Positions 1-64,000 of a DNA stretch of 64,000 nucleotides are shown here, one piece after another. Positions within the stretch are counted from its first letter, which is position 1; each line of letters starts with the position of its first letter. Below the pieces are notes generated by a model. That model ran no database searches. It saw only the letters and a list, made by a program, of their open reading frames with translations, and had not been told where the DNA came from. Where the stretch lies: assembly GCA_963711395.1 (NCBI GenBank), contig CAVQEA010000001.1, positions 25,213 through 89,212 on the forward strand. The letters run 5' to 3'. The DNA is from an uncultured delta proteobacterium (GTDB lineage Bacteria; Desulfobacterota; Binatia; JACPRU01). The position numbers and the translations under genes were made by a program.

Positions 1-491
1 GCGGAGACGATGTCGAAGGACTTCCGCCCGTAGCCGTTATCGCCGGTCTTGAGAAGCTTGCCGCGGGAGACCTCGTTCTCCGACAGGGTCTCGACGCTGT
101 CTTCCATGAGCGCGTACGGACGCATGTCGTCGTCGGCGCTGATCATCAATCCGCCGAGCGTGTACATGAGCGTGCAGTTTCGGTTGCCGCCGTAGCTCGG
201 ACCGAAGAGGTTTCGCACGAGGCTCTCGAGGCGCTTGTCGCGGAGCCGGAGATTCAAGTGGGCGAGAAACCGCTCCTTCTCCTTGGGCCCGACGTAGTAG
301 AGCTCGTTGTGCGTGCGGGTCCGCTCGAGCAGCGAGTAGTATTTCTCGTGCGTGGTCGGCGTCGAATCGTCCGAGACGATCATCCGGACGGAATGGCCGT
401 TCCTGCGAAAATGGTCGTCGTACTGCTCGACGGTTTCGGCGACGTCGCGGAGTCGATAAGTCGGAATGACGAAAAACAAGTCTTGGTGCAC
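1..491 (-). CDS. GT-A fold (GT2/RGP-like) glycosyltransferase-like protein, N-terminal part; runs off the window start
   Basis: Not in the ORF track; translated by hand from GTG at 491, which has a GAGAGGGGG RBS. Reads MHQDLFFVIPTYRLRDVAETVEQYDDHFRRNGHSVRMIVSDDST...SYGGNRNCTLMYTLGGLMISADDDMRPY. The VIPTYR, IVSDDS, xRN and DDD motifs are typical of GT-A folds. Confidence 0.7.
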   Translation of the reverse strand, partial: MHQDLFFVIPTYRLRDVAETVEQYDDHFRRNGHSVRMIVSDDSTPTTHEKYYSLLERTRTHNELYYVGPKEKERFLAHLNLRLRDKRLESLVRNLFGPSYGGNRNCTLMYTLGGLMISADDDMRPYALMEDSVETLSENEVSRGKLLKTGDNGYGRKSFDIVS

Positions 492-509
492 GAAGAGCCT
501 TCCCCCTCT

Positions 510-812
510 CTAGCGAACCTTCAGCGGGGGCCGCTGCCGCACGACGAGCGCCCGACAGGCGTCGTCACATTCCGGAAACTCGAGGATAAAGCGCCGTTGC
601 GCCTCGCAACGCCGCTCGAGGCCCCGTGGAACCGGGGGGTGACAGAGCGTCTCGAGCTCTTTCCACGTGCTTTGGTAAACCGTGCGGCGCGGCTCGGGTC
701 GCAGCTGCTTCAGGGCTCGGCTCTCGGCGCCGTGCTCCCACGAGATGAGCGCGCCCAGTACGAGGACGAGCAGTACTCCGATCAGGGCCAGAGCTGCGGG
801 GATCTCGATCAC
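510..812 (-). CDS. Small hypothetical membrane protein (one N-terminal TM helix, three Cys)
   Basis: Part of ORF 510..875. Likely start GTG at 812 behind AAGGA. Hydrophobic IPAALALIGVLLVLVLGALISW followed by LC...RC...FPECDDACRAL. Confidence 0.65.
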   Translation of the reverse strand: MIEIPAALALIGVLLVLVLGALISWEHGAESRALKQLRPEPRRTVYQSTWKELETLCHPPVPRGLERRCEAQRRFILEFPECDDACRALVVRQRPPLKVR

Positions 813-889
813 CGGACTTTCCTTCGATGCGTGCGTGAAGCCCTGCGCGGGCAACGCTTGCGGGAAACCCCTCATACGGTCGTTTCTGT

Positions 890-2122
890 CTAGAAGACGT
901 AGCTGGCGGCGATCGAGATGGTGTCCTGGTAGTCCCGAGTCGGGAAGGTGGTGGTGATCTCGCCGGTGGTCGGATCGGTGGTGACGATCGTGCCGTTCTT
1001 GGTGAACACGCTCTCGTCCGAGCCGTCATGTCGATACTCCAGCCAGACGGTGAGCTTGTCGGTGATGAAATACTTCCCGGTGGCTGTCACCTCCCAGAGT
1101 GTCTGGTCGGTACCCGTTCGGAAGCCGCCCTGGTCGCGGAACACCTCACCGCGGAAATAGGTGCCGATCGGAAGGCATATCAGATCCTTGAGCGTGACGC
1201 CGACGACACCGGAGAAGCCGTACCACTCCGCGGTTGCCCCCGGCTGGTTGACCGCCGCGTCGCCTTCACTGCCGTAGTCGCCGTTCAGTGAGATCGTCAC
1301 CGGATCGAAGGTGATCGTGGAGACCACGTCGGCGACTCCACGGGGGTGACTGCTCGTGTCGTTCTCCTCGGGGCCGAAGATGCCGTTGACGATCAGCGAG
1401 AAATGCGGGTTCGCCGTCCAGGCGACGTTGCCCATGAACGTCTTGCCGTTGTTGTTGTCGGCGACGTTGTCCCAGCCGTTGACCACCCCCAGGTTGACCT
1501 GCAGGGCATCCGTGATGGGGTAGTTGAACATGAGGCCGGTGTTGGTGAAGGGGATCGCGAAGCCGAACAGGAACGATCGGCTGTAGTTCATGTTGAGCGG
1601 CGCCTCGATGACCTCGGCGCCGAGCAGCGTGACGAACTTGCCGAACTTCGCCGATAAGCCGTGAGACCAATCGGGTGCGTAGTTGGCGTAGACTTCCTCG
1701 ATCTCGAAATCGCCTGAATCGCCGGTGACGCCGGTGAATTGACCGTTCCCCTTCCAGTCTGCGCCGATACGGCTCGCTGTGTTGCCGACGTCGAGCGTGA
1801 TTTTGGCCGACAGACCCCCGGGTCCCTTCTTGGCGATGCCGAGCTGGAACAGATCGACACCGAAGACGTTGTCCTGGTTGTCGAGCGAGCGAAGCGTGTT
1901 TTGGCGATTGTCGGGCTCGTTGAAGTTCCACAGGTACGACGTATAGAACATTCCACTGAGCTCAAAGCCCGACAGCGCGCCGAGCGACTTCTCGATATCG
2001 GTTACTCGCTCGTCGAGCGACTTGGGCGGGGGTATACTCTCGCCCTCGGCTTTCTCCGCTCGTACCGCAATGGCACCGCCCAGCAGCGCGGTGACCGCAA
2101 AGGTGGTGATAAGGAGTCGCAT
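890..2122 (-). CDS. Outer-membrane beta-barrel porin (OmpL-like/BBP2, DUF1597 type)
   Basis: Signal peptide MRLLITTFAVTALLGGAIAVRA, short coiled coil, motifs GKFVTLLGAEVIEAPLNMNYSRS and VVNGWDN, LEYRHD, and a C-terminal aromatic YVF. Confidence 0.8.
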   Translation of the reverse strand: MRLLITTFAVTALLGGAIAVRAEKAEGESIPPPKSLDERVTDIEKSLGALSGFELSGMFYTSYLWNFNEPDNRQNTLRSLDNQDNVFGVDLFQLGIAKKGPGGLSAKITLDVGNTASRIGADWKGNGQFTGVTGDSGDFEIEEVYANYAPDWSHGLSAKFGKFVTLLGAEVIEAPLNMNYSRSFLFGFAIPFTNTGLMFNYPITDALQVNLGVVNGWDNVADNNNGKTFMGNVAWTANPHFSLIVNGIFGPEENDTSSHPRGVADVVSTITFDPVTISLNGDYGSEGDAAVNQPGATAEWYGFSGVVGVTLKDLICLPIGTYFRGEVFRDQGGFRTGTDQTLWEVTATGKYFITDKLTVWLEYRHDGSDESVFTKNGTIVTTDPTTGEITTTFPTRDYQDTISIAASYVF

Positions 2123-2187
2123 GGAATGTCGCCTCTCCTGCCTGTGGGGTCGAACCGAGACCCATCTAGCCATCAGTCAGACTTGAG

Positions 2188-2202
2188 GCACATACCGTGC
2201 CA
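2188..2202 (-). promoter_or_regulatory. sigma54 -24/-12 promoter upstream of the porin gene
   Basis: Minus strand TGGCAC-GGTAT-GTGC, with GG and GC 10 bp apart, about 65 bp upstream of the porin ATG. Confidence 0.75.
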
Positions 2203-2264
2203 TAGAGATCCACAAGCGTTTTCCCTGCCTCTGCCGTCCTGCGCGGCCGCGCGTTTTTCCAAAA

Positions 2265-2281
2265 TGCAAGGACGCTTTGCA
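2265..2281. promoter_or_regulatory. Palindromic enhancer-like site TGCAA-N7-TTGCA
   Basis: TGCAAGGACGCTTTGCA, a 17-bp dyad resembling the NtrC-type TGCA...TGCA site, about 63 bp upstream of the -24 element. A near-identical copy lies at 5545. Confidence 0.6.
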
Positions 2282-2305
2282 GATCGCAGGTTCGGAGGGA
2301 GCGCC

Positions 2306-4552
2306 TCAGTTCGGAGCGCCGGCCGCGAAGAGCGCCGACAGGAAGTCTTCCGCCCATGTCAGCGCGGTCGTACGGGACACGGCGGCGAGCAGCTTTTCAT
2401 GCCGCATCCGTCGCTCGTCGAGCCCCATGCGCAGCGCGCGATCGAGGTCTCGCGCGAGGCCGTCCACGTGCCACGGGTTCGTCAGTAGGGCGTCGGTGAG
2501 CTCGACGGCGGCCCCCGCGAAACGCGAGAGCACCAGGACTCCCGGATCGTCCGGGTCCTGGGCCGCCACCCACTCCTTGGCGACCAGGTTCATGCCGTCG
2601 CGCAGCGGCGTGACGTAGCCGACGGCGGAAGCGCGGTAGAGCTGCGAGAGCTGGTTGCGCCCGTATGACCGATAGAGGTAGCGAATCGGCACCCAGTCGC
2701 CCTCGCCGAACTCGCCGTTCGTGCGCCCGACGATGGTCTCGACGCGCTGGCGCTGCTCTGCGTAGGCCGGCACGTCGCTACGCGAAGGCACCGAGATCTG
2801 CACGAGCGAAACCTTTCGGCGCCACTCCGGGTAGAGCTCCAGGAGACGCGCGAATCCTTCGAGACGCTCTGGAATTCCCTTCGTGTAGTCGAGGCGATCT
2901 ACACCGAGGACGAGCCGACTCGGCGCGATCGAGCGCATCAAGCTCGCCACCTCTTCCGCCGTCGAGGGCGCTGCAGGCTCCTGGAAGCCCTCCGGGATGA
3001 TCCCGATCGGGAAGGCGCCGATGCGCGTGCGCCGGCCGCGGTACTCGATCGCGTCGTCACCCACTAACGTACCCGGGAGCGCCGCAATGCAGCGGCGGAA
3101 GTTCTCCACGTGACCCGGCGTGTGGAAGCCGACCAGGTCGAGCGCGAGCAGTGCTCCGAGTACCTCCTCCGCCCACGGCAGGATGAAGAAGACGTCTGGG
3201 GACGGGAAACGGCACGTGTAGAAAGAGCCCGATCGGCCCCCTGTGCCCGCGCTCGCGCAGTCGCTGGCCGAGCAGGAAGAGATGATAGTCGTGGACCCAC
3301 ACCGCGTCCTCGGGACCGACCAGACGAGCAGCCACGCTCGCAAAGACCTCGTTGGCGTCGCGGTATGCCTGCCAATCCTGGTCCGACAGCTGTACGCGGT
3401 TCGGGAAGGAATGCAGTAGCGGCCACAGAGCGCCGTTGCAGAGCCCGTTGTAGTAATGACCGTGGCACTCGTCGGTGAAGTCGATCCATGCCCGCGCCGG
3501 CTCGGCGGAGTCGTCGAGACCGAAGGACGTCGCATCGACGTCCGGCCGTGTGCGGCCACTCCACCCGAGCCAAACGCCTCGGCGGAGCCCAGAGCGCCGG
3601 CTCGAGCGCGGATACCAAGCCGCCGACGTTGCGCTTGCGCGCGTCGAACGAATCCGCCGCGGAGCGCAGCTCGGGCAAGCGGTTGGAGACGACCAGCAGA
3701 CGGTAGGCATAGGGCGAGCCGAGATCGATCCGGGGAATCTCGATACGCCGTGGTGGCGCGAACGGCTCGGTGTCGGTCGCGCTGCGGCGAACGGCCAGCA
3801 TCCAGCGCAGGAGTCTCTCCGTTTCCTCGGGCGCGTCGAGTCGCCAGCGCGCAGCGGTCGCACGACCGGCTTCGTTGCTGACTAGCACCGACTCGTCCTC
3901 GGCGGCGAGGCTGCGGAACATGTCCTCGTCGGTGACGTCGTCGCCCAGTGCCAGAAGGCGCGCGCCCGCGCCTGCGCGCTCGCGAAGCCATGCGATGGCG
4001 CTCCCTTTTCGCAAGCGCGCCGGCCGCACTTCCAGACACCTCCGACGCGCGCACGTCGACGAAGCGCGAGTGGCCCGTGAGCCAGGCGGCGACGCGATTC
4101 TCGACCTCGACCACGGCGCCCTCGCGGCGCTCGGGCGCGATGGCGCGGAAGTGGAACGCGACCGACCACGTCTTGCGTTCGACGCGGGCGCCGGGATGGC
4201 GAGTGGCCAGGGCGCGCAGCTCCTCCGCCAGATCTTCCACCTCATCCTGCGAGGCCTCGGCCCACGGTTGCCAGGCACCCGCGTCGCGGCGCCATCCGCC
4301 GTGCTCCGCGACGAGCAGCACATCGGCGGCGCCCGCGAAAAACCCCTCGAGCACTTCCCGAGGGCGGCCGCTCATCACGGCCACCGTCATGCCCGGCGAG
4401 GCCGCGAGATCCGCGATCAGTGCGACGAGCTCGGGGCCGGGTCGCGCGCTCTCCGGCGTCGACGTGAACGGGATCAGTGTGCCGTCCAGGTCGACGAGGA
4501 TGGCGAGCGGCGTCCAGCGCGCGAGCGCCAGCCAGTGATCGTACTCGGACAC
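2306..4552 (-). CDS. otsB-otsA: Trehalose-6-phosphate phosphatase (HAD)-trehalose-6-phosphate synthase fusion; several frameshifts
   Basis: N-terminal HAD motifs DLDGTL, AEHG, KG and [13 protein letters not shown] motifs [47 protein letters not shown] and [12 protein letters not shown], spread over three reading frames. Confidence 0.85.
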
Positions 4553-4570
4553 CTCGGGGAAGCGTACCGC

Positions 4571-5028
4571 CTATCCGCAGATGCGGGAAGGAACGGAATA
4601 CCGCGTCAGTTGGCGCTCTCCGCCGGCTTGAAGGTCAGCACAGCCCCGTTCCGGGGGATCGACTTCTTCGGCACGGCGGCGCGCGTGACCGCGAAGCTCA
4701 AGATCTCGCTGAGTCGCCCAACTGCCGACGACCTGGTCGACGGGCAACAGCGCGATGAGGGCGTCAGCGCGCTGCCCGATGCCGGCGCTCAACTCTACGA
4801 TCCGGGCTGCACGCTCTGCGAGTTGATCGTCGAGCACGACTTCGATCTTCATCCTCGGGGAAGTCGGGGACGTATTCGGCCCCGCGATAGAGCTGCCGTG
4901 CGCCCTTCTCCTGGACCGCAGCGTTTCACTTCGGAAACGGTTATCTCCTCGAGCCCCAGCGTGACGAGGGCGTCCTTCACCGCTCCCAGTGTTCCGGGTC
5001 GAATGATTGCCTCGAGCTTCTTCATCAT
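4571..5028 (-). CDS. P-II-like (GlnB fold) protein, copy 2; two apparent indels, 3' end uncertain
   Basis: MMKKLEAIIRPGTLGAVKDALVTLGLEEITVSEVKR, then in shifted frames QLYRGAEYVPDF and RMKIEVVLDDQ. RBS GGAGGA. Confidence 0.7.
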
Positions 5029-5435
5029 CGTCCTCCTTCGACGGTGGTGTCGCCGCCGTCGGTGACCGCACCGTCGGACAAGTCTTTCCGTGCGAGCTTG
5101 GCGCGCCGCAGCCAGAGCTGCTCGACGAGGCCCGCATACAGCGCGGCAGCGAACAGTAACCACCAACCGCCCAACAGGATGGAGCTCGGAAGAGCCGGCA
5201 GAATGCCCGGCCACATGGCCAGAGCCCACACCATAGCGCTGATCGGCGCGAGTATGACCAGTAGATCGTGGCGAGTGTGTTGCGCGCGCTCGAATGCACA
5301 CTGCGCAACCAGGAAGGCGCGCAGCGCCCGCTGCGGGGCGTGATCGCTACACGGCAGGCTCGCGCCGGCCGATTGGCGGACCAGGCCGGAGTCGCGTGCC
5401 GGCGCCGCATAGACGCGACGAGGTAGATTCAGCAT
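5025..5435 (-). CDS. Hypothetical membrane protein (two TM helices)
   Basis: ORF 5025..5453, likely start MLNLP at 5435. Two hydrophobic segments. The stop overlaps the P-II copy 2 start codons. Confidence 0.6.
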   Translation of the reverse strand: MLNLPRRVYAAPARDSGLVRQSAGASLPCSDHAPQRALRAFLVAQCAFERAQHTRHDLLVILAPISAMVWALAMWPGILPALPSSILLGGWWLLFAAALYAGLVEQLWLRRAKLARKDLSDGAVTDGGDTTVEGGR

Positions 5436-5466
5436 GTGCCCGACGCCACCCATCGCGAGGACGGCA

Positions 5467-5481
5467 GCACGTACCGTGCCA
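5467..5481 (-). promoter_or_regulatory. sigma54 -24/-12 promoter
   Basis: Minus strand TGGCAC-GGTAC-GTGC. Confidence 0.75.
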
Positions 5482-5544
5482 CGGAAGATCCGCGAGCGTT
5501 TCTCTACGACGTGTCAGCCTGCGTGCTCGCGCGTTCCGCCAGAA

Positions 5545-5561
5545 TGCAAGTACGCTTTGCA
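5545..5561. promoter_or_regulatory. Palindromic enhancer-like site TGCAA-N7-TTGCA
   Basis: TGCAAGTACGCTTTGCA; 16/17 identical to the 2265 site and about 64 bp from the -24 element. Confidence 0.6.
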
Positions 5562-5610
5562 GATCGAAGCACAGGTCTCGAAGCGAAAAGGCGAATCGGA
5601 GCACCGCGCT

Positions 5611-5913
5611 TCACAGATGCTCGGCGGCGGCGAGAACGAACATCATCCAACCGTCGGCGCATCCCGTCTTGGCCGCGCGCTGAATGGTCGAGATCACCGA
5701 CGGGACGAGCTCGTCGTTCACGACGAGCTCGAGCTTCACTCTCGGCAGGAATGCGAGTGCATGGGTCTCACCGCCAGGAGATTCGGCACGCGCCGCCTCA
5801 CGTGCAAAGCGCTTGACCTCGCTCACGGCGGCCTCGCGCACGCACATTGCTCCGAGGGCGCGCTTCACTTCCTCGAGCCTGGACGGCTTGATGATCGCCT
5901 CGATTCGTCTCAC
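5611..5913 (-). CDS. P-II-like (GlnB fold) protein, copy 1; degenerate T-loop and B-loop
   Basis: [21 protein letters not shown]...VSEVKRF...[30 protein letters not shown] aligns with GlnB by eye. The start overlaps the kdpC stop (GTGA). Confidence 0.75.
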
Positions 5914-6569
5914 GGACGCGCGATCGGTCTAGTTGCTGGAAGCATTGCTCGCCGGCGGCGCCGAGTGGATCTCGGAGAGGCCGGGGCGGTATTTGGACTC
6001 GCCTCGTCGAGCGCCAGGTTCAGCTCGAGAACGTTGACCCGTGGGTCACCGAGGATTCCGTATTGGCGGCCTTCGACGTGGGCTCGCAGCAGCTCTCGCA
6101 CCTTGTCTTCGGGGAGTTTGCGGGCCTTGGCCACGCGCGCGACCTGGAGCTCGGCCGCCGCCGGGCTGATGTGTGGATCGAGCCCGCTTCCCGAGGTGGT
6201 CACTAGATCCGCGGGGATCTTGGCACCGGGATTCTCGCTGGCCAGCTGCTGCACGGCGTCGCCGACGCGCTTCTGGAGGCCGGCATCATTCGGACCGAGG
6301 TTCGAGCCGCTCGAGGCGCCGGCGTCGTAGCCGTTCGTGCCGGCGGCCGAAGGGCGGGGGTGGAAGTAACCGTCGCCCGCGAAGTTCTGGCCGATCAGCT
6401 CCGATCCGATCACCTGATCGCCGTGGACGATCAGGCTGCCGTTCGCCTGGTGGGGAAAGAGGAGCTGGGCGAGACCCGTCATCGCCAGCGGGTAGAGGAT
6501 GCCGGTGATCACGGTGAGGATCAGAGTCATGAGGATCGCGGGACGGAGCTCGGAAAGCATGTGGGTCAC
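5910..6569 (-). CDS. kdpC: K+-transporting ATPase subunit C
   Basis: [63 protein letters not shown]. Confidence 0.95.
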
Positions 6570-6581
6570 CTCTGCAGGCGC

Positions 6582-8636
6582 TCAAGCCAAATGGAGCGCG
6601 GAGACGATGAGATCGATCGCCTTGATGCCGATGAACGGCACGATGATGCCGCCGACGCCGTAGACGAGCAGGTTCCGCCGCAAGATCGCGGCTGCGCCCA
6701 GCGGACGGAACTTCACGCCGCGCAGCGCGAGCGGGATCAGCGCGATGATGATGAGCGCGTTGAAGATGATCGCCGAGAGGATCGCGCTTCGCGGCGTCGC
6801 GAGGCCCATGATGTTGAGCGCGTTCAGCTCGGGATAGGTGGCGGCGAACATCGCCGGGATGATCGCGAAGTACTTGGCCACGTCGTTGGCGATCGAGAAC
6901 GTGGTGAGCGAGCCGCGCGTGATCAGCAGCTGCTTGCCGATCTCGACGATCTCGATGAGCTTGGTCGGGTTGGAGTCGAGGTCGACCATGTTGCCGGCCT
7001 CTTTGGCGGCGGAGGTGCCGGTGTTCATCGCCACGCCGACGTCGGCCTGGGCGAGCGCGGGCGCGTCGTTGGTGCCGTCGCCGCACATCGCCACCAGCTT
7101 GCCCTTCGCCTGCTCCTCGCGGATCAATGCCAGCTTGTTCTCGGGCGTGGCCTGGGCGAGGAAGTCGTCGACCCCTGACTCGGCAGCGATCGCCGCGGCG
7201 GTGAGCGGGTTGTCGCCGGTGATCATCACCGTGCGGATACCCATCGTCCGGAGCTCTGCGAAGCGCTCCTTGATTCCCCCTTTGACGACGTCCTTGAGGT
7301 GAATGATGCCGAGCAGCTTCTGGTCCTTGGCGACCGCGAGCGGCGTGCCACCCGAGCGGGCGATCCGCTCGGCGATCGTCTTGAGCTCCGGCGGAGGCTG
7401 GAAGGTCCGGCCGTTCTTGCTCTTGGCGAACTCGATGATCGCGTCGACGGCACCCTTGCGGACCTCGGCGCCGTTGAGATTGACGCCGCTCATGCGGCTC
7501 TGCGCCGTGAACGGCACGAAGTGGCCGCCGAGCTCGCGGACGTCGCGTCCACGCAGGCCGTAGCGCTCTTTGGCGAGCACGACGATCGAGCGGCCTTCCG
7601 GCGTCTCGTCCGAGAGCGAAGCGAGCTGCGCGGCGTCGGCGAGATCCTCGTCCTTGACGCCCGGGAGCGGCAGGAGCTCGCTCGCCATGCGGTTGCCGAG
7701 CGTGATCGTGCCGGTCTTGTCGAGGAGCAGCGTGTCCACGTCGCCAGCGGCCTCGACCGCGCGGCCCGACATGGCGAGCACGTTGTACTTCACCAGCCGG
7801 TCCATGCCGGCGATGCCGATGGCCGAAAGCAGACCGCCGATCGTGGTGGGAATCAGCGTGACGAAGAGGGCGATCAGGATCGCGACCGAGATCGCCGACC
7901 CGGCGTAAAGGCCGAACATCTCGATCGACACCGTGACGAACACGAAGATGATCGTCATGCCGACGAGCAGGATCGACAGCGCGATCTCGTTCGGGGTCTT
8001 CTGGCGCTTGGCGCCCTCGACGAGCGCGATCATGCGGTCGAGGAACGTCTCACCCGGATTCGAGGTGATCTTCACCTTGATCCAGTCGGAGAGCACGCGC
8101 GTGCCGCCGGTGACGGCGGAACGGTCGCCGCCGCTTTCCCGGATCACCGGGGCGGATTCGCCCGTGATCGCCGATTCGTCGACCGAGGCGATGCCTTCGA
8201 TCACGTCGCCGTCGCCAGGGATGACCTCGCCCGCTACGACCAGCACGATGTCGTCGCGGCGGAGCTGCGTGGCGGGAACACGTTCGCCGTGCTCGTCGTC
8301 GACCTTGCGCAGGCGCATCGCGACCGTCTCGGTCCGCGTCTTTCGCAGCGTGTCTGCCTGCGCCTTGCCGCGCCCCTCGGCGACCGCCTCGGCGAAGTTG
8401 GCGAACAGCACCGTGAACCACAGCCAGGCGCTGAGCTGGCCGGTGAAGGCCGCGTCGCCCATCGCTCCGCTGAACAGGTCTCGGACGAAGATGACCGTGG
8501 TCGCGGCGGAGACGATCTCGACCACGAACATGACGGGGTTGCGCATCAGTGTCCGCGGATCGAGCTTGTAGAACGAGTCGAGAATCGCTGGACGAAGCAG
8601 CGCTGGATCGAAGATCGAGGACTTGGCTCTGGACAT
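6582..8636 (-). CDS. kdpB: K+-transporting P-type ATPase subunit B
   Basis: [44 protein letters not shown]; intact 684 aa. Confidence 0.98.
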
Positions 8637-8649
8637 GGACGTAGGACCT

Positions 8650-10359
8650 CTAGAGAGTCTTGCCGGCCATCATGAACAGATGGTCGACGATCGGGCCGAG
8701 CGAGAGCGCGGGGAAGAACGTGAGCCCGCCGACGATCAGGATGACGCCGACGAGCAGCGCGACGAACAGCGGCGTGTTGGTCGGAAACGTTCCGCTCGAC
8801 GGCGGCACGAGCTTCTTCTTCACCAGCGAGCCGGCGATGGCGATCGTCGGCACGATCATCAGGAAGCGGCCGAACAGCATCGCTAAACCGATCGTCAGAT
8901 TGTAGAAGACCGTGTTCGCGGAGATGCCCGCAAAGGCGCTGCCGTTGTTGCCGGTGCCGGACGAGTACGCGTAGAGGATCTCGCTGAAGCCGTGCGGCCC
9001 CTTGTTGAGAGGGCCGGCGAGACCGGAAGGCGAGACGCTCGCGAGCGCGGTGAAGCCGAGGATCGAGAACTCGAGGATCAGGATGGCCAAGACGGCCATC
9101 GTCACCTCCTTGGCCTCGATCTTCTTGCCGAGGTATTCCGGCGTGCGGCCCACCATCAGGCCGGCGATGAAGACCGAGAGCACGGCGAAGAGCAGCATGC
9201 CGTAGAGACCGGCGCCCGTGCCGCCGATCACCACCTCGCCGAGCTGGATGTTGAGTAGCGGGATCAAGCCGCCGAGCGGGGTGAAGCTGTCGTGCATGCT
9301 GTTGACGGCGCCGCAGGAGGTGCCGGTGGTCACGGCTGCCCACAAAGCGGACTTGGGGAGACCAAAGCGAACCTCCTTGCCCTCCATGTTGCCGCCCGTG
9401 GGATCGACGCCGAGGCGGGCGAACGCGGGATTGCCCGCCGCTTCGGACCAGTACGCGATGAAGACGCCGGTCAGCAGGATCGCCAGCATCGCGCCAAGAA
9501 GCGCCCAGCCCTGGCGGGTGTCGCGCACCATGACGCCGAAGGTGTAGGTGAGCGCCGCGCTCACTAGCAGGATCGCGAACATCTCGAGATGGTCCGTCAG
9601 CGGCGTGGGGTTCTCGTAGGGATGGGCCGAGTTGGCATTGTAGAAGCCACCGCCGTTGGTGCCGAGCTCCTTGATGATCTCTTGCGACGCGACGGGTCCT
9701 TGACCGATCGTCTGGTCCGCGCCCTCGACCGTCTTGACGGCCGTATAGGCGTTCAGGTTCTGCGGCACTCCCTGCCACACCAACACCGGAGTCAGGAGCA
9801 CGCAGATCGGCAGCAGCACCCAAAGCGTGGAGCGGGTGAGGTCCACCCAGAAGTTGCCGATCGTCTTTCCTTCATGGCGCGCGAAACCGCGCACCAGCGC
9901 GATCGCGAGCGCGATGCCGGTCGCCGCCGACACGAAGTTGTGGAACGCGAGCCCGGCCATCTGCGTGAAGTAGCTCATGGTCGTCTCGGGGACGTACGAC
10001 TGCCAGTTGGTGTTGGTGGTGAAGCTCACCGCCGTGTTGAACGATGAGTCCGCCGAGATCGGCCCGAGCCCCTGCGGATTGAACGGCAGGAGGTGTTGGG
10101 CTCGCTGCATCAGGTAGAGCAACAACAAGCCCGCGACGTTGAAGAGCAGCATTGCGATAGTGTAGGTGGTCCAGTGCTGCTCGACGTCCGGGCGCACGCC
10201 GCTCAGCCGGTAGATCAGCCGCTCGACTGGGGCGAGCACGGGGTCAAGGAAGGTGCGCTCGCGCGCGAACACCCGTGCCATGTACAGCCCGAGCGGCTTC
10301 ACGCAGGCGAGCACGAGGCCGAAGAGTACCAATATCTGTAAAATGCCATTCGCAGTCAT
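8650..10359 (-). CDS. kdpA: K+-transporting ATPase subunit A
   Basis: [57 protein letters not shown]; intact 569 aa. Confidence 0.98.
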
Positions 10360-10371
10360 GAGAATCGGCCT

Positions 10372-10461
10372 CTAGAATTTCTCGGGATTCAGAAGGACGT
10401 AGAAGAGGTAGACGAGTATCCCGACGGCAACGGTGCCGCCGAGCCAGAATTCCAAGGTCAT
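10372..10461 (-). CDS. kdpF: KdpF peptide (29 aa)
   Basis: Hand translation MTLEFWLGGTVAVGILVYLFYVLLNPEKF*, directly upstream of kdpA, with the typical YLxYxLLxPEKF ending. Confidence 0.92.
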   Translation of the reverse strand: MTLEFWLGGTVAVGILVYLFYVLLNPEKF

Positions 10462-10465
10462 GGCG

Positions 10466-10549
10466 TCACAACCTTTCGCAGCCTTCGACGTAGGCAATTG
10501 CCCCGGCGAAGAAACCTACGACGACGACCAGAAAAAGCAGGTCCATCAT
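10466..10549 (-). CDS. 27-aa hydrophobic micro-peptide upstream of kdpF
   Basis: MMDLLFLVVVVGFFAGAIAYVEGCERL*, with a GGAGAG RBS, ending 4 bp before kdpF. Confidence 0.8.
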   Translation of the reverse strand: MMDLLFLVVVVGFFAGAIAYVEGCERL

Positions 10550-10592
10550 TCCGGAGTCTCTCCGTTTTGAAGTCGTTCGACTGATCAGGGCA

Positions 10593-10607
10593 GCACCTTC
10601 CATGCCA
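10593..10607 (-). promoter_or_regulatory. sigma54 -24/-12 promoter of the kdp operon
   Basis: Minus strand TGGCAT-GGAAG-GTGC, about 45 bp upstream of the 27-aa peptide start. Confidence 0.7.
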
Positions 10608-10912
10608 CTGCGATCAGTTCCGTTTTCGCTGCGCTTTTCGCAATGCGAGCTTCTCGCACTGTGCAAGCCGAAGGAATCGATGCCTTCACAATGCAATGAA
10701 CGAGAGATTTCGTTCGATCTGAAACCTGGTCGCGCCTTCTAAGCGGGTTCGGGGCTACTCGCAAGCTAGCCGAGCTTGCAGAGCGAGCAGCCGAGCGCTG
10801 AGCGGCTCTCGGAAGAGGTTAGGAAGCACGCGGAGGAGGTCGACGCCTCCGCCATGACGTAAATCGATGCCGCTCATTCGGGGCGCCTGCGAGGTAAAGC
10901 ATCGGCTCCTCC

Positions 10913-11008
10913 TCAGATCTTTTCGCACGCTGAGACGAAGGCGAGACAGATACCCATACTCACGAGTCCGAGGATGAGCATCCCCGGTAGCCAAGTGACC
11001 AAGTTCAT
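10913..11008 (-). CDS. 31-aa hydrophobic micro-peptide
   Basis: Hand translation MNLVTWLPGMLILGLVSMGICLAFVSACEKI*, with a strong GGAAAGGAG RBS. It ends in CEKI, like the CERL of the 27-aa peptide. Confidence 0.72.
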   Translation of the reverse strand: MNLVTWLPGMLILGLVSMGICLAFVSACEKI

Positions 11009-11048
11009 CCGTAGCGCTCCTTTCCGTTACCTTCGGCGATACGGTAAG

Positions 11049-11063
11049 GCACGGAGCATGCCA
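11049..11063 (-). promoter_or_regulatory. sigma54 -24/-12 promoter upstream of the 31-aa peptide
   Basis: Minus strand TGGCAT-GCTCC-GTGC, about 40 bp upstream of the ATG at 11008. Confidence 0.65.
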
Positions 11064-11446
11064 GCCATGCGGAAGGGCGTTCGAAGCACTTCACGATGCA
11101 TGCTCGGTAAAAACACGGGATCGCCGCTCGCGCGCACTGTGGCCCTTTTGTCGGGGCGGTCCGAGGATGTGATCACAATGAAAGAAGGAGCAAGTGCATC
11201 TTGAACGGGAAGGCTCGGGTGCCGACCGACGCGCGCAGAGCTACTTCCAACGGGGCGGTGATCAACGAAGGAGCACTGATGCCTCTTTCGGCAGGGTCTG
11301 TGGACGCAGTGCAAAACACGTCGCGCAGCTCATCGATGAGTCTCCCGCTTGCGCAATTGCATTGCGAACTGGTGTCTTTCGTTCAGTATGCAATGCGAGC
11401 GGAGGTCGGACGCGAGAAAGTGGCGACATCGCGGTGTGATGCGAAG

Positions 11447-11461
11447 CGGCACGAAATCTGC
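11447..11461 (+). promoter_or_regulatory. sigma54 -24/-12 promoter upstream of the response regulator
   Basis: CGGCAC-GAAAT-CTGC, about 57 bp upstream of the start at 11518. Confidence 0.55.
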
Positions 11462-11517
11462 TCGCGATCCTTTTGGCAGATGTCGATTGAACCGGGACCA
11501 GTTGCGAGGTAGCGAGC

Positions 11518-12855
11518 GTGGCGTCCGTTCTCATCGTGGACGACGACAAGAGCATTCGCAGTACCCTCGGGACCTACATTCGTAGCCTTGGACACGAAGC
11601 CGAAGCGGCCGGCGATGCTGCAGACGCACTAGGTGCGCTTGCTCGGGAAAAGTTCGACATCGTCCTCTCGGACGTACGCATGGGCGGGCTCGATGGAATC
11701 GAGCTGTTGCGGGAGATTCGCGCCGACTGGCCGGAAACGGTGGTCATTCTGATGACCGCGTATGCGACCGTTGCACAGGCGGTCGAGGCGATCCACGCGG
11801 GCGCATACGACTACTTGGTCAAGCCGTTTTCCCCTGAACAGGTCGCTCTTCGGCTCTCACGTGCGGTCGAGCTTCTCTCGCTTCGCAACGAAAACCGAGC
11901 GCTTCGCGGCGCTCTCGATCGTCCCCTGCTGCTTCAGTCGGTGAGCCCGAGGACGAGGAGCGCGATCGACAAGGCGCGCGACGCCGCAGCTTCGGAGGCC
12001 ACGCTGCTACTCACCGGCGAAAGCGGTACCGGCAAGAGCGCCCTCGCCGCGGCAGTGCACGGCTGGAGTCCGCGCCGCGACGGCCCTTTCGTCGCCATCT
12101 CTTGTGCGTCGCTGAACGACCGTATTCTGGAGAGCGCGCTCTTTGGACATGTCAAGGGCGCGTTCCCGAGCGCGTGGAAGAACACCCTCGGCCGGCTCGA
12201 GGCTGCCGCGGGTGGAACCATCTTCCTGGACGACGTCGCCGAGCTTCCGTCCACGCTTCAAGGGCAACTGCTGCGATTCGTCGAGAATCGCCGCTTCGAA
12301 AGGGTCGGAGGGACGCACACCATCGAGGTCGACGCGCGCATCATCGCGGCCACTAGCCGCAATCTCGAAGTGGAGGTCGCGGCCGGCCGTCTTCGCGAGG
12401 ACTTGTTCCATCGTCTGAACGTGCTGAGGATCGACCTCCCGCCGCTGCGGGACCGCCTCGAGGATCTGCCGGCTCTCGCTCGTTCGATTCTTCAAGGGCT
12501 CACCGCGCGATACTCTCGACCCCTCCTGGAGCTCGACTCGGAGGCGGCAGCGGCGCTGGCGCGATACCGCTGGCCTGGAAATGTACGCGAACTACTGAAC
12601 GTGCTGGAGCATGCTGCCGTGGTCAGTGGCGGCAACGTGGTCCGTGTCGATCAGTTGCCCGACCGGTTGCAAGCGCCCGCACCCGCCCCGACATTGGCCG
12701 GGGCCTCCGAGAAGAGCCTCTCTCTCGAAGAGATGGAGCAGCAACAGATCAGATTTGCGCTTGCGGATTCCTCGACGCTCGAGGAAGCGGCCGCGCGCCT
12801 CGGAATCAGTGCGACGACACTTTGGCGCAAGCGGAAGCGCTACAGCCTCGAGTAA
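11518..12855 (+). CDS. NtrC/AlgB-like response regulator (REC-AAA+-HTH) with degenerate GAFTGA and Walker B motifs
   Basis: REC domain (VDDD, SDVRMG, KPF), Walker A GESGTGKS, ESALFGHVKGAFPSA, FLDDV, REDLFHRLNV, WPGNVREL and a Fis-type HTH. Confidence 0.9.
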   Translation: MASVLIVDDDKSIRSTLGTYIRSLGHEAEAAGDAADALGALAREKFDIVLSDVRMGGLDGIELLREIRADWPETVVILMTAYATVAQAVEAIHAGAYDYLVKPFSPEQVALRLSRAVELLSLRNENRALRGALDRPLLLQSVSPRTRSAIDKARDAAASEATLLLTGESGTGKSALAAAVHGWSPRRDGPFVAISCASLNDRILESALFGHVKGAFPSAWKNTLGRLEAAAGGTIFLDDVAELPSTLQGQLLRFVENRRFERVGGTHTIEVDARIIAATSRNLEVEVAAGRLREDLFHRLNVLRIDLPPLRDRLEDLPALARSILQGLTARYSRPLLELDSEAAAALARYRWPGNVRELLNVLEHAAVVSGGNVVRVDQLPDRLQAPAPAPTLAGASEKSLSLEEMEQQQIRFALADSSTLEEAAARLGISATTLWRKRKRYSLE

Positions 12856-12891
12856 GTTTGGGCGCTCGCCCGGGGTCCTTCAACGTTGGGG

Positions 12892-13038
12892 ATGAACACA
12901 ATCGGGCCATTGATGACATTAGGCCCGCTCTTGGTGCTCTTACATTACGGGGTCATCCGGCGAGAAGAGCGCTACATGGGCGCCACGTTCGGTGAGGCGT
13001 ACGGCCACTATCGTGCCCAGGTGCGGAGGTGGCTTTGA
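12892..13038 (+). pseudogene. C-terminal remnant of an isoprenylcysteine carboxyl methyltransferase (ICMT/PEMT)-family gene
   Basis: Hand translation ...LLVLLHYGVIRREERYMGATFGEAYGHYRAQVRRWL*, the typical family C-terminus. No N-terminal half upstream. Confidence 0.6.
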
Positions 13039-13119
13039 CGGGACCCCTGTCGCCGGCGTCTGCTACGGGACGCCTGCTACGATGTGGCGCCCGACCGATT
13101 TTCGTGTCAAACGGTTCGC

Positions 13120-14448
13120 GTGAGCGGTGTAGACGACAGGCGCGACGAAACGCCGATCGCGGAAGCGCGAGCCGTCTCGAAGATCTTTGACCGCGACGGT
13201 CGCGAGCTCACTGTGCTGCGCGACGTCAGCCTTGCGATCCGTGAAGGCGAGGTCGTCGCAGTTCTTGGTCCGTCGGGCTGTGGCAAGTCGACACTGCTCC
13301 GCATTTTGACCGGGCTGATCGCGCCGACGAGCGGAGAGGTGCTCTGCCACGGGCAGGGGCTGCGCGGCATCCATCCCGGCGCTTCGATCGTGTTCCAGAA
13401 CTTCGCGCTCTATCCGTGGCTCACTGTCGCCGAGAACGTGCGCGTCGGCCTCCACCGCAAGGGGCTCGGCGCCTCCGAGGAGGCGGGCCGCATCCGGCGC
13501 GCCATCGACCTCGTCGGTCTCGAGGGTTTCGAGGAGGCGTTCCCCAAGGAGCTATCAGGCGGAATGAAGCAGCGCGTGGGCATCGCCCGCGCGCTCGTCG
13601 GAGGACCCGAGCTCCTCTGCATGGACGAGCCGTTCTCGGCGCTCGACGTGCTCACGGCCGAGTCGCTGCGCTCGGAAGTCTACGGGCTCTGGTCCCGCGG
13701 CGACCTCGGCTTGAAGAGCATGCTGCTCATCACTCACCTGATCGAGGAGGCGGTGTTCCTCGGCGACCGAATCGTGATCCTGGCGTCGAATCCTGGATCG
13801 ATCCGGCGGGTGCTCGAGAACCCGCTGCGCCATCCGCGCGAATACCGCGACCCGCGTTTCTCGACTTCGTCGACGAGATCCACGCCGTCATCACCAGCAT
13901 TCACCTGCCCGATGTCGAACGGCCGTCGCGCGGGCCGGCGACGCCGCGCATGGAGCCGCTGCCGCCTGTGGCGATCGGCGAGATCGTCGGTCTTCTCGAG
14001 GTCGTCCACGATCACGGCGATCGCCATCAACCTCTTCGAGCTGGCTTCGCAGTCTGCGGCTCGAGATCGGCCACGCGATCCTCGCCGTGAAGGCCGCGGA
14101 GCTGCTCGGTCTCGTCGACACCCCGAAGCAGGAGGTGGTGCTGACGGCGGCCGGCCGCGAGCTCGTCGGCGGCGACGCCAACGTGCGCAAGCGCATCTTC
14201 CATCGCCAGCTGCTCGGCCACGCCCACCTTCGCGATGCTCGTGGAGCAGCTTCGCCGCGCGCCCGAGCAGGCGGTTGCCGCAAGGACATCGTCGAAGAGC
14301 TCCTGGTGATGAACGTGCCGGACGAGCCGTACGAGGCGCTGTTCGAGACGATCGTCGGTTGGGGGCGCTACGGCGAGCTCCTCGGCTTCGATCCGCGAGA
14401 CACAGAGTGGTGTATCTCGATCCGGAGGCCGGCGCCGTCGCCGCCTGA
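13120..14448 (+). CDS. NitT/TauT-family ABC ATP-binding protein with C-terminal AAA-associated domain; frameshifted
   Basis: [43 protein letters not shown]. The C-terminal extension continues in other frames ([18 protein letters not shown]). Confidence 0.85.
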
Positions 14449-14472
14449 GGCGACGTCACCGGTTCGCGCGAC

Positions 14473-16213
14473 GTGGCCCAGGCGATCGACAGGCCCACGA
14501 GCGTCGAACCTCGGACGCCGCGGCGCCGTCGAGCTCGCCGTCGACGGTGCGATCTCTCTTCGGTGCTCGGCGCGATGGTCGCCGGCACGGTGGCGCTCGC
14601 GCGGCGCTGGGCGGCGCCGCTGCGGCCGACGATCGACATCGACCTGTCGCTGTGGGCGCTGCCGCAAGTACACGCTGCTGTCGCTCTCCCGCGGGCTCGC
14701 CGCTTACGTGCTGTCGCTGGTCTTCACGCTGGTCTACGGCACCATCGCCGCCTACAACCGCCGCGCCGAGCGAGTGATGATCCCGCTGCTCGACGTCCTG
14801 CAGGGCATTCCCGTGCTCGGCTTCCTGCCCGGACTGGTGCTCGGCATGGTCGGCTCTGTTCCCGCACTCGAACGTCGGGCTCGAGCTCGCCTGCGTGCTG
14901 ATGATCTTCACCGGCCAGGTGTGGAACATGACGTTCTCGTTCTACGGGTCGTTGCGCGCGATTCCCGCCGAGCTCCGCGAGGTGGCGCTCGTGCATCGCT
15001 TCGGCTGGTGGAAGCGGTTCCGCACGCTCGAGGTGCCGTCGGCGATGATCGGCCTGGTGTGGAACTCGATGATGTCGATGGCCGGCGGGTGGTTCTTCCT
15101 CACCGTGAACGAATCCTTCACTCTCGGGGATCACGACTTCCGCCTGGCGGGCATCGGCTCCTACATGAGCGTCGCCATCGATCGCGGCGACCGACGGGCG
15201 ATGGCGGGAGCCGTCGTCGCCATGGTCGTGATGATCGTCGTCGTCGACCAGCTGCTGTGGCGCCCGCTCCTCGCCTGGGCGCAGAGGTTCAAGCTGGAGG
15301 ACACGAGCGCGAGCGAGGTGACGCCGCTCGTGGCTTCTCGATCTGTTGCGCCGCTCGCGGGCCGTGTCTTGGCTCGAAGAGCGCCTCGGACGAATCTTCG
15401 CGGCGCTCGAGCGGCGTGCGGCGGCCCGGGGCGCCCGGCGCGGGCAGGGTGGCGGTCGTTCGTGCGCGGCGCCCTCGGCTGGCTCGTCGTCGGCATCGTC
15501 GCGATCGTGGTGCTGCAGGGCGCCAGGCATCTCGTGACGCTGCTCGCCGCCGTGCGCCTGCGCGAATGGCTGAAGCTCGCGTTCGCCCTTCTTCTCACGT
15601 TTCTGCGCACCATGGCCGCGCTGGCGATCGGCGCGGCGTGGTGCGTGCCGGTCGGCGTCTGGGTCGGACGATCGCCGGCTCGCACGCGGCTGATCCAACC
15701 GCTGGTGCAGATCGCCGCGTCCTTTCCCGCCCCGATGATCTTCCCGCTCGCCACCCTCGCCGTGCTCGTCGACTCGGCATGAGCTTCTCCGTCGGCTGCG
15801 TGCTGCTCCTGGTGCTCGGCTCGCAATGGTACATCCTCTTCAACGTGCTCGCCGGCGCCACGGCGATCCCGCAGGATCTGCGAGAAGCGGCGACGACTTA
15901 CGGGCTCGCGCGCTTCGAGATCTGGCGGCGGCTCTATCTGCCCGCGGTGTTCCCCCACCTGGTGACCGGCCTCATCACCGCGGCCGGCGGGGCCTGGAAC
16001 GCGAGCATCGTCGCCGAGTACGTGCGCTACCGGGGCCAGACGCTGGTCGCGCCGGGCCTGGGATCGCTCATCACGGAGGCGACGGCCGCCGCGAACTTTC
16101 CGTTGCTGGCGGCGGGCGTGCTGACGATGTCGCTGGCGCTCGTGACGCTGAACCGCACGGTCTGGAAGCGGCTCTATCGCATCGCCGACGAGCGCTTCAG
16201 CCTCAATCGCTGA
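14473..16213 (+). CDS. ABC transporter permease with two TM modules (NitT/TauT type); frameshifted
   Basis: LDVLQGIPVLGFLP, QVWNMTFSFYGSL, WNSMMSMAGGWFFL, QWYILFNV, GGAWNASIVAEY in successive frames. Confidence 0.85.
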
Positions 16214-16223
16214 AGCAGGGAGG

Positions 16224-16548
16224 GTGCCGATGGGTGGAATGACCTGGTTGGTATTCGTCGCGTCGGCAGTCCTGGAGGTCGGCGGCGATGCGCTGATCCG
16301 CGCCGGTTTGCGCGGCGAACGGCTCGCGCTCGTGGTGGGAGGCTTCGTGACGCTCGGCTCGTACGGGCTGTTGATCAACACCATGCGCTGGGATTTCACG
16401 CGCCTGCTCGGCATGTACATCGCGGTGTTCGCGGTGACGAGCGCCCTGTTCGGGCGCTTTGTGTTTCGCGAAAGCGCCTCGCACGACGACGTGGCTCGGG
16501 CTCGTGCTGGTGTTGGGCGGCGCGGCGGTGATCCAGCGCGGAGACTGA
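16224..16548 (+). CDS. Small four-TM membrane protein (SMR/YnfA-like); frameshift near the 3' end
   Basis: LEVGGDALIR, FTRLLGMYIAVF; hydrophobic, about 105 aa. Confidence 0.65.
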
Positions 16549-16551
16549 CGG

Positions 16552-16935
16552 TTACTTCTCGATCGGCAACCCCTGCTCTTTCCAGGCCGCGATGCCGCCC
16601 GCCATCGAGCGCACGTTCGTGAAGCCCATGGCCTGCAGCACGTCGGCGGCGAGCGCGCTGCGTCCGCCGCTCGCGCAGTGCAGGACGATCGTCTGGTGGC
16701 GGTCGGCGAGGCGCGGCTCGCGGTTCGCGTATTCGAGATCCGCCTTCGCTTCGAGCATGCCGCGCGGCACGAGCAATGCCCGCGGGATGTGGCCTTCCGA
16801 CCATTCCGCGGGCTCCCGTACGTCGACGATGAGTAGGCGGGGATCCTGCTTCGCGGCCGCGGCGGTGTCGCTCGCGCTGATCTCGCGGATGCGCGTCTTG
16901 GCGTCGGCAACGAGGTCCTTCAGAGATTTCGGCAT
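16552..16935 (-). CDS. Rhodanese-domain sulfurtransferase
   Basis: DVREPAEW..GHIP, active-site loop HCASGGRS, MAGGIAAW. Confidence 0.9.
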   Translation of the reverse strand: MPKSLKDLVADAKTRIREISASDTAAAAKQDPRLLIVDVREPAEWSEGHIPRALLVPRGMLEAKADLEYANREPRLADRHQTIVLHCASGGRSALAADVLQAMGFTNVRSMAGGIAAWKEQGLPIEK

Positions 16936-17007
16936 GGCATCGCTCCTTTCCCTCCGAGCCATCGAGCAACGGGGCAAGCGTGCGTTGCGACGCTTGCCGC
17001 TGCATGA

Positions 17008-17021
17008 TACATTGCTATGTA
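17008..17021. promoter_or_regulatory. Palindrome TACAT-N4-ATGTA, candidate ArsR operator
   Basis: TACATTGCTATGTA in the AT-rich divergent intergenic region between the rhodanese and ArsR genes. A related sequence occurs at 18340. Confidence 0.45.
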
Positions 17022-17054
17022 GCGATACAGTAGAGACTCCGTCAACAGCACGCC

Positions 17055-17414
17055 GTGGCTAGACACCCCAAACGGGAGCTTTCCGACGCGGCGCTGGCGA
17101 TGATCGCCGAGCGCTTCAAGGTTCTCGCCGAGCCCATGCGGTTGAAGATCTTGCACGCGCTGTGGGACGACGAGCGCACGGTCGGCGAGGTGATCGAAGC
17201 CGTCAACGGCTTGCAGGCAAACGTGTCGAAGCATCTCGGCGTGCTTCAACAGGCGGGTCTGGTGAGCCGGCGGAAGGAAGGGCTGAGGGTCTTCTATCGG
17301 ATCGCCGATCCCACCGTGTTCAATCTCTGCGAAGTGGTCTGCGAGAGCTTGCACGACCGACTGGCTTCACAGATCGGCGAGATCCAGCCCGCCGGCGCGC
17401 GCCGGCGCGCCTGA
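17055..17414 (+). CDS. ArsR/SmtB-family regulator with a C-terminal CxxxC
   Basis: FKVLAEPMRLKIL, ANVSKHLGVL, GLVSRRKEG, FNLCEVVC. Confidence 0.9.
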   Translation: MARHPKRELSDAALAMIAERFKVLAEPMRLKILHALWDDERTVGEVIEAVNGLQANVSKHLGVLQQAGLVSRRKEGLRVFYRIADPTVFNLCEVVCESLHDRLASQIGEIQPAGARRRA

Positions 17415-17459
17415 GTTCCCGGTCCTCACCGAACGGCGGCGCCGCGGGTGATCGGCTGA

Positions 17460-17897
17460 GCGCCGTGCTCGGGAGAGACGGGTGCGAGCGCGTCGCGCGC
17501 GTTCCCAGACGAGCATTCCGACGAGCATCGCCAACACGAAGAGCACGGATTGCCATAGGCCGTACGCGAGGCTTGCGACAGCGGGGCCTGGGCAAAATCC
17601 CGCCAGACCCCAGCCGATGCCGAACAGCGCCGACCCGCCGATCAATCCGCTGTCGATGCGCCGCGAGGCGGGAACATGGAATTCGGCTACGAAGAGCGGA
17701 TGAGGCCGGCGAAGCAAGACTCGAAAGCCGACCGCCGCCACCGCCAAGGCGCCTCCCATGACGAAAGCGAGGCTCGGATCCCAGTCGCCAAAGAAGTCGA
17801 GAAAGTCGGTCACCTTCCGCGGGTTCACCATCTGCGAGATCGTGAGCCCCGCGCCGAACAGAGTGCCGGCGAGGAAGGAGCTGCAAAGCCGTCGCAT
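17460..17897 (-). CDS. YeeE/YedE-family sulfur-compound transporter component; 3' end uncertain
   Basis: GLTISQMVNPRKV..FLDFFGDWDPSLAFVMGGAL, GWGLAGFCPGPA. Confidence 0.85.
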
Positions 17898-17899
17898 GG

Positions 17900-18322
17900 T
17901 CAACCTCCGATGCCGTGTCGCATCACGAAAACGGTGACGGCACCGGCAGCCATGAAGGTCAGCGTGGCCGCCAAGGAACGGGGGGAGAGCCGAGCGAGAC
18001 CGCAAACGCCGTGGCCGCTCGTGCAGCCGTTGCCGAGCCGCGTTCCGAACCCGACCAGCAGTCCCGCGAGCACGAGCTCGGGAGCGCTCGCCGCGATGAT
18101 CGGCTGTGCGTCGTTGCCGGCCAGCCTCACGAGCCAGCATCCCGCGACGAGACCGAGCACGAAAGCCAGGCGCCACGATCGGTCGCTCTGGGCGCGGGCC
18201 ACCAACCCGCCGACGATGCCGCTGACGCCGGCGATACGCCCGATGGAGAGGAGCAGCACGCAAGCCGCCAGGCCGATCAACGATCCGCCGAGCAGCGCCG
18301 AGTACGGGGTGAAGTGTTCCAC
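17900..18322 (-). CDS. YeeE/YedE-family sulfur-compound transporter component
   Basis: [39 protein letters not shown]. Confidence 0.9.
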
Positions 18323-18435
18323 GAGGGCCTCCGCTTGACTACAACACTATATTGATAGAGACTCATGCACTATAAACAAGCCGCACGACGTTTGCAATGT
18401 CGGCGGCGCTTCGTGGGCCGGGTAAGGAGGAGCGC

Positions 18436-19493
18436 ATGCTGTTCCGCGAGCTCAACCGCAGCAAGTGCAAGACGTACCTGATCGCTTGCGAGGAGACGCG
18501 CCGCGCGGCGCTGGTCGATCCCCTGAAGGAGAAGCTCGAGCGCTACGTGGCCATGCTCGCGTATCACGGGCTGCGCCTCGAGGCGGTGATCGACACCCAC
18601 ACGCACGCCGATCACCGGACGGCGAGCTTCGATCTGCGCGAGTTGGTCGGTGCGACCGCGATCATGCATCGTCGGGCGCCCGCGCCGCACATCGACAGGC
18701 ACGTCGACGACGGCGACACGATCGCGATCGGCAACCTGCGGATGCGGGTCTTGGCGACGCCCGGCCACACGCCCGACGGGATCTCTCTGGTATGCCCCGG
18801 CTGCGTGCTCACCGGTGACACGCTGATGATCCGCGGCACCGGGCCGATCGGATTTCGCCGGCGGAGACCCGGGGGCGCAGTACGATGCGATCACCGGCAA
18901 GCTGTTTTCGCCTGCCGGACGAGACGCTGGTCTTCCCCGCGCACGACTACCGCGGCAACCTCTCGTCGACGATCGGCGACGAGAAGCGCTCCAACCCGCG
19001 CCTCGCGGGACGCACCCGCGAGGCCTACATCGATCTCATGAACAACCTCGGCCTGCCGCTCCCCGACAAGATCCAGGAATGTCTGCAGCCGAACGAAACC
19101 GCGCTCGAGGACGATCGGCTGCGCTTCCCGACGCTCGCCGAGCTCAACAAGGTGCAGCAGCGCAACTCACGAGAAGTCAGCGCGGATCTCGCTTCGCCGG
19201 CTCCGCCATTGATCCTCGACGTGCGGGAGCCCGAAGAATTCGACGGTGAGCTCGGCCATATCCCGGGCGCCGTGCTGGTCCCGCTCAAGGATTTGCCGGG
19301 ACGCGCGACGGAGATCGACGCGTACAAGGAGCGGCACGTGGTGGTCGTCTGCCGCGCGGGGGTGCGCAGCACGACCGGCGCCGCGATTCTCACCGGCCTC
19401 GGCTTCGAGCACGTCTCGAATCTGAAGGGCGGGATGCTCGATTGGAACGACCAGCGCCTGGAGGTCGAGCGGGGATCTCGCGACGATGGCTGA
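18436..19493 (+). CDS. Persulfide dioxygenase-like MBL-fold protein fused to rhodanese; frameshifted
   Basis: CKTYLI, DTHTHADH, TPGHTPD, LTGDTL, then LVFPAHDYRG...STIGDEK..NPRL, and a C-terminal rhodanese DVREPEEF...VCRAGVRS. Confidence 0.85.
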
Positions 19494-21029
19494 CGCGGTC
19501 GCGGGAGAGTCCGCGACGGCGGTGCGGTGGGCAAAGGTCGTCGATCACGAGCGCTGCATCGGCTGCCACGCGTGCACGACGGCCTGCAAATCGGAGAACG
19601 AGGTCCCGCTCTCCGTCAACCGCACGTACGTGAAGTACGTCGACGTCGGCGTCTATCCTCATACCCGGCGGGCGTTCCAGGTCACGCGCTGCAATCAGTG
19701 CGAGGACCCGCCGTGTACGCACGTCTGTCCGACTACCGCGATGTACCAGCGCGGCGACGGCATCGTCGATTTCGACAAGCGGATCTGCATCGGCTGCAAG
19801 GCCTGCATCGCCGCCTGTCCCTATGACGCGATCTTCATCAACCCGGAGGACCATTCGGCGGAGAAGTGCAACTTCTGCGCGCACCGCATCGACGTCGGCC
19901 TCGAGCCGGCGTGCGTGGTCGTTTGTCCGGTGGACGCGATCCTCGTCGGCGACTTGAACGATCCCCGCTCCACGGTCGCGGCGATCGTCGGGCGCGAAGC
20001 CTTGTCCGTGCGCCGCCCCGAGAAAGAGACACGTCCCAAGCTCTTCTACAAAGGGGCGCATCAGGCGACGCTCGATCCGCTCGCTGCTCGCCGACCCGAC
20101 GGCGGCATGTTCCTGTGGAGCGAACAAGGCACGCTGCCTCACCAGGTGACGTCCGGACATCCCGGGGCCGCCAACAGCTCGGCCGCCGCGCTGCTCGCCT
20201 ACGACGTGCCACACCGCATGCCGTGGGACTGGCGGCTTTCGCTCTACACGTGGACCAAGGGCATCGCCGCCGGCGCATACCTGGTGCCCCTGACTGCTGG
20301 TTCTCGCCGGCGTGATCCCGGACGCGAGCCCGCTCTGGCGCTTCGCGGCGCCCGTGGTCGCCGGCGCCTTTCTGGCGCTCACCGGCGTGATCCTGATCGC
20401 CGATCTCGAGCACCCGCGAGCGCTTCTGGCTGATCTTCGCGCGCCCGCAATGGCGGAGCTGGCTCGTGCGCGGAGCGTTCATCATCGCTGGCTACGCGGT
20501 GGTCCTCGCTGCTGCACTTCGTGGCGAGCTTCCTCGATGCGGAGAGCGCGCAGCGCGCGCTCGCCGTCGCGCGGACTGCCGCTCGCGGCGCTGACGGCCG
20601 TCTACACGGCGTATCTTGTTCGCCCAGGCCAAGGCGCGTGATCTCTGGCAGAATCCGCTGTTGCCACCGCACTTCCTCGTGCAGGCGGCTGCTCGCCGGC
20701 GCCGCGACGATGCTGCCGCGTCGCGGCATTGGCTCGAGCCCGCCGCGCTCGTCCCGCTCGCATCGATGCTCGGCGCGAGCTCGCTACTCCACCTGTTGTT
20801 CGTCGCTCGGCGAGGTGACGCTCACCCACCCGACGGCGCACGCGCGTCTCGCGGTCGAGGAGATGACGGTCGGCGAGTATCGCGGATTCTTCTGGGTCGG
20901 CGTCGTGCTCGTCGCGCTCGCGGCGGCGGCACCGTGGCTCGGCGTGGCGGCGCGGCGCCGGCGCTCGCCGGCCTGCTCGCGCACGAGCACGCCTACGTGC
21001 AGGCCGGGCAGTCGGTGCCGCTCGCCTGA
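19486..21029 (+). CDS. 4Fe-4S dicluster (NrfC/PsrB-like) subunit fused to an NrfD/PsrC-like membrane anchor; frameshifted
   Basis: CIGCHACTTAC, CNQCEDPPCTHVCP, CIGCKACIAACPY, KCNFCAHR..PACVVVCP. The same frame continues into PWDWRLSLYTWTKGIAAG, and later frames give LIADLEHP and ARDLWQNPLL. Confidence 0.85.
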
Positions 21030-21042
21030 AGGGAGCACGACG

Positions 21043-23954
21043 ATGGAAGCCAAGCCCAACACCGCGCGTATCGGCGGCTCAGTCGGCGACGGAGTCGCGC
21101 GGCGAGACGTACTATCCCGGTCCGAGCGGCATCCACCTCGCTGCGTTCCCGCCGAAGGAGCGCTGGGACGACTGGGTGGAGCTCGACTCGCGCGCCTGGC
21201 CGGAGCGCGTCGAGCGTCGCTACATGCTGGTGCCGACCACGTGCTTCAACTGCGAATCGGCTTGCGGTCTGCTCGCCTACGTCGACAAGGATTCGCTCGA
21301 GATCCGCAAGCTCGAGGGCAATCCCGAGCACCCCGCCTCACGCGGCCGCAACTGCGCCAAGGGCCCGGCGACTCTCAACCAGATCCACGACCCGCATCGC
21401 ATCCTCTACCCCTTGAAGCGCGACGGCGCGCGCGGCGAAGGCAAGTGGCGGCAGGTCGGTTGGGACGAAGCGCTCGACGACATCGCGCTCCGTATCCGGA
21501 GGGCGATCGCCGAAGGCCGGCGAAACGAGGTCGTCTACCACGTCGGTCGGCCCGGCGAGGACGGCTATACCGAACGGGTGCTCGCCGCGTGGGGTCTCGA
21601 CGGACACAACTCGCACACCAACATCTGCTCGTCGAACGGCCGCGCCGGATACCACTACTGGATGGGTTTCGATCGGCCGAGCCCCGACTATGCCAATGCC
21701 GACGTGATCTTGCTGATCAGCGCTCACCTGGAATCAGGCCACTATTTCAATCCCCACGCGCAGCGCATCGTCGAGGCGAAGCAGCGTGGCGCCAAATTGA
21801 TCGTCTTCGACGTCCGGCTCTCCAACACCGCCACCCATGCCGACTACTGGGTCTCCCCATATCCCGGAACGGAGCCCGCGATCCTGTTGGCCATCGCCGG
21901 CCATCTCATCCGGCAGCGCCGCTACGACCGCGAGTTCGTCCGCCGCTGGTGGAACTGGCGCGAATACCTGCGGGCGCGCCACCCCGGCGGACAAGAGACC
22001 TTCGAGCGTTTCGAGGCCGAGCTCGCTCGCGAATACGAGAGCTACACGTTCGAGTTCGCCGCCAAGGAGTCGGGGATCGATGCCGAGACGATCGCCGAGG
22101 TGGCCGAGATCGTGGCGCGCGCCGGCACGCGACTGGCGACGCACACGTGGCGGAGCGCCGCGGCGGGAAACCTGGGCGGCTGGCAGGTGTCGCGCACGCT
22201 CTTCCTGCTGAACGCGCTCCTCGGCGCGATCGGCACGGAGGGGGGCACGCATCCCAACGTCGCCAACAAGTTCGTGCCGCGCCCGATCCACGTTCCCGCG
22301 CATCCCCAGGTGTGGAACGACCTCAACTGGCCGACCGAGTATCCGCTGGCGATGAACGAGATGTCGATGCTGTTGCCGCATCTTCTGAAGGATGGGCGCG
22401 GACGGCTCGATGTATATTTCTCGCGCGTCTACAACCCGGTCTGGACCAATCCCGACGGCTTCACCTGGATCGAGGCGCTCACCGACGAGAAGCTCGTCGG
22501 CCTTCACGTCGCGCTGACGCCGACGTGGAGCGAGACGGCATACTTCGCGGACTACGTGCTGCCGATGGGCCTCGGTGCCGAACGACACGACATCCATTCC
22601 TACGAAACCCACGATGCGACAGTGGCTCGGCTTCCGACAACCCGTCCTGCGCGCGGCTCGAGAGCGGCGCGGTGAGCGCGATCACCGACACGCGGGCCGC
22701 GAACCCCGGAGAGGTTTGGGAAGAGAACGAGTTCTGGATCGAGCTCTCCTGGAGAATCGACCCGGACGGCGCGATGGGCATCCGCCGGCATTTCGAATCC
22801 AGGAAGAACCCGGGCACCAAGCTCGGCGTCGAGGAGTACTACGGCTTTCATCTTCGAGAACTCCGTGCCGGGGCTCGCCGAGCGCGCCGCGAAGGAGGGA
22901 TTGAAGCCGCTCGAGTACATGCGCCGCTACGGGAGCTTCGAGGTGCAGCCGCAAGAGCGGCGCGCTGCACGAAGAACCGGTGCCTCTGGCGGAGCTCGAC
23001 GACGTGCGCGTCGACGACCTCGGCGCGTCTACACGCGCGACGGCGAAGCCGGCGGGCGCGAACATCGTGCCTTTCCCGACTCCTGATCCCGACGCCGACG
23101 GCAGGCGGCTCGTCGGCGTCGAGATCGACGGAGAGCCGCGGCGCGGGTTTCCCACGCCGAGCGGGCGCCTCGAGTTCTACTCCTCCACGCTCGACCGCTG
23201 GGGTTGGCCGGAGTACGCGCTGCCGACGTACATCCGGAGCCACATCCATCCCGAGCGGCTCGAGGATGGACAGATGCCGCTCATCCCGACGTTCCGCATA
23301 CCGGTGCAGATCCACACCCGTAGCGCCAACTCCAAGTGGCTGGACGAGATCGCCCACACGAACCCGTTGTGGATCCATCCCCGAGATGCCGAGCGCTTGT
23401 CGCTCCGCACGGGCGCGCTGGTCCGCGTCGAGACCGAAATCGGCTACTTCGTGGTGAAGGCCTGGGTCACGGAAGGAATCCGGCCGGGTATCGTCGCTTG
23501 TAGTCATCACATGGGACGTTGGAAGCTCGACGGGGAAGGGCAGCGACAGCTGATGGCGACGGTCGCGCTCGCCCGCGAGGGCGGGCGCTTCAGTCTGCGC
23601 CGCAAGGCCGGCGTGGCGCCGCATGACAGCGTGGACCCGGACACGCGGCGGATCTGGTGGACCGACGCCGGCGTCCACCAGAACCTGACCTTCCCCGTGC
23701 ATCCCGATCCGATCTCCGGGATGCACTGCTGGCACCAGGCGGTGCGCGTGAAGCGCGCCGAGGCCGGCGATTCGTACGGCGACGTCTCCGTCGACGTCGA
23801 CAAGGCCCATGAAGTCTACCGGCGCTGGCTCGAGATCACGCGCCCCGCCGCGCGCGTCTCCCCGGACGGTACGCGGCGGCCCTACTGGTTGCTGCGGCCG
23901 CTCAAGCCGTCGCGCGACGCGTATCGGTTGCCCGCTGCCGACGCTTCTCCATAA
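21043..23954 (+). CDS. Mo/W-bisPGD oxidoreductase catalytic subunit (Psr/Phs/Soe-like), no Tat signal; frameshifted
   Basis: PTTCFNCESACG...NCAKG (FS0 cluster), RILYPLKR, HTNICS (Cys ligand), ADYVLP, C-terminal binding domain QIHTRSANSKWL..NPLWIHP. Confidence 0.88.
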
Positions 23955-23961
23955 TCGGGGC

Positions 23962-25761
23962 GTGAAGGCGACCTCCGATACGACCGTCGCTCGGGATCGC
24001 CTCACGAGAAGGCAGCGACCGAGGCGGCGCGAGAGGCGGTAGCTCGGCTTCGCGGCGACGTGCTCGCGGGCATCACGACCGGCATCCTCGCGGTTCCGCA
24101 GGGGATCGCCTTCGCGCTGATCGCGCACGTACCGCCCGAGCACGGCCTCTACGCGATGATCGTGCCGACGATCGTCGCGGCGCTCATCCGCAGCTCTCCG
24201 TTCCTCGTCACCGGGTCGACGAACACCTCCGCGCTGGTGATCGGCGCTCTCGTAGCGTAGCTTCGCGCCGGCGCCGCGGAAGCGGTGCCCACGATGCTGC
24301 TGATCACGCTGCTGATGGGCGCTGATCCAGGTGATCGCGCGGGCGCGCTTCGCCTCGGCGCCTTCGGTCGTTACGTGTCGCAGGCGGTGCTCGTCGGCTT
24401 CACGCTCGGCGCCGCGACTCTGATCTTCACCGACCAGATCCACAACGTGCTCGGCGTGCCGGTCGAATCGTCGCCGCGGCTTGATCGAGACCTTCGAAAA
24501 TCTGCGTGCCGAAGCTCCGGATGTGCGGACCCGCGAGCGCTCGCCATCGCGGTCGTCACCTGGGCGATCGTGCTCGGCTGCGCGCGGATCTCGCGAGTGA
24601 TCCCGGGCGCGATGATCGCGATCGTCGTCACGGCGGCGGGCGCGACGATGCTCGGCTGGGAGGACGGCCCTCTCCGGTGCGAGTCGTCGGTGACGGTCCC
24701 AAGGGGCTTGCCGGCCGTGACGGTGCCGCCCGTCTCCCTGTCGCGCGTCGACCAGGTGCTGCCGGCGAGCTTCGCGATCGCCGTGCTCGGCATGGTCGAG
24801 GCGATCTCGATCGGCAAGGCGCTGTCCGCTCGTGCGCAGGTGAAGTTCTACGCCAACCAGGAGCTGCGTCGCGAAGGGCGTGGGCAACGTCGTCGGGCGC
24901 GTTCTTCGGCTGCATGCCGACGTCCGCGAGCTGGACGCGCAGCGCGATCAACCTGCAGATGGGCTCGAAGACGCGCTGGGTCGGAGTCGTCTCGGGTTTC
25001 ACGGTGCTGGCGATCATGATCGCCTTCGGCCCGGCCGCGCGCTACGTGCCGCGCGCGTGCCTGGGCGCGATCATCATGTGGATCGCCGCGCTGATGGTGG
25101 ATCTAGCGACGGCGCGCTACGTGTGGCGGTGGAGCCGGACGGACGCGGTGGTGCTGGTGATCACCTACGTCTCGACGATCGTCTTCCAGATCCAGTACGC
25201 GATCTACCTCGGCATCGTCATGTCTCTGGTGATGCTCGTGCGCCGAGTCGGCGAGCTACAGGTGGTCGAGATGATGGAAGTGGCGCCGCGCATCTACCGC
25301 GAGATCGAGATCGACGCCGCAGACGGGATCGAGCGCGCTCGTGCTGCTGGCTCTCGAGGGCGATCTCTTCTTCGGAGTCGTCGAGGAGCTCGAGGAGCAT
25401 CTGTCGCGGATCGCCGCCAACGGCGCGCGGGCGATCATCATCCGCATGAAGCGCGCCCACGCGATCGACGCCACGGCCGCTGAGGTCGCTGGCCAACTTC
25501 GCCATCCAGTTCCAGGCGAAGGGCGGTCGCTTGATGCTCTGCGGTCTGAAACCGGAGCTCCACGCGCAGGTGCTGCGCTCGCACCTGGGCGAGGTGCTCG
25601 GGCGCGAGAACGTGCTGCTCACCGAAAAGCGCCACTCGGTGTCGTTGCGCCGCGCGATCGAAACGGCGCGGCGAGATCTGCTCGCTGCGGGCATCGGGCA
25701 CCAGCCGTTGGCGCGCTCCGCCGGGGCCGAGTCGGCGGACGGCTCGGCGTACAGCATCTGA
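23962..25761 (+). CDS. sulP: SulP-family anion permease with STAS domain; heavily frameshifted
   Basis: VPQGIAFALIA..PPEHGLYA, VLVGFTLG, GMVEAISIGKAL, ANQEL, GCMPTSASWTRSAIN, EGDLFFG (STAS). Confidence 0.8.
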
Positions 25762-25806
25762 GGCCGGGCTTGACTCGATCCACGACAGCCCCGAACAACT
25801 GAGCCC

Positions 25807-28800
25807 ATGCGCTGCTCGGCGTGCAGTCACGAGAATCGGCCGCTCGCAAAATTTTGCGCCGGCTGCGGCGCGCCGCTGGCGCGACGCTGCGCGAGCTGCT
25901 CCGCAGAGCTGCCGGCGGCGGCGCGCTTCTGTGACAGCTGCGGGACCCCTGTCGAGGCAGCGGCGGCGGCCGCCGCGCCGGCGCGGACTCCCGGCTCCTA
26001 CACGCCGCAGCATCTCGCCGAAAAGATCCTCACCAGCCGCAGCGCCCTCGAGGGGGAGCGCAAACAGGTGACCGTGCTCTTCGCCGACGTCGCGGGCTTC
26101 ACCGCGCTGTCGACCCGTCTCGACCCGGAAGACTTGCACGCCGTGATGGACGGCTGTTTCCGCCACGTGATGGAGGCGGTGCACCGTTACGAAGGCACGG
26201 TGAACCAGTTCACGGGGGACGGCGTCATGGCACTGTTCGGCGCGCCCATCGCGCACGAGGACCACGCGGCGCGTGCGGTGGCCGCATCCTTGGCCATCCA
26301 GAAGGCGCTCGCGGCGTACGGTGCCGATCTACGTCGTACGCGCGGCGTCGAGTTCGGCCTGCGTATCGGTCTCAACACCGGCCCGGTGGTGGTCGGCAAG
26401 ATCGGCGACGACCTGCGCATGGATTACACGGCGCAGGGCGAGACCGTGAATCTGGCCGCGCGTCTGCAGCAAGCGGGGACGCCCGGAGCCGTGCTGATGA
26501 GCGAGACGACCGCGCGCCTGGTTCGCCGGGCGTTCGTCACGGAAGACCGCGGCGAGATCACGCTCAAGGGCATCGATCATGCGGTGCGCGTCTACGCGGT
26601 GACCGGGGAGAGCCGGCGGCAAAGCCGCTTCGATGCGCTTCTCGAGCGCGGCCTGACGCCCTTGGTCGGGCGGGAGCGCGAGCTCGTCTTCCTCGAGGAT
26701 TGCCTGGCACGCGCGAGGGAGGGACGCGGGCAAGCGATATCGCTGGTCGGCGAAGCAGGGGTAGGGAAGTCGCGGCTCGCTTACGAGCTCGGTCGGCGGG
26801 CGCAATCGTCGGGCGTGGTGGTTCGCAAGGCCGAGTGCTTGCCGCATGGCGAAGCGGCGCCGTTTCGCGCCGCCGTCGAGCTTCTGCAGGCGATCCTGCA
26901 CCTCGAGGAGAGCGCCGCGGCGAGCACGCGCGCCGAGACGTTGCAGGCGGCTGTCGCCGAGCTCGACCCGACGCTCGCCTGGGTAGTACCGTACGCCAAG
27001 CTGCTGCTCGCGCTGCCGGCCCCGGAGCTCGAGGCAGAAGGCCTCGATCAAGCGCAGCGCAAGCAGCGGACGCTCGAAGCGGTGAAGGGACTGATCTTCC
27101 GCTGCGCCGACGAACGGCCGCAGCTGCTGCTCGTCGAAGACCTGCAATGGGTCGACCGCAGCTCCGAGGAGGCCCTTCATGCCCTCGTAGGCGCGCTCGC
27201 CGACCGGCGCATTCTTCTCCTCTGCACGTATCGGTCCGGGTACGCGCCTCCGTGGCAAGAGCGGAGCTTCCACCATCGCCTGGCGCTCGAGGAGCTCGTG
27301 GCCGGCGACGCCGCTCGTATGGTCGAAGCGCTGCTGCCCGGCTCGGACGCGCAGCCGCTGCGCGAGCTGGTGGCGGCGAGGGCGGAAGGCAATCCGCTGT
27401 TCGTGGAGGAGCTTGCCGGGTTTCTCCGCGACCAAGGAGAACGGTGGCTCGCGGGCCGCCGACGCGGTGCCGGAGACGATCCACGATCTGTTGACCGCAC
27501 GCATAGATCGGCTCCCTGATGTGCCGAAGCGCGTGCTGCAGCGCGCTTCGGTGCTCGGCCGGGAGTTCCCGCTGCGACTTCTCGAGTCGGTGAGCCCCGC
27601 CGGCGAAGACGTGCGCGGTGCGGTGAATGAGCTCGTCGCCCGCGAGCTGCTGGACGAGAAGCAGCTCTTCCCGGAGGTGCGGCTCTCCTTCGCACAGGCG
27701 CTGATCCGCGACGTCGCCTACCGCGGGCTGCTGCTCAAGTCACGGGCGGAAATACATGCGCGGGCAGGCCTGGCCCTGGAAACTCTCTACGCGGACCGCC
27801 TCGACGAGGTGCTGCACGATCTCGCGCGTCACTTCGGCGAGAGCGGCGAGCCGGCGCAAGCATTGCGCTACCGGCTGCGCGCGGGGTTGCGCGCGGCGAG
27901 CCTGTTTGCCTACGAGGATGCCGAGGCGGACCTGCAGGCCGCGCTCGCGCTCGTCGACGCCCACCCCGACCTGGCGGGCGAGCGCGGCGAGGTGCTCGAT
28001 CGCCTCGGCGAGGTGGTCTTTGCGAGCGGCCTCATCGGCACCGCGCTCGAGCACTGGACTCGAGCCCTCGTCGCATCGGGCACCTCAGGGCGTAAAGTCG
28101 CAGATTTGTATCGCAAGCGGGCGGCGGCGCACTGGGCCGCAGGCCAAACCGATCGCGCGCTCGCCGACCTCGAGAGCGCGCGCGGCGCCCTCGGCGCCGA
28201 GCTCGAAACGATCGAAGGGGCGCGCATCGCGCAGGAGCTCGCCCGCATTCACTTCCGCCTCGGCGACAACCGCCGCGCCACCGAATGGGCCGATCAGGCT
28301 CTCGCACTCGGCGAGCGCCTCGGCGCTGCCGACGTCGTCTCGCATGCCTACAACACCCTCGGGGTCGCCGCGGCGCGGGCTGGAGAGCTCGAGCGCGGCG
28401 CGACGATGGTGGAGAAGAGCTTGGCGACGGCCTTGGCCAGCGATCTCGGCGCGGTTGCCTGCCGCGCCTACGCGAACCTGGCGGTGATGTTTACCAGCCT
28501 CGATCACCGCCGCTCGGAGCAGTATTGCCGAGAAGGCTTGGAGCTGGCGCGCCGCATCGGCGACCAGCTGCAGCAATCGTGGCTGTACTGTGCGCTTGCC
28601 GGCGGCCATTGCACGCTCGCCGGGGATTACGACGAGGGTGTGCGCGCGGCGCAGGCCGCGATCGAGCTCGATCGCCGGCTCGGACAGCAGAGCCATCTGC
28701 CGATCCCGATCATCATCCTCGCGCAGATCTACCAGTGCCGCGGCGACTATGCGCGCAGCGCCGAGCACTACCGTGAAGCGCTCGGCCTCGCGGAAGCGCT

Positions 28801-28966
28801 CGGTGAGCCGCAGCTGTTGTTCCCCTGCTACGACGGCCTCGCCACGCTCGCCATCGAGGAAGGCGACGAGGAGGAGGCGGAGCGTTGGCTTTTGCGAAGC
28901 CGCGCGGTGCAGGAGGCGGCGGGCTGGTCGAGCGACAGCTTTCTCGCCCTCCCGTTTCTCTGCTAG
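25807..28966 (+). CDS. Double zinc ribbon-class III nucleotide cyclase-AAA ATPase-TPR protein; frameshift near 27480
   Basis: CSAC/CAGC/CASC/CDSC, VLFADVAGFT, FTGDG, TVNLAARLQ, GEAGVGKSRL, EDLQW, GNPLF, then TPR-like repeats. Confidence 0.88.
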
Positions 28967-28984
28967 AGGTTGCGCGGAGGGACT

Positions 28985-29572
28985 ATGGAACACATCACCG
29001 TTGGATCCCCCGCGCCGTCGTTTCGTTTGCCGACCGCGCAGGGCGGGGAGGTCGGTCTCGCCGACTATCGCGACCGGAAGAACGTGGTCGTCTGGTTCAC
29101 CAAGGGCATGGGTTGTCCATTCTGTCGCTCGCAGATGACGCAGATCTCGCGGGCGTATCCGGAGATGCAAAAGCTCGACGGCGAGGTGCTCGAGGTCACG
29201 GTATCGCCCGTGCGGCGGGCCCGCATCTACGCGGAGAAGTTCCAGCTGCCGTTCCCCTACCTCTGCGACCCTGATTACGAGGTGCGTCAGAAGTGGGGCG
29301 TCGCATCACGCTCGCACGGCGTCGGCCACTACGTCTCCGCTCTCGTGAAGGGGATGAGGACCCCCGTTCCCGCCAACGACTTCGGCACCTTCGCTCCGCC
29401 GCTCGACGAATTGCCTCGCATACTGAGCGACGACGACATGGGGTTCTTCATCGTCGACAAGCAGGGGATCGTGCGCTACGCGACGACGGGCATGTACCGG
29501 ATCGACAGCTCGGGTGTGTCGATCCCGGGCAACGAAGAGATCCTGCGCGAGCTCGGCAAGCTCGCGGCGTAG
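28985..29572 (+). CDS. Peroxiredoxin-like (AhpC/TSA, CxxC) protein
   Basis: GSPAPSFRLP, CPFC, LPFPYLCDPD, FIVDKQGIVRY. Confidence 0.75.
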   Translation: MEHITVGSPAPSFRLPTAQGGEVGLADYRDRKNVVVWFTKGMGCPFCRSQMTQISRAYPEMQKLDGEVLEVTVSPVRRARIYAEKFQLPFPYLCDPDYEVRQKWGVASRSHGVGHYVSALVKGMRTPVPANDFGTFAPPLDELPRILSDDDMGFFIVDKQGIVRYATTGMYRIDSSGVSIPGNEEILRELGKLAA

Positions 29573-29591
29573 ATCGGGCGTCCTCCAGCCG

Positions 29592-30020
29592 TTGCGCGCA
29601 CGCTTCGAAGACTACGAGCTGAGCGACGATGCGGCGCAGCTCGACCTCGATCGCGTCCACGCTCTGCTACGCGACACGTACTGGGCCGCCGGCCGATCCC
29701 GCGAGCAGATCGCGCTCACCCTCGAGCACTCGCTCTGCTTCGGCGTTTTTCACGGCGGCCGGCAGGTCGGTTTGGCTCGTGTTCTCACCGACCAAGGGGC
29801 GTCGAGCTACCTCTGCGACGTGGTGATCGATCCCGAGCATCGCTCGCGGGGTCTGGGTGGCTGGCTGATGCGCTCGATCCTCGACCACCCCGCCGTGGCA
29901 CGAACGCGCATGCTGCTGGTCACTCGAGACGCGCAGGATTTCTACCGCCGGCTTGGATTTGCGACGCATCCCTTCGAGTGCATGGTGCGGGCCGAGCGGG
30001 GCGCGGCGACCGATGACTGA
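29592..30020 (+). CDS. GNAT N-acetyltransferase; start uncertain
   Basis: DLDRVHALL..TYWA, SLCFG, QVGLARVLTD, YLCDVVI..EHRSRGLG, FYRRLGF. Confidence 0.85.
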   Translation: MRARFEDYELSDDAAQLDLDRVHALLRDTYWAAGRSREQIALTLEHSLCFGVFHGGRQVGLARVLTDQGASSYLCDVVIDPEHRSRGLGGWLMRSILDHPAVARTRMLLVTRDAQDFYRRLGFATHPFECMVRAERGAATDD

Positions 30021-30028
30021 GACGACGA

Positions 30029-32026
30029 TCACTCGCGCCGGGCTCCACGTTCGAGTCGATCGGTGAGCCGCACGAGCGCGGCAGCGAGGTCCGGGCGAAG
30101 CGCCAATACCTCTCGCAGGGGATCGTGGCGCCGAGCCTCGATCCGCGCCGGTACCGTGGCGATCGTGAAGTTTCGCGGCTGCAACCCCGGCCCGACTTCT
30201 TCCCAGTCGAGCGGCGTCGAAACCGGAGCCCCCGGCAGCGGGCGAGCGCTGAAGGGCCCGGCGATCGTCTGGCCTTGGCGGTTTTGTAGGTAGTCGAGGT
30301 ACACGCGTCCGCCGCGCTCGCTCATCTTGCGCGCGATCGTCGAGATCTCGGGGTGCTCGCGGTTGACGAATCGCGCCAGCAGCTCGCCGAGGGTCCGCGA
30401 CTGCTCGTGGGTGAACTGTGCGCCGAGCGGCACGAGCACGTGTAGGCCGGTGGAGCCGCTCGTCTTGACGAACGCCGGAAGCTCGATCGCGTCGCAGAGC
30501 CGGCGTAGCGCGAGCGCGAGCTCGACGACGTGAGTGAACGGCGCGCCTTTGGGATCGAGATCGAGGATGCACCAATCGGGCCTTTCCAGCCGTCCGACCC
30601 GGCTCGACCAGAGATGGAGCGGAATCGTGCCGAGGTTCACCACGTAGAGGAGGGAGTCGACGTCGTCACAGACGAAGTAGTCGATCTCGCGTCCCGCGTG
30701 CTCGCTCCACACCCGCTCGGTGCGGACCCATGGCGGTACGAACCCAGGCGCGTCCTTCTGGAAGAACGACTTGCCGTGAATGCCATCGGGAAACCGCGTG
30801 AGGACGAGAGGCCGATCGCGGAGATAGGGCAGGAGCCAGGGAGAGATGCGCCGGTAGTACTCGATGAGGTCTCCCTTCGTGTAGCCGTCTTGCGGCCAGA
30901 AGATCTTGTCGAGGTTGCTGAAGTGGCTCGTGCGTTCTGGTCGCGGCGGCGTCGGCGCTGGCGCAGGCGCAAGCGAAGTCGGCGGGTAGCCCTCCGCCGT
31001 ACACTCTTCGGGTTTCTTTTCGGGACGCAGGCGCAGAAACACGGGGTGGCGCAAATGTCCATCCCGCGTCCATTCCCGGTATCGCACCTCGCAGACGAGG
31101 TCCGGCTTCACCCAGGCGTGACCTCGCCCGGTCGGCAACGGTCCCGAGAAAGGCGGCGCGGCCTGGCGGCGAGACTGCAGCGCCTCGTGCAGCGCCGCAA
31201 GCAGGCGGTCGTCGAAACCCGTGCCCACTCGTCCCGCGTAGCGAAGGCCGGCCTCGGTGCGTACGCCGAGGTGGAGGGCACCGAAGCCCGCGCGAGCGCC
31301 TTTCGGAGCCGTGAACCCGACGATCGCGAAGTCTCCGACTCGTTCGTGGCGTACCTTCAGCCAATCCGCGGAGCGCCCGGCGCGATACGGCGAAAGCTTT
31401 CGCTTGGCGATCATGCCTTCGAGCTCCATCTTCTCGATGGAGGCGAACAGCTCCTCGCCGCGTTCGTCGACGTAGTCGGCGAAGCGCAGCGGCCCTGCCT
31501 GAGACAACAGATCCCTCAGTACCTGCTTGCGAGTGAGCAGCGGGAGTGGTCGCAGGTCGTAACCTTCGACGCCGAGCAGGTCGAACAGGAAGGCCGTAGC
31601 GGGAGTCTCGACTGCGCCCCGCTCGCTGTCGACGGCGCGGCGCATTTGCGCGCGCTTCTGCAGGCGCTGGAAGCTTGGCCGGCCACGCTCGTCGAGCACC
31701 ACGACCTCGCCGTCCATCACCACGTCGACCGGCAATGCAGCGACGGCACGAGCGATCTCGGGAAACGTCGTCGTGACATCGCTGCCGTGGCGATAGAGAA
31801 GCAGCGGCTGCCCGTTCTCGCGCGCGACGAGCAACCGGTAGCCGTCGTACTTGAGCTCGAAGACCCATTCACTCCCCGAGAACGCTAGCTCGCGAGACTC
31901 GGCAAGCATGATCTGGACATCGCGCGGGTGGACACGTCGCCTCGGAGCACCGAGGCTCTCCACGCGCAGGGTCCGGCTGCCCGCCGACCGGACTTGGCGC
32001 CGACGGGTCTTCGGGTTGGCGGGCAT
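30029..32026 (-). CDS. ligD: NHEJ DNA ligase D (ligase plus primase-polymerase domains, no phosphoesterase domain)
   Basis: ELKYDGYR, EGMIAK, YRAGRSADWLK, GRVGTG, then SNLDKIFWP, RFPDGI, DLDP, KTSGSTGLH, YLDYLQN. Confidence 0.92.
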   Translation of the reverse strand: MPANPKTRRRQVRSAGSRTLRVESLGAPRRRVHPRDVQIMLAESRELAFSGSEWVFELKYDGYRLLVARENGQPLLLYRHGSDVTTTFPEIARAVAALPVDVVMDGEVVVLDERGRPSFQRLQKRAQMRRAVDSERGAVETPATAFLFDLLGVEGYDLRPLPLLTRKQVLRDLLSQAGPLRFADYVDERGEELFASIEKMELEGMIAKRKLSPYRAGRSADWLKVRHERVGDFAIVGFTAPKGARAGFGALHLGVRTEAGLRYAGRVGTGFDDRLLAALHEALQSRRQAAPPFSGPLPTGRGHAWVKPDLVCEVRYREWTRDGHLRHPVFLRLRPEKKPEECTAEGYPPTSLAPAPAPTPPRPERTSHFSNLDKIFWPQDGYTKGDLIEYYRRISPWLLPYLRDRPLVLTRFPDGIHGKSFFQKDAPGFVPPWVRTERVWSEHAGREIDYFVCDDVDSLLYVVNLGTIPLHLWSSRVGRLERPDWCILDLDPKGAPFTHVVELALALRRLCDAIELPAFVKTSGSTGLHVLVPLGAQFTHEQSRTLGELLARFVNREHPEISTIARKMSERGGRVYLDYLQNRQGQTIAGPFSARPLPGAPVSTPLDWEEVGPGLQPRNFTIATVPARIEARRHDPLREVLALRPDLAAALVRLTDRLERGARRE

Positions 32027-32053
32027 CGGCGCGCTATGCTAACAGAAAGGTCC

Positions 32054-32974
32054 ATGCCTGCACGCGCCATCGGCTCGGCCACCGTGTCGTTCGGGATGGT
32101 GTCGATTCCGATCAAGCTCTATTCCGCCACCGAGGCGGCGGCTGCGATCACCTTCAATTGGCTGCACAAGAAATGCAGCTCGCGGCTGAAGCAGCAGTAC
32201 TATTGTCCCAAAGACAACGAAGCCGTGGCACGCGACGACATGATCAAGGGCTATGAGTTCGCCAAGGACCAGTACGTCACCTTCACCGCCGACGAGCTCA
32301 AGGCGCTCGAGGAAGAGGCGACCCAGACTGTCGAGATCAGCGAGTTCGTGCCGATCGAAAAGATCGACCCCATCTACTTCGACCGCCCCTACTACCTCGG
32401 CCCCGACAAGGGCGGCGACAAGGCCTACCGGTTGCTTGCCAGGGCGATGCAGCAGACCGGGCGAGCCGCCCTGGGGCGCTACGCGGCGCGGGGCAAGCAG
32501 TACCTGGTGATGCTCCGTCCGATCGGCGATGCGCTGGTGATGCAGCAGCTTCACTACGCCGACGAGATTCGCCCGCGCACGGAGGTGCCCCTCGGCGACG
32601 GTCAAGTGAAGGATGCCGAGCTGAAGCTCGCGGTGCAGCTCGTCGAGCAGATTTCCACCGACGACTTCCGGCCCGAGAGCTACCAGGACGACGTGCGCGT
32701 GCGCATGCGCGAGCTGATCGAGAAGAAGGTTGCGGGCGAGGAAATCTCCGTCGCTCCCGCCGAGACTCACCAGGGGGCGCAGATCATCGATCTCATGGAG
32801 GCTTTGAAAGCAAGCCTCGTTTCCAGGGGTGATTCGGAACGAGGTCAGCAGGCGCCGACAGTCGCCTCCGTGGCCGCAGCCTCAGAGAAGCGCAGGCCGG
32901 CGAAGCGTGCGCCGAGCGCCGCTTCGACGCGCAAGGGTGCGCGGGAGAAGACCTCCAAGTCTTCGGGAGCATGA
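32054..32974 (+). CDS. ku: Ku protein
   Basis: ISFG-like VSFGMVSIPIKLY, KGYE, IDPIYFDRPYYLGP, LHYADEIR, IIDLMEALKASL, basic tail. Confidence 0.95.
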   Translation: MPARAIGSATVSFGMVSIPIKLYSATEAAAAITFNWLHKKCSSRLKQQYYCPKDNEAVARDDMIKGYEFAKDQYVTFTADELKALEEEATQTVEISEFVPIEKIDPIYFDRPYYLGPDKGGDKAYRLLARAMQQTGRAALGRYAARGKQYLVMLRPIGDALVMQQLHYADEIRPRTEVPLGDGQVKDAELKLAVQLVEQISTDDFRPESYQDDVRVRMRELIEKKVAGEEISVAPAETHQGAQIIDLMEALKASLVSRGDSERGQQAPTVASVAAASEKRRPAKRAPSAASTRKGAREKTSKSSGA

Positions 32975-33801
32975 CCGGCTACACCTCGCGCGAGGTGGCG
33001 AAGCTTCTCGGTCTTCCGGTCGGGCGCATCCGCAGTTTCGTACGTAGCGGCTTCCTCGCTCCCGATCGCGGCGCTCGCCGCGAGCTGCGCTTTTCGTTTC
33101 CGGACCTGGTCCTGTTGCGTGCCGCCAAGGAGCTGATCGATCAACGGATCCCGCCGCGTCGCGTGCGGGCTGCGCTGCAAGGGCTGAAGCGCGATCTGCC
33201 GACGGACCGGCCGCTGAGCGCGCTGTCGATCGCCGCCGAAGGCAACCGCATCGTCGTGCGGGAAGGCCGGCGGCGCTGGAACGCGGAGTCGGGTCAGCAG
33301 CTGTTCTCGTTCGACGTCTCCGAGCTCGCCGAGCGCGTCGCCCCCCTCGCGGAGCGGCGGGCGGAGGAGGCGGAGAGCTCGACGGCGGGCTTGGCAGCCG
33401 AAGAATGGTACGAGCTGGGTTGTGAGCTCGAGACCGCGAGCTCCGACAAGGCGTGCGATGCGTATCGCCGCGCGATCGAGCTCGACCCTGCCCATGCCGA
33501 TGCCCACACCAACCTCGGTCGCTTGCTACACGAGGCGGGCCAAGTGGCCGCCGCCGAGACGCACTATCGGCGCGCTCTGGCCGTGAGACCGAGCGACGTC
33601 ACGGCCGCGTTCAACCTGGCGGTGGCATTCGAGGACGAAGGACGCGCGGAGGAGGCCGTGACCGCCTACCAACGCGTGCTCGCCGAGGACCCGCGCTACG
33701 CCGACGCACACTACAACCTCGCGCGCCTCTACGAGCATTTGGGGTGCGACGTGGCGGCCGTGCGGCACCTCAAGGCCTATCGCAAGCTCGTGCGACGCTG
33801 A
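32971..33801 (+). CDS. MerR-type HTH plus TPR protein
   Basis: YTSREVAKLLGL...FSFPDLVLLR (MerR-like) followed by TPRs (AHTNLGRLL, AAFNLAV, AHYNLARLY). ATGA overlap with ku. Confidence 0.8.
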   Translation: MTGYTSREVAKLLGLPVGRIRSFVRSGFLAPDRGARRELRFSFPDLVLLRAAKELIDQRIPPRRVRAALQGLKRDLPTDRPLSALSIAAEGNRIVVREGRRRWNAESGQQLFSFDVSELAERVAPLAERRAEEAESSTAGLAAEEWYELGCELETASSDKACDAYRRAIELDPAHADAHTNLGRLLHEAGQVAAAETHYRRALAVRPSDVTAAFNLAVAFEDEGRAEEAVTAYQRVLAEDPRYADAHYNLARLYEHLGCDVAAVRHLKAYRKLVRR

Positions 33802-33821
33802 CGCCGACGACGCACCCGGTC

Positions 33822-35223
33822 GTGGAAGGATTGCACGGGACAAAGGAGCTTGCGGCGGCGACGGTCACACCGCCGCAGTCGGTGCGTCGCGCGCTCGGCG
33901 ATCTACGCCGTGCGCACCAGCAGAGCCGCCGGGAGTTTCCGCGCGCTCTGGCGGTGGGGCTGCTCGCGGGGCTCGCCGCGGTCGCGTTTCGCGGCTCGCT
34001 CGAGTGGCTCGATCAGTTGCGGGATCGAGCCGTCGATGCGGCGCATCTCGATCCGCTGTGGCGCCTTCCAGCGCTGCTCGTACTGACGGCGTTCGGTGCC
34101 GGGGCGTCGGTTTTTCTGGTCGAGCGGTTCGCCCCGGAAACTTCGGGCAGCGGCATTCCGCACGTCAGTGCCGTGCTGCACAGCTTCCGCGCCATGCGCT
34201 GGCAGCGGATACTCGTCGTCAAGTTTCTCGGAGGCATTTGCGCAATCGGGGCGGGCCTAGCGCTCGGTCGCGAGGGACCGACCGTGCAGATGGGCGCGGC
34301 CATCGGCGCGATGGTGAGTGGTTGGTTTTCCGCGACCCCGCACGAGCGGCGCGCACTCATCGCCGCGGGATCCGGTGCGGGTCTCGCCGCCGCCTTCAAC
34401 GCACCGCTCGCGGGGCTGGTGTTCGTGCTCGAAGAACTGCAGCGCAATTTCGCCGCCCGCGTCTTCGCTGCCACCCTGCTGGCCGCCGCAGTTGCGGACG
34501 TGACCACGCGTCTCTTCCTCGGTCAGCTTCCCGTGTTCCATATGGGATCGGCGGCGATTCCGTCGCTGCACGACGCTGCCGGCGTCGGTGCTGACGGGCG
34601 TGCTGGCCGGTGGGCTTGGCGTCGCGTTCAATCGCGCGCTGCTCGGGAGCCTGGATTTCTTCCAGGGCCTTCGAGCTCGACCCGGCTGGGTTTACGCGAG
34701 TGCCGTCGGTTTTGCGATCGGCGTAGTCGCTTGGATCGCGCCGCACGCAGTCGGCGGCGGTGAGGGTCTGGTGGTCGAAACGCTCGCCGGGCGGACTCCC
34801 GGGTGGATGCTTCCTCCGTACTTCTTGCTGCGGTTCGCGCTCACCATGGCGAGCTACGGATGCGGCGCGCCCGGCGGAATCTTCGCCCCGCTTCTCGTGC
34901 TCGGCGCCGAGATCGGGCTCGGCGTCGGCAAGCTCGGACATTGGCTGTTCCCCCTGGCGATGGCGCACCCGGAGACGTTCGCGATCGTCGGCATGGCGGC
35001 CTACTTCTCGGCGATCGTGCGCGCTCCGCTCACCGGCATCGTGCTGATCGTCGAGATGACCGGTAACTACTTGTTAGTCCTGCCCCTGCTGGTCGGCTGC
35101 TTGACTGCGTATGCCGTCGCCGATCTCCTCGGCGACCCGCCGGTCTACGAAGCGCTTCTCGAACGCGACCTGCTCAGGGGAAATGCCACAGAAGTGAGGG
35201 TGGGGTCGGCCACCGTCCCTTGA
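33822..35223 (+). CDS. clcA: ClC H+/Cl- exchanger; frameshift near 34570
   Basis: GSGIP, GREGPTVQ, FNAPLAG, GIFAP, VRAPLTGIVLIVEMT. Confidence 0.9.
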
Positions 35224-35318
35224 ACGATGTGTAACCGGCAAACTGGTTGTGCTCCACTTCAAGCTTGCTACAAGGAGGATCGGGCCGAGAATCGAAACCA
35301 CGTCGTGCGAGGTGCGCC

Positions 35319-36649
<1,331 letters not shown>

Positions 36650-36658
36650 CGCCCCCGG

Positions 36659-37403
36659 TTAACCCTTGTCCTTCTTCAGCGCCTCGTCGACCATGGCCTT
36701 CATGCCCTCGAGCGAGCGGTTGGTACCGGGTACGCGCTTGCCGTTGATGAAGAACGTTGGCGTACCCTGAACGTCGACGTCGCGCCCGAGGGTCGAGGTC
36801 TTCGCGCACGATCTTCTCCGTCTCGGGACTGGCGACGTCCGCATCGAACTTCTTCATGTCGAGACCGAGCAGCTCCGCTTTCTTGCGGATCTCGTCCATC
36901 GTCAAGTTCTTCGAGATCTTGAACAGCTCGTCGTGCATTTCCCAGAACTTGCCCTGATTGCGAGCCGCGATCGATGCCTTGGCGGCGTTCAACGCATTCG
37001 GGTGGATCTGCTCGAGCGGGAACTGCTTGTAGACGAAACGGACATCGGTGGGATACGCGGCGAGCACCTGGTCCACGAGACCCGTGGACTGAGCGCAGAA
37101 GGGGCACTGGAAGTCACTGAACTCGACAATGGTGACCGGCGCGGCCTTCGGTCCGCGAATCGCCGAGTTGCCGAGCGCGATCTGGTAGATCTTGTTGGGG
37201 TCGATCTGCGGCCGTGCCGCCGCCGCGGCGGGCATCTGCTGCAGTTTGGTCTGGATGTCCTTGAGGACCTTATCCTGCTCGTCGAGCCGCTCGAGGATCT
37301 TCTTCTGCGTGTCTTTGATCTCGGAAAGATCCGAGGCGCGTGCGGGCGTCAGCGAAGTTGCCATAGCCACACCCAGTACGCCTGGTAGCCAACGTCTATT
37401 CAT
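36659..37403 (-). CDS. Exported DsbA/thioredoxin-fold protein; frameshift near 36790
   Basis: Signal peptide, EFSDFQCPFC, FPLEQIHP, GTPTFFING in the next frame. Confidence 0.85.
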
Positions 37404-37491
37404 CTCTAGGGCATCCCCCTTGTCGTGCGAGGCGAACTCAATATAAGCGTTCCGTTCCGACGAAAGTCAATTCACCTCTAAGGAGGAATCC

Positions 37492-38136
37492 ATGAAGCTC
37501 TATACCGTGCCGCTCAGCAATTTCGGCAACAAGTCGGTGATCGTCGCCTATGAGAAGAACCTAAACGTCGAGATCGTCCCACCTCCTGGGGAGCTCAAAT
37601 CCGCCACGTATCTTGCCATCAACCCACTCGGCAAGATCCCGGCGCTCGAGGTCGATGGCACGGTCATCCCCGAGTCTGAGGTGATCAACGAGTACCTCGA
37701 AGACAAATTCCCGAATCCGCCGCTGCTACCGAAGGACCCCGTGGGGCGTGCGCATGTACGCGGCTTCACTCGCCATCACGACCTCTACGTCGATCCACCG
37801 ATGCGGGCGCTGTTTTTTCAGATGGATCCGAAGACGCGCAACGCCGAGGTCGTGAAGCAGAGCCTCGCCGGCGTCGACAGCGCACTCGACTACCTCGAAC
37901 CACGAATCGGCTCGCCGTGGGCGGCCGGGGAATCGTTCACACTCGCCGACTGCGCTCTGGCACCGTCGATCTGGTACGTGGGCAGGATCATGCCGGCCTT
38001 CGGCGCCGGCGATCCCTTCGCCAAACGGCCGAAGCTGAAGGCGTGGTTCGAGCGCGTACAAGAGCGCCCCTCCGTGAAGCGAGCGCTCGACGCGCAGGCG
38101 AAGGCGCTGGCCGAGATGATGAGCGGCAATCGGTGA
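37492..38136 (+). CDS. Glutathione S-transferase
   Basis: INPLGKIPAL, ESEVINEYL, FTLADC, ERPSVKR. Confidence 0.92.
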   Translation: MKLYTVPLSNFGNKSVIVAYEKNLNVEIVPPPGELKSATYLAINPLGKIPALEVDGTVIPESEVINEYLEDKFPNPPLLPKDPVGRAHVRGFTRHHDLYVDPPMRALFFQMDPKTRNAEVVKQSLAGVDSALDYLEPRIGSPWAAGESFTLADCALAPSIWYVGRIMPAFGAGDPFAKRPKLKAWFERVQERPSVKRALDAQAKALAEMMSGNR

Positions 38137-38161
38137 ACGGCTCGGCGTCCCCGTTCCGGAG

Positions 38162-38914
38162 GTGGAAGCGGGGAAGGTCGTCCGAGAGGGAGGCGTGAGC
38201 GAGGCCGAGCCGCAAGACGTCGGACGGTGGCCACTGCGTATCGCGATCGGCGCCGCTGCGGCGTTCGTGATCGGGCCGCTTGCCGCCCATTTTGGAGTCG
38301 TCCCGCCGTTCGCCGGCTTCGTCGCGTTCGTGCTCGGCGGCGTGGTGGGATTGTTCAATTCGGTGGCGGGGGTGGTCACCTTGCGGCGCGGTGCTCGCAA
38401 CCGTGCCTTCGCGACGATCGCTCTGAGCCTGATTCCCGCGCTGGTGCTAGCTTTTGCGTCGGCGAGCGGCCTCGGCAAGCCGGCCATCAACGACATCACG
38501 AGTGATCTCGCCGAACCGCCCAATCTTCTCTACGCCCAGACTCAGCCAGGCAACCTCGGTCGCGACATGGTCTACCCGGAAGCGTTCAAAGACAGCGTCA
38601 GGTCGGCATATCCGGACCTCAAGCCGTTGACGCTGCCCGAGCCCCCGGACGTGGTGTTCGCGCGTGCCCTGCGTGTCGCGCAGCAGCGGCCTGGATGGGA
38701 AATCGCGTTCGTCAACGGTATGGGCCGGGTCTTCGAAGGAGTCGCGACCAGCGCCCTCTTTGGATTCAGGGACGATTTCGTGGTGCGGGTGCGGCCCGAC
38801 GGCACCGGCTCGGTCGTCGACATGCGCTCCAAATCCCGCGACGGGAAAGGGGATCTCGGCGTCAACGCGGGGCGTATCCGGTCGTTTCTGAAGGACCTTT
38901 CCGCCGCCAAGTGA
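38162..38914 (+). CDS. DUF1499-family membrane protein
   Basis: N-terminal TM helices, PAINDITSD, EGVATSALFGFRDDFVVRV, VDMRSKSRDGKGDLGVNAGRI. Confidence 0.8.
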   Translation: MEAGKVVREGGVSEAEPQDVGRWPLRIAIGAAAAFVIGPLAAHFGVVPPFAGFVAFVLGGVVGLFNSVAGVVTLRRGARNRAFATIALSLIPALVLAFASASGLGKPAINDITSDLAEPPNLLYAQTQPGNLGRDMVYPEAFKDSVRSAYPDLKPLTLPEPPDVVFARALRVAQQRPGWEIAFVNGMGRVFEGVATSALFGFRDDFVVRVRPDGTGSVVDMRSKSRDGKGDLGVNAGRIRSFLKDLSAAK

Positions 38915-39002
38915 GGCGCCTCGTACGCGGCGACCCTACCGCTGTGGCCGCCCGTGGACGCAGCTTGTCCTCCTTCCGGGCTCTGATATATCCGCTTTTC
39001 TG

Positions 39003-40220
39003 GTGGCCCAGGAGACCCGCAAAGAGCGTCCGAAGATCACGTCGCTCTACCCTTGGCTCCGACGCGACTACTTCAAGGCCAGCGTCTCCTACATCGTCTC
39101 GATCGTCGTCCACGCTTTGATTCTGCTCTTCTTCGTCGCGACGGTGGTTCTCGACGGTGGCGGTGGCGTGGGCGACAGCATGGGCGGGAAGGGGGAGGCG
39201 TTCTCTACCCTGGTCGGCCACGGCATGCTCGACCAGCAGACCAATCGGACGGACGAGTCGAAGGCGCTGCAGGAGGAGATCGCCAAGGCCGTCGAGCAGG
39301 TGCAGCCGCTCCCCGAGGTGGCGAGTGAAGTGACGCCGGATCTATCGGACGTCGGCGTGAGGCTTTCGGACGTAGCCCCGAAGATCAATCCGCTGCCGAT
39401 GGCTTCGGCGATGCGCAGCATGCCGTCGACCGGGGGCGGAATGGCGCTCGGGCCGGGCATCGGCGCGGGCGGCGGCCTCGGAGGCGGCATCGGCCGGGGG
39501 TTCGGCCGCGGTTTCGGCGATTTCGTCGGGTTGCTCGAAAAGGTCGGCTTCGACGTCGTCTTCGTGATCGACGCCACCGACAGCATGGATTTCGTGATCG
39601 ACGCAGTGAAGCAACAACTCTCCAACCTGGTCGAGACGATCCGCAAGCTCGTGCCGAACGCGCGCGTCGGCCTCGTGCTCTACAAGGACAAGGGCGAGGA
39701 CTTTCTGGTTCGCAAGTCCGACCTGACGTTCCACCTCGAGAAGCTCCAGTCCTTCATCCGCAACATCCAAGCAGGCGGAGGAGGCGACTACGAGGAAGCT
39801 GTGATGGACGGCCTGAAGGCTGCCACGCAGCAAATGAACTGGCGGAAATACGCGCACCGCGTGATCGTGCTTGTGCCGAGCTCCCCCGCGCATCCGGGCG
39901 AGGTGCAGCAGACCGAAGAGTTCATCCGCGCCTTTCATGCAAACGGCGGCACCGTTCACGTGCTCGATCTCGCCGACATCATGCACCGCAACTACGAGAT
40001 CGAGTTCAACACCAGGATGTACGGCAAGCCGCCGGATCAGATCTCGCCGATGCCGCAGTTCCTGAAGGAGCTTGAGGCGAGCAACAATTCGCTCGCCAAG
40101 CTCGGCGGCGGTGAGCTCCTGCCGATCGGTCAAGGTGATCGCATCACCGAGCAGCTGATGATCGCCGCGTTCGGCCCCAAGTGGAGAAAGGAGGTCGAGA
40201 AATTCGCCGCTGGAGGCTGA
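39003..40220 (+). CDS. Membrane-anchored von Willebrand factor A domain protein
   Basis: TM SIVVHALILLFFV, Gly-rich linker, MIDAS-like VVFVIDATDSM, GGGDYEEA. Confidence 0.8.
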   Translation: MAQETRKERPKITSLYPWLRRDYFKASVSYIVSIVVHALILLFFVATVVLDGGGGVGDSMGGKGEAFSTLVGHGMLDQQTNRTDESKALQEEIAKAVEQVQPLPEVASEVTPDLSDVGVRLSDVAPKINPLPMASAMRSMPSTGGGMALGPGIGAGGGLGGGIGRGFGRGFGDFVGLLEKVGFDVVFVIDATDSMDFVIDAVKQQLSNLVETIRKLVPNARVGLVLYKDKGEDFLVRKSDLTFHLEKLQSFIRNIQAGGGGDYEEAVMDGLKAATQQMNWRKYAHRVIVLVPSSPAHPGEVQQTEEFIRAFHANGGTVHVLDLADIMHRNYEIEFNTRMYGKPPDQISPMPQFLKELEASNNSLAKLGGGELLPIGQGDRITEQLMIAAFGPKWRKEVEKFAAGG

Positions 40221-42565
40221 TTCCTTGCTTCCTGCTTGCGATCGGCCTCCTCGCCTCCGCCGCGTATGCGGTGACCCTCTCCGAGCTCTCGGACGAGGTC
40301 AATCAAGCGGTGGGCGGCGGCCTGAGCGAGCAGCAGGAGCAAGCGCTCTTCGACCAGCTCGCCGAGGTGTCCGTGGAGGTCGCCAACCGCTACGACGCTT
40401 GGGTGCATTCCGGAACTGCAGACGCGCAAGTCGTCGGCGACGAGCCTCGCCGACGCGCTGCTGCCGATTCTCGAGCGACTCTACAACTACCATCAAGGGA
40501 AGATCGACAGGGCACAGAACGACATCATCGCCCAGGACGGCAATCCCGAGGTGCTCTACGACCAGAAGTGGTGGCAGCTCGATCGCGGCTTCTCGCTGGC
40601 CGCGGCCGGGCAACTCTCCTGGCTCTACTATCGCGTCGCGATGCTCCACCCCGAAGCCAAAGAGAAGCGCGAGCAGTGGCTGAGGAAGAGCGTCAAGGAG
40701 TTCTCCGAGTTCGTCTACTCGCAGGACCCCAAGATGAGCGGTGAGAGCCTGCTCGGCCGCGCGATGGCGGAGAAGGAGCTCGGCGAGCGCGACGCGGCGA
40801 TCGGCGACCTGAACGCGGTGCTCGAGCGCGGCAAGGATTCGCCGCTCTACTGGCCGGCGCGAATCTGGCGCTCGCCGACGTCAAGTCGAGCGCGGGCGGC
40901 GGCGACTGCCATCGGTGAGACGCAGAGGCTCCTGGCCGACGCCGTCGCGGCCGGTATGTCGAGCGATGCGTTGAACCAGATTCGACTGCTGCGCTTCTCG
41001 GCGCTGGCGGCGAGCGCTGGCAAGGGCGGGGGGCTGTCGGAGTCTTCTCGTACGAGAAGCGGTGGCGCTCTCGCAACAACTGTCTCAGCTCGGGCCGATG
41101 TGGTCGCGGCGGGTCTACGAGATCGCGCTCGCGAACTTGAAGGATCCCCGTCAGTTGCTCGGCAGCACCGTGTCGGCGGAGTGGGTGGCGGCGGAGAACC
41201 TCGCCGCCGACAACAAGTTCAAGGAGGCGATTCCCGCCTACTGGCCGTGCTGCGCAGCACCGACGCGGGAAACCGCGAGCACGCAGCCGAGGTGCATCAC
41301 CGACTCGGCGTCAGCTACTTCCGCCTGAATCAGTACACCGAGGCGGAGCGCGAGTTCCGGACGTTTCTGAACGTCGCACCGCAATCTGCCCTGGCGCCGG
41401 AAGCGGCCTATCTGCAGTTCCGCTCCGCCGAGGGCATGTACCGCCAAAACCCGTCGCCGGCCACGCGTGACATGTTCGTGTCGGCGATCGAGAACTACGT
41501 CAAGCGCTATCCCAAGCACGAGAACTTCTACGAGGGGGCCTTCCGCTGGGGCGAGATCCTGCAGGCCGAGAGACGCTACCAAGAGGCGGCGGACATCTAC
41601 GCGCAGGTCAAGGGTCCGCCGGCCTTCGAAGTACGCGCCGCCGCCGGAGTGCTCCAGTCCCTCGCCGATTCGTTGTCGAATCCGCCGAAGGACGCCGACA
41701 AGGCATGGGCGGAGGGCCTCCGCGTCACGCGGCCACGAAGGCATTCGATCGATTCGAAAAGGTGGCGGCAAACTCCCAGTCGGGCGCGACCGCCGAGCTG
41801 CGTGCGCGAGCCGACCTTGGCCAAGGCGATGACGGAGGCGGCGGGACCGGCGCCGCGACTCGCGCAGATCGCTCGACACGCTGCGCGATTTCGAGAAGCG
41901 CTACCCCGCGGCGACCGATCTCCATCTGCTCGCCGGAGCGCTGCGGCTGGCAGCCGCGAGCGGCCTCGGCCGCTACGACGATGCCGCGCGCGGTGTCGCA
42001 AGCCTGCCGACGAGCCCGCCCAATCCCGGATACGCCGACCTTCTCGAGAAGGTCGCGCACAACTTCTTGCGCACCTCCGCCGACCTCGCACCCGACGGAC
42101 CCGACCGGCGCCGAGAAGTGGGCGAACCTCGCCGCGCTGATATTCGACCGGCTGAAGGCACAGGGGCGGCCGATTCCGGGTGACGTCAAATCGAACCTAG
42201 CTCAGGTCTACGTGGAGCAAGGGCGGCTCGACGAGGCCGCAGCGCTCTACCGCGATCTCGTCCGTGAATCGCCGAAGTCGAAGACAGTGCTGCGGAACGC
42301 CGCGATGCTGGCCGACCGTCGCAACGCCTATGCGGAAGCCGCCGACTACTGGGCGCGCCTCGCCCTGCAGGAACAGGTCGCCACGCCCGCATGGTACGAG
42401 GACCGACTGTCGACCGTCCGGAACTTGATTGCCGCCGGGCAGTCGGCGCAGGCCTGCAAGAGCATCCAAGAGGTTGACGAGTTCCGGCCCGACTTGCGAG
42501 ACGTGCCTACCAAGAAGAAGTTCGAAGATCTCGCCGCCAAGGCCTGCGGCAAGTCAGGCGGCTAG
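40181..42565 (+). CDS. Exported large TPR-repeat protein; frameshifted
   Basis: Signal peptide LLAIGLLASAAYA and multiple TPR-like repeats (HHRLGVSYFRLNQY, NLAQVYVEQGRLDEAAALY). Confidence 0.7.
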
Positions 42566-42593
42566 AGGACCATCGTTCAGACCAGGAGGACTC

Positions 42594-43286
42594 ATGGAGG
42601 GTGCAGCCACACAAGCAGCGGGAGCCGCGGCAGCCGCGGCGCGCAAACATCAATCTCATCGACCTCATCCGGCAGGGGTGGTACGCGACCTACCCGCTGA
42701 TCTTCTTCTCGGTGGTGATGATGAGCATCGTCATCGAGCGGCTGTGGACGATGCGCGGCCTCGCGACGGCCATTCAGAACTTCACCGAGGAAGTCTGCGA
42801 TCATCTGCGGAGGGGAGATTTGCGTTCGGCCGCCAAGCTGATCGAGCAGCGGCAAGACCAAGTCGCCGGCCGCGCGCATCTATGCCGGACTGCTGCCGCT
42901 GATCCGCAAGGGCGACATCGAGGAGATCCTCGAGTACGGCGAACGCCGCCGGCTCGACGAGGGCCGCTTGCTCAAACGCGGGATCTGGGTGCTCGGAACC
43001 GATCGGCGCGTCGGCGCCCTTCATCGGTCTCTTCGGCACCGTCATCGGCATCATCAAGGCCTTCCACCAGATGGCGATCATGGGCACCGGCGGTTTCGCC
43101 GTCGTCGCCGCCGGCATCTCCGAAGCGCTGATCGCCACCGCGCTCGGCCTGATCGTCGCGATCGTCGCGGTCATCTTGTTCAACTACATGCAGGTGAGGA
43201 TCTCCAACCTCGACACCATGCTCCGCGTCGGCCTCGGCAAAGTCCTCGAAGCGGCGGATCTCGGAGGCGTGCATGGCTCTAAGTAA
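42594..43286 (+). CDS. exbB: MotA/TolQ/ExbB proton-channel protein; frameshifted
   Basis: IVIERLW, APFIGLFGTVIGIIKAF, GISEALIATALGL. Confidence 0.85.
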
Positions 43287-43707
43287 GTTCAGCGCGGAAG
43301 AATCTTCCGAGGGGTTGATGGCCGAGATCAACATCACCCCGCTCACCGACATCTTCCTGGTGCTGCTGATCATCTTCATGATCACCACCTCGGTGATGGT
43401 CGAGTCGGCCGCCAAGGTGAACCTGCCGAAGGCCTCGCAGACGGTTCAGGAGGCGCGGGGCTTGACGGTCTCGATCACCGCCGACAACAAGATCTTCGTC
43501 AACCAGATGCCGGTCGACCCTTCACAGCTCGAGCCGACTCTACGCGACCTTCTCGCCGACGATCCGAAGAAGCTGGTGATCCTGCAGGGGGACCAATCCG
43601 TCATGCTCGGCGAGGCGGTGCACGTGATGGATCTCGCCAAGCGCGCCGGTGCGCAGGCGATCTCCATCGCTGCGCGGAAGGAATCAGCCCCGGCGGCGGC
43701 GCAGTAA
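43273..43707 (+). CDS. exbD: ExbD/TolR protein
   Basis: AEINITPLTDIFLVLLIIFMI, VNLPKA, LQGD, VMDLAKRAG. Confidence 0.92.
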   Translation: MALSKFSAEESSEGLMAEINITPLTDIFLVLLIIFMITTSVMVESAAKVNLPKASQTVQEARGLTVSITADNKIFVNQMPVDPSQLEPTLRDLLADDPKKLVILQGDQSVMLGEAVHVMDLAKRAGAQAISIAARKESAPAAAQ

Positions 43708-43754
43708 CCGGCCGAGGGGGCGGAGGCGCCGTGAAACTTCGGACCCGTTCGCCG

Positions 43755-44310
43755 TCAGTGCACTCCCCCGCCGGCGACGAGCATCGACGGATCGATGCCG
43801 AGGGCGCGGACCGTCCTGGCCCAAATGTCGTCGAGCGGCGTCTTGAAGACGAGGTCGGGCGAAACGTCTGCGGCGAGCCATGCGCCGGCTCGCATCTCGC
43901 CCTCGAGCTGTCCTGCCCCCCACCCGGCGTAGCCGAGCAGGACCCGGAAGTCATTCGGCGGACGGCGGCAGAGCAGGCGGAAGGTCTCCATGTCCGAGGC
44001 GATGCGGATGCCGGGAGCCACCTCGCGTGAATTGACCGTCACGTCGTCCGCCACTTCGCCGTGCAGCAGGAAGCCCTGTTGGGGGCCGACCGGACCGCCA
44101 TAGAGGGCCGTGGCACGCTCGTCGCCGCCCCACTCGACGTTCAACCCCGAGCAAAGCTCACTGCACCTTACTGTCGCTCGCGCGATTGACGACGATCCCG
44201 AATGCCCCTTCCTCGTTCTTCTCGACGAGCAGCACGACGGTGCGGTGAAAGTTCGGATCGAGAAGATCCGGCATGGCGATGATCAGCGCGGGGGCGGCGA
44301 ATTCGTCCAT
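43755..44310 (-). CDS. YqgE/AlgH-family protein; frameshift near 44160
   Basis: [16 protein letters not shown]...GAFGIVVNR, then [22 protein letters not shown]. Confidence 0.88.
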
Positions 44311-44364
44311 GACGGCACTCTGGCAAGAAGCGCTCGCGGCGTCCAGACGCCTCGGCGCCCGGCG

Positions 44365-45214
44365 TCATCCCGAAGATCGGCGCTTGCGTCGGAGCAGGTC
44401 GCTGCCGCGCTCGGCGACGGCGTGGACGAGCTGGCCCATCTTCGGATGCTCTGGCTCGACGTCGACGCCGACGCCACGGCGCTCGAGCGCCTCGCGGCAG
44501 ATCGGGCCGATTGCGCCCACGACCACAGTCGCGAGCGCCGAGCGCACGTCCTCCCCATTCGCCTCGGCGATGCGAAAGAGGTGCTCCACCTGCGTGGCGC
44601 TGGTGAACAGCGCGACGTCGACGCCGCCGCTGCGCAGGCGATGGATCGCTTGGCGCAACGGCTCGAGGTCGGACGGCAGCGCCCAACGATAGATCGGTAC
44701 GCGCAGCACGTCTGCGCCGCGGTCGGTGAGTCCGAGGATCAGATCCGGATTCTCCGCACCGTACTCCTGGACGGCCACGCGCTTGCCAGCGAGCGACCCT
44801 TCCGCGTCGATCGCCGTGAGCAGCTCCCGCCAGGTGTTCGGCTCGGGGACGGCGATGGTCGGGCGCACGCCGAGCGCGGCGAGCGCCGCACGCGGCTTGG
44901 GACCCCGGACCACCGTGATGATCGACGAAAGCGCGGCGGCGAGCCGTTCGCGCTCGAGGCCCCGCTTCTCGAGAACCTCGACGAGGATTCGCGTGCCGAC
45001 CCCCGTGAGGAAGATCGCCGACGTCGATCTCGCGCCGCTCGAGCCGCTCGGCGAACTCGACGACCGCGGCGCTCTCGGCGAGAGGAAGCTCGCGCATCGC
45101 GGGCGCGGAGATCGGCTCCCCTCCGAGGCGGCGCACGAGCTCGGCGATCTCTGCGGCGCGGCGGCTCTCGAAGCAGACGACACGCAGCCCGGCGAGCGAA
45201 CGCGCCGCGCACAC
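44365..45214 (-). CDS. hemD: Uroporphyrinogen-III synthase; frameshifted
   Basis: FESRRAAE, FLTGVG, RGPKP, PEPNTWRELL, AVQEYG, VALFTSATQV, AIGP, EPEHPKMG. Confidence 0.85.
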
Positions 45215-46427
45215 TAGATCACTTCCTTCTCCCTAAGCGCGGCCACGTCGTCCCAAGAGATAGCCGAGCAGCTTCATGAGGATTTCCTCGGTGTGCTCAC
45301 CGAACTCGGGGGCCGCGCGTCGTATCGTGCCGGGGGTCTGTGACAAACGAAACGGCATGCCGACCATCTGTATCAGTGCCGAACGCCGGGTGATCGAAAT
45401 CGACGACGTAGTCGTTGGCCTTGACCTGCGGGTCGTTGGGAAGGTCGTCTACGCTCTGCACCCCGGTGAAGATGAAGTCTCCCGCCGCTTTGAGGATCGC
45501 GATCCACTCGGCGAGCGGCTTCTTTTCGAACGTCGCCGCCAGCCCGGCGATCGCCTCGCGCACGTTCGCCAGACGCGTCGCCGTGTCCTGGAAACGCGGG
45601 TCCTCGGCGAGTTCGTGCGCCCCGAGCGCGTGACAGAAGTCCTTCCAGTAGCGGTCGGCTTGCAGCATGCCGAGTGCGATCCAGCGGTCGTCGGCGCAGC
45701 GGTAGTGGTTCCAAAGTGGGTTGAACGTCATGCTGCGCGACGCACGCGGCATGGGGCTGCCGAGGATGAGCCGCGCCGAGACGTTCAGCCCCTGCAGAAA
45801 CATCATGCTCGACAACAAGGACGCATGGACTTCTTGCCCGATGCCGAACCGCTCTCGCGCGCACAGCGCGGTGACGACGGCGAAGGCGAGCATGGTCGCT
45901 CCCATCTGGTCGGCGATCCCTCCTGCCACTACGCAGGGCGGCATGTCGGGCTCGCCCGCGGCCATCATGATCCCGGATCGGGCTTGGCCCAAGTAGTCGT
46001 AGGAGGGGGCGGAACCGTCCACCCCGAGTGGGCCGTAGCCGTTGGCGTTGGCGTAGATGATCTTCGGGTTGTGCTTCTTCAAGTCGTCGTAGCCGATGCC
46101 GAGCCGATCGGCGACTCCCTTGCGGAAGTTCTGAACGAAGACGTCGGAATGCTTCGCGAGCTCGTAGACGATCTCTCGCGCCTGCGGCTTCTTGAGGTCG
46201 AGCGTCATCCCCCGCTTGTTGCGGTTGTTGGCGGTGAAGTAGAAGTTCGGTCGGTCGGAGGTCTCGAGGCCGGCCAGTCGGAGCATTCCGCGGCCTGGGT
46301 CGCCGGCGACGCGCTCCTCGATCTTGATCACGTCGGCGCCGAGGTCTCCGAGAATCGCCGAACAAACCGGTCCCTGCTGCCAGATCGTCCAATCCAAAAC
46401 ACGGATTCCCTCCAGCGGCATAGGCAT
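45214..46427 (-). CDS. CaiB/BaiF family III CoA-transferase; frameshifts at the 3' end
   Basis: PLEGIRVLD, LGDLGADVIKIE, GDPGR, NRNK..LDLK, NFRKG, GYG..G, YDYLGQA. Confidence 0.9.
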
Positions 46428-46561
46428 GACTCGTTCCCTCCGTCTTCGGGGCGGTTCGTCGCCCACCTAATTCGCAAAGCACTCTACCGGCACGGTCGCG
46501 ACGCGACGGTTCTTCATCGGCTCGGGCGCACTCTGTATACAAGGGGCGGAGCGAAATCGAG

Positions 46562-47005
46562 ATGCGAACAGCTTCTGTCGCGACGGTTGGCGCCCTCCTT
46601 CTCGCCGCTTTCGTAGGATGTTCGGCGCAGAAGCCGGACTATCTCTACGTCGACATGCAGGCGCAGCCGGTGCGGCTCCAGCTCCTCAAGAGCTTCGGGC
46701 GCTACGACCAACGCTACGCGCCGGTGGCGATCAGCGAGTGCGCCGTCTACGAAGCGTCCACGCCGGGTGACAGTGATCACCAGCCGTATCCAGAAGAGAT
46801 CTGGCGGGTGGTCAACGTCGCGCCCGATTTTGCCGTCGTGGAGCTCCGCTACGGCGTGGTGCCGCGAGGCTTCCTGCAGTCCTATCCATCCGGCAAGCCG
46901 CCGCCTCCGCTGCTCCCCGGGCACCAATACGTCGCGGAATGCAGCGGCGACATCGAAGGCTCGAACCAGTTCGCGATTCCCGAGGGGCCGACGCCCCCTC
47001 GCTAG
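46562..47005 (+). CDS. Hypothetical lipoprotein
   Basis: Signal peptide ending in a lipobox-like AFVG-C; no recognisable domain. Confidence 0.6.
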   Translation: MRTASVATVGALLLAAFVGCSAQKPDYLYVDMQAQPVRLQLLKSFGRYDQRYAPVAISECAVYEASTPGDSDHQPYPEEIWRVVNVAPDFAVVELRYGVVPRGFLQSYPSGKPPPPLLPGHQYVAECSGDIEGSNQFAIPEGPTPPR

Positions 47006-47023
47006 CGTGCGGGCGGTCGTCCG

Positions 47024-48920
<1,897 letters not shown>

Positions 48921-48983
48921 TGACTATCTTATTTCTAGCGGTCTGGCGGCTACCGGAGCAACACCCAGCGGCGTCGGGTTTCG

Positions 48984-49292
48984 CTACCCGTCGGAGAGAT
49001 CCTGCTCCCAGGAAAGCTTGTGCTTCTTGCCGGCATTGCACCCCTTGCAAGCCGGAACCACGTTCCCCCTAGTCGAACGCCCGCCGCGCACGAGAGGCAC
49101 TACGTGGTCCATCGTCAGCGTCTGTGGGGCGAAGCGGCCACCGCAATAGTGACAGATCCCGCTCGCTCGTCTGCGCTTCCACCATTGCGTGCGGCGGAGC
49201 TCCCGTGCCCGCGCGCGCTCGCGGCGGATCTGCTCGCCGTCAGCCGCGGCGGTAAACGATCCGAGCGAGAGAACGCTCGATGGATCTTCCAC
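48984..49292 (-). CDS. Small HNH endonuclease-domain protein
   Basis: CHYC, TMDHVVP..RGG, NVVPACKGCN. Confidence 0.88.
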   Translation of the reverse strand: MEDPSSVLSLGSFTAAADGEQIRRERARARELRRTQWWKRRRASGICHYCGGRFAPQTLTMDHVVPLVRGGRSTRGNVVPACKGCNAGKKHKLSWEQDLSDG

Positions 49293-49332
49293 GATTCCGA
49301 GGCTATACGAGAGCCACCGGCGGGTGAAGGGG

Positions 49333-50355
49333 ATGCGAACGGGTATCGTCACCGATCGGAGCTTTCTGGCTCACGACACCGGCGCTGGGCATCCGGAGAG
49401 TGCTGATCGACTGCTTGCGATCGGTCGCTGGCTCGACGCGCACCCGGCCCCCGATCGCCTGGCCATCGACGCACGGCAGGCGACCATGCAGGAGCTCATC
49501 GGCGTGCACACCCCCGAGCACGTGGAGCGCGTGGAAGTCACCGCGCACTTGCCGCGTTACGCGTTCGACGCCGACACGCCTGTATCGCCCCGGTCCTTCG
49601 AGGCGGCGTGCCGGGCCGCGGGCGGTGTCTTGGCGCTCGTCGATGCAGTCATGGCCGGGCGGATCGACAACGGTTTCGCCTTCGTGCGCCCCCCGGGGCA
49701 CCATGCCGAACGCGACCGGGCGATGGGCTTTTGCCTCTTCAACAACGTCGCGATCGCGGCGGCGCATCTCCGAGCGACGCACGGCCTCGAGCGCGTACTG
49801 GTCGTCGACTGGGACGTTCACCACGGCAACGGCACGCAGCACGCGTTCTACGCCGATCCCAGCGTGCTGTTCGTTTCGTCTCACCAGTATCCGTTCTATC
49901 CCGGCACCGGCGCGGCTCGAGAGGTCGGCGCTGGAGAAGGCGAAGGGTTCACGCTCAACTTGCCGTTCCCCGCTGGCTACGGCGACGCCCAGTATGTGCA
50001 GGCGTTCGTCGATGTGGTCGAGCCGGTCGCTCGTCGATTCAACCCGCAATTCGTCCTCGTCTCCGCCGGTTTCGACGCGCACCGGCGGGATCCGCTCGCG
50101 GGCATGAACGTGACCGAGGTGGGGTTCGCTCAGCTCGCAAGGCTGCTCCTTCAGATCGCACGTGACGTCTGCCGGAACCGGCTCGTCGCGGTTCTCGAAG
50201 GCGGATACGATTTCGAGGCACTCGCGCGCTCGGTCGGCGCGGTGCTTGGCGAAATGCATGGCGCCGCTCTGAACGAGGTGGTAACGCCGCCGACGGGAGA
50301 CCGTGCGGACGTGCGCTTGCCGCTGGAGATCGCTCGGCACTACTGGAAAATCTGA
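49333..50355 (+). CDS. Histone deacetylase-family (AcuC/AphA-like) protein
   Basis: HPES..R, RPPGHHA, GFCLFNN, DWDVHHGNGTQ, SAGFDAH, LEGGY. Confidence 0.93.
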   Translation: MRTGIVTDRSFLAHDTGAGHPESADRLLAIGRWLDAHPAPDRLAIDARQATMQELIGVHTPEHVERVEVTAHLPRYAFDADTPVSPRSFEAACRAAGGVLALVDAVMAGRIDNGFAFVRPPGHHAERDRAMGFCLFNNVAIAAAHLRATHGLERVLVVDWDVHHGNGTQHAFYADPSVLFVSSHQYPFYPGTGAAREVGAGEGEGFTLNLPFPAGYGDAQYVQAFVDVVEPVARRFNPQFVLVSAGFDAHRRDPLAGMNVTEVGFAQLARLLLQIARDVCRNRLVAVLEGGYDFEALARSVGAVLGEMHGAALNEVVTPPTGDRADVRLPLEIARHYWKI

Positions 50356-50403
50356 CCGCCGATCCTGCGCGAACGCGTACGTTTCGCCGCTCGACCGCGC
50401 CGG

Positions 50404-52737
50404 TCAGAAGTCGCCGCGGTAGAAGTCGTCGGGGGCCGGGCCCTGGGCACGCTGTATCATCTGGGCCGGCTCGCTGCCGCGCCGGAAGCACTCGAGCAGG
50501 AGATGGTCGTCGCCCGGAGTGGCTCGCAAGCCGGTCTTGGCGTCGATGTTGACGAAGACGATGCCATCGGGGATCGCGAAATCGACGATCGGCATGTCCT
50601 CGGTCGCGCCCTGCATGAACTCGAGCCAGATCGGCACCGCCGCCCGCCCGCCGGTCTCCTCCTTGCCGAGCGATTTCTTTTCGTCGAAGCCAACCCAGGC
50701 TCCGGCTACGAGTTCCGGCGTGAAGCCGATGAACCAGGCGTCCATCTGGTCGTTCGTCGTCCCGGTCTTTCCGGCCGCCGGCCGGGCCAACACTTTTGCG
50801 CGGTGGCCGGTGCCGCGATCGATCACGCTCTTCAGAACGCTGGTGATGAGATAGGCGGTCTCCGGCGAGAGCGCCTGTTCGTAGTAAGGCTTGCGCTCCT
50901 CGACGACCGCGCCAGCAGCGTCGGTGATCTTGGTGATGAAGATCGGATCGTACAGCTTCCCGCCCGTCGCGAACGTGTCGTAGGCACGCACCAACTCGAG
51001 CAGCGTCACCTCGGAGCTGCCGAGGGCGATCGAAAGGTTGCGCGGGAACGGCCGCTCGAAGCCGAAGCGAGGCAAGTACGAGATCAGGTAGGAAAGGCCG
51101 ATGTCCTGGGCGACCTTCACGGTGACGACGTTGATCGAGTGCACCAGCGCCTCACGCAGCCGCGTCGGTCCACGGAACTCCTGCTCGTAGTTCTCGGGCT
51201 TCCAGATCCGGTTGCTGCCATCGTCGAAGCTGATCGGAGAATCGACGACAATCGATGCAGGGGTGTAGCCGTGATCGAACGCTGCGGCATAGACGAGCGG
51301 CTTGAAAGCCGAACCGGGCTGGCGGAGAGCCTGTACGGCCCGGTTGAACTGGCTACGCGAGTAGTCGTAGCCGCCTACCATGGCGCGCACGTAGCCGGTG
51401 TTGGCGTCGAGAGCCAGAAACGCGCCCTCGGTATCCGGATCCTGGTCCAGCGACACTTCGAAGGAGCGCCCCGGCGATACGACCTGCTCGATTTTCACCA
51501 ACACGACGTCGCCGGGGTGAAAGCTGGCGGTCGTCCAGCCGCGCGCCCACGAGAGACCCGAAGAGGGGAGAACTGCTTCCGCGGCGCCGATGCGCAAGCG
51601 CAGGTGGTCCGCGGCCGCACGGACGACCAGCGCTTCCACGCTCGCACCGCCAGCCGGGCCCCCCTTCGGCAGTGTCCGTTGCTGTTGCTCGAGAAAGGAC
51701 GCGGCGTCGCGCTCGGAGAGCCGCCGCAGGGGCCCGCGATAGCCGCGGCGCCGATCGAGGGCCTTCAGGCCGGTGCGTACGGCGCGCTCGGCGATCCGCT
51801 GCATGTGCAGGTCGAGCGAAGTGTCGATCCGCAAGCCGAGCTCGTAGGGCCCACGATTGCCGTAGCGATCCTCGAGCAGGCGGCGCACGTACTCGAGGTA
51901 GTCGGGAGCGTTGGCGTACGATTGGCGCCGCTGTCCGAGCACCACGTGGACGGGAATGCGCGCGGCATCTTCGCGCTGGGGGTGCGTGATGTAGCCGTCC
52001 GCCTCCATGCGGTCGAGCACGTAGAGCTCGCGGGTGCGGGCGCGGTTTTCGTGGTGGATCGGTGAGGTGCGACTAGGCGCCTGCGGCAGCCCGGCGAGCA
52101 AAGCCGCCTCAGGCAGTGTCAAATCCTCGACGTTCTTGTTGAAGTAAACCTGGGCGGCGGCCGCCACACCGTATGCGCCGGCCCCGAGATAGATCTGGTT
52201 CAGGTAGAGATAGAGGATTTCGTCCTTGCTGAACTGGCCTTCGAGCCTCAGGGAAAGCAGCACCTCCTTGATTTTGCGCTCGTAGCTCCGCTCGGGGGTG
52301 AGTAGCAGCGACTTGACCACTTGCTGCGTGATCGTGCTGCCCCCCTGAACGACCCCGCCGGCAAAGAGATTGTTCAGGAGCGCGCGAGCGATGCTCGCGA
52401 CGTCCACGCCACGATGCCGGTAGAAGTTGGAGTCCTCGGCGGCGATGAACGCCTCGCGGACCACGACTGGAATCCTGTCGAGCGGAACGAGGTAGCGCCT
52501 TTCGAGGAAGAACTCGCCAACCAGCTCACCACCCAAAGCGTACACCTGAGTAGCGACGGCGGGGCGATAAGCGGCCAATTGATCGACCGGAGGCAAGTCC
52601 TTGCGGATCTCGCGCAGCACGAGGAAGCCGACGACCCCGGCTACGGTAGCGCCGAACAGGAGTGCAACGACCAGGATGCGCAGCAGAGCGGCCCGGATCG
52701 AACGCCGAGGGCGGGGGGCCCGGTCGCGTCGTTGCAT
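50404..52737 (-). CDS. mrcA: Class A penicillin-binding protein 1A
   Basis: AAED..FY.H.GVD, GGSTITQQ, YLNQIYLG, RQPGSAFKP (SxxK), SIN (SxN), GKTGTTND. Confidence 0.93.
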   Translation of the reverse strand: MQRRDRAPRPRRSIRAALLRILVVALLFGATVAGVVGFLVLREIRKDLPPVDQLAAYRPAVATQVYALGGELVGEFFLERRYLVPLDRIPVVVREAFIAAEDSNFYRHRGVDVASIARALLNNLFAGGVVQGGSTITQQVVKSLLLTPERSYERKIKEVLLSLRLEGQFSKDEILYLYLNQIYLGAGAYGVAAAAQVYFNKNVEDLTLPEAALLAGLPQAPSRTSPIHHENRARTRELYVLDRMEADGYITHPQREDAARIPVHVVLGQRRQSYANAPDYLEYVRRLLEDRYGNRGPYELGLRIDTSLDLHMQRIAERAVRTGLKALDRRRGYRGPLRRLSERDAASFLEQQQRTLPKGGPAGGASVEALVVRAAADHLRLRIGAAEAVLPSSGLSWARGWTTASFHPGDVVLVKIEQVVSPGRSFEVSLDQDPDTEGAFLALDANTGYVRAMVGGYDYSRSQFNRAVQALRQPGSAFKPLVYAAAFDHGYTPASIVVDSPISFDDGSNRIWKPENYEQEFRGPTRLREALVHSINVVTVKVAQDIGLSYLISYLPRFGFERPFPRNLSIALGSSEVTLLELVRAYDTFATGGKLYDPIFITKITDAAGAVVEERKPYYEQALSPETAYLITSVLKSVIDRGTGHRAKVLARPAAGKTGTTNDQMDAWFIGFTPELVAGAWVGFDEKKSLGKEETGGRAAVPIWLEFMQGATEDMPIVDFAIPDGIVFVNIDAKTGLRATPGDDHLLLECFRRGSEPAQMIQRAQGPAPDDFYRGDF

Positions 52738-52912
52738 CTCAGCCGCGGACAGTACGCGCGGTCCGGAAGGGGGTCAACCTACCACGCCTGCTCACGACCC
52801 CCCGCGGAGTGACCGCTACGCGGCTTCGCGATAGGAGTTGTAATCTGAAGACTCTAGGACCGTCCGACCTCGTGACTGACACGGGCCCGCGCAAAGGAGG
52901 ATCGGGGATGTG

Positions 52913-53656
52913 ATGGAGCGGAGCGTTCTCTTCGTCGCGGCGCTCGGTTGGGAGGCGGAAACCATCGCGCCCCTCATCGATGGCAAGGTGATTTCGCGTC
53001 GCGGGCCGTTTACCCTCTGGAAGGGTCGGAGCGGGATGGCGGTCCATTGGTTGCTCCGCGTCGGCGTCGGCCCCGAGCGAGCGGCGCAAGGAATGCGGTG
53101 GGCGGTGGACGTGGTGCGCCCGACCGTCGTCGCTTCCACCGGCTGCGCCGGAGCGCTTGCGAAAGAGATCGACGTGGGTAACGTCGTGGTGGCCGACGCG
53201 GTGGTGGATGGACGCGGCACGGCCCGTGCGACGAGCGTCGAATGGCGAGAGCACTATCGTCGCGCCGCCGTAGCGGCAGGACTCGTGCCCTACGTGGGAC
53301 GAATCCTCACCAGCGAGGCAATCCTGTGCGATCCGGCAAGCAAGACGCACGCAGCAGAGACGAGCGGCGGGCTGGCGGTCGAGATGGAAGCGGCCGCGAT
53401 CGCGGAGTGTTGCGCCGCCAAGGGCCTCGAATTCTGCGCGGCGCGGGTAATCCTCGACGCTGCGAACACCCCGCTTGTCCCGGAGTTGACTGCCATCGTC
53501 AATGCGGACGGCCGGGTCTCGGCGCCGGCCCTCCTGCGCGTGCTTGCCCGACGCCCCGGTCTATTCCGTGAGCTACTCGGCGTCGGATCTGCCATGCGAA
53601 CTTGCAGACGGGCGCTCGCCGGCTTGCACCGCGAGTTGATCAGCCCGGCGCGTTGA
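52913..53656 (+). CDS. hpnG: Nucleoside phosphorylase-fold protein, HpnG-like (adenosylhopane nucleosidase)
   Basis: STGCAGAL, AVEMEAAAIA, RVILD; adjacent to hpnH. Confidence 0.7.
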   Translation: MERSVLFVAALGWEAETIAPLIDGKVISRRGPFTLWKGRSGMAVHWLLRVGVGPERAAQGMRWAVDVVRPTVVASTGCAGALAKEIDVGNVVVADAVVDGRGTARATSVEWREHYRRAAVAAGLVPYVGRILTSEAILCDPASKTHAAETSGGLAVEMEAAAIAECCAAKGLEFCAARVILDAANTPLVPELTAIVNADGRVSAPALLRVLARRPGLFRELLGVGSAMRTCRRALAGLHRELISPAR

Positions 53657-53696
53657 GATTGTTGCCAAAGCGGTGCCCGTCCGCTAAAGGGACGCC

Positions 53697-53710
53697 TGAC
53701 CATATGGTCA
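53697..53710. promoter_or_regulatory. Perfect 14-bp palindrome upstream of hpnH
   Basis: TGACCATATGGTCA, 27 bp before the ATG at 53738. Confidence 0.45.
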
Positions 53711-53737
53711 AGGAAGGGTCTGGGGTGGACTGAACCG

Positions 53738-54736
53738 ATGCGCTTTCCCCTGCATGTCACCACCGACATGATGCGGTGGCAGATCAAGAACAGACTGGAA
53801 GGCAACAAGCGCTTCCCTGTAGTGCTCATGCTCGAGCCCCTTTACACGTGCAATTTGGCCTGCCTGGGTTGCACGCCCGAGCGGCACACGGGGGACATCC
53901 GAAACCGCTTGTCTCTCGAGCAATGCGTTCAGGCTCTCGACGATTCCGGCGCGCCGGTCCTCTCCATCTGTGGGGGTGAACCGACGATCTACCCGGAGCT
54001 CGTGCCCCTCGTACAGGCAGCCGTCGAGCGCAAGAAGCACATCTATCTTTGCACAAACGGCATTCTTCTGGATCGCTTCTTCGAGAAGACCAAACCGCAC
54101 CCGCGACTCTCGATCAACGTCCACCTCGACGGGATGCGCGAGACCCATGACTTCGTCTGTGATCGGGACGGGGTTTTCGACAAAGCAATCGCCATGGTCC
54201 AGAAGGGGCTCTCGCTCGGATACCAGATGTGCACCAATACCACGGTCTTCAAAGAGACCTCGGTCGAAGAGATCGAGGAGATGATGAAGCTCCTGGTCTC
54301 GCTCGGCGTGCACGGGATGTTCATCTCCCCCGGCTATCACTACGAGAAGCTCGACACGGAGCACTTCATGTTCCGCAAGGAGATCCACGAGAAGTTCACC
54401 AAAATCCTCGCGCTGGCAGCGAAGTATCCGGTCTACAACACGCCGCTCTTTCTGGAGTTTGCCGCTGGGCGCCGCGACTATCCGTGCACCCCTTGGGGCA
54501 ACGTGACCCGCACGCCGCTCGGTTGGAAGGGGCCGTGTTACCTGATCGGTGACAGGTACTATCCGACGTGGGAAGAGTTCTGGGAGAGCGTGGACTGGGA
54601 TTACTGGGAGAAGCGTGAGGATGACCGCTGCCAGAATTGCTTCATGCACTCGGGGTTCGAGCCCTCGGTCGTCCGCAAGCTCGGTGAGAGCTGGAGCGAC
54701 GTCTGGACGATGGCGAAGTGGCAGTTCCTCTCCTGA
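53738..54736 (+). CDS. hpnH: Radical SAM adenosyl-hopene transferase HpnH-like
   Basis: RFPVVLMLEPLYTCNLACLGC, ICGGEP, CTPWGNVTRTPLGW..PCYL, CQNCFMHSGFE. Confidence 0.85.
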   Translation: MRFPLHVTTDMMRWQIKNRLEGNKRFPVVLMLEPLYTCNLACLGCTPERHTGDIRNRLSLEQCVQALDDSGAPVLSICGGEPTIYPELVPLVQAAVERKKHIYLCTNGILLDRFFEKTKPHPRLSINVHLDGMRETHDFVCDRDGVFDKAIAMVQKGLSLGYQMCTNTTVFKETSVEEIEEMMKLLVSLGVHGMFISPGYHYEKLDTEHFMFRKEIHEKFTKILALAAKYPVYNTPLFLEFAAGRRDYPCTPWGNVTRTPLGWKGPCYLIGDRYYPTWEEFWESVDWDYWEKREDDRCQNCFMHSGFEPSVVRKLGESWSDVWTMAKWQFLS

Positions 54737-54803
54737 GCGTCGCCGCTTCGTACCGCCCACTGGCGTGATTGACCGCCGTGCGGTGCGGTGAAACTATCCT
54801 GCG

Positions 54804-55570
54804 GTGACGTCGTCCCCGGTCCAGCGCGCAGCAGAGCTGCTGTCGAGCTCGGCTGATCTAGTCGTTCTCACGGGGGCCGGCATCAGCACGGAATCGGGCA
54901 TTCCCGACTTCCGAAGTCCCGGCGGCATCTGGACGAAGTACGATCCCCAGGAGTTCACCTACCAAAACTTCGTCGCCAATCGCACACACCGGGAACGCTA
55001 CTGGAGGATGAGCCTCGACATTCATCCCGTGCTGGCCGGAGCCGAGCCCAACGCCGCACACCGCGCGGTGGCGGAGCTCGAGCGACGCGGCCATCTGCGC
55101 GCGGTGATCACGCAGAACATCGACGGACTCCATCAGCGAGCGGGCAGCTCGCCCGAGCTCGTGATCGAGATCCACGGCACGGCGCTCCACGTCGTGTGCC
55201 TCTCGTGCGGCGATCGCCTGCCGCGCGAGCAGGTGCAGGCGCGCGTGCGGGCGGGTGAAGCGGCGCCCGAGTGTCGGTCGTGCGGAGGTATCCTCAAGCC
55301 CGCCACGGTTTCCTTTGGCCAAGCGATGCCCGAGCGGGAGACGACCATGGCCTTCGACCATGCCGAGCATGCCGACGTCTTTCTGGTGATCGGATCGTCG
55401 CTGGTGGTTCATCCCGCGGCTTACCTGCCCTGTGCGCGCGGTCGAGTCCGGCGCCAAGCTGGTCATCGTGAATCTCGAGGCGACGCCGTACGATCGGTTG
55501 GCGAGCGTGGTGGTGCGCGGCAAGGCCGGCGCGACGATGGACGCGATCCTCGAAGCCATGGCGGCGTGAG
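54804..55570 (+). CDS. cobB: Sir2-family NAD-dependent deacylase; frameshifts at the 3' end
   Basis: TGAGISTESGIPDFR, TQNIDGLHQRAG, HG, CxxC...CxxC, GSSLVVHPA. Confidence 0.92.
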
Positions 55571-55573
55571 CCG

Positions 55574-56453
55574 ATGAGCCATCCGCGAGATCCAGCCCTC
55601 GAACTTGGCGGGCAGCTGGTATCCGGCGGATGCCCGAGAGCTGCGAATCGAGGTCGAACGCTGCCTCGGTGAGGAGCGTGTCCTCGATCGCACCTTGCGG
55701 GCGATCCTGGTGCCGCACGCGGGCTATCGCTATTCCGGACCCACCGCGGGAGCGGCGTTCGCGAAGCTAGGCCGCGGCCGTTGGCGGCGGGCGGTCGTCG
55801 TCGCGCCGAGTCACTATCGAGCGTTCGTCGGTGCCGCCGTTTTCCCGGGCGATGGCTTCGAGACGCCGCTCGGCATCGTCCGCGTCGACCGCGACGCGGC
55901 GAACAAGCTCGCCGAGGCATCGCTGTTCGCCGCCGACGTGCACGGCCGTACGCCCGCGAGCACTCGCTCGAGATCGAGCTGCCGTTTCTGCAGATCGTCG
56001 ATCCCGCACTCGCCGTCGTGCCGGTGCTGGTGGGGTCGCCACGACGTCTCCGACGAGCTGGCGATTCTCGGTCCGGCCTGGCCATGCTCGACGACGAGGA
56101 GACGTTGTTCGTCGTCAGCTCCGACTTGACGCACTATGGCGAAAGCTTCGGCTACTTGCCGTTCCCACCCGACGGGCGGGAGTCGTATCGGCCGAGCTCC
56201 GTCGTCTCGACTTCGGAGCGATCGACCCGATCCGTCACGGCGACATCGGCGGGCTTCGCCGAGCTACGTTCGCGCGACGGGCATCACGATCTGCGGCCGC
56301 GGACCGATCGAGGCGTTCCTGAGCTTTGCGCGCGGTCGCCTCGACGCCGATCTCGCTGCGTACCAGACGTCGCTCGACGTCACCGGCGACTTCGCGCACT
56401 CGGTCAGCTACGCCGCGCTGCTGTTCCATCCCGTGACGGGAGCCGCGGGATGA
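55574..56453 (+). CDS. MEMO1-family protein (AmmeMemoRadiSam protein B); frameshifted
   Basis: [50 protein letters not shown]. Confidence 0.85.
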
Positions 56454-57600
56454 GGGTTCCCCTGCTCGATCTCAAGGCGCAGTACCAGGCGATTCGCCGC
56501 GATACCGAGCGCGCCGTGGAGCAGGTGTTCGCCGACCAACAGTTCGTGCTCGGCGCGACCGTGGACCGCTTCGAAGCGCGAGATGCAGAGCCTATACGGG
56601 TGCGCGCCATGCCATCGGCGTCGCCTCGGGCAGCGATGCGCTGCTGCTCGCGTTGATGGCGCTCGACATCGGGCCGGGTGACGCGGTAGTCACGAGCCGT
56701 TCACGTTCTTCGCGACCGCCGGGTCGATCGTGCGCACGGGAGCGCACCTCGTGTTCGCCGACATCGATCCCGCCACGTTCAACTCGCGCCCCGAGGCTGC
56801 CGATCGGCGTTGGCGGACGCCGCCCACGGCGCGCGGCGTCTCGTGCTGATGCCGGTTCATCTCTACGGGCGAGTCGCGCCGATGACGGAGCTCGGGATGC
56901 GGCGGCCGCCCACGGTGCGACGATCGTCGAAGACGCGGCGCAAGCGGTCGGCGCGCGGGCCGACGGGGGAGGGAGTGACGGTGCGCATGGCCGGCACGTA
57001 CGGCTTGTTCGGCGCCTTCTCGTTCTTCCCGTCGAAGAATCTCGGCGCCGCGGGCGATGCCGGCATGGTGCTTAGTACGGACGATCGAATGGCGAGCGCG
57101 TGCGGATGCTGCGCACACATGGCAGCGTGCAGCGCTACGTTCACGAGCGGGTCGGGGTGAATTCGCGGCTCGACGCGCTCCAGGCCGCGGTGCTCTCGGT
57201 GAAGCTGCCGCACCTCGACGCTGGAACGCGGCGCGGCGCGAGCGAGCCGCCGCGTACTCGCGGCGCTTTCGCGACGCCGACCTCGCGCCGCGCTGGGTCC
57301 GGCTGCCCGCAGGACGCCGGAGAGGAGCACGTCTTCCATCAGTACGTGCTCCGCGCCGACCGGCGCGACGAGCTGCGCGCCGCGCTCGGCGAGGCGGGCG
57401 TCGAGACGCAGGTTTACTATCCCGATGCCGCTTCACCTGCAACCGTGCTTCGCGGCACTCGGATTCCGCCCCGGGCAGTTTCCGGAGGCCGAGCGTGCGA
57501 GCCGCGAGTGTCTCGCGCTTGCCGATCTATCCCGAGCTCACCGACGACCCAGCTCGATCACGTGGTCGAGACGGTCGCGACCTTCTACCGCAACCAATGA
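56450..57600 (+). CDS. DegT/DnrJ/EryC1/StrS PLP aminotransferase; heavily frameshifted
   Basis: [57 protein letters not shown]. Confidence 0.85.
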
Positions 57601-58441
57601 AGAGCGAGAAGGCGCCGAGCCCTGCGTGCGCTCACCGTCGCCGGCTCGGACAGCAGCGGCGGCGCCGGGATCCAGGCCGATCTCGCGACGTTCGCGGCGC
57701 TCGGGGTCTTCGGCTCGAGTCGCCGTCACCGCGCTCACCGTGCAGGACACGCGCGGAGTCTTGGAAGCCGTCTCCGCATGTCGCGCCACGACTCGTGCGG
57801 GCACAGATCGAGGCGGTGCTCGACGATCTCGGCGCCGACGCCGTGAAGACGGGAATGCTCTGTTCAGGCGCATCGGTGGTCGGAACGGTCGCGGCGCGCT
57901 CGGCGCTGCGCGGGGCCACGGAACCTCGTGGTCGATCCCGTCATTCGCTCGACGAGCGGCGCCGAGCTGCTCGACCGCGGAGGAGTGATGAGCGCTGCGC
58001 GATTCGCTGCTGCCGCTCGCGCGGGTGGTGACGCCGAATCTCGCAGAAGCCGCGGTGCTCGCGGGGATGGAGGTCGACGACGTCGATCGCGCCGCGGAAG
58101 CGTGCCGACGCATCCTCGACTCGGCCCGCGAGCCGTCGTGGTGACGGGCGGACATTTCGCCGGTCGATCCCGATCGACGTCGTGGCGGACCGGCGTGGGG
58201 ATCCGCCGCATCACCGGCCGGCGCATCGGCCGGACGCGCACGGCACCGGCTGCGTGTTCTCGGCCGCCTCGGCGGCGCACCTCGGCGCGCGGAGCGAGGC
58301 ATCGACGAAGCCGTGAGCCGTGCGGCGAAGCGCTTCGTGGAGGCAGCGCCTGCGAGGCGCGGCTCGGCTCGGTCGCGGGCCGACTGCCATCCTCGATCTG
58401 CGTCATCGGCAACGCCTCTTCTCGGCCGCGACGGCGCCTGA
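57597..58441 (+). CDS. thiD: Hydroxymethylpyrimidine/phosphomethylpyrimidine kinase; heavily frameshifted, 3' end uncertain
   Basis: [51 protein letters not shown]. Confidence 0.8.
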
Positions 58442-58461
58442 GGTATCATCGGCCGCGATCC

Positions 58462-60910
58462 ATGAGCCGCACCGAAGCGAAAGCCCGCAGTCGAAGAGCG
58501 CCGGGCGCAATCACGCGGCCTCCGGCGCGCGCACGCGCGGCTTCCCACGGGCTCTCGGTCCTCGAGGACATCGGCGCGATCATCGTCGAGCTCGCAGACC
58601 TCCAGGAGACGCTCGAGAGCATCGTGCGGTCGTCGCCGAGCGCACGGGCACGGAGGTCTGCTCGCTCTACATCTTCGACCCGCGGGCGCAGCTGCTGACG
58701 CTCTGGGCGACGACCGGTCTCGAGCGGCCGCCGTCGGCAAGGTACGATGACGGTCGACGAGGGCCTCACCGGATCTCGTGATCGAGAAGGGCGAGCCGGT
58801 GATGGTCGTCGATGCGCTCGCGCACCCCCGCTACAAGTACTTCCCCGAGACCGGCGAGGAGCGCTACCACTCGTTCCTCGGCGTGCCGATCGTCGAGCGC
58901 AGGACGCCGCTCGGCGTGCTCGTCGTGCAGACGCTGCGCCGCCGGCGCTTCGGCGGCGACGAGCTCCGGCTGCTGCGCGCGATCGCCGCGCAGGTCGCCG
59001 GCATCATCGTGCAGGCGCGGCTCTCGGAGTCGCTGGAGAGCAAGGAGAAGGAGCGCCACGAGTATCGCCAGCGCATGGTCGCCGCGATCCAGCGGCTGCA
59101 CGCGTACGAGAAGCAGCAGGAGCCGATCCGCGACGGCGCGGAAGCGCATCGCGCGCCGCGCGGCTGACCGGCCTGCCCGCCGCGCCGGGCTTCGGCCTCG
59201 GCACGCGCGCACCTGCTGCATCCGCAGGTGAGCTTCGACCAGGTCGACGAGCTGCGCAGCCGACGATCCGCGCCGGAGAGTGGCAGCGCTTCCGCAAGGC
59301 GCTCGACGAGCTCGGTCGAGCGAGATCGAGCGCCTGAAGGCGCGCATGAGCGACCGCGTGCCCGAGATCGACGGCGAGCCTCTTCGACGCCCACCGCATG
59401 ATGCTCGAGGACACGAGCTTCCTCGGCAAGATCGCGGCTTCATCGACGACGGGCTCGCCGCCGAGACCGCGCTGCAGTCACGTCGTCGACGAGTACGTCG
59501 GCGCGTTCTCGCGCATGTCCGACGGCTACCTGCGCGAGCGCGCCACCGACGTGCGCGACATCGGGCACCGGCTGCTGCGCAACCTGCTCGGCGTCGCCGA
59601 GGAGCGCGCGCGCTGCCGGAAGCGTGCGTCCTGGTCGCCGAGGAGCTGACGCTCTCCGACCTGGCCGCGATCGAGCCACGAGCACCTGAACGGCATCGTG
59701 CTCGCGACCGGCGGCGTCACGTCGCACGCGTCGATCCTCGCCAAGTCGTTCGAGATCCCGACCGTCGTCGGCGTCGACCGCTGCTCGAGACGGTGCACGA
59801 GGGCGACGACCTGATCGTCGACGGCAACTCGGGCGTCGTCTACGTGAACCCGCGCGCGACGTGCGCGCGCGAGTACGAGCGGCTCGACCGCGAGTACCGC
59901 GCCTTCAACCGCGAGCTCGAGGCGCTGCGCGACCTGCCCGCCGAGACCACCGACGGCCACCGCGTCACGCTCTACGCCAACATCGGGCTGATCGGCGACC
60001 TGCCGTTCGCGCACCGCCACGGCGCCGAGGGCGTCGGCCTCTACCGCACCGAGTTCCCGTTCCTCACCTACCGGGACTTTCCCGACGAGGAGGAGCAGCT
60101 TCGCGCTCTACCGCCGGGTCATCGATGCGCTCGGGCCGAAGCGGTCACGATCCGCACGCTCGACCTCGGCGCCGACAAGTACCCGAGCTACCTCCGTCTC
60201 GGCAAGGAGGAGAATCCGTTCCTCGGCTGGCGCTCGATCCGCATCTCGCTCGAGATGCCGCGATCTCTTCAAGCTGCAGCTGCGCGCCATCCTTCGCGCC
60301 GGCGCGCACGGCCCCGTGCGCATGCTGTTCCCGATGATCTCGAGCCTCGAGGAGATCCGGCGCGTCAAGGAGCTGCTCGAGGAGGCGCGGCACGAGCTGC
60401 GGCGAAGCGGCGATCGCCTTCGACGAGGCGATGCCGATCGGCATCATGATCGAGGTGCCGTCGGCGGTGCTCGCTGGCCGACGAGCTCATCCGCGAGGTC
60501 GACTTCTTCAGCATCGGCACCAACGACCTGATCCAGTACCTGCTCGCCGTCGACCGCAACAATCGCAAGGTCGCGCCGCTCTACGAGCCGCTCCATCCGG
60601 CCGTGCTGCGGGCGGTCGCGGCGACGGTGCGCGCCGCGAAGGAGGCCGGCAAGCCGGTCGGGATGTGCGGCGAGATGGCGTCCGATCCGCTGTGCGACGC
60701 TGGTGCTGCTCGGCCTCGGCCTCGACGATCTCAGCATGGGGCCGTTCTTCATCCCGGCGATCAAGCGCCTCGTCCGCTCCGTCGCGTACGCGACCGCGCG
60801 GGACATGGCGCGCAACGTGCTCGAGATGTCGACCGCTCAGGAGATCAAGGGGTACCTCTTCGGGCATGAAGAAGCTCGGCGTGATCGAGCTGATGGAGAT
60901 GTATCACTAA
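58462..60910 (+). CDS. ptsP: GAF-domain phosphoenolpyruvate-protein phosphotransferase (EI-Ntr-like); heavily frameshifted
   Basis: GAF domain ([29 protein letters not shown]), TSHASILAK (phospho-His), [30 protein letters not shown]. Confidence 0.88.
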
Positions 60911-61001
60911 GCTTCTTCGGCAATCCTCCTCCTGCTGACGAGGGAACACGACGGTCCGGCCGCCGTATCGGCTCACTGCGGCGAGACCTGGGGGTCCAAC
61001 G

Positions 61002-62030
61002 ATGAACGTACATCCGCCCAAATCACAGCTACTCTCGCTCGCCGACGCCGTTCTCGGCGGCGAGATCCTTTCACGCGAGACCGCCCGCGATCTGCTCGAC
61101 ACCCCTGACGACTCGCTGCGCGATCTGCTGTGGGCGGCTTTCCACATCCGCCAGGCGAGGTTCGGCCGGCGGGTCAAGGTGTGCGTATTGCAAAACGCGC
61201 GTAGCGGCCTTTGTCCGGAAGATTGTCACTACTGCTCGCAATCTTCGCTTTCGACGGCGGACATCCCGCGATATCGGCTGCTCTCCGAGGAAGCGCTGAT
61301 CGACGGAGCGCGGCACGCCGTGCAGAGCGGAGCGCGGCGCTATTGCATGGTGACGAGCGGCCGTGGGCCGAGTCGGCCGGACATCGAGCGCTTGAGTGCG
61401 GCCGCGCGACGCATCAAGCGAGAGTTCCCGGACATCGAGATCTGTGTGAGCGTCGGTTTGATGAACGAGGAAGAGGCGCGAGCGTTGAAGGCCGCGGGCG
61501 TCGGCTGGGTAAACCACAACCTCAATACCAGCGAACGATTCCACCCGAGCATCTGCTCGACGCACACCTTCGCAGACCGCGTACAGACCGTGCGCAGCGT
61601 TCAGGCGGCGGGGCTGTCCACCTGTTGCGGTGGCATCATCGGTATGGGCGAAAGCGACGAGGACGTCATCGATCTCGCGCTTTCGCTGCGCGAGCTTGCC
61701 GTCGACTCGCTGCCCGTGAATTTTCTCCACCCGATTGACGGGACGCCGCTCGGCGGAGCCAATTTTCTCGACCCGCTGCGCGCGCTGAAAGCGCTCTGCG
61801 TATTTCGCTTCACGAACCCGACGGCAGAAATCCGCGCCGCCGGGGGCCGGGAGCGCAACCTCCGTGAATGGCAGTCCCTCGCGCTCTTTCCCGCGAACTC
61901 GCTCTTCGTACGCGGCTACCTCACGACACCCGGACAGAGTCCCGATGAGGCGCGCCGCATGATCGAGTACATGGGGTTCGAGGTGGAAGAGGGGATCGAG
62001 GCGGCACCCGCCTCGACGCGGGCTCCGTAG
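61002..62030 (+). CDS. bioB: Biotin synthase
   Basis: SGLCPEDCHYCSQS, NHNLNTS, CCGGIIGMGE, SLPVNFL, IRAAGGRE, NSLF..YLTT. Confidence 0.95.
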   Translation: MNVHPPKSQLLSLADAVLGGEILSRETARDLLDTPDDSLRDLLWAAFHIRQARFGRRVKVCVLQNARSGLCPEDCHYCSQSSLSTADIPRYRLLSEEALIDGARHAVQSGARRYCMVTSGRGPSRPDIERLSAAARRIKREFPDIEICVSVGLMNEEEARALKAAGVGWVNHNLNTSERFHPSICSTHTFADRVQTVRSVQAAGLSTCCGGIIGMGESDEDVIDLALSLRELAVDSLPVNFLHPIDGTPLGGANFLDPLRALKALCVFRFTNPTAEIRAAGGRERNLREWQSLALFPANSLFVRGYLTTPGQSPDEARRMIEYMGFEVEEGIEAAPASTRAP

Positions 62031-62072
62031 GCGCGGCCGCGACTGCCGTCGCTTGCGACGGCGCCGCGGAGC

Positions 62073-63593
62073 CTACCCCGGATCGAGGGGGCGATACTGC
62101 AACGCCTCCGCCACGTCGCCGGCGCGGATTCGCGGCTCGGCGGCGAGATCTGCGATCGTGCGCGCGATCCGCAGTACGCGACCGTAGGATCGGGCAGAGA
62201 GGTCGAGGCGCTCGATGGCCGCCTCGAGAACGCGCTCGCCGGCGCCGTCGAGCGCGCAGTAGCGCCGCAGCTCATCCGGGCTCATGCGGGCGTTGCAGAA
62301 GACGCCGCGCCCTGCGAAGCGTTCGAGCTGCCGCGCGCGCGCGGCGCCGACGCGGTGGCGCACCTCGGCGGAGGACTCTCCGCGCGCCGCACCACGCAGC
62401 TCAGCCGAGCCGAGGGCGGGAGCCTCGACGTGCAGGTCGATGCGGTCGAGCAACGGCCCGGAGACACGCCTCCGGTAGCGCTGTACCTCAGCCGCCGAGC
62501 AGAGGCAGGCGCGTCGTGGATCGCTGAAGAATCCGCAAGGACACGGATTCATCGCGGCGATCAAAGTGAACCCTGCCGGAAAGCGTAGCGTCCCATGCGC
62601 GCGCGAGATCGTCACGCGGCGCTCCTCCATGGGCTGGCGCAAGCCCTCGAGGGCACGGCGGGGAAACTCGGGCAGCTCGTCGAGAAACAGCACCCCGTGG
62701 TGCGCCAGCGTCACCTCGCCGGGACGCGGTCCTGGACCTCCGCCGACGAGCCCCGCTGGCGAGATCGTGTGGTGCGGAGCGCGAAAGGGCCGGCTGGTGA
62801 GCATCGGCTCGCCCCCGAGCAGCCCGGCTACACTGTGAATCTTGGTGATCTCGATCGCCTCGACGAGCGTCGGGTCGGGAAGAATTCCGCCGATGCGCAC
62901 CGCCAGCATCGTCTTGCCCGCACCCGGCGGTCCGACCAGCAGGAGGTTGTGGCCGCCTGCGGCAGCGACCTCGAGGGCACGTTTGGCATGGTGCTGTCCG
63001 CGTACCTCCGCGAGATCTGCCGCGGCGGAGCTGACGGCGCCGAACAATCCCGAGGGATTCACTACGCTCCGCGCCAGAGCGCGCCGCCCGAGAAGGAACT
63101 CCACGGCTTCCCCGAGCGAGGACACGCCGTACACCTCCACGCCCGAGACGAGAGCGGCCTCGCGGGCGTTCGCGGCCGGGATCAGCAAGCGAGGAATGCC
63201 GAGCGCCGCTGTGGCGTCGGCGATCGCGAGCGCGCCCCGCACGGGCTTCACACGGCCGTCGAGTGACAATTCCCCGACGATGACTTGGCCGGCTAGGCGA
63301 TCAGGCGGTACCGTCCCTGAGGCCGCTAGAAGGCCGAGCGCGATCGGCAGATCGTAGGCCGACCCTTCCTTCTTGACGTCGGCTGGGGCCAAGTTGATCG
63401 TCGTGCGCTCCGCCGGGAACTGGTATCCCGAGTTGCGGATCGCCGAGCGAACTCGCTCGCGGCTCTCGCGGACGGCCGCCTCGGGCAGCCCGACGATCGA
63501 AAGCTGGGGCAGGCCACGACCGAGGTCCACTTCGACCTCGACGAGCGTGGCGTCGACCCCCTGCAGCGCGCTCGACTGGACCGTCGCGAGCAT
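62073..63593 (-). CDS. comM: YifB/ComM Mg-chelatase-like AAA+ protein
   Basis: VGLPEAAVRESRERV, NLAPAD.KKEGSAYDLPIA, GPPGAGKT, RPFRAPHH, LFLDELPEF, GPLLDRID. Confidence 0.92.
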   Translation of the reverse strand: MLATVQSSALQGVDATLVEVEVDLGRGLPQLSIVGLPEAAVRESRERVRSAIRNSGYQFPAERTTINLAPADVKKEGSAYDLPIALGLLAASGTVPPDRLAGQVIVGELSLDGRVKPVRGALAIADATAALGIPRLLIPAANAREAALVSGVEVYGVSSLGEAVEFLLGRRALARSVVNPSGLFGAVSSAAADLAEVRGQHHAKRALEVAAAGGHNLLLVGPPGAGKTMLAVRIGGILPDPTLVEAIEITKIHSVAGLLGGEPMLTSRPFRAPHHTISPAGLVGGGPGPRPGEVTLAHHGVLFLDELPEFPRRALEGLRQPMEERRVTISRAHGTLRFPAGFTLIAAMNPCPCGFFSDPRRACLCSAAEVQRYRRRVSGPLLDRIDLHVEAPALGSAELRGAARGESSAEVRHRVGAARARQLERFAGRGVFCNARMSPDELRRYCALDGAGERVLEAAIERLDLSARSYGRVLRIARTIADLAAEPRIRAGDVAEALQYRPLDPG

Positions 63594-63685
63594 CGTCGGC
63601 TCGACGGCGCCGAAGGGGGCGCGACTACTTACGAACAATGGGCGGGTTGCGCAAGCGGAATTTCCGGATGATAGGTTGAGCCACT

Positions 63686-64000
63686 ATGACGCAGCGATCC
63701 TACCGGGCGTGCACCCTCTGCGAAGCGACCTGCGGAATCGTGGTCGAGACCGAGGGCCGCGAAGTCGTGTCGGTGCGCGGCGACGAAGACGATCCCTTCA
63801 GCCGCGGATTCATCTGCCCCAAGGCGTACGCGCTGAAGGATCTGCAGTCCGACCCCGATCGACTGCGCCGGCCGGTGCGAAGGACGCGAGAAGGCTGGGA
63901 GGAGATCGGCTGGGACGAGGCAATCGACGAAGCCGCCGAGAATCTCGCACGCGTGCGCTCGCGGCACGGTCCGGAGTCTTTGGGGATCTACCTCGGGAAT
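63686..64000 (+). CDS. Molybdopterin oxidoreductase, N-terminal part; runs off the window end
   Basis: CTLCEATCG...GFICPKA, DPDRLRRP, WDEAI, YLGN. Confidence 0.88.
   Translation, partial: MTQRSYRACTLCEATCGIVVETEGREVVSVRGDEDDPFSRGFICPKAYALKDLQSDPDRLRRPVRRTREGWEEIGWDEAIDEAAENLARVRSRHGPESLGIYLGN

Follow-up and report, generated by a model that had tools for sequence, protein, structure and literature searches.

Two divergent P-II-fold paralogs in the kdp locus of an uncultured delta proteobacterium: candidate regulatory adaptors of a proposed Kdp accessory module

Few signal integrators are as widespread as the P-II proteins. The P-II protein GlnK is co-transcribed with the AmtB transporter, which it plugs, and GlnB acts on the NtrB-NtrC-sigma54 system. 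SbtB, the partner of SbtA, and PstA/DarA are non-canonical P-II-like proteins with other ligands, and PstA/DarA is tied to c-di-AMP and K+ homeostasis. To our knowledge, each redirection of a P-II protein to a new target (AmtB, SbtA, NAGK, ACCase) has brought a new regulatory logic to light, and we know of little on post-translational or accessory control of KdpFABC or KdpD outside enterobacteria and Firmicutes. In Desulfovibrio vulgaris, control of the kdp genes (DVU3334-3339) lies with a response regulator of the kdp operon itself, and not with a textbook KdpE, according to Rajeev et al. (2011; PMC3333781). Literature searches returned nothing on P-II genes in kdp operons.

We analyzed a window of 64,000 nucleotides, the whole stretch of DNA considered here, from an uncultured delta proteobacterium (class Binatia). 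Two P-II-fold genes, copy 1 and copy 2, lie in its kdp locus in the order kdpC, copy 1, orf142, copy 2 (Table 1). Both are in the kdp locus and not beside glnA or amtB, and the canonical glnB gene of the genome (C7) is the neighbor of glnA. We consider it probable (about 60%), with the function read only from gene context, that both copies are P-II-fold paralogs in a Kdp-locus accessory module of part of one class, where they would act as regulatory adaptors.

Table 1. Features of the kdp locus, in order of position in the window.
Feature	Position	Strand	Description	Basis
BBP2-type porin gene	890..2173	(-)		Pfam BBP2 on orthologs
Sigma-54 site of porin gene	2188-2202		upstream of BBP2-type porin gene	
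otsBA-type gene	2306..4552	(-)	trehalose-phosphate phosphatase/synthase fusion; directly downstream of copy 2	Pfam domains on L010 ortholog
Copy 2	4606..5028	(-)	P-II-fold gene with C-terminal extension of ~38 aa; broken by three 1-nt insertions	three-frame reading, PF00543, alignment to relatives
Inserted base no. 3, copy 2	4684..4685	(-)	window-private; GGTCAC[G]CGCGCC	DNA alignment
Inserted base no. 2, copy 2	4856..4862	(-)	window-private; within GACTTCCCCGAGG, exact base ambiguous	DNA alignment
Inserted base no. 1, copy 2	4893	(-)	window-private; ACGGCA[G]CTCTAT	DNA alignment to relatives
orf142	5025..5453	(-)	small protein; two hydrophobic stretches, judged by eye to be 2-TM; true start may be downstream of 5453	
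Sigma-54-type -24/-12 site	5467..5481	(-)	TGGCACGGTACGTGC; upstream of orf142 and copy 2	
52-nt upstream cassette	5518..5569	(-)	TGCAA-N7-TTGCA dyad; direct repeat D5	
Copy 1	5611..5913	(-)	intact P-II-fold gene, 100 aa	ORF and translation
kdpC	5910..6569	(-)		PF02669, 256 bits
kdpB	6582..8636	(-)		ORF; 96% identical to L007 gene with E1-E2_ATPase and Hydrolase domains
kdpA	8650..10359	(-)		ORF; matches KdpA genes of relatives
Sigma-54-type site	10593..10607	(-)	upstream of kdpF/kdpA	
NtrC-family regulator gene	11518..12855	(+)	divergent; REC-AAA+-HTH	NCBIfam AtoC/NtrC-type matches, all below equivalog cut-offs

The initial annotation had placed both copies in the kdp transcript and had copy 1 translationally coupled to kdpC. 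Both statements hold for copy 1, whose GTG start codon (5913-5911) overlaps the kdpC stop codon (5912-5910) as GTGA. Copy 2, in contrast, lies behind a 157-nt spacer with its own putative sigma-54 promoter and behind orf142, both overlooked at first. No terminator-like or sigma-70-like site was found between copy 1 and copy 2. The ATG of copy 2 overlaps the orf142 stop codon (ATGA). Sigma-54-type sites matched four times in the 64 kb compared to 0.38 times expected, all on the minus strand of the first 11.1 kb, and a repeat of the 52-nt cassette, with 83% identity, precedes the porin gene at 2238-2289. A KdpD-type kinase is encoded 6.3 kb away.

Copy 1 scored 45 bits against the PF00543 profile (gathering threshold, 25 bits), and E. 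coli GlnB numbering applies directly to it, the two proteins being colinear. As initially read, it has R35 (EVKRF), R58 (LPRVK), H51 in place of Tyr51, and an altered B-loop, and it ends at residue 100 without RIRTGE; R38 is kept (FAREA) and is followed by E39 and A40. The motifs claimed for copy 2 also exist, but they lie in three reading frames that had been stitched silently, and the gene as assembled has no open frame. The frame from the ATG at 5028 runs through ...EVKRCGPGEGRT to a stop at 4849 after 59 aa, a second frame holds LYRGAEYVPDF (with Y51 retained), a third holds PRMKIEVV...GIGQRADAL, and the true C-terminus (...RAAVPKKSIPRNGAVLTFKPAESAN, stop at 4606-4608) returns to the first; the lower boundary of 4571 given earlier is the stop of a wrong-frame ORF. 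The stitched protein scored 42 bits against PF00543 (threshold, 25 bits), whereas one frame as assembled matched only model positions 1-46 (28 bits). The insertions were called private by DNA alignment to three related assemblies, which settled their sites; in GC3 frame plots (60-nt windows), noise obscured the frame changes everywhere but at the 3' end. A near-identical strain (L123) encodes an intact 139-aa ortholog (P0016) with the same odd motifs. The unusual residues of both copies recur in independent assemblies of relatives; they are therefore genuine and not base-calling noise, and polishing would not restore canonical motifs. Copy 2 also serves as a caution for long-read MAGs, where a motif-level reading may cross frameshifts unnoticed.

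Both genes are real P-II-fold (PF00543) paralogs. AF2 models, predicted as monomers only, gave a ferredoxin-like core (E2-8, H10-22, E29-37, loop, E55-65, H67-81, E90-95) with a long T-loop between beta2 and beta3 (pLDDT 78 for the P-II core model of copy 1), and the best Foldseek matches were GlnZ, GlnB, and GlnK with TM scores of 0.75-0.8. Phmmer searches against the PDB matched GlnZ/GlnB with E values of 4e-17 to 3e-19 and the chains 4r25/4rx6, deposited as 'nitrogen regulatory PII-like protein' and which we take to be PstA/DarA-type, with E values of 3e-6 to 5e-5; no chain named SbtB was among these PDB matches. Judged by sequence, the copies are divergent canonical members of PF00543 and not members of the PstA/DarA or SbtB families. 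In NCBIfam, copy 1 scored 65.7 bits for NF008111 (equivalog threshold, 202) and 61.7 bits for NF007946 (threshold, 181), and the L123 ortholog of copy 2 scored 60.5 and 49.8 bits, respectively, all below the GlnB/GlnK thresholds. We scored the canonical contact residues G27, G35, G37, R38, Q39, K58, G87-D88-G89-K90, R101, and R103. Copy 1 has E27, R35, A37, R38, E39, R58, and D-G-W-M at 87-90, and ends before 101; copy 2 has E27, R35, G37, P38, G39, R58, A-D-A-L at 87-90, G101, and W103. The Mg-ATP/2-oxoglutarate contacts are mostly lost in both copies (G27, Q39, K58, G87-K90, R101/R103), which implies that classical reporting of nitrogen or energy status is probably no longer done by either.

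The substitutions shared by the two copies had been taken as marks of a distinct subfamily, a view that the phylogeny does not bear out. Copy 1 groups with glnB (C7) of the same genome, copy 2 groups with a more canonical sister-genus P-II protein (112 aa) inside the own_C3/C23 lineage, and an AU test rejected a joint clade of copy 1 and copy 2 (p = 0.011). The tree indicates two separate origins, a glnA-linked glnB-type ancestor for copy 1 and a different canonical P-II lineage for copy 2. Copy 1 does not group in the non-canonical post-kdpC P-II clade of families f2 and f7. R35 is derived within each family, the sister genus having EVKGF in copy 1 orthologs and DVKGS in the copy 2 ortholog, and position 58 is variable (K, R, or S among copy 2 relatives; K in one copy 1 relative); position 51, H in copy 1, is C or Y in its sister-genus orthologs. 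E27, overlooked earlier, is also common to both copies. Because R35 is derived inside each family and position 58 varies, R35, R58, and E27 are parallel changes in one genus-level lineage, which are weak evidence by themselves given the long branches. Gene conversion was rejected as the source of the shared R35, as judged by eye from differing flanking codons (AAG CGC TTT compared to AAA CGC TGC).

Linkage of the copies to kdp is conserved. Copy 1 orthologs follow kdpC in all seven related contigs (L007, L008, L009, L010, L011, L122, and L123), and orf142 and P-II genes recur in kdp loci in part of the class. No Pfam or NCBIfam family matched orf142, which has 29 representatives among 1.84 billion proteins, and an alignment shows a conserved core. 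It occurs in 28 of 401 genomes of the class and was absent outside the class in a 400-genome sample of the phylum. In the class sample, 26 of the 28 loci are kdp or KdpD-type loci, usually with orf142 between kdpC and KdpD, and a P-II gene stands beside orf142 in 11 of the 28 genomes, from six families. The module is defined here by two features: orf142 lies between kdpC and a KdpD-type kinase, and a P-II gene comes immediately after kdpC, orf142, or both. The window has this arrangement, and the same slots are filled in G368, G396, G198, G270, G090, G374, G225, G281, G002, and G006; the G374 layout (kdpC, P-II, porin, orf142, P-II, KdpD) matches that of the window. A P-II gene beside kdp is not a general trait: kdpB and kdpC are absent from all 78 other P-II loci retrieved with copy 1 patterns, and among the 29 best kdpC loci of the class, 28 have neither a P-II gene nor orf142 nearby. 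Copy 1 orthologs are present in only 3 of 81 genomes of related species, and the kdp-linked P-II genes form not one clade but at least three, for which a single common function is assumed here. We tentatively propose that these loci represent an undescribed Kdp accessory module in part of one class, composed of the rare 2-TM orf142 family, usually between kdpC and KdpD, and one or two dedicated P-II-fold proteins that were recruited or diverged repeatedly (at least three clades), each losing the 2-oxoglutarate/ATP site (Q39, K90, G27).

The order of the proposed module would be kdpFABC, [P-II-like], [2-TM protein orf142], [P-II-like], a KdpD-type kinase, and a response regulator, often of sigma-54 type. 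Copy 1 would be co-translated with kdpC, and copy 2 would be translationally coupled to orf142 behind a putative sigma-54 promoter that shares its upstream cassette with the porin promoter. We infer the binding partners and the effect on Kdp from this context: each copy may form a trimeric adaptor that uses its T-loop or alpha-2 surface to dock at the membrane on orf142 and/or KdpD, or on KdpFABC itself, and docking may tune expression or activity of the pump, much as GlnK plugs AmtB or GlnB acts on NtrB-NtrC-sigma54. If so, this would be the third P-II-transporter partnership after GlnK-AmtB and SbtB-SbtA, and one way in which P-II signaling came to serve potassium and osmotic control in place of nitrogen. 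That several kdp-linked P-II lineages have lost the 2-oxoglutarate/ATP site in parallel suggests that action would be ligand-independent or differently liganded. The conserved trio of kdpC, P-II-like, and 2-TM protein genes next to KdpD is a concrete candidate for accessory control of Kdp.

The frame breaks of copy 2 most likely reflect errors in the consensus of a metagenome assembled from long reads. This interpretation is supported by private indels in every related assembly, by KdpD of the same genome, which matches in three frames, and by the scarcity of private substitutions. The private 1-nt indels of each related assembly are its own and lie at other sites (37 in L123, mostly in kdpA and kdpB, and 20 in L122), and the close relatives are MFD-labelled MAGs; the source genome is 78.8% complete, in only 24 contigs. 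It is doubtful, but deserves serious weight, that copy 2 and the downstream otsBA gene are instead a genuine, recently inactivated pseudogene in this strain, with copy 1 and the kdp genes functional. The window has seven private single-base insertions in 10.8 kb, of which six lie in one transcription unit, three in copy 2 and three in otsBA (4037, 3591, and 3206), and none lies in the 7.6 kb of kdpA/B/C, copy 1, orf142, and the porin gene. Moreover, all within-gene private events of the window are insertions, and the ratio of indels to substitutions is 6:18 in copy 2 and otsBA compared to 0:67 in the other genes. However, unlike a decaying gene, frame-corrected copy 2 shows only three nucleotide substitutions of its own, and its branch in the protein tree has zero length; comparable clusters of private 1-nt indels occur in kdpA and kdpB of sister assemblies, and kdpA and kdpB of relatives are fragmented in the same way. 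A broader form of decay, in which both copies are functionless remnants of glnB duplication that drift under relaxed selection and are carried along by the kdp operon, is quite unlikely. It would account for the loss of most effector-binding residues, the narrow distribution, and the fast evolution of both copies, which change 3-6 times faster than KdpB and KdpC (omega of 0.02-0.11 for kdpB and 0.10-0.21 for kdpC); between the window and L007, KdpC is 96% identical and copy 1 is 72-73% identical. Omega is high for a regulatory protein and reaches about 0.8-1.0 in the closest pairs, where it rests on few changes. By contrast, dN/dS is 0.32-0.61 for copy 1 in distant pairs (binomial test against neutrality, p = 2e-4 for the window and L011) and 0.34-0.46 for copy 2 (p = 7e-5). 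Frames stay open across dS values up to about 0.47 in several error-prone assemblies, start-stop overlaps with neighboring genes are maintained, the same slot is occupied by P-II genes in six families, and the P-II core and alpha-2 surface (STIQRAAKT) are conserved, with variation confined to the T-loop. As estimated from these substitutions, both copies are fast-evolving yet under purifying selection, in agreement with the initial annotation, which had argued against random decay.

The initial annotation had suggested a heterotrimeric adaptor. In such a model, copy 1 and copy 2 would form mixed trimers, with R35 and R58 co-adapted in the inter-subunit clefts: a single genus-level lineage acquired E27, R35, and R58 in both paralogs, these three positions line the former inter-subunit nucleotide cleft, and both genes occur together in every contig of that lineage. 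We regard such heterotrimers as very unlikely, because the copies differ in promoters, translational partners, and evolutionary origin, both paralogs of the sister genus are without R35, and chance would fairly often yield one parallel substitution on two branches of such length. The same charged residues might instead mark re-tooled sensors of another small ligand (e.g., c-di-AMP, cAMP, or ADP/AMP, as in PstA/DarA and SbtB) that report K+ or osmotic status. This reading is unlikely, even though the canonical site is remodelled and not deleted and c-di-AMP is known to regulate Kdp and K+ uptake in Firmicutes (PMC4686210, PMC8214093): both copies are far closer to GlnB/GlnZ than to 4r25/4rx6 by sequence, the usual phosphate-holding elements, the B-loop and the C-terminus, have been lost, and the cleft residues are not conserved between genera.

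Set against known systems, the locus resembles glnK-amtB in that P-II-fold genes are translationally coupled in a membrane-transport operon (copy 1 to kdpC and copy 2 to orf142) and T-loop length is kept. It differs in that the transport gene set is a P-type ATPase locus with a small 2-TM protein and no ammonium channel, and in that the ATP/ADP/2-oxoglutarate residues, and Tyr51 in copy 1, are lost. In the D. vulgaris kdp operon, no P-II-like or orf142-type gene is described in the part of the published account considered here (PMC3333781). SbtB-SbtA and PstA/DarA share with the copies a P-II fold, a remodelled ligand cleft, and an ion-transport or K+ theme, but by sequence the copies are divergent canonical P-II proteins. 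The likeness to the GlnB-NtrB-NtrC-sigma54 system lies in the descent of copy 1 from glnA-linked glnB and in the sigma-54-type promoters, NtrC-family regulator, and KdpD-type kinase at the locus; unlike GlnB, however, the copies fall short of the GlnB/GlnK equivalog scores and are without the effector site, and the output here would be genes for K+ uptake and osmoprotection.

In the minus-strand order kdpA, kdpB, kdpC, copy 1, spacer, orf142 (the gene of a small predicted 2-TM protein), and copy 2, copy 1 is joined to kdpC by a GTGA overlap of the kdpC stop and its own GTG start. Alignment of copy 1 to E. coli GlnB was gap-free, and the numbering used in the initial annotation therefore holds. 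Copy 1 contains R35, F36, A37, R38, E39, A40, H51, and R58 in this numbering and ends at residue 100 without RIRTGE, so that its earlier description (R35, R58, H51, altered B-loop, and no RIRTGE) is fully borne out. The orf142 product had no match in Pfam or NCBIfam.

Features of the kdp region and its surroundings in the window
Feature	Position (nt)	Strand	Description
kdpA	8650-10359	minus	ORF
kdpB	6582-8636	minus	ORF
kdpC	5910-6569	minus	PF02669, 256 bits
copy 1	5611-5913	minus	100-aa ORF; Pfam P-II 45 bits, cut-off 25
spacer	3' of copy 1, before orf142	minus	157 nt
orf142	5025-5453	minus	142-codon ORF; two hydrophobic stretches judged by eye
copy 2 start ATG	5028	minus	ATGA overlap with orf142 stop
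otsB-otsA fusion	2306-4552	minus	three frame changes
porin	890-2173		
NtrC-family regulator	11518-12855	plus	divergent to kdp
ABC-transporter-like ORFs	13084-16213	plus	become Arg/Pro-rich out-of-frame text mid-gene

The motifs attributed to copy 2 are present, but they are spread over three frames that the initial annotation had joined without mention, and the lower coordinate assigned to the gene, 4571, marks where an ORF in a wrong frame stops. The frame from the ATG gives MMKKLEAIIRPGTLGAVKDALVTLGLEEITVSEVKRCGPGEGRT and then a stop at 4849; LYRGAEYVPDF sits in the second reading frame, PRMKIEVVLDD...GIGQRADALIALLPVDQVV sits in the third, and the last 40 codons (ending AESAN, stop 4606-4608) return to the first, whose GC3 is 0.9-1.0 across them. 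A six-frame Pfam scan of the genome matched copy 2 at model positions 1-46 only. DNA alignment with three related contigs located three window-private single extra bases in copy 2 (~4893, 4856-4862, and 4684-4685). Contig L123, which is ~95% identical to the window across 10.9 kb, carries an unbroken 139-aa ortholog (P0016) that contains EVKRCGPGEGRTACYRGAEYFPDSPRMKVEVV and shares the C-terminal extension of copy 2, and the T-loop is in frame too in the orthologs on contigs L122 and L010.

We consider it probable, at about three chances in four, that the frame breaks in copy 2 are an assembly artefact. The MAGs of close relatives bear the label 'uncultured delta proteobacterium' (isolates MFD10007.bin.2.30 and MFD05674.bin.2.46); we take them to be long-read Microflora Danica MAGs, and kdpA and kdpB are fragmented in them. 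In a three-way alignment, private non-3n indels occur in different places in each assembly (37 in L123, mostly in kdpA/kdpB; 20 in L122; and 8 in the window). Moreover, the KdpD domain of the window's own genome is split over three frames, this genome is 78.8% 'complete' yet in just 24 contigs, and frame-corrected copy 2 carries no more than three private substitutions, with a protein-tree branch of zero length. What points instead to a real lesion and true inactivation of copy 2 is the clustering of the window-private insertions, six of seven of which fall within copy 2 (three) and the adjacent trehalose-phosphate phosphatase/synthase fusion gene otsBA (three), with none across 7.6 kb of kdpA/B/C, copy 1, orf142, and porin. 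The assembly artefact remains our preferred reading of copy 2.

The frame changes in the otsB-otsA fusion arise from window-private 1-nt insertions at 4037, 3591, and 3206 and are masked in the long ORF call because the wrong frames stay open in GC-rich DNA. The mid-gene loss of frame in the ABC-transporter-like ORFs suggests further assembly frameshifts. The split KdpD N-terminal domain was found ~6.3 kb left of the window start (own genome C1:18286-18920), and thus the island does have KdpD, and the assembly contains additional frame breaks. Neither the window nor L123 has a private substitution in the porin gene, while their kdpA genes are several percent apart, a pattern suggestive of recent recombination or of mosaic assembly across the locus.

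The two genes encode P-II-fold proteins whose canonical effector site is ablated and which are under selection. AF2 models contain the P-II core in both copies (pLDDT 78 for copy 1 and 67 for copy 2), with low-confidence T-loops and, in copy 2, a disordered tail at residues 102-138. Top matches for both in Foldseek and PDB sequence searches were GlnZ, GlnB, and GlnK, and both score well below the NCBIfam GlnB/GlnK equivalog thresholds. Canonical P-II proteins hold Mg-ATP and 2-oxoglutarate by residues G27, G35, Q39, K58, 87-90, and 101/103. Both copies are altered at these positions, which the three canonical P-II proteins of the genome retain.

Pairwise dN/dS values (Nei-Gojobori) were 0.32-0.61 for distant pairs of copy 1, about 0.8-1.0 for its closest pairs, which have few changes, 0.34-0.46 for copy 2, and 0.38-0.53 for orf142, compared to 0.10-0.21 for kdpC and 0.02-0.11 for kdpB. 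Between the window and contig L007, KdpC is 96% identical and copy 1 only 72-73%; copy 1 divergence is mostly in the T-loop, with no change in the core or in helix STIQRAAKT. Neutrality was rejected for copy 1 (p = 2e-4, window vs L011) and copy 2 (p = 7e-5, L123 vs L122). Together, these results imply that the copies are fast-evolving but constrained and, as the initial annotation had suggested, not decaying.

For copy 1, a search of 5.8 billion clusters gave eight close relatives (70-95% identity), and 3 of 81 related species genomes contain one; copy 2 likewise has few close relatives. R35 of copy 1 is confined to the window's sub-clade (window, L123, L122, and L010), orthologs of the sister genus read EVKGF, and R58 is found in all relatives except one. 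In trees, a stem of 1.35 substitutions leads to copy 1, whose neighbour is the glnB of the same genome (C7), which adjoins glnA, and copy 2 is nested with the lineage of the genome's own C3 and C23 P-II genes. The earlier proposal that the shared substitutions mark a distinct subfamily is not supported, since the copies belong to different P-II lineages and a forced joint clade was rejected (AU p = 0.011). R35, R58, and E27, the last also common to both copies and previously overlooked, have therefore changed in parallel in a single genus-level lineage; these parallels are suggestive, but on stems of this length one or two coincidences do not weigh heavily. Judged from sequence, the odd motifs of both copies are real, yet no single subfamily is defined by R35/R58.

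Next to kdpF, the sister genus carries a divergent operon in which genes for HPr and for a more canonical 112-aa P-II (DVKGSASAEARAELYRGAEYVVDFLPKVK ... TGQRGDGNALLLPVDEAIRIRTGQ) accompany an orf142 homolog; in the tree, this P-II branches as sister to the copy 2 clade with support 100/98. In this operon (L214 10838-12316 in genome G006; L215 4926-6209 in G002), the orf142 homolog comes first, the HPr gene is of the PTS, and the full P-II gene is preceded by duplicated fragments of orf142 (3' part) and of P-II (5' part); this arrangement resembles the outcome of a local duplication by which PTS genes were inserted. Close relatives possess an additional kdp operon in tandem (L123 1-2965; L010 1-3500), with a DDE transposase between the two operons in L010 and, in L123, kdpC followed by another divergent P-II-like gene (113 aa, EVRGIGHEAGHMERHRGATYFVDWLPKIK). 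Sister-genus contigs L007/L008 carry after the porin a P-II gene (11803-12150) with a 9-residue T-loop deletion in the alignment (GRQKSHTDDFLPKVK) that keeps GDGKIF and RIRT, and the window's own genome has a fourth, very divergent P-II-like gene (C22:4400-4711, EVKSFRTTNPRKGVYRGIEY...ADGECADERLF).

The orf142 family is rare: a search of 1.84 billion proteins gave 29 representatives (E <= 1e-3). It occurs in 28 of 401 genomes and 13 of 146 genera of the class and was not found outside the class in a phylum-wide genome sample. Linkage to kdp is conserved: of 28 orf142 loci viewed in extended form, 26 are kdp or KdpD-type loci, and 11 of the 28 genomes, representing six families, have a P-II gene within the orf142 locus. 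Structural kdp genes are <= ~8 kb from orf142 in 19 of the 28 loci, and 7 of the remaining 9 have a KdpD-like kinase and response regulator adjacent to it. The usual order is kdpFABC, [P-II], orf142, KdpD, response regulator. P-II lies between kdpC and orf142 in G368, G396, G198, G270, and G090, directly after kdpC in G225, and, as in the window, in both slots in G374 (kdpC, P-II, porin, orf142, P-II, KdpD, regulator). The kdp-linked P-II proteins of G090, G225, and G374 (G374_b) are fully canonical; those of G270, G368, G198, and G374 (G374_a) form a non-canonical clade of four (support 100/99), and Q39, K90, and G27 are lost in all divergent kdp-linked lineages. P-II beside kdp is not general: among the best 29 kdpC loci of the class, it was found in the window's family only, and none of 78 other P-II loci examined was near kdp.

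The sigma-54 site pattern TGGCAY-N5-KTGC matched four times in the 64-kb window (0.38 expected), all on the minus strand of the first 11.1 kb (2188, 5467, 10593, and 11049), and sites 5467 and 2188 have in common a 52-nt upstream cassette (83% identical). These predicted sites and the cassette imply that orf142 and copy 2, and probably otsBA, form their own sigma-54 unit, which is predicted to be co-regulated with the porin and kdp genes. There is no terminator-like site between copy 1 and this unit, and read-through from kdp is therefore possible. Sigma-54 activators normally carry GAFTGA; the translated NtrC-family regulator has GAFPSA. Desulfovibrio vulgaris provides a precedent for kdp regulation by an operon-encoded response regulator (PMC3333781).

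Copy 1 is coupled to kdpC, and copy 2 to the conserved 2-TM protein orf142, which is normally beside KdpD. Both copies may be trimeric adaptors that work on orf142/KdpD or the Kdp pump. A heterotrimer of the two, suggested in the initial annotation, is a speculative variant of this role. In lineages with canonical kdp-linked P-II, energy/2-OG status would be fed into K+ uptake, and in the window's lineage this effector input would have been lost or changed. Our literature searches turned up no account of P-II genes within kdp operons. The proposed adaptor role has analogies in GlnK-AmtB and GlnB-NtrB/NtrC-sigma54, and the kdp-linked copies are a variation on the known theme of a P-II gene beside its target.

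Follow-up and report, generated by a model that had tools for sequence, protein, structure and literature searches.

The KdpFABC complex is the textbook high-affinity potassium pump, and its structure and mechanism are known from the Escherichia coli complex, with which solved structures and in vitro work have been obtained. Its small stabilising subunit KdpF (PF09604/TIGR02115; 29 amino acids) is a single hydrophobic helix of less than 32 amino acids encoded at the 5' end of kdp, carries charged residues at its ends only and is translationally coupled to the next cistron. In Clostridium acetobutylicum, two small hydrophobic ORFs ahead of kdpA, orfZ and orfY (kdpZ/kdpY), were reportedly described by Treuner-Lange et al. 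in 1997, one of which is presumably the KdpF equivalent. Outside the Kdp system, sarcolipin and phospholamban, which act at SERCA, as well as the FXYD proteins are eukaryotic single-pass micropeptides with a short conserved tail that bind the transmembrane domain of a P-type ATPase. On the other hand, mgtL and mgtP are very short ORFs in the 5' leader of cation P-type ATPase operons, which are not conserved hydrophobic helices and act via specific codons and RNA structures. In enterobacteria, the small membrane proteins MgtS, MgtU and MgtR of approximately 30 amino acids with a single transmembrane segment are found at the Mg2+ P-type ATPases MgtA/MgtB, and at MgtC; they are co-regulated with the cation P-type ATPase and control stability (PMC12648545).

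In the window, by which the whole stretch of 64 kb that was analysed is meant, three ORFs, in the order P3, P2 and KdpF, are located on the minus strand directly 5' of kdpA and are followed by kdpABC. All three ORFs were recovered at the positions at which an initial annotation had described them, and the clear ribosome binding sites it had claimed for P2 and P3 are GGAGAG and AAGGAG, respectively, each 8 nt before the ATG. The features of the locus are as follows:

11518-12855, plus strand: NtrC-type sigma54-dependent response regulator gene (PF00072, PF00158, PF25601, PF02954)
11169-11183, minus strand: candidate enhancer (UAS) TTTCATTGTGATCAC with the word CATTGTGA, approximately 106-120 nt upstream of the P3 promoter
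11048-11063, minus strand: sigma54-type promoter TGGCATGCTCCGTGCC ahead of P3, from a pattern scan; aligns with relatives
10913-11008, minus strand: P3, MNLVTWLPGMLILGLVSMGICLAFVSACEKI, 31 aa, predicted single-transmembrane kdp2-type leader micropeptide, very probably orphaned; ORF with Shine-Dalgarno sequence
10882-10902, minus strand: kdpF2 start remnant, MLYLAGA, aligned with the KdpF2 starts of relatives
10670-10700, minus strand: candidate enhancer preceding the P2 promoter, consisting of TTCATTGCATTGTGAAGG and the palindrome GAAGGCATCGATTCCTTC; shared by the window and relative G006, and location of the second CATTGTGA word
10592-10607, minus strand: sigma54-type promoter TGGCATGGAAGGTGCT ahead of P2-kdpFABC, from a pattern scan; same place in G006
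10466-10549, minus strand: P2, MMDLLFLVVVVGFFAGAIAYVEGCERL, 27 aa, predicted single-transmembrane peptide, gene 1 of the kdp operon; ORF with Shine-Dalgarno sequence, family conserved
10372-10461, minus strand: kdpF, MTLEFWLGGTVAVGILVYLFYVLLNPEKF, 29 aa (PF09604, E 1.2e-12; TIGR02115, E 3.9e-9)
8650-10359, minus strand: kdpA (Pfam PF03814, E 6e-248)
6582-8636, minus strand: kdpB (Pfam E1-E2 ATPase/HAD)
5910-6569, minus strand: kdpC (Pfam PF02669)

The KdpF ORF scores above the family cut-offs of both models (PF09604, 47.8 bits with a cut-off of 21.2; TIGR02115, 36.2 bits with a cut-off of 26.85). P2 resembles KdpF in being a single short hydrophobic helix with charged ends at the 5' end of kdp and in its coupling to the following cistron, the P2 stop codon lying 4 nt before the kdpF ATG. 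P2 and P3 are, however, unrelated to KdpF in sequence: neither gives a hit with its two models, and the P2 motif M-x-D…FFA…Y-V-x-x-C-[DE]-[RK]-L differs from the KdpF motif …Y-L-x-x-A-L-x-x-P-E-x-F. Moreover, the P2-type peptide is always additional to KdpF and never replaces it. Equally, MgtS, MgtU and MgtR, which match P2 and P3 in size and single transmembrane segment, show no sequence similarity to them and do not constitute a conserved cistron 1; their function has been established by experiment, whereas that of P2 and P3 is read from sequence.

An ORF of the P2 type, located a few bases 5' of kdpF, is present in every relative examined. The conserved positions of the family are D3, F13-F14-A15, Y20-V21 and C24-[DE]25-[RK]26-L27, and P2 carries every family motif residue (26-27 amino acids, an M-x-D start, F-F-A at 13-15, Y/F-V/I at 20-21 and a C-[DE]-x-L end); against the family HMM it reaches 57.8 bits (E 1e-14), being itself one of the nine sequences from which the model was built. 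In a sample of 201 genomes of the class of the window, probably Binatia, KdpA is present in 76. A peptide match lies 130-220 nt upstream of almost all type-1 kdpA genes with a complete N-terminus, and at class loci missed by the HMM the peptide has diverged but retains a C-[DE]-x-[LV] end, in some cases with a short extension. Across phyla, GTDB genomes were scanned with a degenerate DNA pattern, a sampling that, as the HMM-based one, is biased by its ascertainment toward conserved copies; 115 of the 121 matches, from at least 10 phyla, are followed by KdpF and/or KdpA. The family occurs in Alphaproteobacteria, Myxococcota, Acidobacteriota, Verrucomicrobiota, Chloroflexota, Cyanobacteria and others, with no Clostridium among the true matches of the pattern scan. 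Carriers include tractable species such as Cereibacter sphaeroides, Azospirillum brasilense, Rhizobium leguminosarum, Mesorhizobium and Myxococcus, and a P2-type peptide is encoded on 122 plasmid or chromid records. The near-invariant cysteine is replaced in a few copies, as in GVDRL (G002:C16) and RLSERL (G102:C4).

Despite this distribution, the family is either unannotated or labelled 'hypothetical' in RefSeq. Neither P2 nor P3 has a match in Pfam (E up to 0.1) or NCBIfam (E up to 1), a search of these two resources with the peptide of one relative equally gave no match, a profile search of the PDB retrieved no chain resembling the peptide, and the literature searched contains no mention of a further small ORF preceding kdpF. 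The P2 family is widespread, essentially unannotated and phylum-spanning.

Among 143 unique ORFs of the family, 129 start with ATG, 138 have a length of 26-27 codons and 118 are preceded by a Shine-Dalgarno sequence. Entropy summed over codon positions 1, 2 and 3 amounts to 27, 19 and 38, the third position thus varying most. Computed over all pairs, dN/dS is saturated and gives no information; pN/pS was therefore restricted to close pairs, where it is 0.24, or 0.45 when codons prescribed by the search pattern are left aside. The ORFs almost certainly represent a genuine coding family with linkage to kdp. That they are untranslated and owe their conservation to a regulatory element in DNA or RNA with an accidentally open reading frame is hardly credible, even if ORFs of this size are too short for most gene callers: start codon, Shine-Dalgarno sequence, stop codon and length are kept across phyla despite nucleotide divergence, and both the excess of third-position variation and the low pN/pS speak for translation. 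Equally, no Rfam family matches positions 10000-11800 (E up to 1), be it a c-di-AMP riboswitch or any other known leader RNA; the RNA fold of the spacer between P3 and P2 is no better than that of shuffled sequences (z -0.8), and no alternative RNA structure was found at the P2/P3 locus.

P3 belongs to a second type of peptide with 31 amino acids and the pattern M-[ND]-L-x-x-W-[LY]-P…L-G…F-x-x-[AG]-C-[ED]-[KR]-[IV], into which it fits. With model A4, for which P3 itself is one of the four building sequences, it reaches 75.6 bits (E 2e-20); independently of this model, it is 61-74% identical to 31-amino acid proteins that form 99 clusters in a set of 1.84 billion representatives. One member of a P3-type cluster, P0007 with 434 amino acids, was set aside as an unrelated, CorA-like protein. 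The alignment A1 bears out the earlier proposal that P2 and P3 are paralogous, and conservation of P2- and P3-type ORFs upstream of the kdp operons of relatives, on which the initial annotation had made its reading depend, is clearly present. The two types, however, are distributed over two types of operon. P2-type peptides pair with KdpF/KdpA, while P3-type peptides pair with KdpF2, which ends in ..RPEWF, and a divergent KdpA2, and both peptides are kept wherever a genome has the two operons. In the class, 14 of 15 P3-type copies head a KdpF2/KdpA2 operon, the sole exception being the copy of the window.

Behind the P3 of the window, approximately seven codons of kdpF2 follow before similarity ends. 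The remnant starts with an ATG 10 nt past the P3 stop codon, has a Shine-Dalgarno sequence, GGAGGAG, that overlaps this stop codon, and aligns with KdpF2 starts such as MVYLTAA, MLILTAA and MIYLTAV, which occur among G194, G087, G095 and others. A tblastn search of positions 10541-11520 for remnants of KdpA2, KdpB2, KdpC2 or neighbouring genes yielded only noise. The assembly contains a single kdpA but is 78.8% complete, such that a kdp2 operon elsewhere in the genome is possible. P3 is thus very probably a kdp2-type peptide that has been orphaned in this window: a second kdp operon, P3-KdpF2-KdpA2B2C2, would have been lost beyond approximately codon 7 of kdpF2 through a deletion, and P3 would have stayed intact upstream of P2-kdpFABC, together with its own Shine-Dalgarno sequence, sigma54 promoter and enhancer-like site. 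No intrinsic terminator was found between the P3 and P2 units, so that a transcript from the P3 promoter probably reads into kdpFABC.

A tentative alternative, which corresponds to the reading of the initial annotation, is that P3 has been kept or taken over as a functional second peptide of this KdpFABC under its own promoter. The ORF has remained intact, and so have its Shine-Dalgarno sequence, the sigma54 motif and the enhancer-like word that the P2 promoter also has, while the adjoining kdpF2 is gone, and G102:C4, where a P2-like ORF and one of the P3 type are arranged in tandem within a single operon, indicates that coexistence at one pump is possible. A single deletion would, however, produce the same picture without selection, as an ORF of 31 codons offers decay only a small target; the remaining P3-type copies of the class are all bound to KdpF2/KdpA2, and P3 is lacking in G006 and G002, the closest relatives with a nearly identical kdpFABC. 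The suggestion of the initial annotation that the two peptides might be alternative partners or regulators of one KdpFABC does not stand in this form, since each type is tied to its own type of operon and P3 is an orphan, while an accessory or regulatory role at a Kdp pump, the other half of the suggestion, is still the best inference.

How might such a peptide work? In the proposed course of events, P2 would be translated as the first cistron of kdp into a 27-residue membrane peptide with a single helix, would be co-transcribed with kdpFABC from the sigma54 promoter and would be translationally coupled to kdpF through the short distance between the two reading frames. It is predicted to insert N-out/C-in beside KdpF, so that its conserved C-terminus, C-[DE]-[RK]-L, would lie on the cytoplasmic side of the membrane. 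The most likely role would be that of a small membrane component of the Kdp-ATPase, be it as a fifth subunit, an assembly factor or a modulator of activity, for which KdpF itself, MgtS/MgtU at MgtA/MgtB and sarcolipin/phospholamban at SERCA are analogues, and a pump-associated membrane component is somewhat favoured by the evidence at hand. A disulfide from the near-invariant cysteine to a pump subunit was rejected as a general mechanism, as cysteine is absent from KdpC and KdpF of the window and the cysteine positions of KdpA vary among relatives with no conserved partner evident; furthermore, the predicted topology would have the cysteine face the reducing cytoplasm. Equally set aside was a CaaX-like reading of C-E-R-L, as its middle residues are charged and not aliphatic and no linked prenylation machinery is present.

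The position of P2 allows for a different interpretation, namely that of a cis-acting leader ORF, the translation of which controls downstream kdp expression through coupling to kdpF, protection of the transcript from Rho or a potassium-sensitive ribosome pause at the C-terminal codons, with the peptide itself having no task. The ORF is always cistron 1, 40-220 nt behind the promoter and tightly coupled to kdpF, its conservation is strongest at the last four codons as in arrest peptides, and mgtL-like leader ORFs, which control another cation P-type ATPase, provide a precedent. In addition, Caulobacter possesses a '5' UTR' of approximately 100 nt before kdpF, and Rho-dependent attenuation has been suggested in this operon (PMC8552747). 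P2 resembles mgtL and mgtP in being a very short ORF in such a leader, yet differs from them in that the whole peptide is a conserved transmembrane-like helix of fixed length, whereby D3 and FFA, far from the stop codon, are needless for stalling or coupling. Moreover, when translation terminates, a chain of 27 residues has yet to leave the exit tunnel, so that its hydrophobic character can play a role only once it is released. The pN/pS value, calculated over the whole ORF, and the co-diversification of two peptide types with two pump types, which points to a protein partner, equally argue against a mere leader function, which is considered unlikely.

A pump-linked membrane peptide at the head of kdp for P2, with P3 as a relic of the sister type, is considered, as a whole, the rather probable explanation of the locus. 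Whether this extends to the statement that many Kdp pumps are encoded by five genes, with a type-specific membrane partner of 26-31 residues and a C-[DE]-[RK]-[LI] tail that tunes or stabilises the complex, is evenly balanced; the peptide would then have been missed because E. coli does not possess it and gene callers skip ORFs of less than 90 nt. E. coli is not known to carry such an ORF, and the peptide would hence not be universally required. The data point to a conserved additional cistron in first place of kdp operons in soil, plant-associated and environmental bacteria, and should the peptide belong to the pump, current descriptions of most non-enterobacterial Kdp systems are incomplete as regards subunit composition, assembly or regulation. 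In that case, the peptide might be seen as a bacterial counterpart of sarcolipin and phospholamban, in functional analogy only, as these and FXYD proteins are eukaryotic and unrelated in sequence, and binding of P2 to KdpB/KdpA is hypothetical. Stretches considered as '5' UTR' of kdp may be coding, and the peptide family is ready to be added to annotation resources. Furthermore, two peptide types matched to two pump types constitute a natural experiment on specificity.

The control of kdp in the class by sigma54 and an NtrC-type regulator is a second, smaller point of interest. P2 and P3 are each preceded by a sigma54-type promoter of their own, as had been noticed at the outset, with -24 GG and -12 GC elements (TGGCAC-N5-TTGCW) in correct spacing and the 3' ends of the promoters located 43 nt (P2) and 40 nt (P3) before the start codons. 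The motif TGGCAY-N5-KTGCY occurs four times in the window versus 0.22 times expected, a number reached by no shuffle. In G087 and G095, the P3-type ORFs are preceded by TGGCACGCTTTCTGCG, with which the P3 promoter of the window can be aligned, while the P2 promoter has its counterpart, TGGCACGAAGCCTGC, at the same place in G006, the homology of the upstream regions of window and G006 ending near 10730. The word CATTGTGA occurs only twice in the window, once upstream of each promoter, and is also present upstream of P2 in G006 and G002; both candidate enhancers may act as binding sites. GCAATGC was equally considered as an enhancer word and discarded, as its 11 occurrences in the window versus nine expected show no enrichment, which leaves CATTGTGA as the better candidate.

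The regulator gene adjacent to and divergent from P3 encodes a receiver domain, an AAA+ sigma54-interaction domain and a Fis-type HTH, and its product probably activates the P2 promoter. At 16 of 38 class loci, an exact TGGCAY-N5-NTGC is found no more than 250 nt in front of the peptide, while most alphaproteobacterial loci have no sigma54 motif at the peptide. The peptide, with sigma54 promoters in the class and without them in Alphaproteobacteria, hence follows the pump and not one regulatory system. This bears on the further possibility that the peptide is a feedback regulator that binds a KdpD-like sensor kinase or another membrane protein, as MgrB does at PhoQ and as mycobacterial KdpF has been reported to do at KdpD. 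Small membrane peptides of regulated operons indeed often feed back on the sensor of their own operon (PMC12648545, PMC10730256), and a KdpD-type gene is located on the same strand approximately 6 kb beyond the start of the window. With regulatory set-ups differing as widely as described, kdpF-kdpA is, however, the one constant neighbour, and the type-specific pairing with KdpF/KdpA fits a partner in the pump better than a kinase; a feedback role is therefore improbable, and a component of the pump is the preferred reading. The genome of the window contains an rpoN DNA-binding domain (G000:C7), and homologues of the NtrC-type regulator adjoin kdp operons in L067, L111, L212, L102 and L097.

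The kdp operon lies on the minus strand of the window, with a response regulator gene as the uppermost element of the locus:

11518-12855, plus strand: NtrC-type response regulator gene with receiver, sigma54-interaction AAA+ and Fis-type HTH domains
10913-11008, minus strand: P3, 31 aa, MNLVTWLPGMLILGLVSMGICLAFVSACEKI
P3-P2 spacer: approximately 360 nt
10466-10549, minus strand: P2, 27 aa, MMDLLFLVVVVGFFAGAIAYVEGCERL
10372-10461, minus strand: KdpF, 29 aa (PF09604, E 1.2e-12)
8650-10359, minus strand: kdpA
6582-8636, minus strand: kdpB
5910-6569, minus strand: kdpC

The initial annotation had described three small hydrophobic ORFs ahead of kdpA, a description that proved exact. P2 and P3 have Shine-Dalgarno sites (GGAGAG for P2 and AAGGAG for P3, each 8 nt ahead of the ATG), and 4 nt separate the P2 stop from the kdpF start.

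Conservation 5' of kdp, for which the initial annotation had proposed a search, was seen in all relatives read, with a 26-27-codon ORF of the P2 pattern upstream of kdpF in every readable case, including MDILFLVVVIGFFAGAIAYVEGCERL (G006), MLDLIFIAATCAFFALALWYVRGCEKL (G014), MWDLISILSGIAFFAIAIAYVRGCDNL (G038),.ADLVLIGVTVGFFAAAWLYTLSCDRL (G035), MDLVSLGLVAAFFALSWGFVVLCERL (G023) and MDALYVALSVLLFGLSWALIELCDRL (G034), a partial copy at a contig end in G005 and a Cys-less variant in G002:C16. Among the 201 genomes of the class sample, 76 of which encode KdpA, a peptide profile gave approximately 65 full-length matches (E <1e-4), and cross-referencing of coordinates placed a match 130-220 nt upstream of nearly all N-terminally complete kdpA genes of type 1, that is, of the P2-type/KdpF/KdpA (kdp1) arrangement. 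Seven kdpA starts had no profile match, two of them at contig ends and five with divergent peptide versions that keep C-[DE] near the end, such as MELICVGLAVAFAVATAGLIALCDRLQGDGR and MLLLGMILLGLAAFAALLGFIVFCEWV.

Beyond the class, a degenerate DNA pattern encoding FFA-x4-[YF][VI]-x2-C-[DE]-x-L-stop, run against GTDB species genomes, recovered at least 120 loci; among the matches listed, a KdpF-like ORF, a KdpA match or both come next in 115 of 121, the remainder being locus edges or approximately three chance matches. Taxa among the matches listed comprise Methylobacterium, Mesorhizobium, Rhizobium, Bosea, Devosia, Azospirillum, Inquilinus, Roseomonas and Cereibacter, equally Myxococcus, Anaeromyxobacter, Binataceae, Solibacter, Vicinamibacteria, Aminicenantes and Pedosphaera, as well as Anaerolineae, Thermomicrobiales, Oculatellaceae, Armatimonadota, Gemmatimonadales and Paceibacterota. 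E. coli is not known to carry the peptide ORF. A P2-type ORF is also carried by 122 plasmids or chromids in PLSDB; on pRle248d of Rhizobium leguminosarum 248, RefSeq holds KdpF and KdpA and leaves the peptide stretch unannotated, while the peptide of Azospirillum lipoferum 4B is labelled "hypothetical protein" or "conserved exported protein of unknown function". A few copies are in databases as hypothetical proteins; no match to the family was found in Pfam, NCBIfam (release 20) or PDB, and in the literature searched, small-protein reviews included, KdpF was the one small kdp protein mentioned. Within what was searched, the peptide family is undescribed.

That the conserved stretch is coding is indicated by 143 unique P2-type ORFs: ATG is the start codon of 129, the length is 26 or 27 codons in 138, and a Shine-Dalgarno-like sequence precedes 118. 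Conserved residues include D3 (135 of 143), FFA (approximately 133-136), Y at position -8 (124), V at position -7 (115) and the final L (135). Summed column entropies of 27.1, 19.3 and 37.7 at codon positions 1, 2 and 3 are as expected for a sequence that encodes a hydrophobic peptide, and pN/pS in 229 close pairs was 0.24 with all codons counted and 0.45 when those fixed by the search pattern were set aside, whereby samples gathered by pattern or profile are ascertainment-biased and the unbiased, position-based finds are in agreement. Judged from these sequence signatures, a conserved non-coding element is a very unlikely explanation for the conservation.

P3 represents a second type. Against 1.84 billion representative proteins it retrieved 99 clusters (E up to 1e-3), the members being nearly all exactly 31 aa long or forming the terminal 31 aa of an over-extended gene call. 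Since P3 aligns end to end with the P2 family, apart from an insertion of five residues, the two are paralogous types, as had been proposed. G087 and G095 carry two kdp operons back to back in divergent orientation, one with P2-type peptide, KdpF and KdpA, the other with MNLAVWYPAMFVLGVVAMGICLLFLDACERI, KdpF2 (MLILTAAVSAFLFVYLFTALIRPEWF) and a divergent KdpA2 of approximately 605 aa, which scores approximately 600 bits against PF03814 versus approximately 820 for type-1 KdpA. This type-2 (kdp2) layout, in which KdpF2 ends in RPEWF, is repeated in G194 and ten further operons with peptides such as MNLVVWLPAMFFLGLVTMALSYAFITACEKI. Type-2 operons were recorded at loci L061 (G087:C9), L062 (G095:C7), L063 (G194:C437) and L196-L207, and several class genomes hold two or three copies. 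A P3-type profile detected 15 copies in 13 of the 201 genomes; in 14 of these copies a type-2 kdpA follows approximately 220 nt downstream, the window being the sole exception.

The window aligns with G194, G087 and G095 across the promoter motif, the P3 coding sequence, the TGAGGAGG stop/Shine-Dalgarno stretch and the first seven kdpF2 codons (MLYLAGA in the window versus MVYLTAA and MLILTAA), after which similarity is lost. With proteins of four kdp2 neighbourhoods, tblastn found no kdp2 remnants in 10541-11520, and the P3-type profile found no P3 in either G006 or G002, both relatives at family level. Upstream of P2, the window and G006 are homologous as far as about 10730, so that the P3 unit is joined to a normal kdp1 control region approximately 180 nt after the P3 stop. 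In the simplest history, a deletion would have taken the rest of kdpF2 together with A2-B2-C2 and left an intact P3 behind. The assembly contains one kdpA; as the genome is 78.8% complete, a kdp2 operon is possible elsewhere. Locus L204 (G102:C4:917410-918300, minus strand) carries three micropeptide ORFs in series before KdpA2, namely a P2-like MLDMLFVGITVAIFLIGVVYVRLSERL with Cys replaced by Ser, a P3-type MDVAIWLPGTFLLGLISLGLCFAFLVACEKI and KdpF2; this tandem makes coexistence of P2-like and P3-type peptides at one pump possible.

The assignment of a separate sigma54-type promoter to each peptide held up. The 64-kb window holds four copies of TGGCAY-N5-KTGCY, all on the minus strand, versus 0.22 expected, and no shuffle reached four. 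One copy ends 40 nt ahead of the P3 start codon and another 43 nt ahead of that of P2; rpoN is found in the source genome, the motif reads TGGCACGAAGCCTGC at the P2 position of the close relative G006 and TGGCACGCTTTCTGCG before the P3-type ORFs of G087 and G095. Of 38 same-class loci, 16 have the exact motif no more than 250 nt ahead of the peptide ORF, versus 7 of 102 loci of other taxa. Of the two additional motifs, TGGCACGGTACGTGCT (5466-5481, minus strand) precedes an ORF for a 142-aa membrane protein (5025-5453), after which comes a fused trehalose-phosphate synthase/phosphatase gene (2306-4552), and TGGCACGGTATGTGCC (2187-2202, minus strand) precedes a BBP2-type porin gene (890-2173), which suggests a sigma54 K+/osmotic-stress regulon around kdp. 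CATTGTGA, present in just two copies in the window, 86 and approximately 117 nt upstream of the two promoters, and again upstream of P2 in G006 and G002, is a candidate binding site for the activator. Between P3 and P2 no intrinsic terminator was found, and the P3-P2 spacer RNA folds no better than shuffles. NtrC-type sigma54 activator genes adjoin kdp operons at L067, L111, L212, L102, L097 and L060, in other Binatia-like genomes, Anaeromyxobacter and Aminicenantes; a literature search retrieved no paper that links kdpFABC to sigma54 enhancer-binding proteins.

The peptide is most likely a protein working with the Kdp pump, as argued for by a conserved helix whose two ends both hold conserved residues, an apparently constant co-transcription and coupling with kdpF, and a peptide type that tracks the KdpF/KdpA type. 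With an acidic N-terminus and the [RKH]-x-C-[DE]-[RK]-L tail, the positive-inside rule suggests that the peptide is oriented N-out/C-in, as is KdpF with its RPE[RK]F tail, which would place the Cys at the cytoplasmic interface. The strongest competing reading is a cis-acting leader ORF, in line with a Caulobacter study in which approximately 100 nt ahead of kdpF are regarded as a structured 5' UTR and Rho-dependent attenuation is proposed (PMC8552747). As a further rival, by analogy with mycobacterial KdpF, for which a feedback role on a sensor kinase has been reported (PMC10730256), the peptide might feed back on a sensor kinase; that the peptide shows no dependence on the regulatory system argues for a partner of the pump. 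Nearest functional models for such a partner are KdpF, MgtS/MgtU at Mg2+ P-type ATPases (PMC12648545) and sarcolipin/phospholamban, and the family would extend the already known micropeptide partners of transporters.

At the 3' end of the operon, a gene for a 100-aa P-II-like protein (5611-5913, minus strand; PF00543, E 4e-12) overlaps the kdpC stop with its GTG start (GTGA) and thus is apparently the last translationally coupled kdp cistron; G006 likewise has a P-II gene close to its kdp operon (L007). In the two nearest relatives within the family, the kdp operon is split over several reading frames (G002:C25 with L014, L018 and others; G006:C11 with L007 and L011), the P2 ORF of G002:C25 being itself frameshifted (MMMDILFLIVADRLLRRGNRLRRRL), which represents either decaying operons or assembly errors of the MAGs. 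Immediately 3' of the regulator gene, a 50-aa ORF (12886-13038, plus strand; MGMNTIGPLMTLGPLLVLLHYGVIRREERYMGATFGEAYGHYRAQVRRWL) without a Pfam match at E up to 0.01 looks similar to the C-terminus of isoprenylcysteine-carboxyl/phospholipid methyltransferase family proteins and may represent part of a broken gene. Approximately 6.3 kb before the window start and on the same strand as kdp, a KdpD N-terminal domain (PF02702; G000:C1:18286-18920 of the source assembly, minus strand) is spread across three reading frames, which indicates either frameshifts in a pseudogene or assembly errors.

Follow-up and report, generated by a model that had tools for sequence, protein, structure and literature searches.

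What does a membrane-anchored molybdoenzyme do in a cluster of persulfide-handling genes? The question is raised by positions 16552-25761 of the 64,000-nucleotide stretch of DNA analysed here (the window). A first-pass annotation of this stretch had proposed the Mo enzyme as a substitute for sulfide:quinone reductase (SQR). We think, on balance, that the locus instead codes for a pathway that converts the sulfane sulfur of thiosulfate or persulfide to sulfate in the cytoplasm, and in which a cytoplasm-facing, membrane-anchored sulfite:quinone oxidoreductase, similar by description to SoeABC, clears the sulfite made by a persulfide dioxygenase (PDO).

Genes and intergenic elements of the cluster

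All eight genes listed in the first-pass annotation were found. The elements of the cluster are as follows:

16552-16977, minus strand: single-domain rhodanese sulfurtransferase (Pfam Rhodanese, 81.8 bits, 5.5e-23)
17000-17054, no strand: AT-rich divergent intergenic region between the rhodanese and ArsR genes (sequence)
17055-17414, plus strand: ArsR/SmtB-family regulator, 119 aa (HTH_5/HTH_20; NCBIfam HTH_metalloreg, 84 bits)
17367-17897, minus strand: YeeE/YedE-type membrane protein half, DUF6691 (PF20398, 151 bits)
17900-18322, minus strand: second YeeE/YedE-type half, 140 aa (PF04143, Sulf_transp, 37.6 bits)
18323-18436, no strand: divergent intergenic region between the YeeE halves and the PDO gene (sequence; comparison with the related genomes G002 and G006)
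18437-19493, plus strand: PDO-rhodanese fusion of the PRF type (Pfam Lactamase_B and Rhodanese in two frames; tblastn in three frames)
19486-21029, plus strand: four-cluster ferredoxin resembling PsrB/SoeB, joined in one protein to a quinone-binding membrane domain akin to NrfD/PsrC (Fer4_11)
21044-23954, plus strand: Mo-bisPGD catalytic subunit, ~968 aa (Molybdop_Fe4S4, Molybdopterin and Molydop_binding in separate frames)
23962-25761, plus strand: SulP/SLC26 anion transporter ending in a STAS domain (fragments of Sulfate_transp and STAS spread over three frames; tblastn)

The longest rhodanese ORF is 141 aa long and contains the active-site loop CASGGRS; translation probably begins at the ATG at 16935, which follows an AAGGAG site, for a protein of 127 aa. 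The region between this gene and that of the regulator is a candidate promoter/operator. It harbours the 9-mer TAGAGACTC at 17031-17039, which occurs only twice in the 64 kb. The second copy, at 18356, is found in the YeeE/PDO intergenic region with a conserved AT-rich block, TTGACT...ATTGATAGAGACTCATGCACTATAAA, that is near-identical in G002 and G006. The regulator itself has a C-x3-C pair (LCEVVCES) in its C-terminal helix, a motif kept in operon-adjacent ArsR genes at at least 10 loci from several phyla, and it scores 51.6 bits with the NCBIfam BigR model (cut-off 155). Of the two membrane protein halves, the second covers the C-terminal half of Sulf_transp (profile positions 177-309). The DUF6691 half has an HMM frameshift candidate at 17503, and its Arg-rich tail past residue ~140 looks out of frame; hence, a frameshift near that position is likely.

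In the PDO-rhodanese protein, the metal ligands are present as HTHADH, and the rhodanese loop reads CRAGVR. Its orthologue P0001 best matches, over its full length, the Burkholderia phytofirmans PRF (5VE3, 235 bits), followed by the Myxococcus xanthus PDO and human ETHE1. In the intact FeS-NrfD orthologue P0002, Fer4_11 and NrfD are found in a single 513-aa polypeptide, and the nearest structure is PsrB (2VPW_B, 172 bits). The Mo subunit shows an FS0 motif (CFNCESAC...C), HTNICS as the region of the Cys ligand and, at its N-terminus, a hydrophilic extension that is conserved. The intact SulP orthologue P0004 scores 267 bits on Sulfate_transp and also has STAS. The tight spacing described for the plus-strand genes is present, with the PDO stop (19493) overlapping the FeS-NrfD start (19486) and remaining gaps of ~10-30 nt. 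The reported lack of SQR, sox and dsr genes is borne out for SoxB, which was not found in the whole assembly (78.8% complete).

Frameshifts in the local copy

A point missed by the first-pass annotation is that the local copy of the cluster is frameshifted: none of the four plus-strand genes (PDO-rhodanese, FeS-NrfD, Mo and SulP) is an intact ORF in the assembly. In a frameshift-aware alignment with the intact orthologues of the relative G003 as reference, the PDO gene needs two shifts (single-base insertions near 18841 and 18905), the FeS-NrfD gene about 10 (range 20293-20951), the Mo gene four (22619, 22674, 22846 and 22949) and the SulP gene ~9, with an in-path stop at 24258.

These ~25 shifts in 7.4 kb, or ~3.4 per kb, could be real mutations in a decaying pseudogene cluster whose pathway is dead in this organism. 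Consistent with that explanation, the cluster's HMM count of 20 frameshift candidates is ~2.3 times the mean of equal-size windows (8.6), and in G002 and G006 the orthologous operon is broken too. However, such candidates occur at ~1.2 per kb over the 13 contigs, and the cluster lies at the 89th percentile, its count being reached or exceeded in 11% of the 7.4-kb windows of the genome; even the essential secA is split into at least nine pieces. The shifts in the cluster are almost all +1 (a single extra base), with the same bias genome-wide, and in G002 and G006 the shifts lie elsewhere. The corrected translations are 75-86% identical to those of G003 (86% for the Mo subunit), retain all cofactor motifs and contain only the one stop. 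Moreover, the operon is intact in G003, G037 and G032. The few-contig assemblies are G000, G002 and G006, and the intact G003 operon comes from a 90-contig assembly, a pattern that would be typical of unpolished long-read assemblies. Given the genome-wide rate, the state of secA and the intact orthologous operons elsewhere, the frameshifts look like assembly-wide error, and the organism's own operon is thus probably intact. We regard decay as very improbable.

Conservation and genomic linkage

The gene set recurs in G002, G006 and the unrelated metagenome-assembled genome (MAG) L033. The Mo enzyme family, with 60-75% identity across many phyla, is mainly present in Acidobacteriota, Binatia, Gemmatimonadota, Actinomycetota, Chloroflexota/Thermomicrobia and haloarchaea. 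Among the 44 loci with full flanks, 40 have a fused FeS-NrfD gene immediately upstream of the Mo gene, and all close full-length relatives found have the order BC then A. The linkage to PDO that had been read from this one locus extends to other genomes: a PDO-like metallo-beta-lactamase (MBL) gene lies within 8 kb of the Mo gene at 20 of those 44 loci, and unbiased clustering of the neighbours at 101 loci retrieved MBL-rhodanese proteins at 45, DsrE-like proteins at 16 and class-V aminotransferases at seven. The CxxxC ArsR regulator and SulP are other frequent neighbours, and many related loci code for a longer, CstB-like MBL with two rhodanese domains. In Rhodococcus jostii RHA1 (pRHL3), MBL/PDO, ArsR, DsrE and TusA genes adjoin the FeS-NrfD/Mo pair; in Thermomicrobium roseum, a CsoR-like regulator does so. 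The YeeE linkage also holds beyond the window, as a branch of the Mo enzyme at 48% identity again occurs with a PDO-rhodanese gene and two YeeE halves. By its recurrence in these genomes, the cluster is not a chance grouping but real and widely conserved, including the transporter halves, sulfurtransferase, PDO, quinone-linked Mo enzyme and SulP of the module originally described.

Orientation and family of the Mo enzyme

No Tat motif or hydrophobic h-region was found in the first 65 residues of 120 Mo-subunit orthologues, nor was a Tat signal found on the FeS domain. The K/R-rich alternation of the FeS-NrfD loops fits an N-in topology, with the FeS domain covalently joined to the cytoplasmic N-terminus of NrfD. 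On these sequence features, both the active site of the Mo enzyme, devoid of an export signal, and the FeS domain face the cytoplasm.

The Mo subunit falls short of every curated functional model. Among the NCBIfam models, PhsA scores highest, with 193 bits for a cut-off of 694; the TtrA, ArrA and DmsA models score lower, with only ~100 bits for ArrA, YnfE and YnfF. PhsA is also the best named profile for the next-nearest relatives, and the nearest solved structure is PsrABC. Rather than a non-sulfur clade, these matches support, within the DMSO-reductase superfamily, a place for the enzyme in the sulfur-type part (Psr/Phs/Ttr/Soe).

The enzyme might nevertheless have as its substrate a metalloid or an oxyanion other than those of sulfur (selenate, selenite, arsenite, tellurite, etc.), with ArsR as a metalloid sensor and the sulfur genes supplying thiol or persulfide chemistry for detoxification. 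In many actinobacterial loci an ArsR/SmtB regulator gene immediately precedes the operon; this arrangement, the B-C-A order shared with srdBCA and the lack of a curated model for the family are compatible with such a role. We nonetheless find it unlikely, as the genes that recur nearby encode PDO-rhodanese, DsrE, TusA and the YeeE halves, with no recurrent ars, sel or ter genes in the 101-locus clustering or the named loci, the metalloid-type profiles score poorly, and the conserved C-x3-C pair of the regulator does not appear to be a classical ArsR/SmtB metal site.

Proposed pathway

The two YeeE/YedE halves would form a channel importing thiosulfate or another sulfur anion, the substrate being a guess. 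Two rhodaneses, one a free protein and the other a domain of the fusion, would pass sulfane sulfur to a thiol carrier, and the PDO domain would use O2 to convert the persulfide to sulfite. The Mo subunit would then oxidize sulfite to sulfate, with two electrons travelling via FS0 and four [4Fe-4S] clusters to the NrfD-bound quinone. SulP may export the anion product or import the substrate; its direction is likewise a guess. The CxxxC ArsR repressor would turn on the two divergent promoters when reactive sulfur rises. Energy would be conserved only downstream, through the quinone pool, so that the module would deserve the label 'energy-conserving' only indirectly.

Substitution for SQR finds no support in the Tat-less, cytoplasm-facing, SoeABC-like architecture of the Mo enzyme or in its PDO, rhodanese and DsrE partners. 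These partners place it downstream of PDO, most simply as the sulfite-oxidizing step, rather than as a sulfide-oxidizing entry step.

Psr/Phs/Ttr-type chemistry at the cytoplasmic face, on thiosulfate, polysulfide or tetrathionate, is a considerably less probable alternative. The enzyme could use quinol to split thiosulfate made by the PDO-rhodanese into sulfite and sulfide or, in reverse, form thiosulfate from sulfide and sulfite while reducing quinone, which comes nearest to the idea of replacing SQR. PRF- and CstB-type fusions are reported to yield thiosulfate, not free sulfite, in vitro; thiosulfate would thus stay a possible substrate of the Mo enzyme. The PhsA and PsrABC matches point the same way, as does the B-C-A order of ttr/srd-type operons, some of which include TatAC and TorD genes. 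In addition, the first description of the SoeA-related enzyme of Aquifex is reported to have been as a reductase of sulfur, polysulfide and tetrathionate (PMC4378227). On the other hand, the scores of the Mo subunit fall far under all curated cut-offs, its active site faces the cytoplasm whereas Psr, Phs and Ttr enzymes known so far are exported by Tat, and the dominant context is linkage to a sulfite-producing PDO. As that partner requires O2, quinol-driven thiosulfate reduction would be very unfavourable on established thermochemical grounds.

Two features of the locus count against our preferred reading, sulfite oxidation by a Soe-like enzyme: the BC-then-A order with fused B and C, unlike soeA-soeB-soeC, and a nearest named profile that is a thiosulfate reductase and not a sulfite enzyme. 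As a pathway, the PDO-to-SoeABC route has already been proposed and accepted (PMC11507549, PMC12345210). Also against our reading, two studies with MAGs that bear this Mo enzyme family do not report soeABC in the MAGs or samples (PMC12345210, PMC6704655), a hint that the family may escape the standard soe models.

Comparison with known systems

The BigR operon of Xylella and Agrobacterium (bigR, blh and YeeE/YedE-type genes) similarly brings together an ArsR-type regulator, an MBL PDO-rhodanese fusion and YeeE/YedE-family membrane proteins. It is not known to contain a molybdoenzyme or a SulP gene. The C-x3-C pair lies in one helix here, in contrast with the alpha2/alpha5 Cys pair of BigR, and the PDO of the cluster scores 104 bits against a cut-off of 625 for Blh; its full-length resemblance is rather to the B. 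phytofirmans PRF (PDB 5VE3-5VE5). The cluster shares with the Staphylococcus aureus cst operon (CstR, CstA, CstB and SQR) the logic of a persulfide-sensing repressor, sulfurtransferases and a PDO. However, the cst entry step is SQR and its end product thiosulfate, whereas the genes identified in the cluster include no SQR and add a quinone-reducing molybdoenzyme and an anion transporter.

PsrABC, PhsABC, TtrBCA and SrdBCA have the same three-module complex iron-sulfur molybdoenzyme architecture, and the latter two the same gene order. Those enzymes are exported, quinol-driven reductases at the periplasmic face; that of the cluster lacks a Tat signal, carries its FeS domain as an extension of the anchor's cytoplasmic N-terminus and falls far short of the family cut-offs.

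SoeABC (Allochromatium vinosum, Aquifex aeolicus and Ruegeria pomeroyi), a cytoplasm-facing sulfite:quinone oxidoreductase (PMC8076601), shares a Mo-bisPGD subunit of ~960-970 aa with an N-terminal FS0 and a Cys ligand, a four-cluster ferredoxin with an NrfD-type anchor, the absence of Tat signals from all parts and a context of cytoplasmic sulfite production. In this comparison, made by description only, the cluster differs by its single B-C polypeptide and its BC-A order instead of A-B-C. The taxonomic spread also differs, as SoeC was confined to Proteobacteria, Aquificae and Clostridia in a survey based on KEGG (PMC8076601), unlike the lineages listed above for the cluster family. If our main reading is true, the Mo enzyme is an uncharacterized, cytoplasm-facing relative of sulfite dehydrogenase.

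Gene content of the locus

Pfam and NCBIfam scans identified the following genes at the locus, which lies in a region of 67% G+C where, because of this composition, ORF lists are crowded with spurious frames.

16552-16977 (probable ATG at 16935), minus strand: rhodanese
17055-17414, plus strand: ArsR/SmtB regulator with the motif LCEVVCES
17367-17897, minus strand: YeeE/YedE half, DUF6691
17900-18322, minus strand: YeeE/YedE half, Sulf_transp
18437-25761, plus strand: PDO-rhodanese, FeS-NrfD, Mo-bisPGD subunit and SulP-STAS

The gene cluster described in the first-pass annotation is real, but its sequence carries many indel errors. Just upstream of it lies a frameshifted ABC transporter (13084-16213, plus strand), comprising an ABC_tran ATPase with an AAA_assoc_C tail and two BPD_transp_1 permease pieces, which probably resembles nitrate/sulfonate/taurine-type importers and may have a connection with sulfite derived from sulfonates. 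It is followed by a small YnfA/UPF0060 membrane gene (16224-16548, plus strand). On the other side of the cluster are a gene coding for zinc-ribbon, adenylate/guanylate cyclase, AAA_16 and TPR domains (25807-28966, plus strand; split by a frameshift near 27423) and, next to it, an AhpC/TSA peroxiredoxin gene (28970-29572).

Frameshifts in the assembly

Within each of the four plus-strand genes, the domains fall in different reading frames, and the GC3 frame plot of the locus shows repeated frame switches without stops. The operon also occurs in relatives of this genome, and it is intact in three other genomes, G003, G032 and G037. In G003, it codes for a PDO-rhodanese of 369 aa, an FeS-NrfD protein of 513 aa, a Mo subunit of 971 aa and a SulP-STAS protein of 597 aa, with gene overlaps or gaps of under 25 nt. 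Aligning these proteins to the window by frameshift-aware dynamic programming required two shifts for PDO, 10 for FeS-NrfD, four for Mo and about nine for SulP; nearly every shift in the operon corresponds to one extra base. The corrected window proteins are 75-86% identical to those of G003, with one in-path stop, and the corrected translation retains all cofactor motifs (HTHADH, CRAGVR, CFNCESAC and HTNICS).

Frameshifts were also sought genome-wide with a codon-position HMM trained on long ORFs of the same genome. With strict settings, it yielded 1229 candidates in 5.13 Mb; with sensitive settings, it gave ~1.2 candidates per kb over 13 contigs and a +1 bias that did not differ between the strands. 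The candidates are mainly single extra bases with a patchy distribution, and the 20 of them found within 7.4 kb place the cluster at the 89th percentile among windows of the same size. Most of the sites located by alignment were also found by the HMM, and further sites in the window lie at 3197-6002, 13853-16495, 27423, 34588-45377 and 55409-62002. We sought rpoB as a yardstick of error, but it is absent from the assembly; the essential gene secA, used instead (G000:C5:647318-650509 of the source assembly), is in at least nine pieces over 3.2 kb. The operon copies of two other genomes, G002 and G006, are broken as well, at positions other than those in the window. These two assemblies and that of the window consist of few contigs, whereas G003, with its intact operon, is in 90 contigs. 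Because of the genome-wide rate, the splitting of secA, the unshared positions in G002 and G006 and this pattern of contig numbers, we conclude that the operon frameshifts are very probably assembly errors and not gene decay, and we rejected the reading of the cluster as real pseudogenes. Frameshift-aware methods are required whenever this genome is interpreted from its ORFs.

Architecture and orientation of the molybdoenzyme

Three redox modules were found by Pfam analyses of the window and of intact orthologues, namely a Mo-bisPGD catalytic subunit (A) with an FS0 Cys motif and a Cys ligand, a four-cluster ferredoxin (B) and an NrfD/PsrC anchor (C). The intact Mo subunit harbours the Molybdop_Fe4S4, Molybdopterin and Molydop_binding domains, and that of the window has the motifs CFNCESAC (FS0) and HTNICS (Cys ligand). 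In 90 of 101 loci, B and C form a single ORF of about 513 aa upstream of A.

The first 65 residues of the Mo subunit are a conserved hydrophilic extension (…ETFYPGPS…FPPKERWDDWVELD…). No Tat or Sec signal was found on A in 120 orthologues, in which the highest 12-aa hydropathy of the N-terminus has a median of 0.11. N-terminal RR pairs are limited to two stretches of the extension, both conserved and hydrophilic, and RRVERRYLL, immediately before the FS0 cysteines, contains most of these pairs; as no pair is followed by a hydrophobic h-region, we rejected the possibility that they belong to a Tat signal. In the intact orthologue, there is no signal at the start of the FeS domain, which is fused to the NrfD domain. 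An alignment of 74 orthologues shows that K/R-rich loops alternate with K/R-poor ones in the anchor. This is the loop pattern expected of an anchor whose N-terminus, together with the FeS domain attached to it, is cytoplasmic.

Relatives and distribution of the molybdoenzyme

Of the curated NCBIfam models, PhsA fits the Mo subunit best, with 193 bits (cut-off 694). Scores are lower for DmsA-type models and for TtrA and ArrA, the latter two with 103.5 bits (cut-off 1750) and 98 bits (cut-off 1600), respectively. There is no Soe model among its NCBIfam matches and no Soe structure in the PDB, and the nearest solved structures are PsrA and PsrB of T. thermophilus.

The family is very large and tight: 8000 database clusters passed E ≤ 1e-20, and identity is 73% or higher throughout the best 120. 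Sources include Acidobacteriota, Binatia, Armatimonadota and Thermodesulfobacteriota, and further carriers among species genomes belong to Gemmatimonadota, Actinomycetota (among them a Mycobacterium isolate), Chloroflexota, Planctomycetota, Dormibacterota and Myxococcota. Copies are also found on plasmids or chromids of Thermomicrobium roseum, Rhodococcus jostii RHA1 and haloarchaea.

The full-length relatives at 46-58% identity, drawn from the representatives of 50%-identity clusters, include BC-fused and unfused forms but always have the order B-C-A. The next tier, at 34-38% identity, is Psr/Phs-like, and some of its members have TatAC and TorD genes. No soeA-B-C-ordered operon was present among the relatives examined, and none of the nine records matched by tblastn against 72,556 plasmids is a canonical soeABC. 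The FeS domain alone, used as a query, returned only truncated fragments of fused proteins, and only the fused type was found, at 61-75% identity, in 301 genomes sampled from the class around MAG L044.

The genome has at least six other genes with a Molybdopterin domain. At the right end of the window (63710-64000; G000:C1:89072-90346), another Mo-bisPGD enzyme begins that is unrelated to the first, with an open frame of 743 aa and 36% identity to the Mo subunit of the cluster over ~86 N-terminal residues.

Genomic neighbourhood

We counted neighbours at 44 species loci whose flanks extend for 5 kb or more on either side of the Mo gene. A fused FeS-NrfD gene lies directly upstream at 40 of them and a PDO-like MBL gene within 8 kb at 20; SulP is found at nine and ArsR at five. 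When all ORFs of 101 loci were clustered without bias, MBL plus rhodanese came first (45 loci), followed by DUF445 (18 loci; no obvious sulfur link), DsrE-like (16), Usp (11), class-V aminotransferase (seven) and LysR proteins (seven).

The full eight-gene set is present in G002 and G006, and only the free rhodanese is missing from a further locus, L033, which has seven of the eight genes. A branch with 48% identity, from a Myxococcota MAG, has PDO-rhodanese, both YeeE halves, FeS-NrfD and Mo in one row. On plasmid pRHL3 of R. jostii RHA1 (215183-231969), the FeS-NrfD and Mo pair is accompanied by two MBL/PDO, two DUF202, ArsR, DsrE and TusA genes, and also by an Mrp/NBP35 ATPase that may help in FeS cluster insertion. 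The T. roseum locus has a CsoR-type regulator. The Mo genes of these two carriers are RHA1_RS43835, paired with RHA1_RS43840, and TRD_RS12030.

Partner proteins and candidate regulatory sites

The PDO-rhodanese matches BpPRF of B. phytofirmans over residues 16-359 (235 bits), M. xanthus PDO (210 bits) and human ETHE1 (154 bits), and the window copy has the HTHADH metal site and the CRAGVR rhodanese loop. With an MBL metal site, a full-length match to solved PDOs and a catalytic-Cys rhodanese, it has the features of a PRF/ETHE1-type PDO.

One YeeE half scores 151 bits with DUF6691 and 30 bits with Sulf_transp, and the other 37.6 bits with Sulf_transp (PF04143). The window genes share the Sulf_transp domain with YeeE/TsuA; however, the latter is a single polypeptide of ~330 aa, whereas the window has two half-size genes, and the TsuA model gives 20.5 bits against a cut-off of 400.

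The window SulP gene is in pieces. Its intact orthologue has the SulP/SLC26 layout, a Sulfate_transp membrane domain (267 bits) followed by STAS (49 bits), and scores 311.7 bits with TIGR00815 against a cut-off of 380. The SulP genes downstream of Mo belong to at least two unrelated subfamilies, ~75% versus ~30-35% identical to the G003 protein (loci L013, L016 and L020 compared with L014, L023, L033, L072 and others), which suggests that an anion transporter was recruited repeatedly and independently at the same position.

The window ArsR has the winged helix of BigR/SqrR and scores 51.6 bits with the BigR model, against a cut-off of 155. In contrast with BigR/SqrR, whose sensing Cys pair is split between helices alpha2 and alpha5, it has both Cys residues in one near-C-terminal C-x3-C motif. 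This motif is kept in the last helix of ArsR proteins adjoining the operon at 10 or more loci of several phyla, for instance as LCEVVC or LCAIVC. The set comprises the window gene (17055-17414) and those of L020, L026, L031, L033, L037, L066, L071, L074, L079 and L088; carriers are G002 and MAGs labelled Dormiibacterota, Actinomycetota/Actinomycetes, Jiangellaceae, Micromonospora, Micrococcales and Enterobacteriaceae. These proteins may form a distinct, undescribed sensor subfamily. The 9-mer TAGAGACTC occurs in the 64 kb only at 17031-17039 and 18356-18364, once in each divergent AT-rich intergenic region. The YeeE-PDO spacer, with a conserved block at 18335-18380, has hardly changed in G002 and G006. 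The 9-mer and this block are candidates for the operator of the CxxxC ArsR.

Proposed pathway

From the gene set, the orientation of the enzyme and its linkage to sulfur genes, all of which are established, we infer the following route. The YeeE halves would import a sulfur anion, the rhodaneses would transfer sulfane sulfur and PDO would convert persulfide and O2 to sulfite. Sulfite would then be oxidised to sulfate by the Mo enzyme, from which electrons would reach quinone in the NrfD domain by way of five FeS clusters. SulP would handle the anion, and the CxxxC ArsR would control the two divergent promoters. SoxB is absent from the assembly, and three SUOX-fold proteins are encoded elsewhere in the genome.

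This is essentially the pathway sketched in the first-pass annotation, which the evidence favours. Its headline, that the Mo enzyme takes the place of SQR, was not retained: we found no positive evidence for it, and the architecture points to the sulfite step. We consider it fairly probable that the Mo enzyme is a Soe-like cytoplasmic sulfite:quinone oxidoreductase that completes a persulfide/thiosulfate-to-sulfate route. More tentatively, the BC-fused, Tat-less enzyme might represent a lineage, spread over many phyla, of sulfite (or thiosulfate):quinone oxidoreductases that face the cytoplasm, are separate from canonical SoeABC and are possibly missed by the soe markers of published surveys. 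On this reading, the enzyme, PDO-rhodanese, the YeeE halves, the CxxxC ArsR and SulP would together take thiosulfate or persulfide to sulfate in the cytoplasm, independently of SQR and Sox. Heterotrophs that contain PDO produce sulfite in the cytoplasm; the BC-fused enzyme could be the 'missing' sulfite-oxidising step of such organisms in soils and sediments.

Comparison with known systems

The idea that Soe acts after PDO is established (PMC11507549, PMC12345210). SoeABC is a cytoplasm-facing sulfite:quinone oxidoreductase whose anchor is inverted relative to PsrC, and in a KEGG-based survey SoeC was confined to Proteobacteria, Clostridia and Aquificae (PMC8076601). The bSreA/SoeA clade is described as cytoplasmic, Cys-ligated and of low sequence diversity (PMC10100899). 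In a sediment survey, the direct sulfite dehydrogenases SoeABC, SorAB and SUOX were rare or absent (PMC12345210). However, the Mo family is present in three Bohai Sea Gemmatimonadota MAGs named after stations of that study (L054, L076 and L095) and in a Gemmatimonadetes MAG from Cock Soda Lake (L047; PMC6704655), although soeABC was not detected, or not listed, for these carrier lineages or samples in the respective studies. The K-number and HMM markers for soeABC used in surveys may miss this family. Our literature search found no paper on the BC-fused, B-C-A-ordered family or its operon with PDO.

The periplasmic CISM reductases Psr, Phs, Ttr and Arr carry a twin-arginine signal on the catalytic subunit, which the window family lacks in its 120 orthologues, and the window enzyme does not reach the equivalog cut-offs for PhsA, TtrA and ArrA. 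With SoeABC, it shares the three redox modules (Mo-bisPGD with FS0 and Cys ligand, ferredoxin and NrfD anchor), the lack of Tat or Sec signals on A and B and the predicted cytoplasmic location of the hydrophilic subunits. It differs in that SoeABC consists of three polypeptides encoded in the order soeA-soeB-soeC, whereas its own BC is fused and lies upstream of A. The likeness to SoeABC is thus one of architecture and orientation, whatever the descent of the enzyme, and does not extend to separate subunits or the Soe gene order.

If the enzyme is a sulfite:quinone oxidoreductase, sulfite oxidation may be undercounted in Acidobacteriota, Gemmatimonadota, Actinomycetota, Binatia and other inventories, and a function would be assigned to a large, still uncharacterised part of the Mo-bisPGD superfamily. 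The BC fusion would then be a natural, topologically fixed case of the 'inverted' NrfD anchor. Cultured carriers, the genetically tractable R. jostii RHA1 with its plasmid pRHL3 and T. roseum, allow this function to be tested directly.
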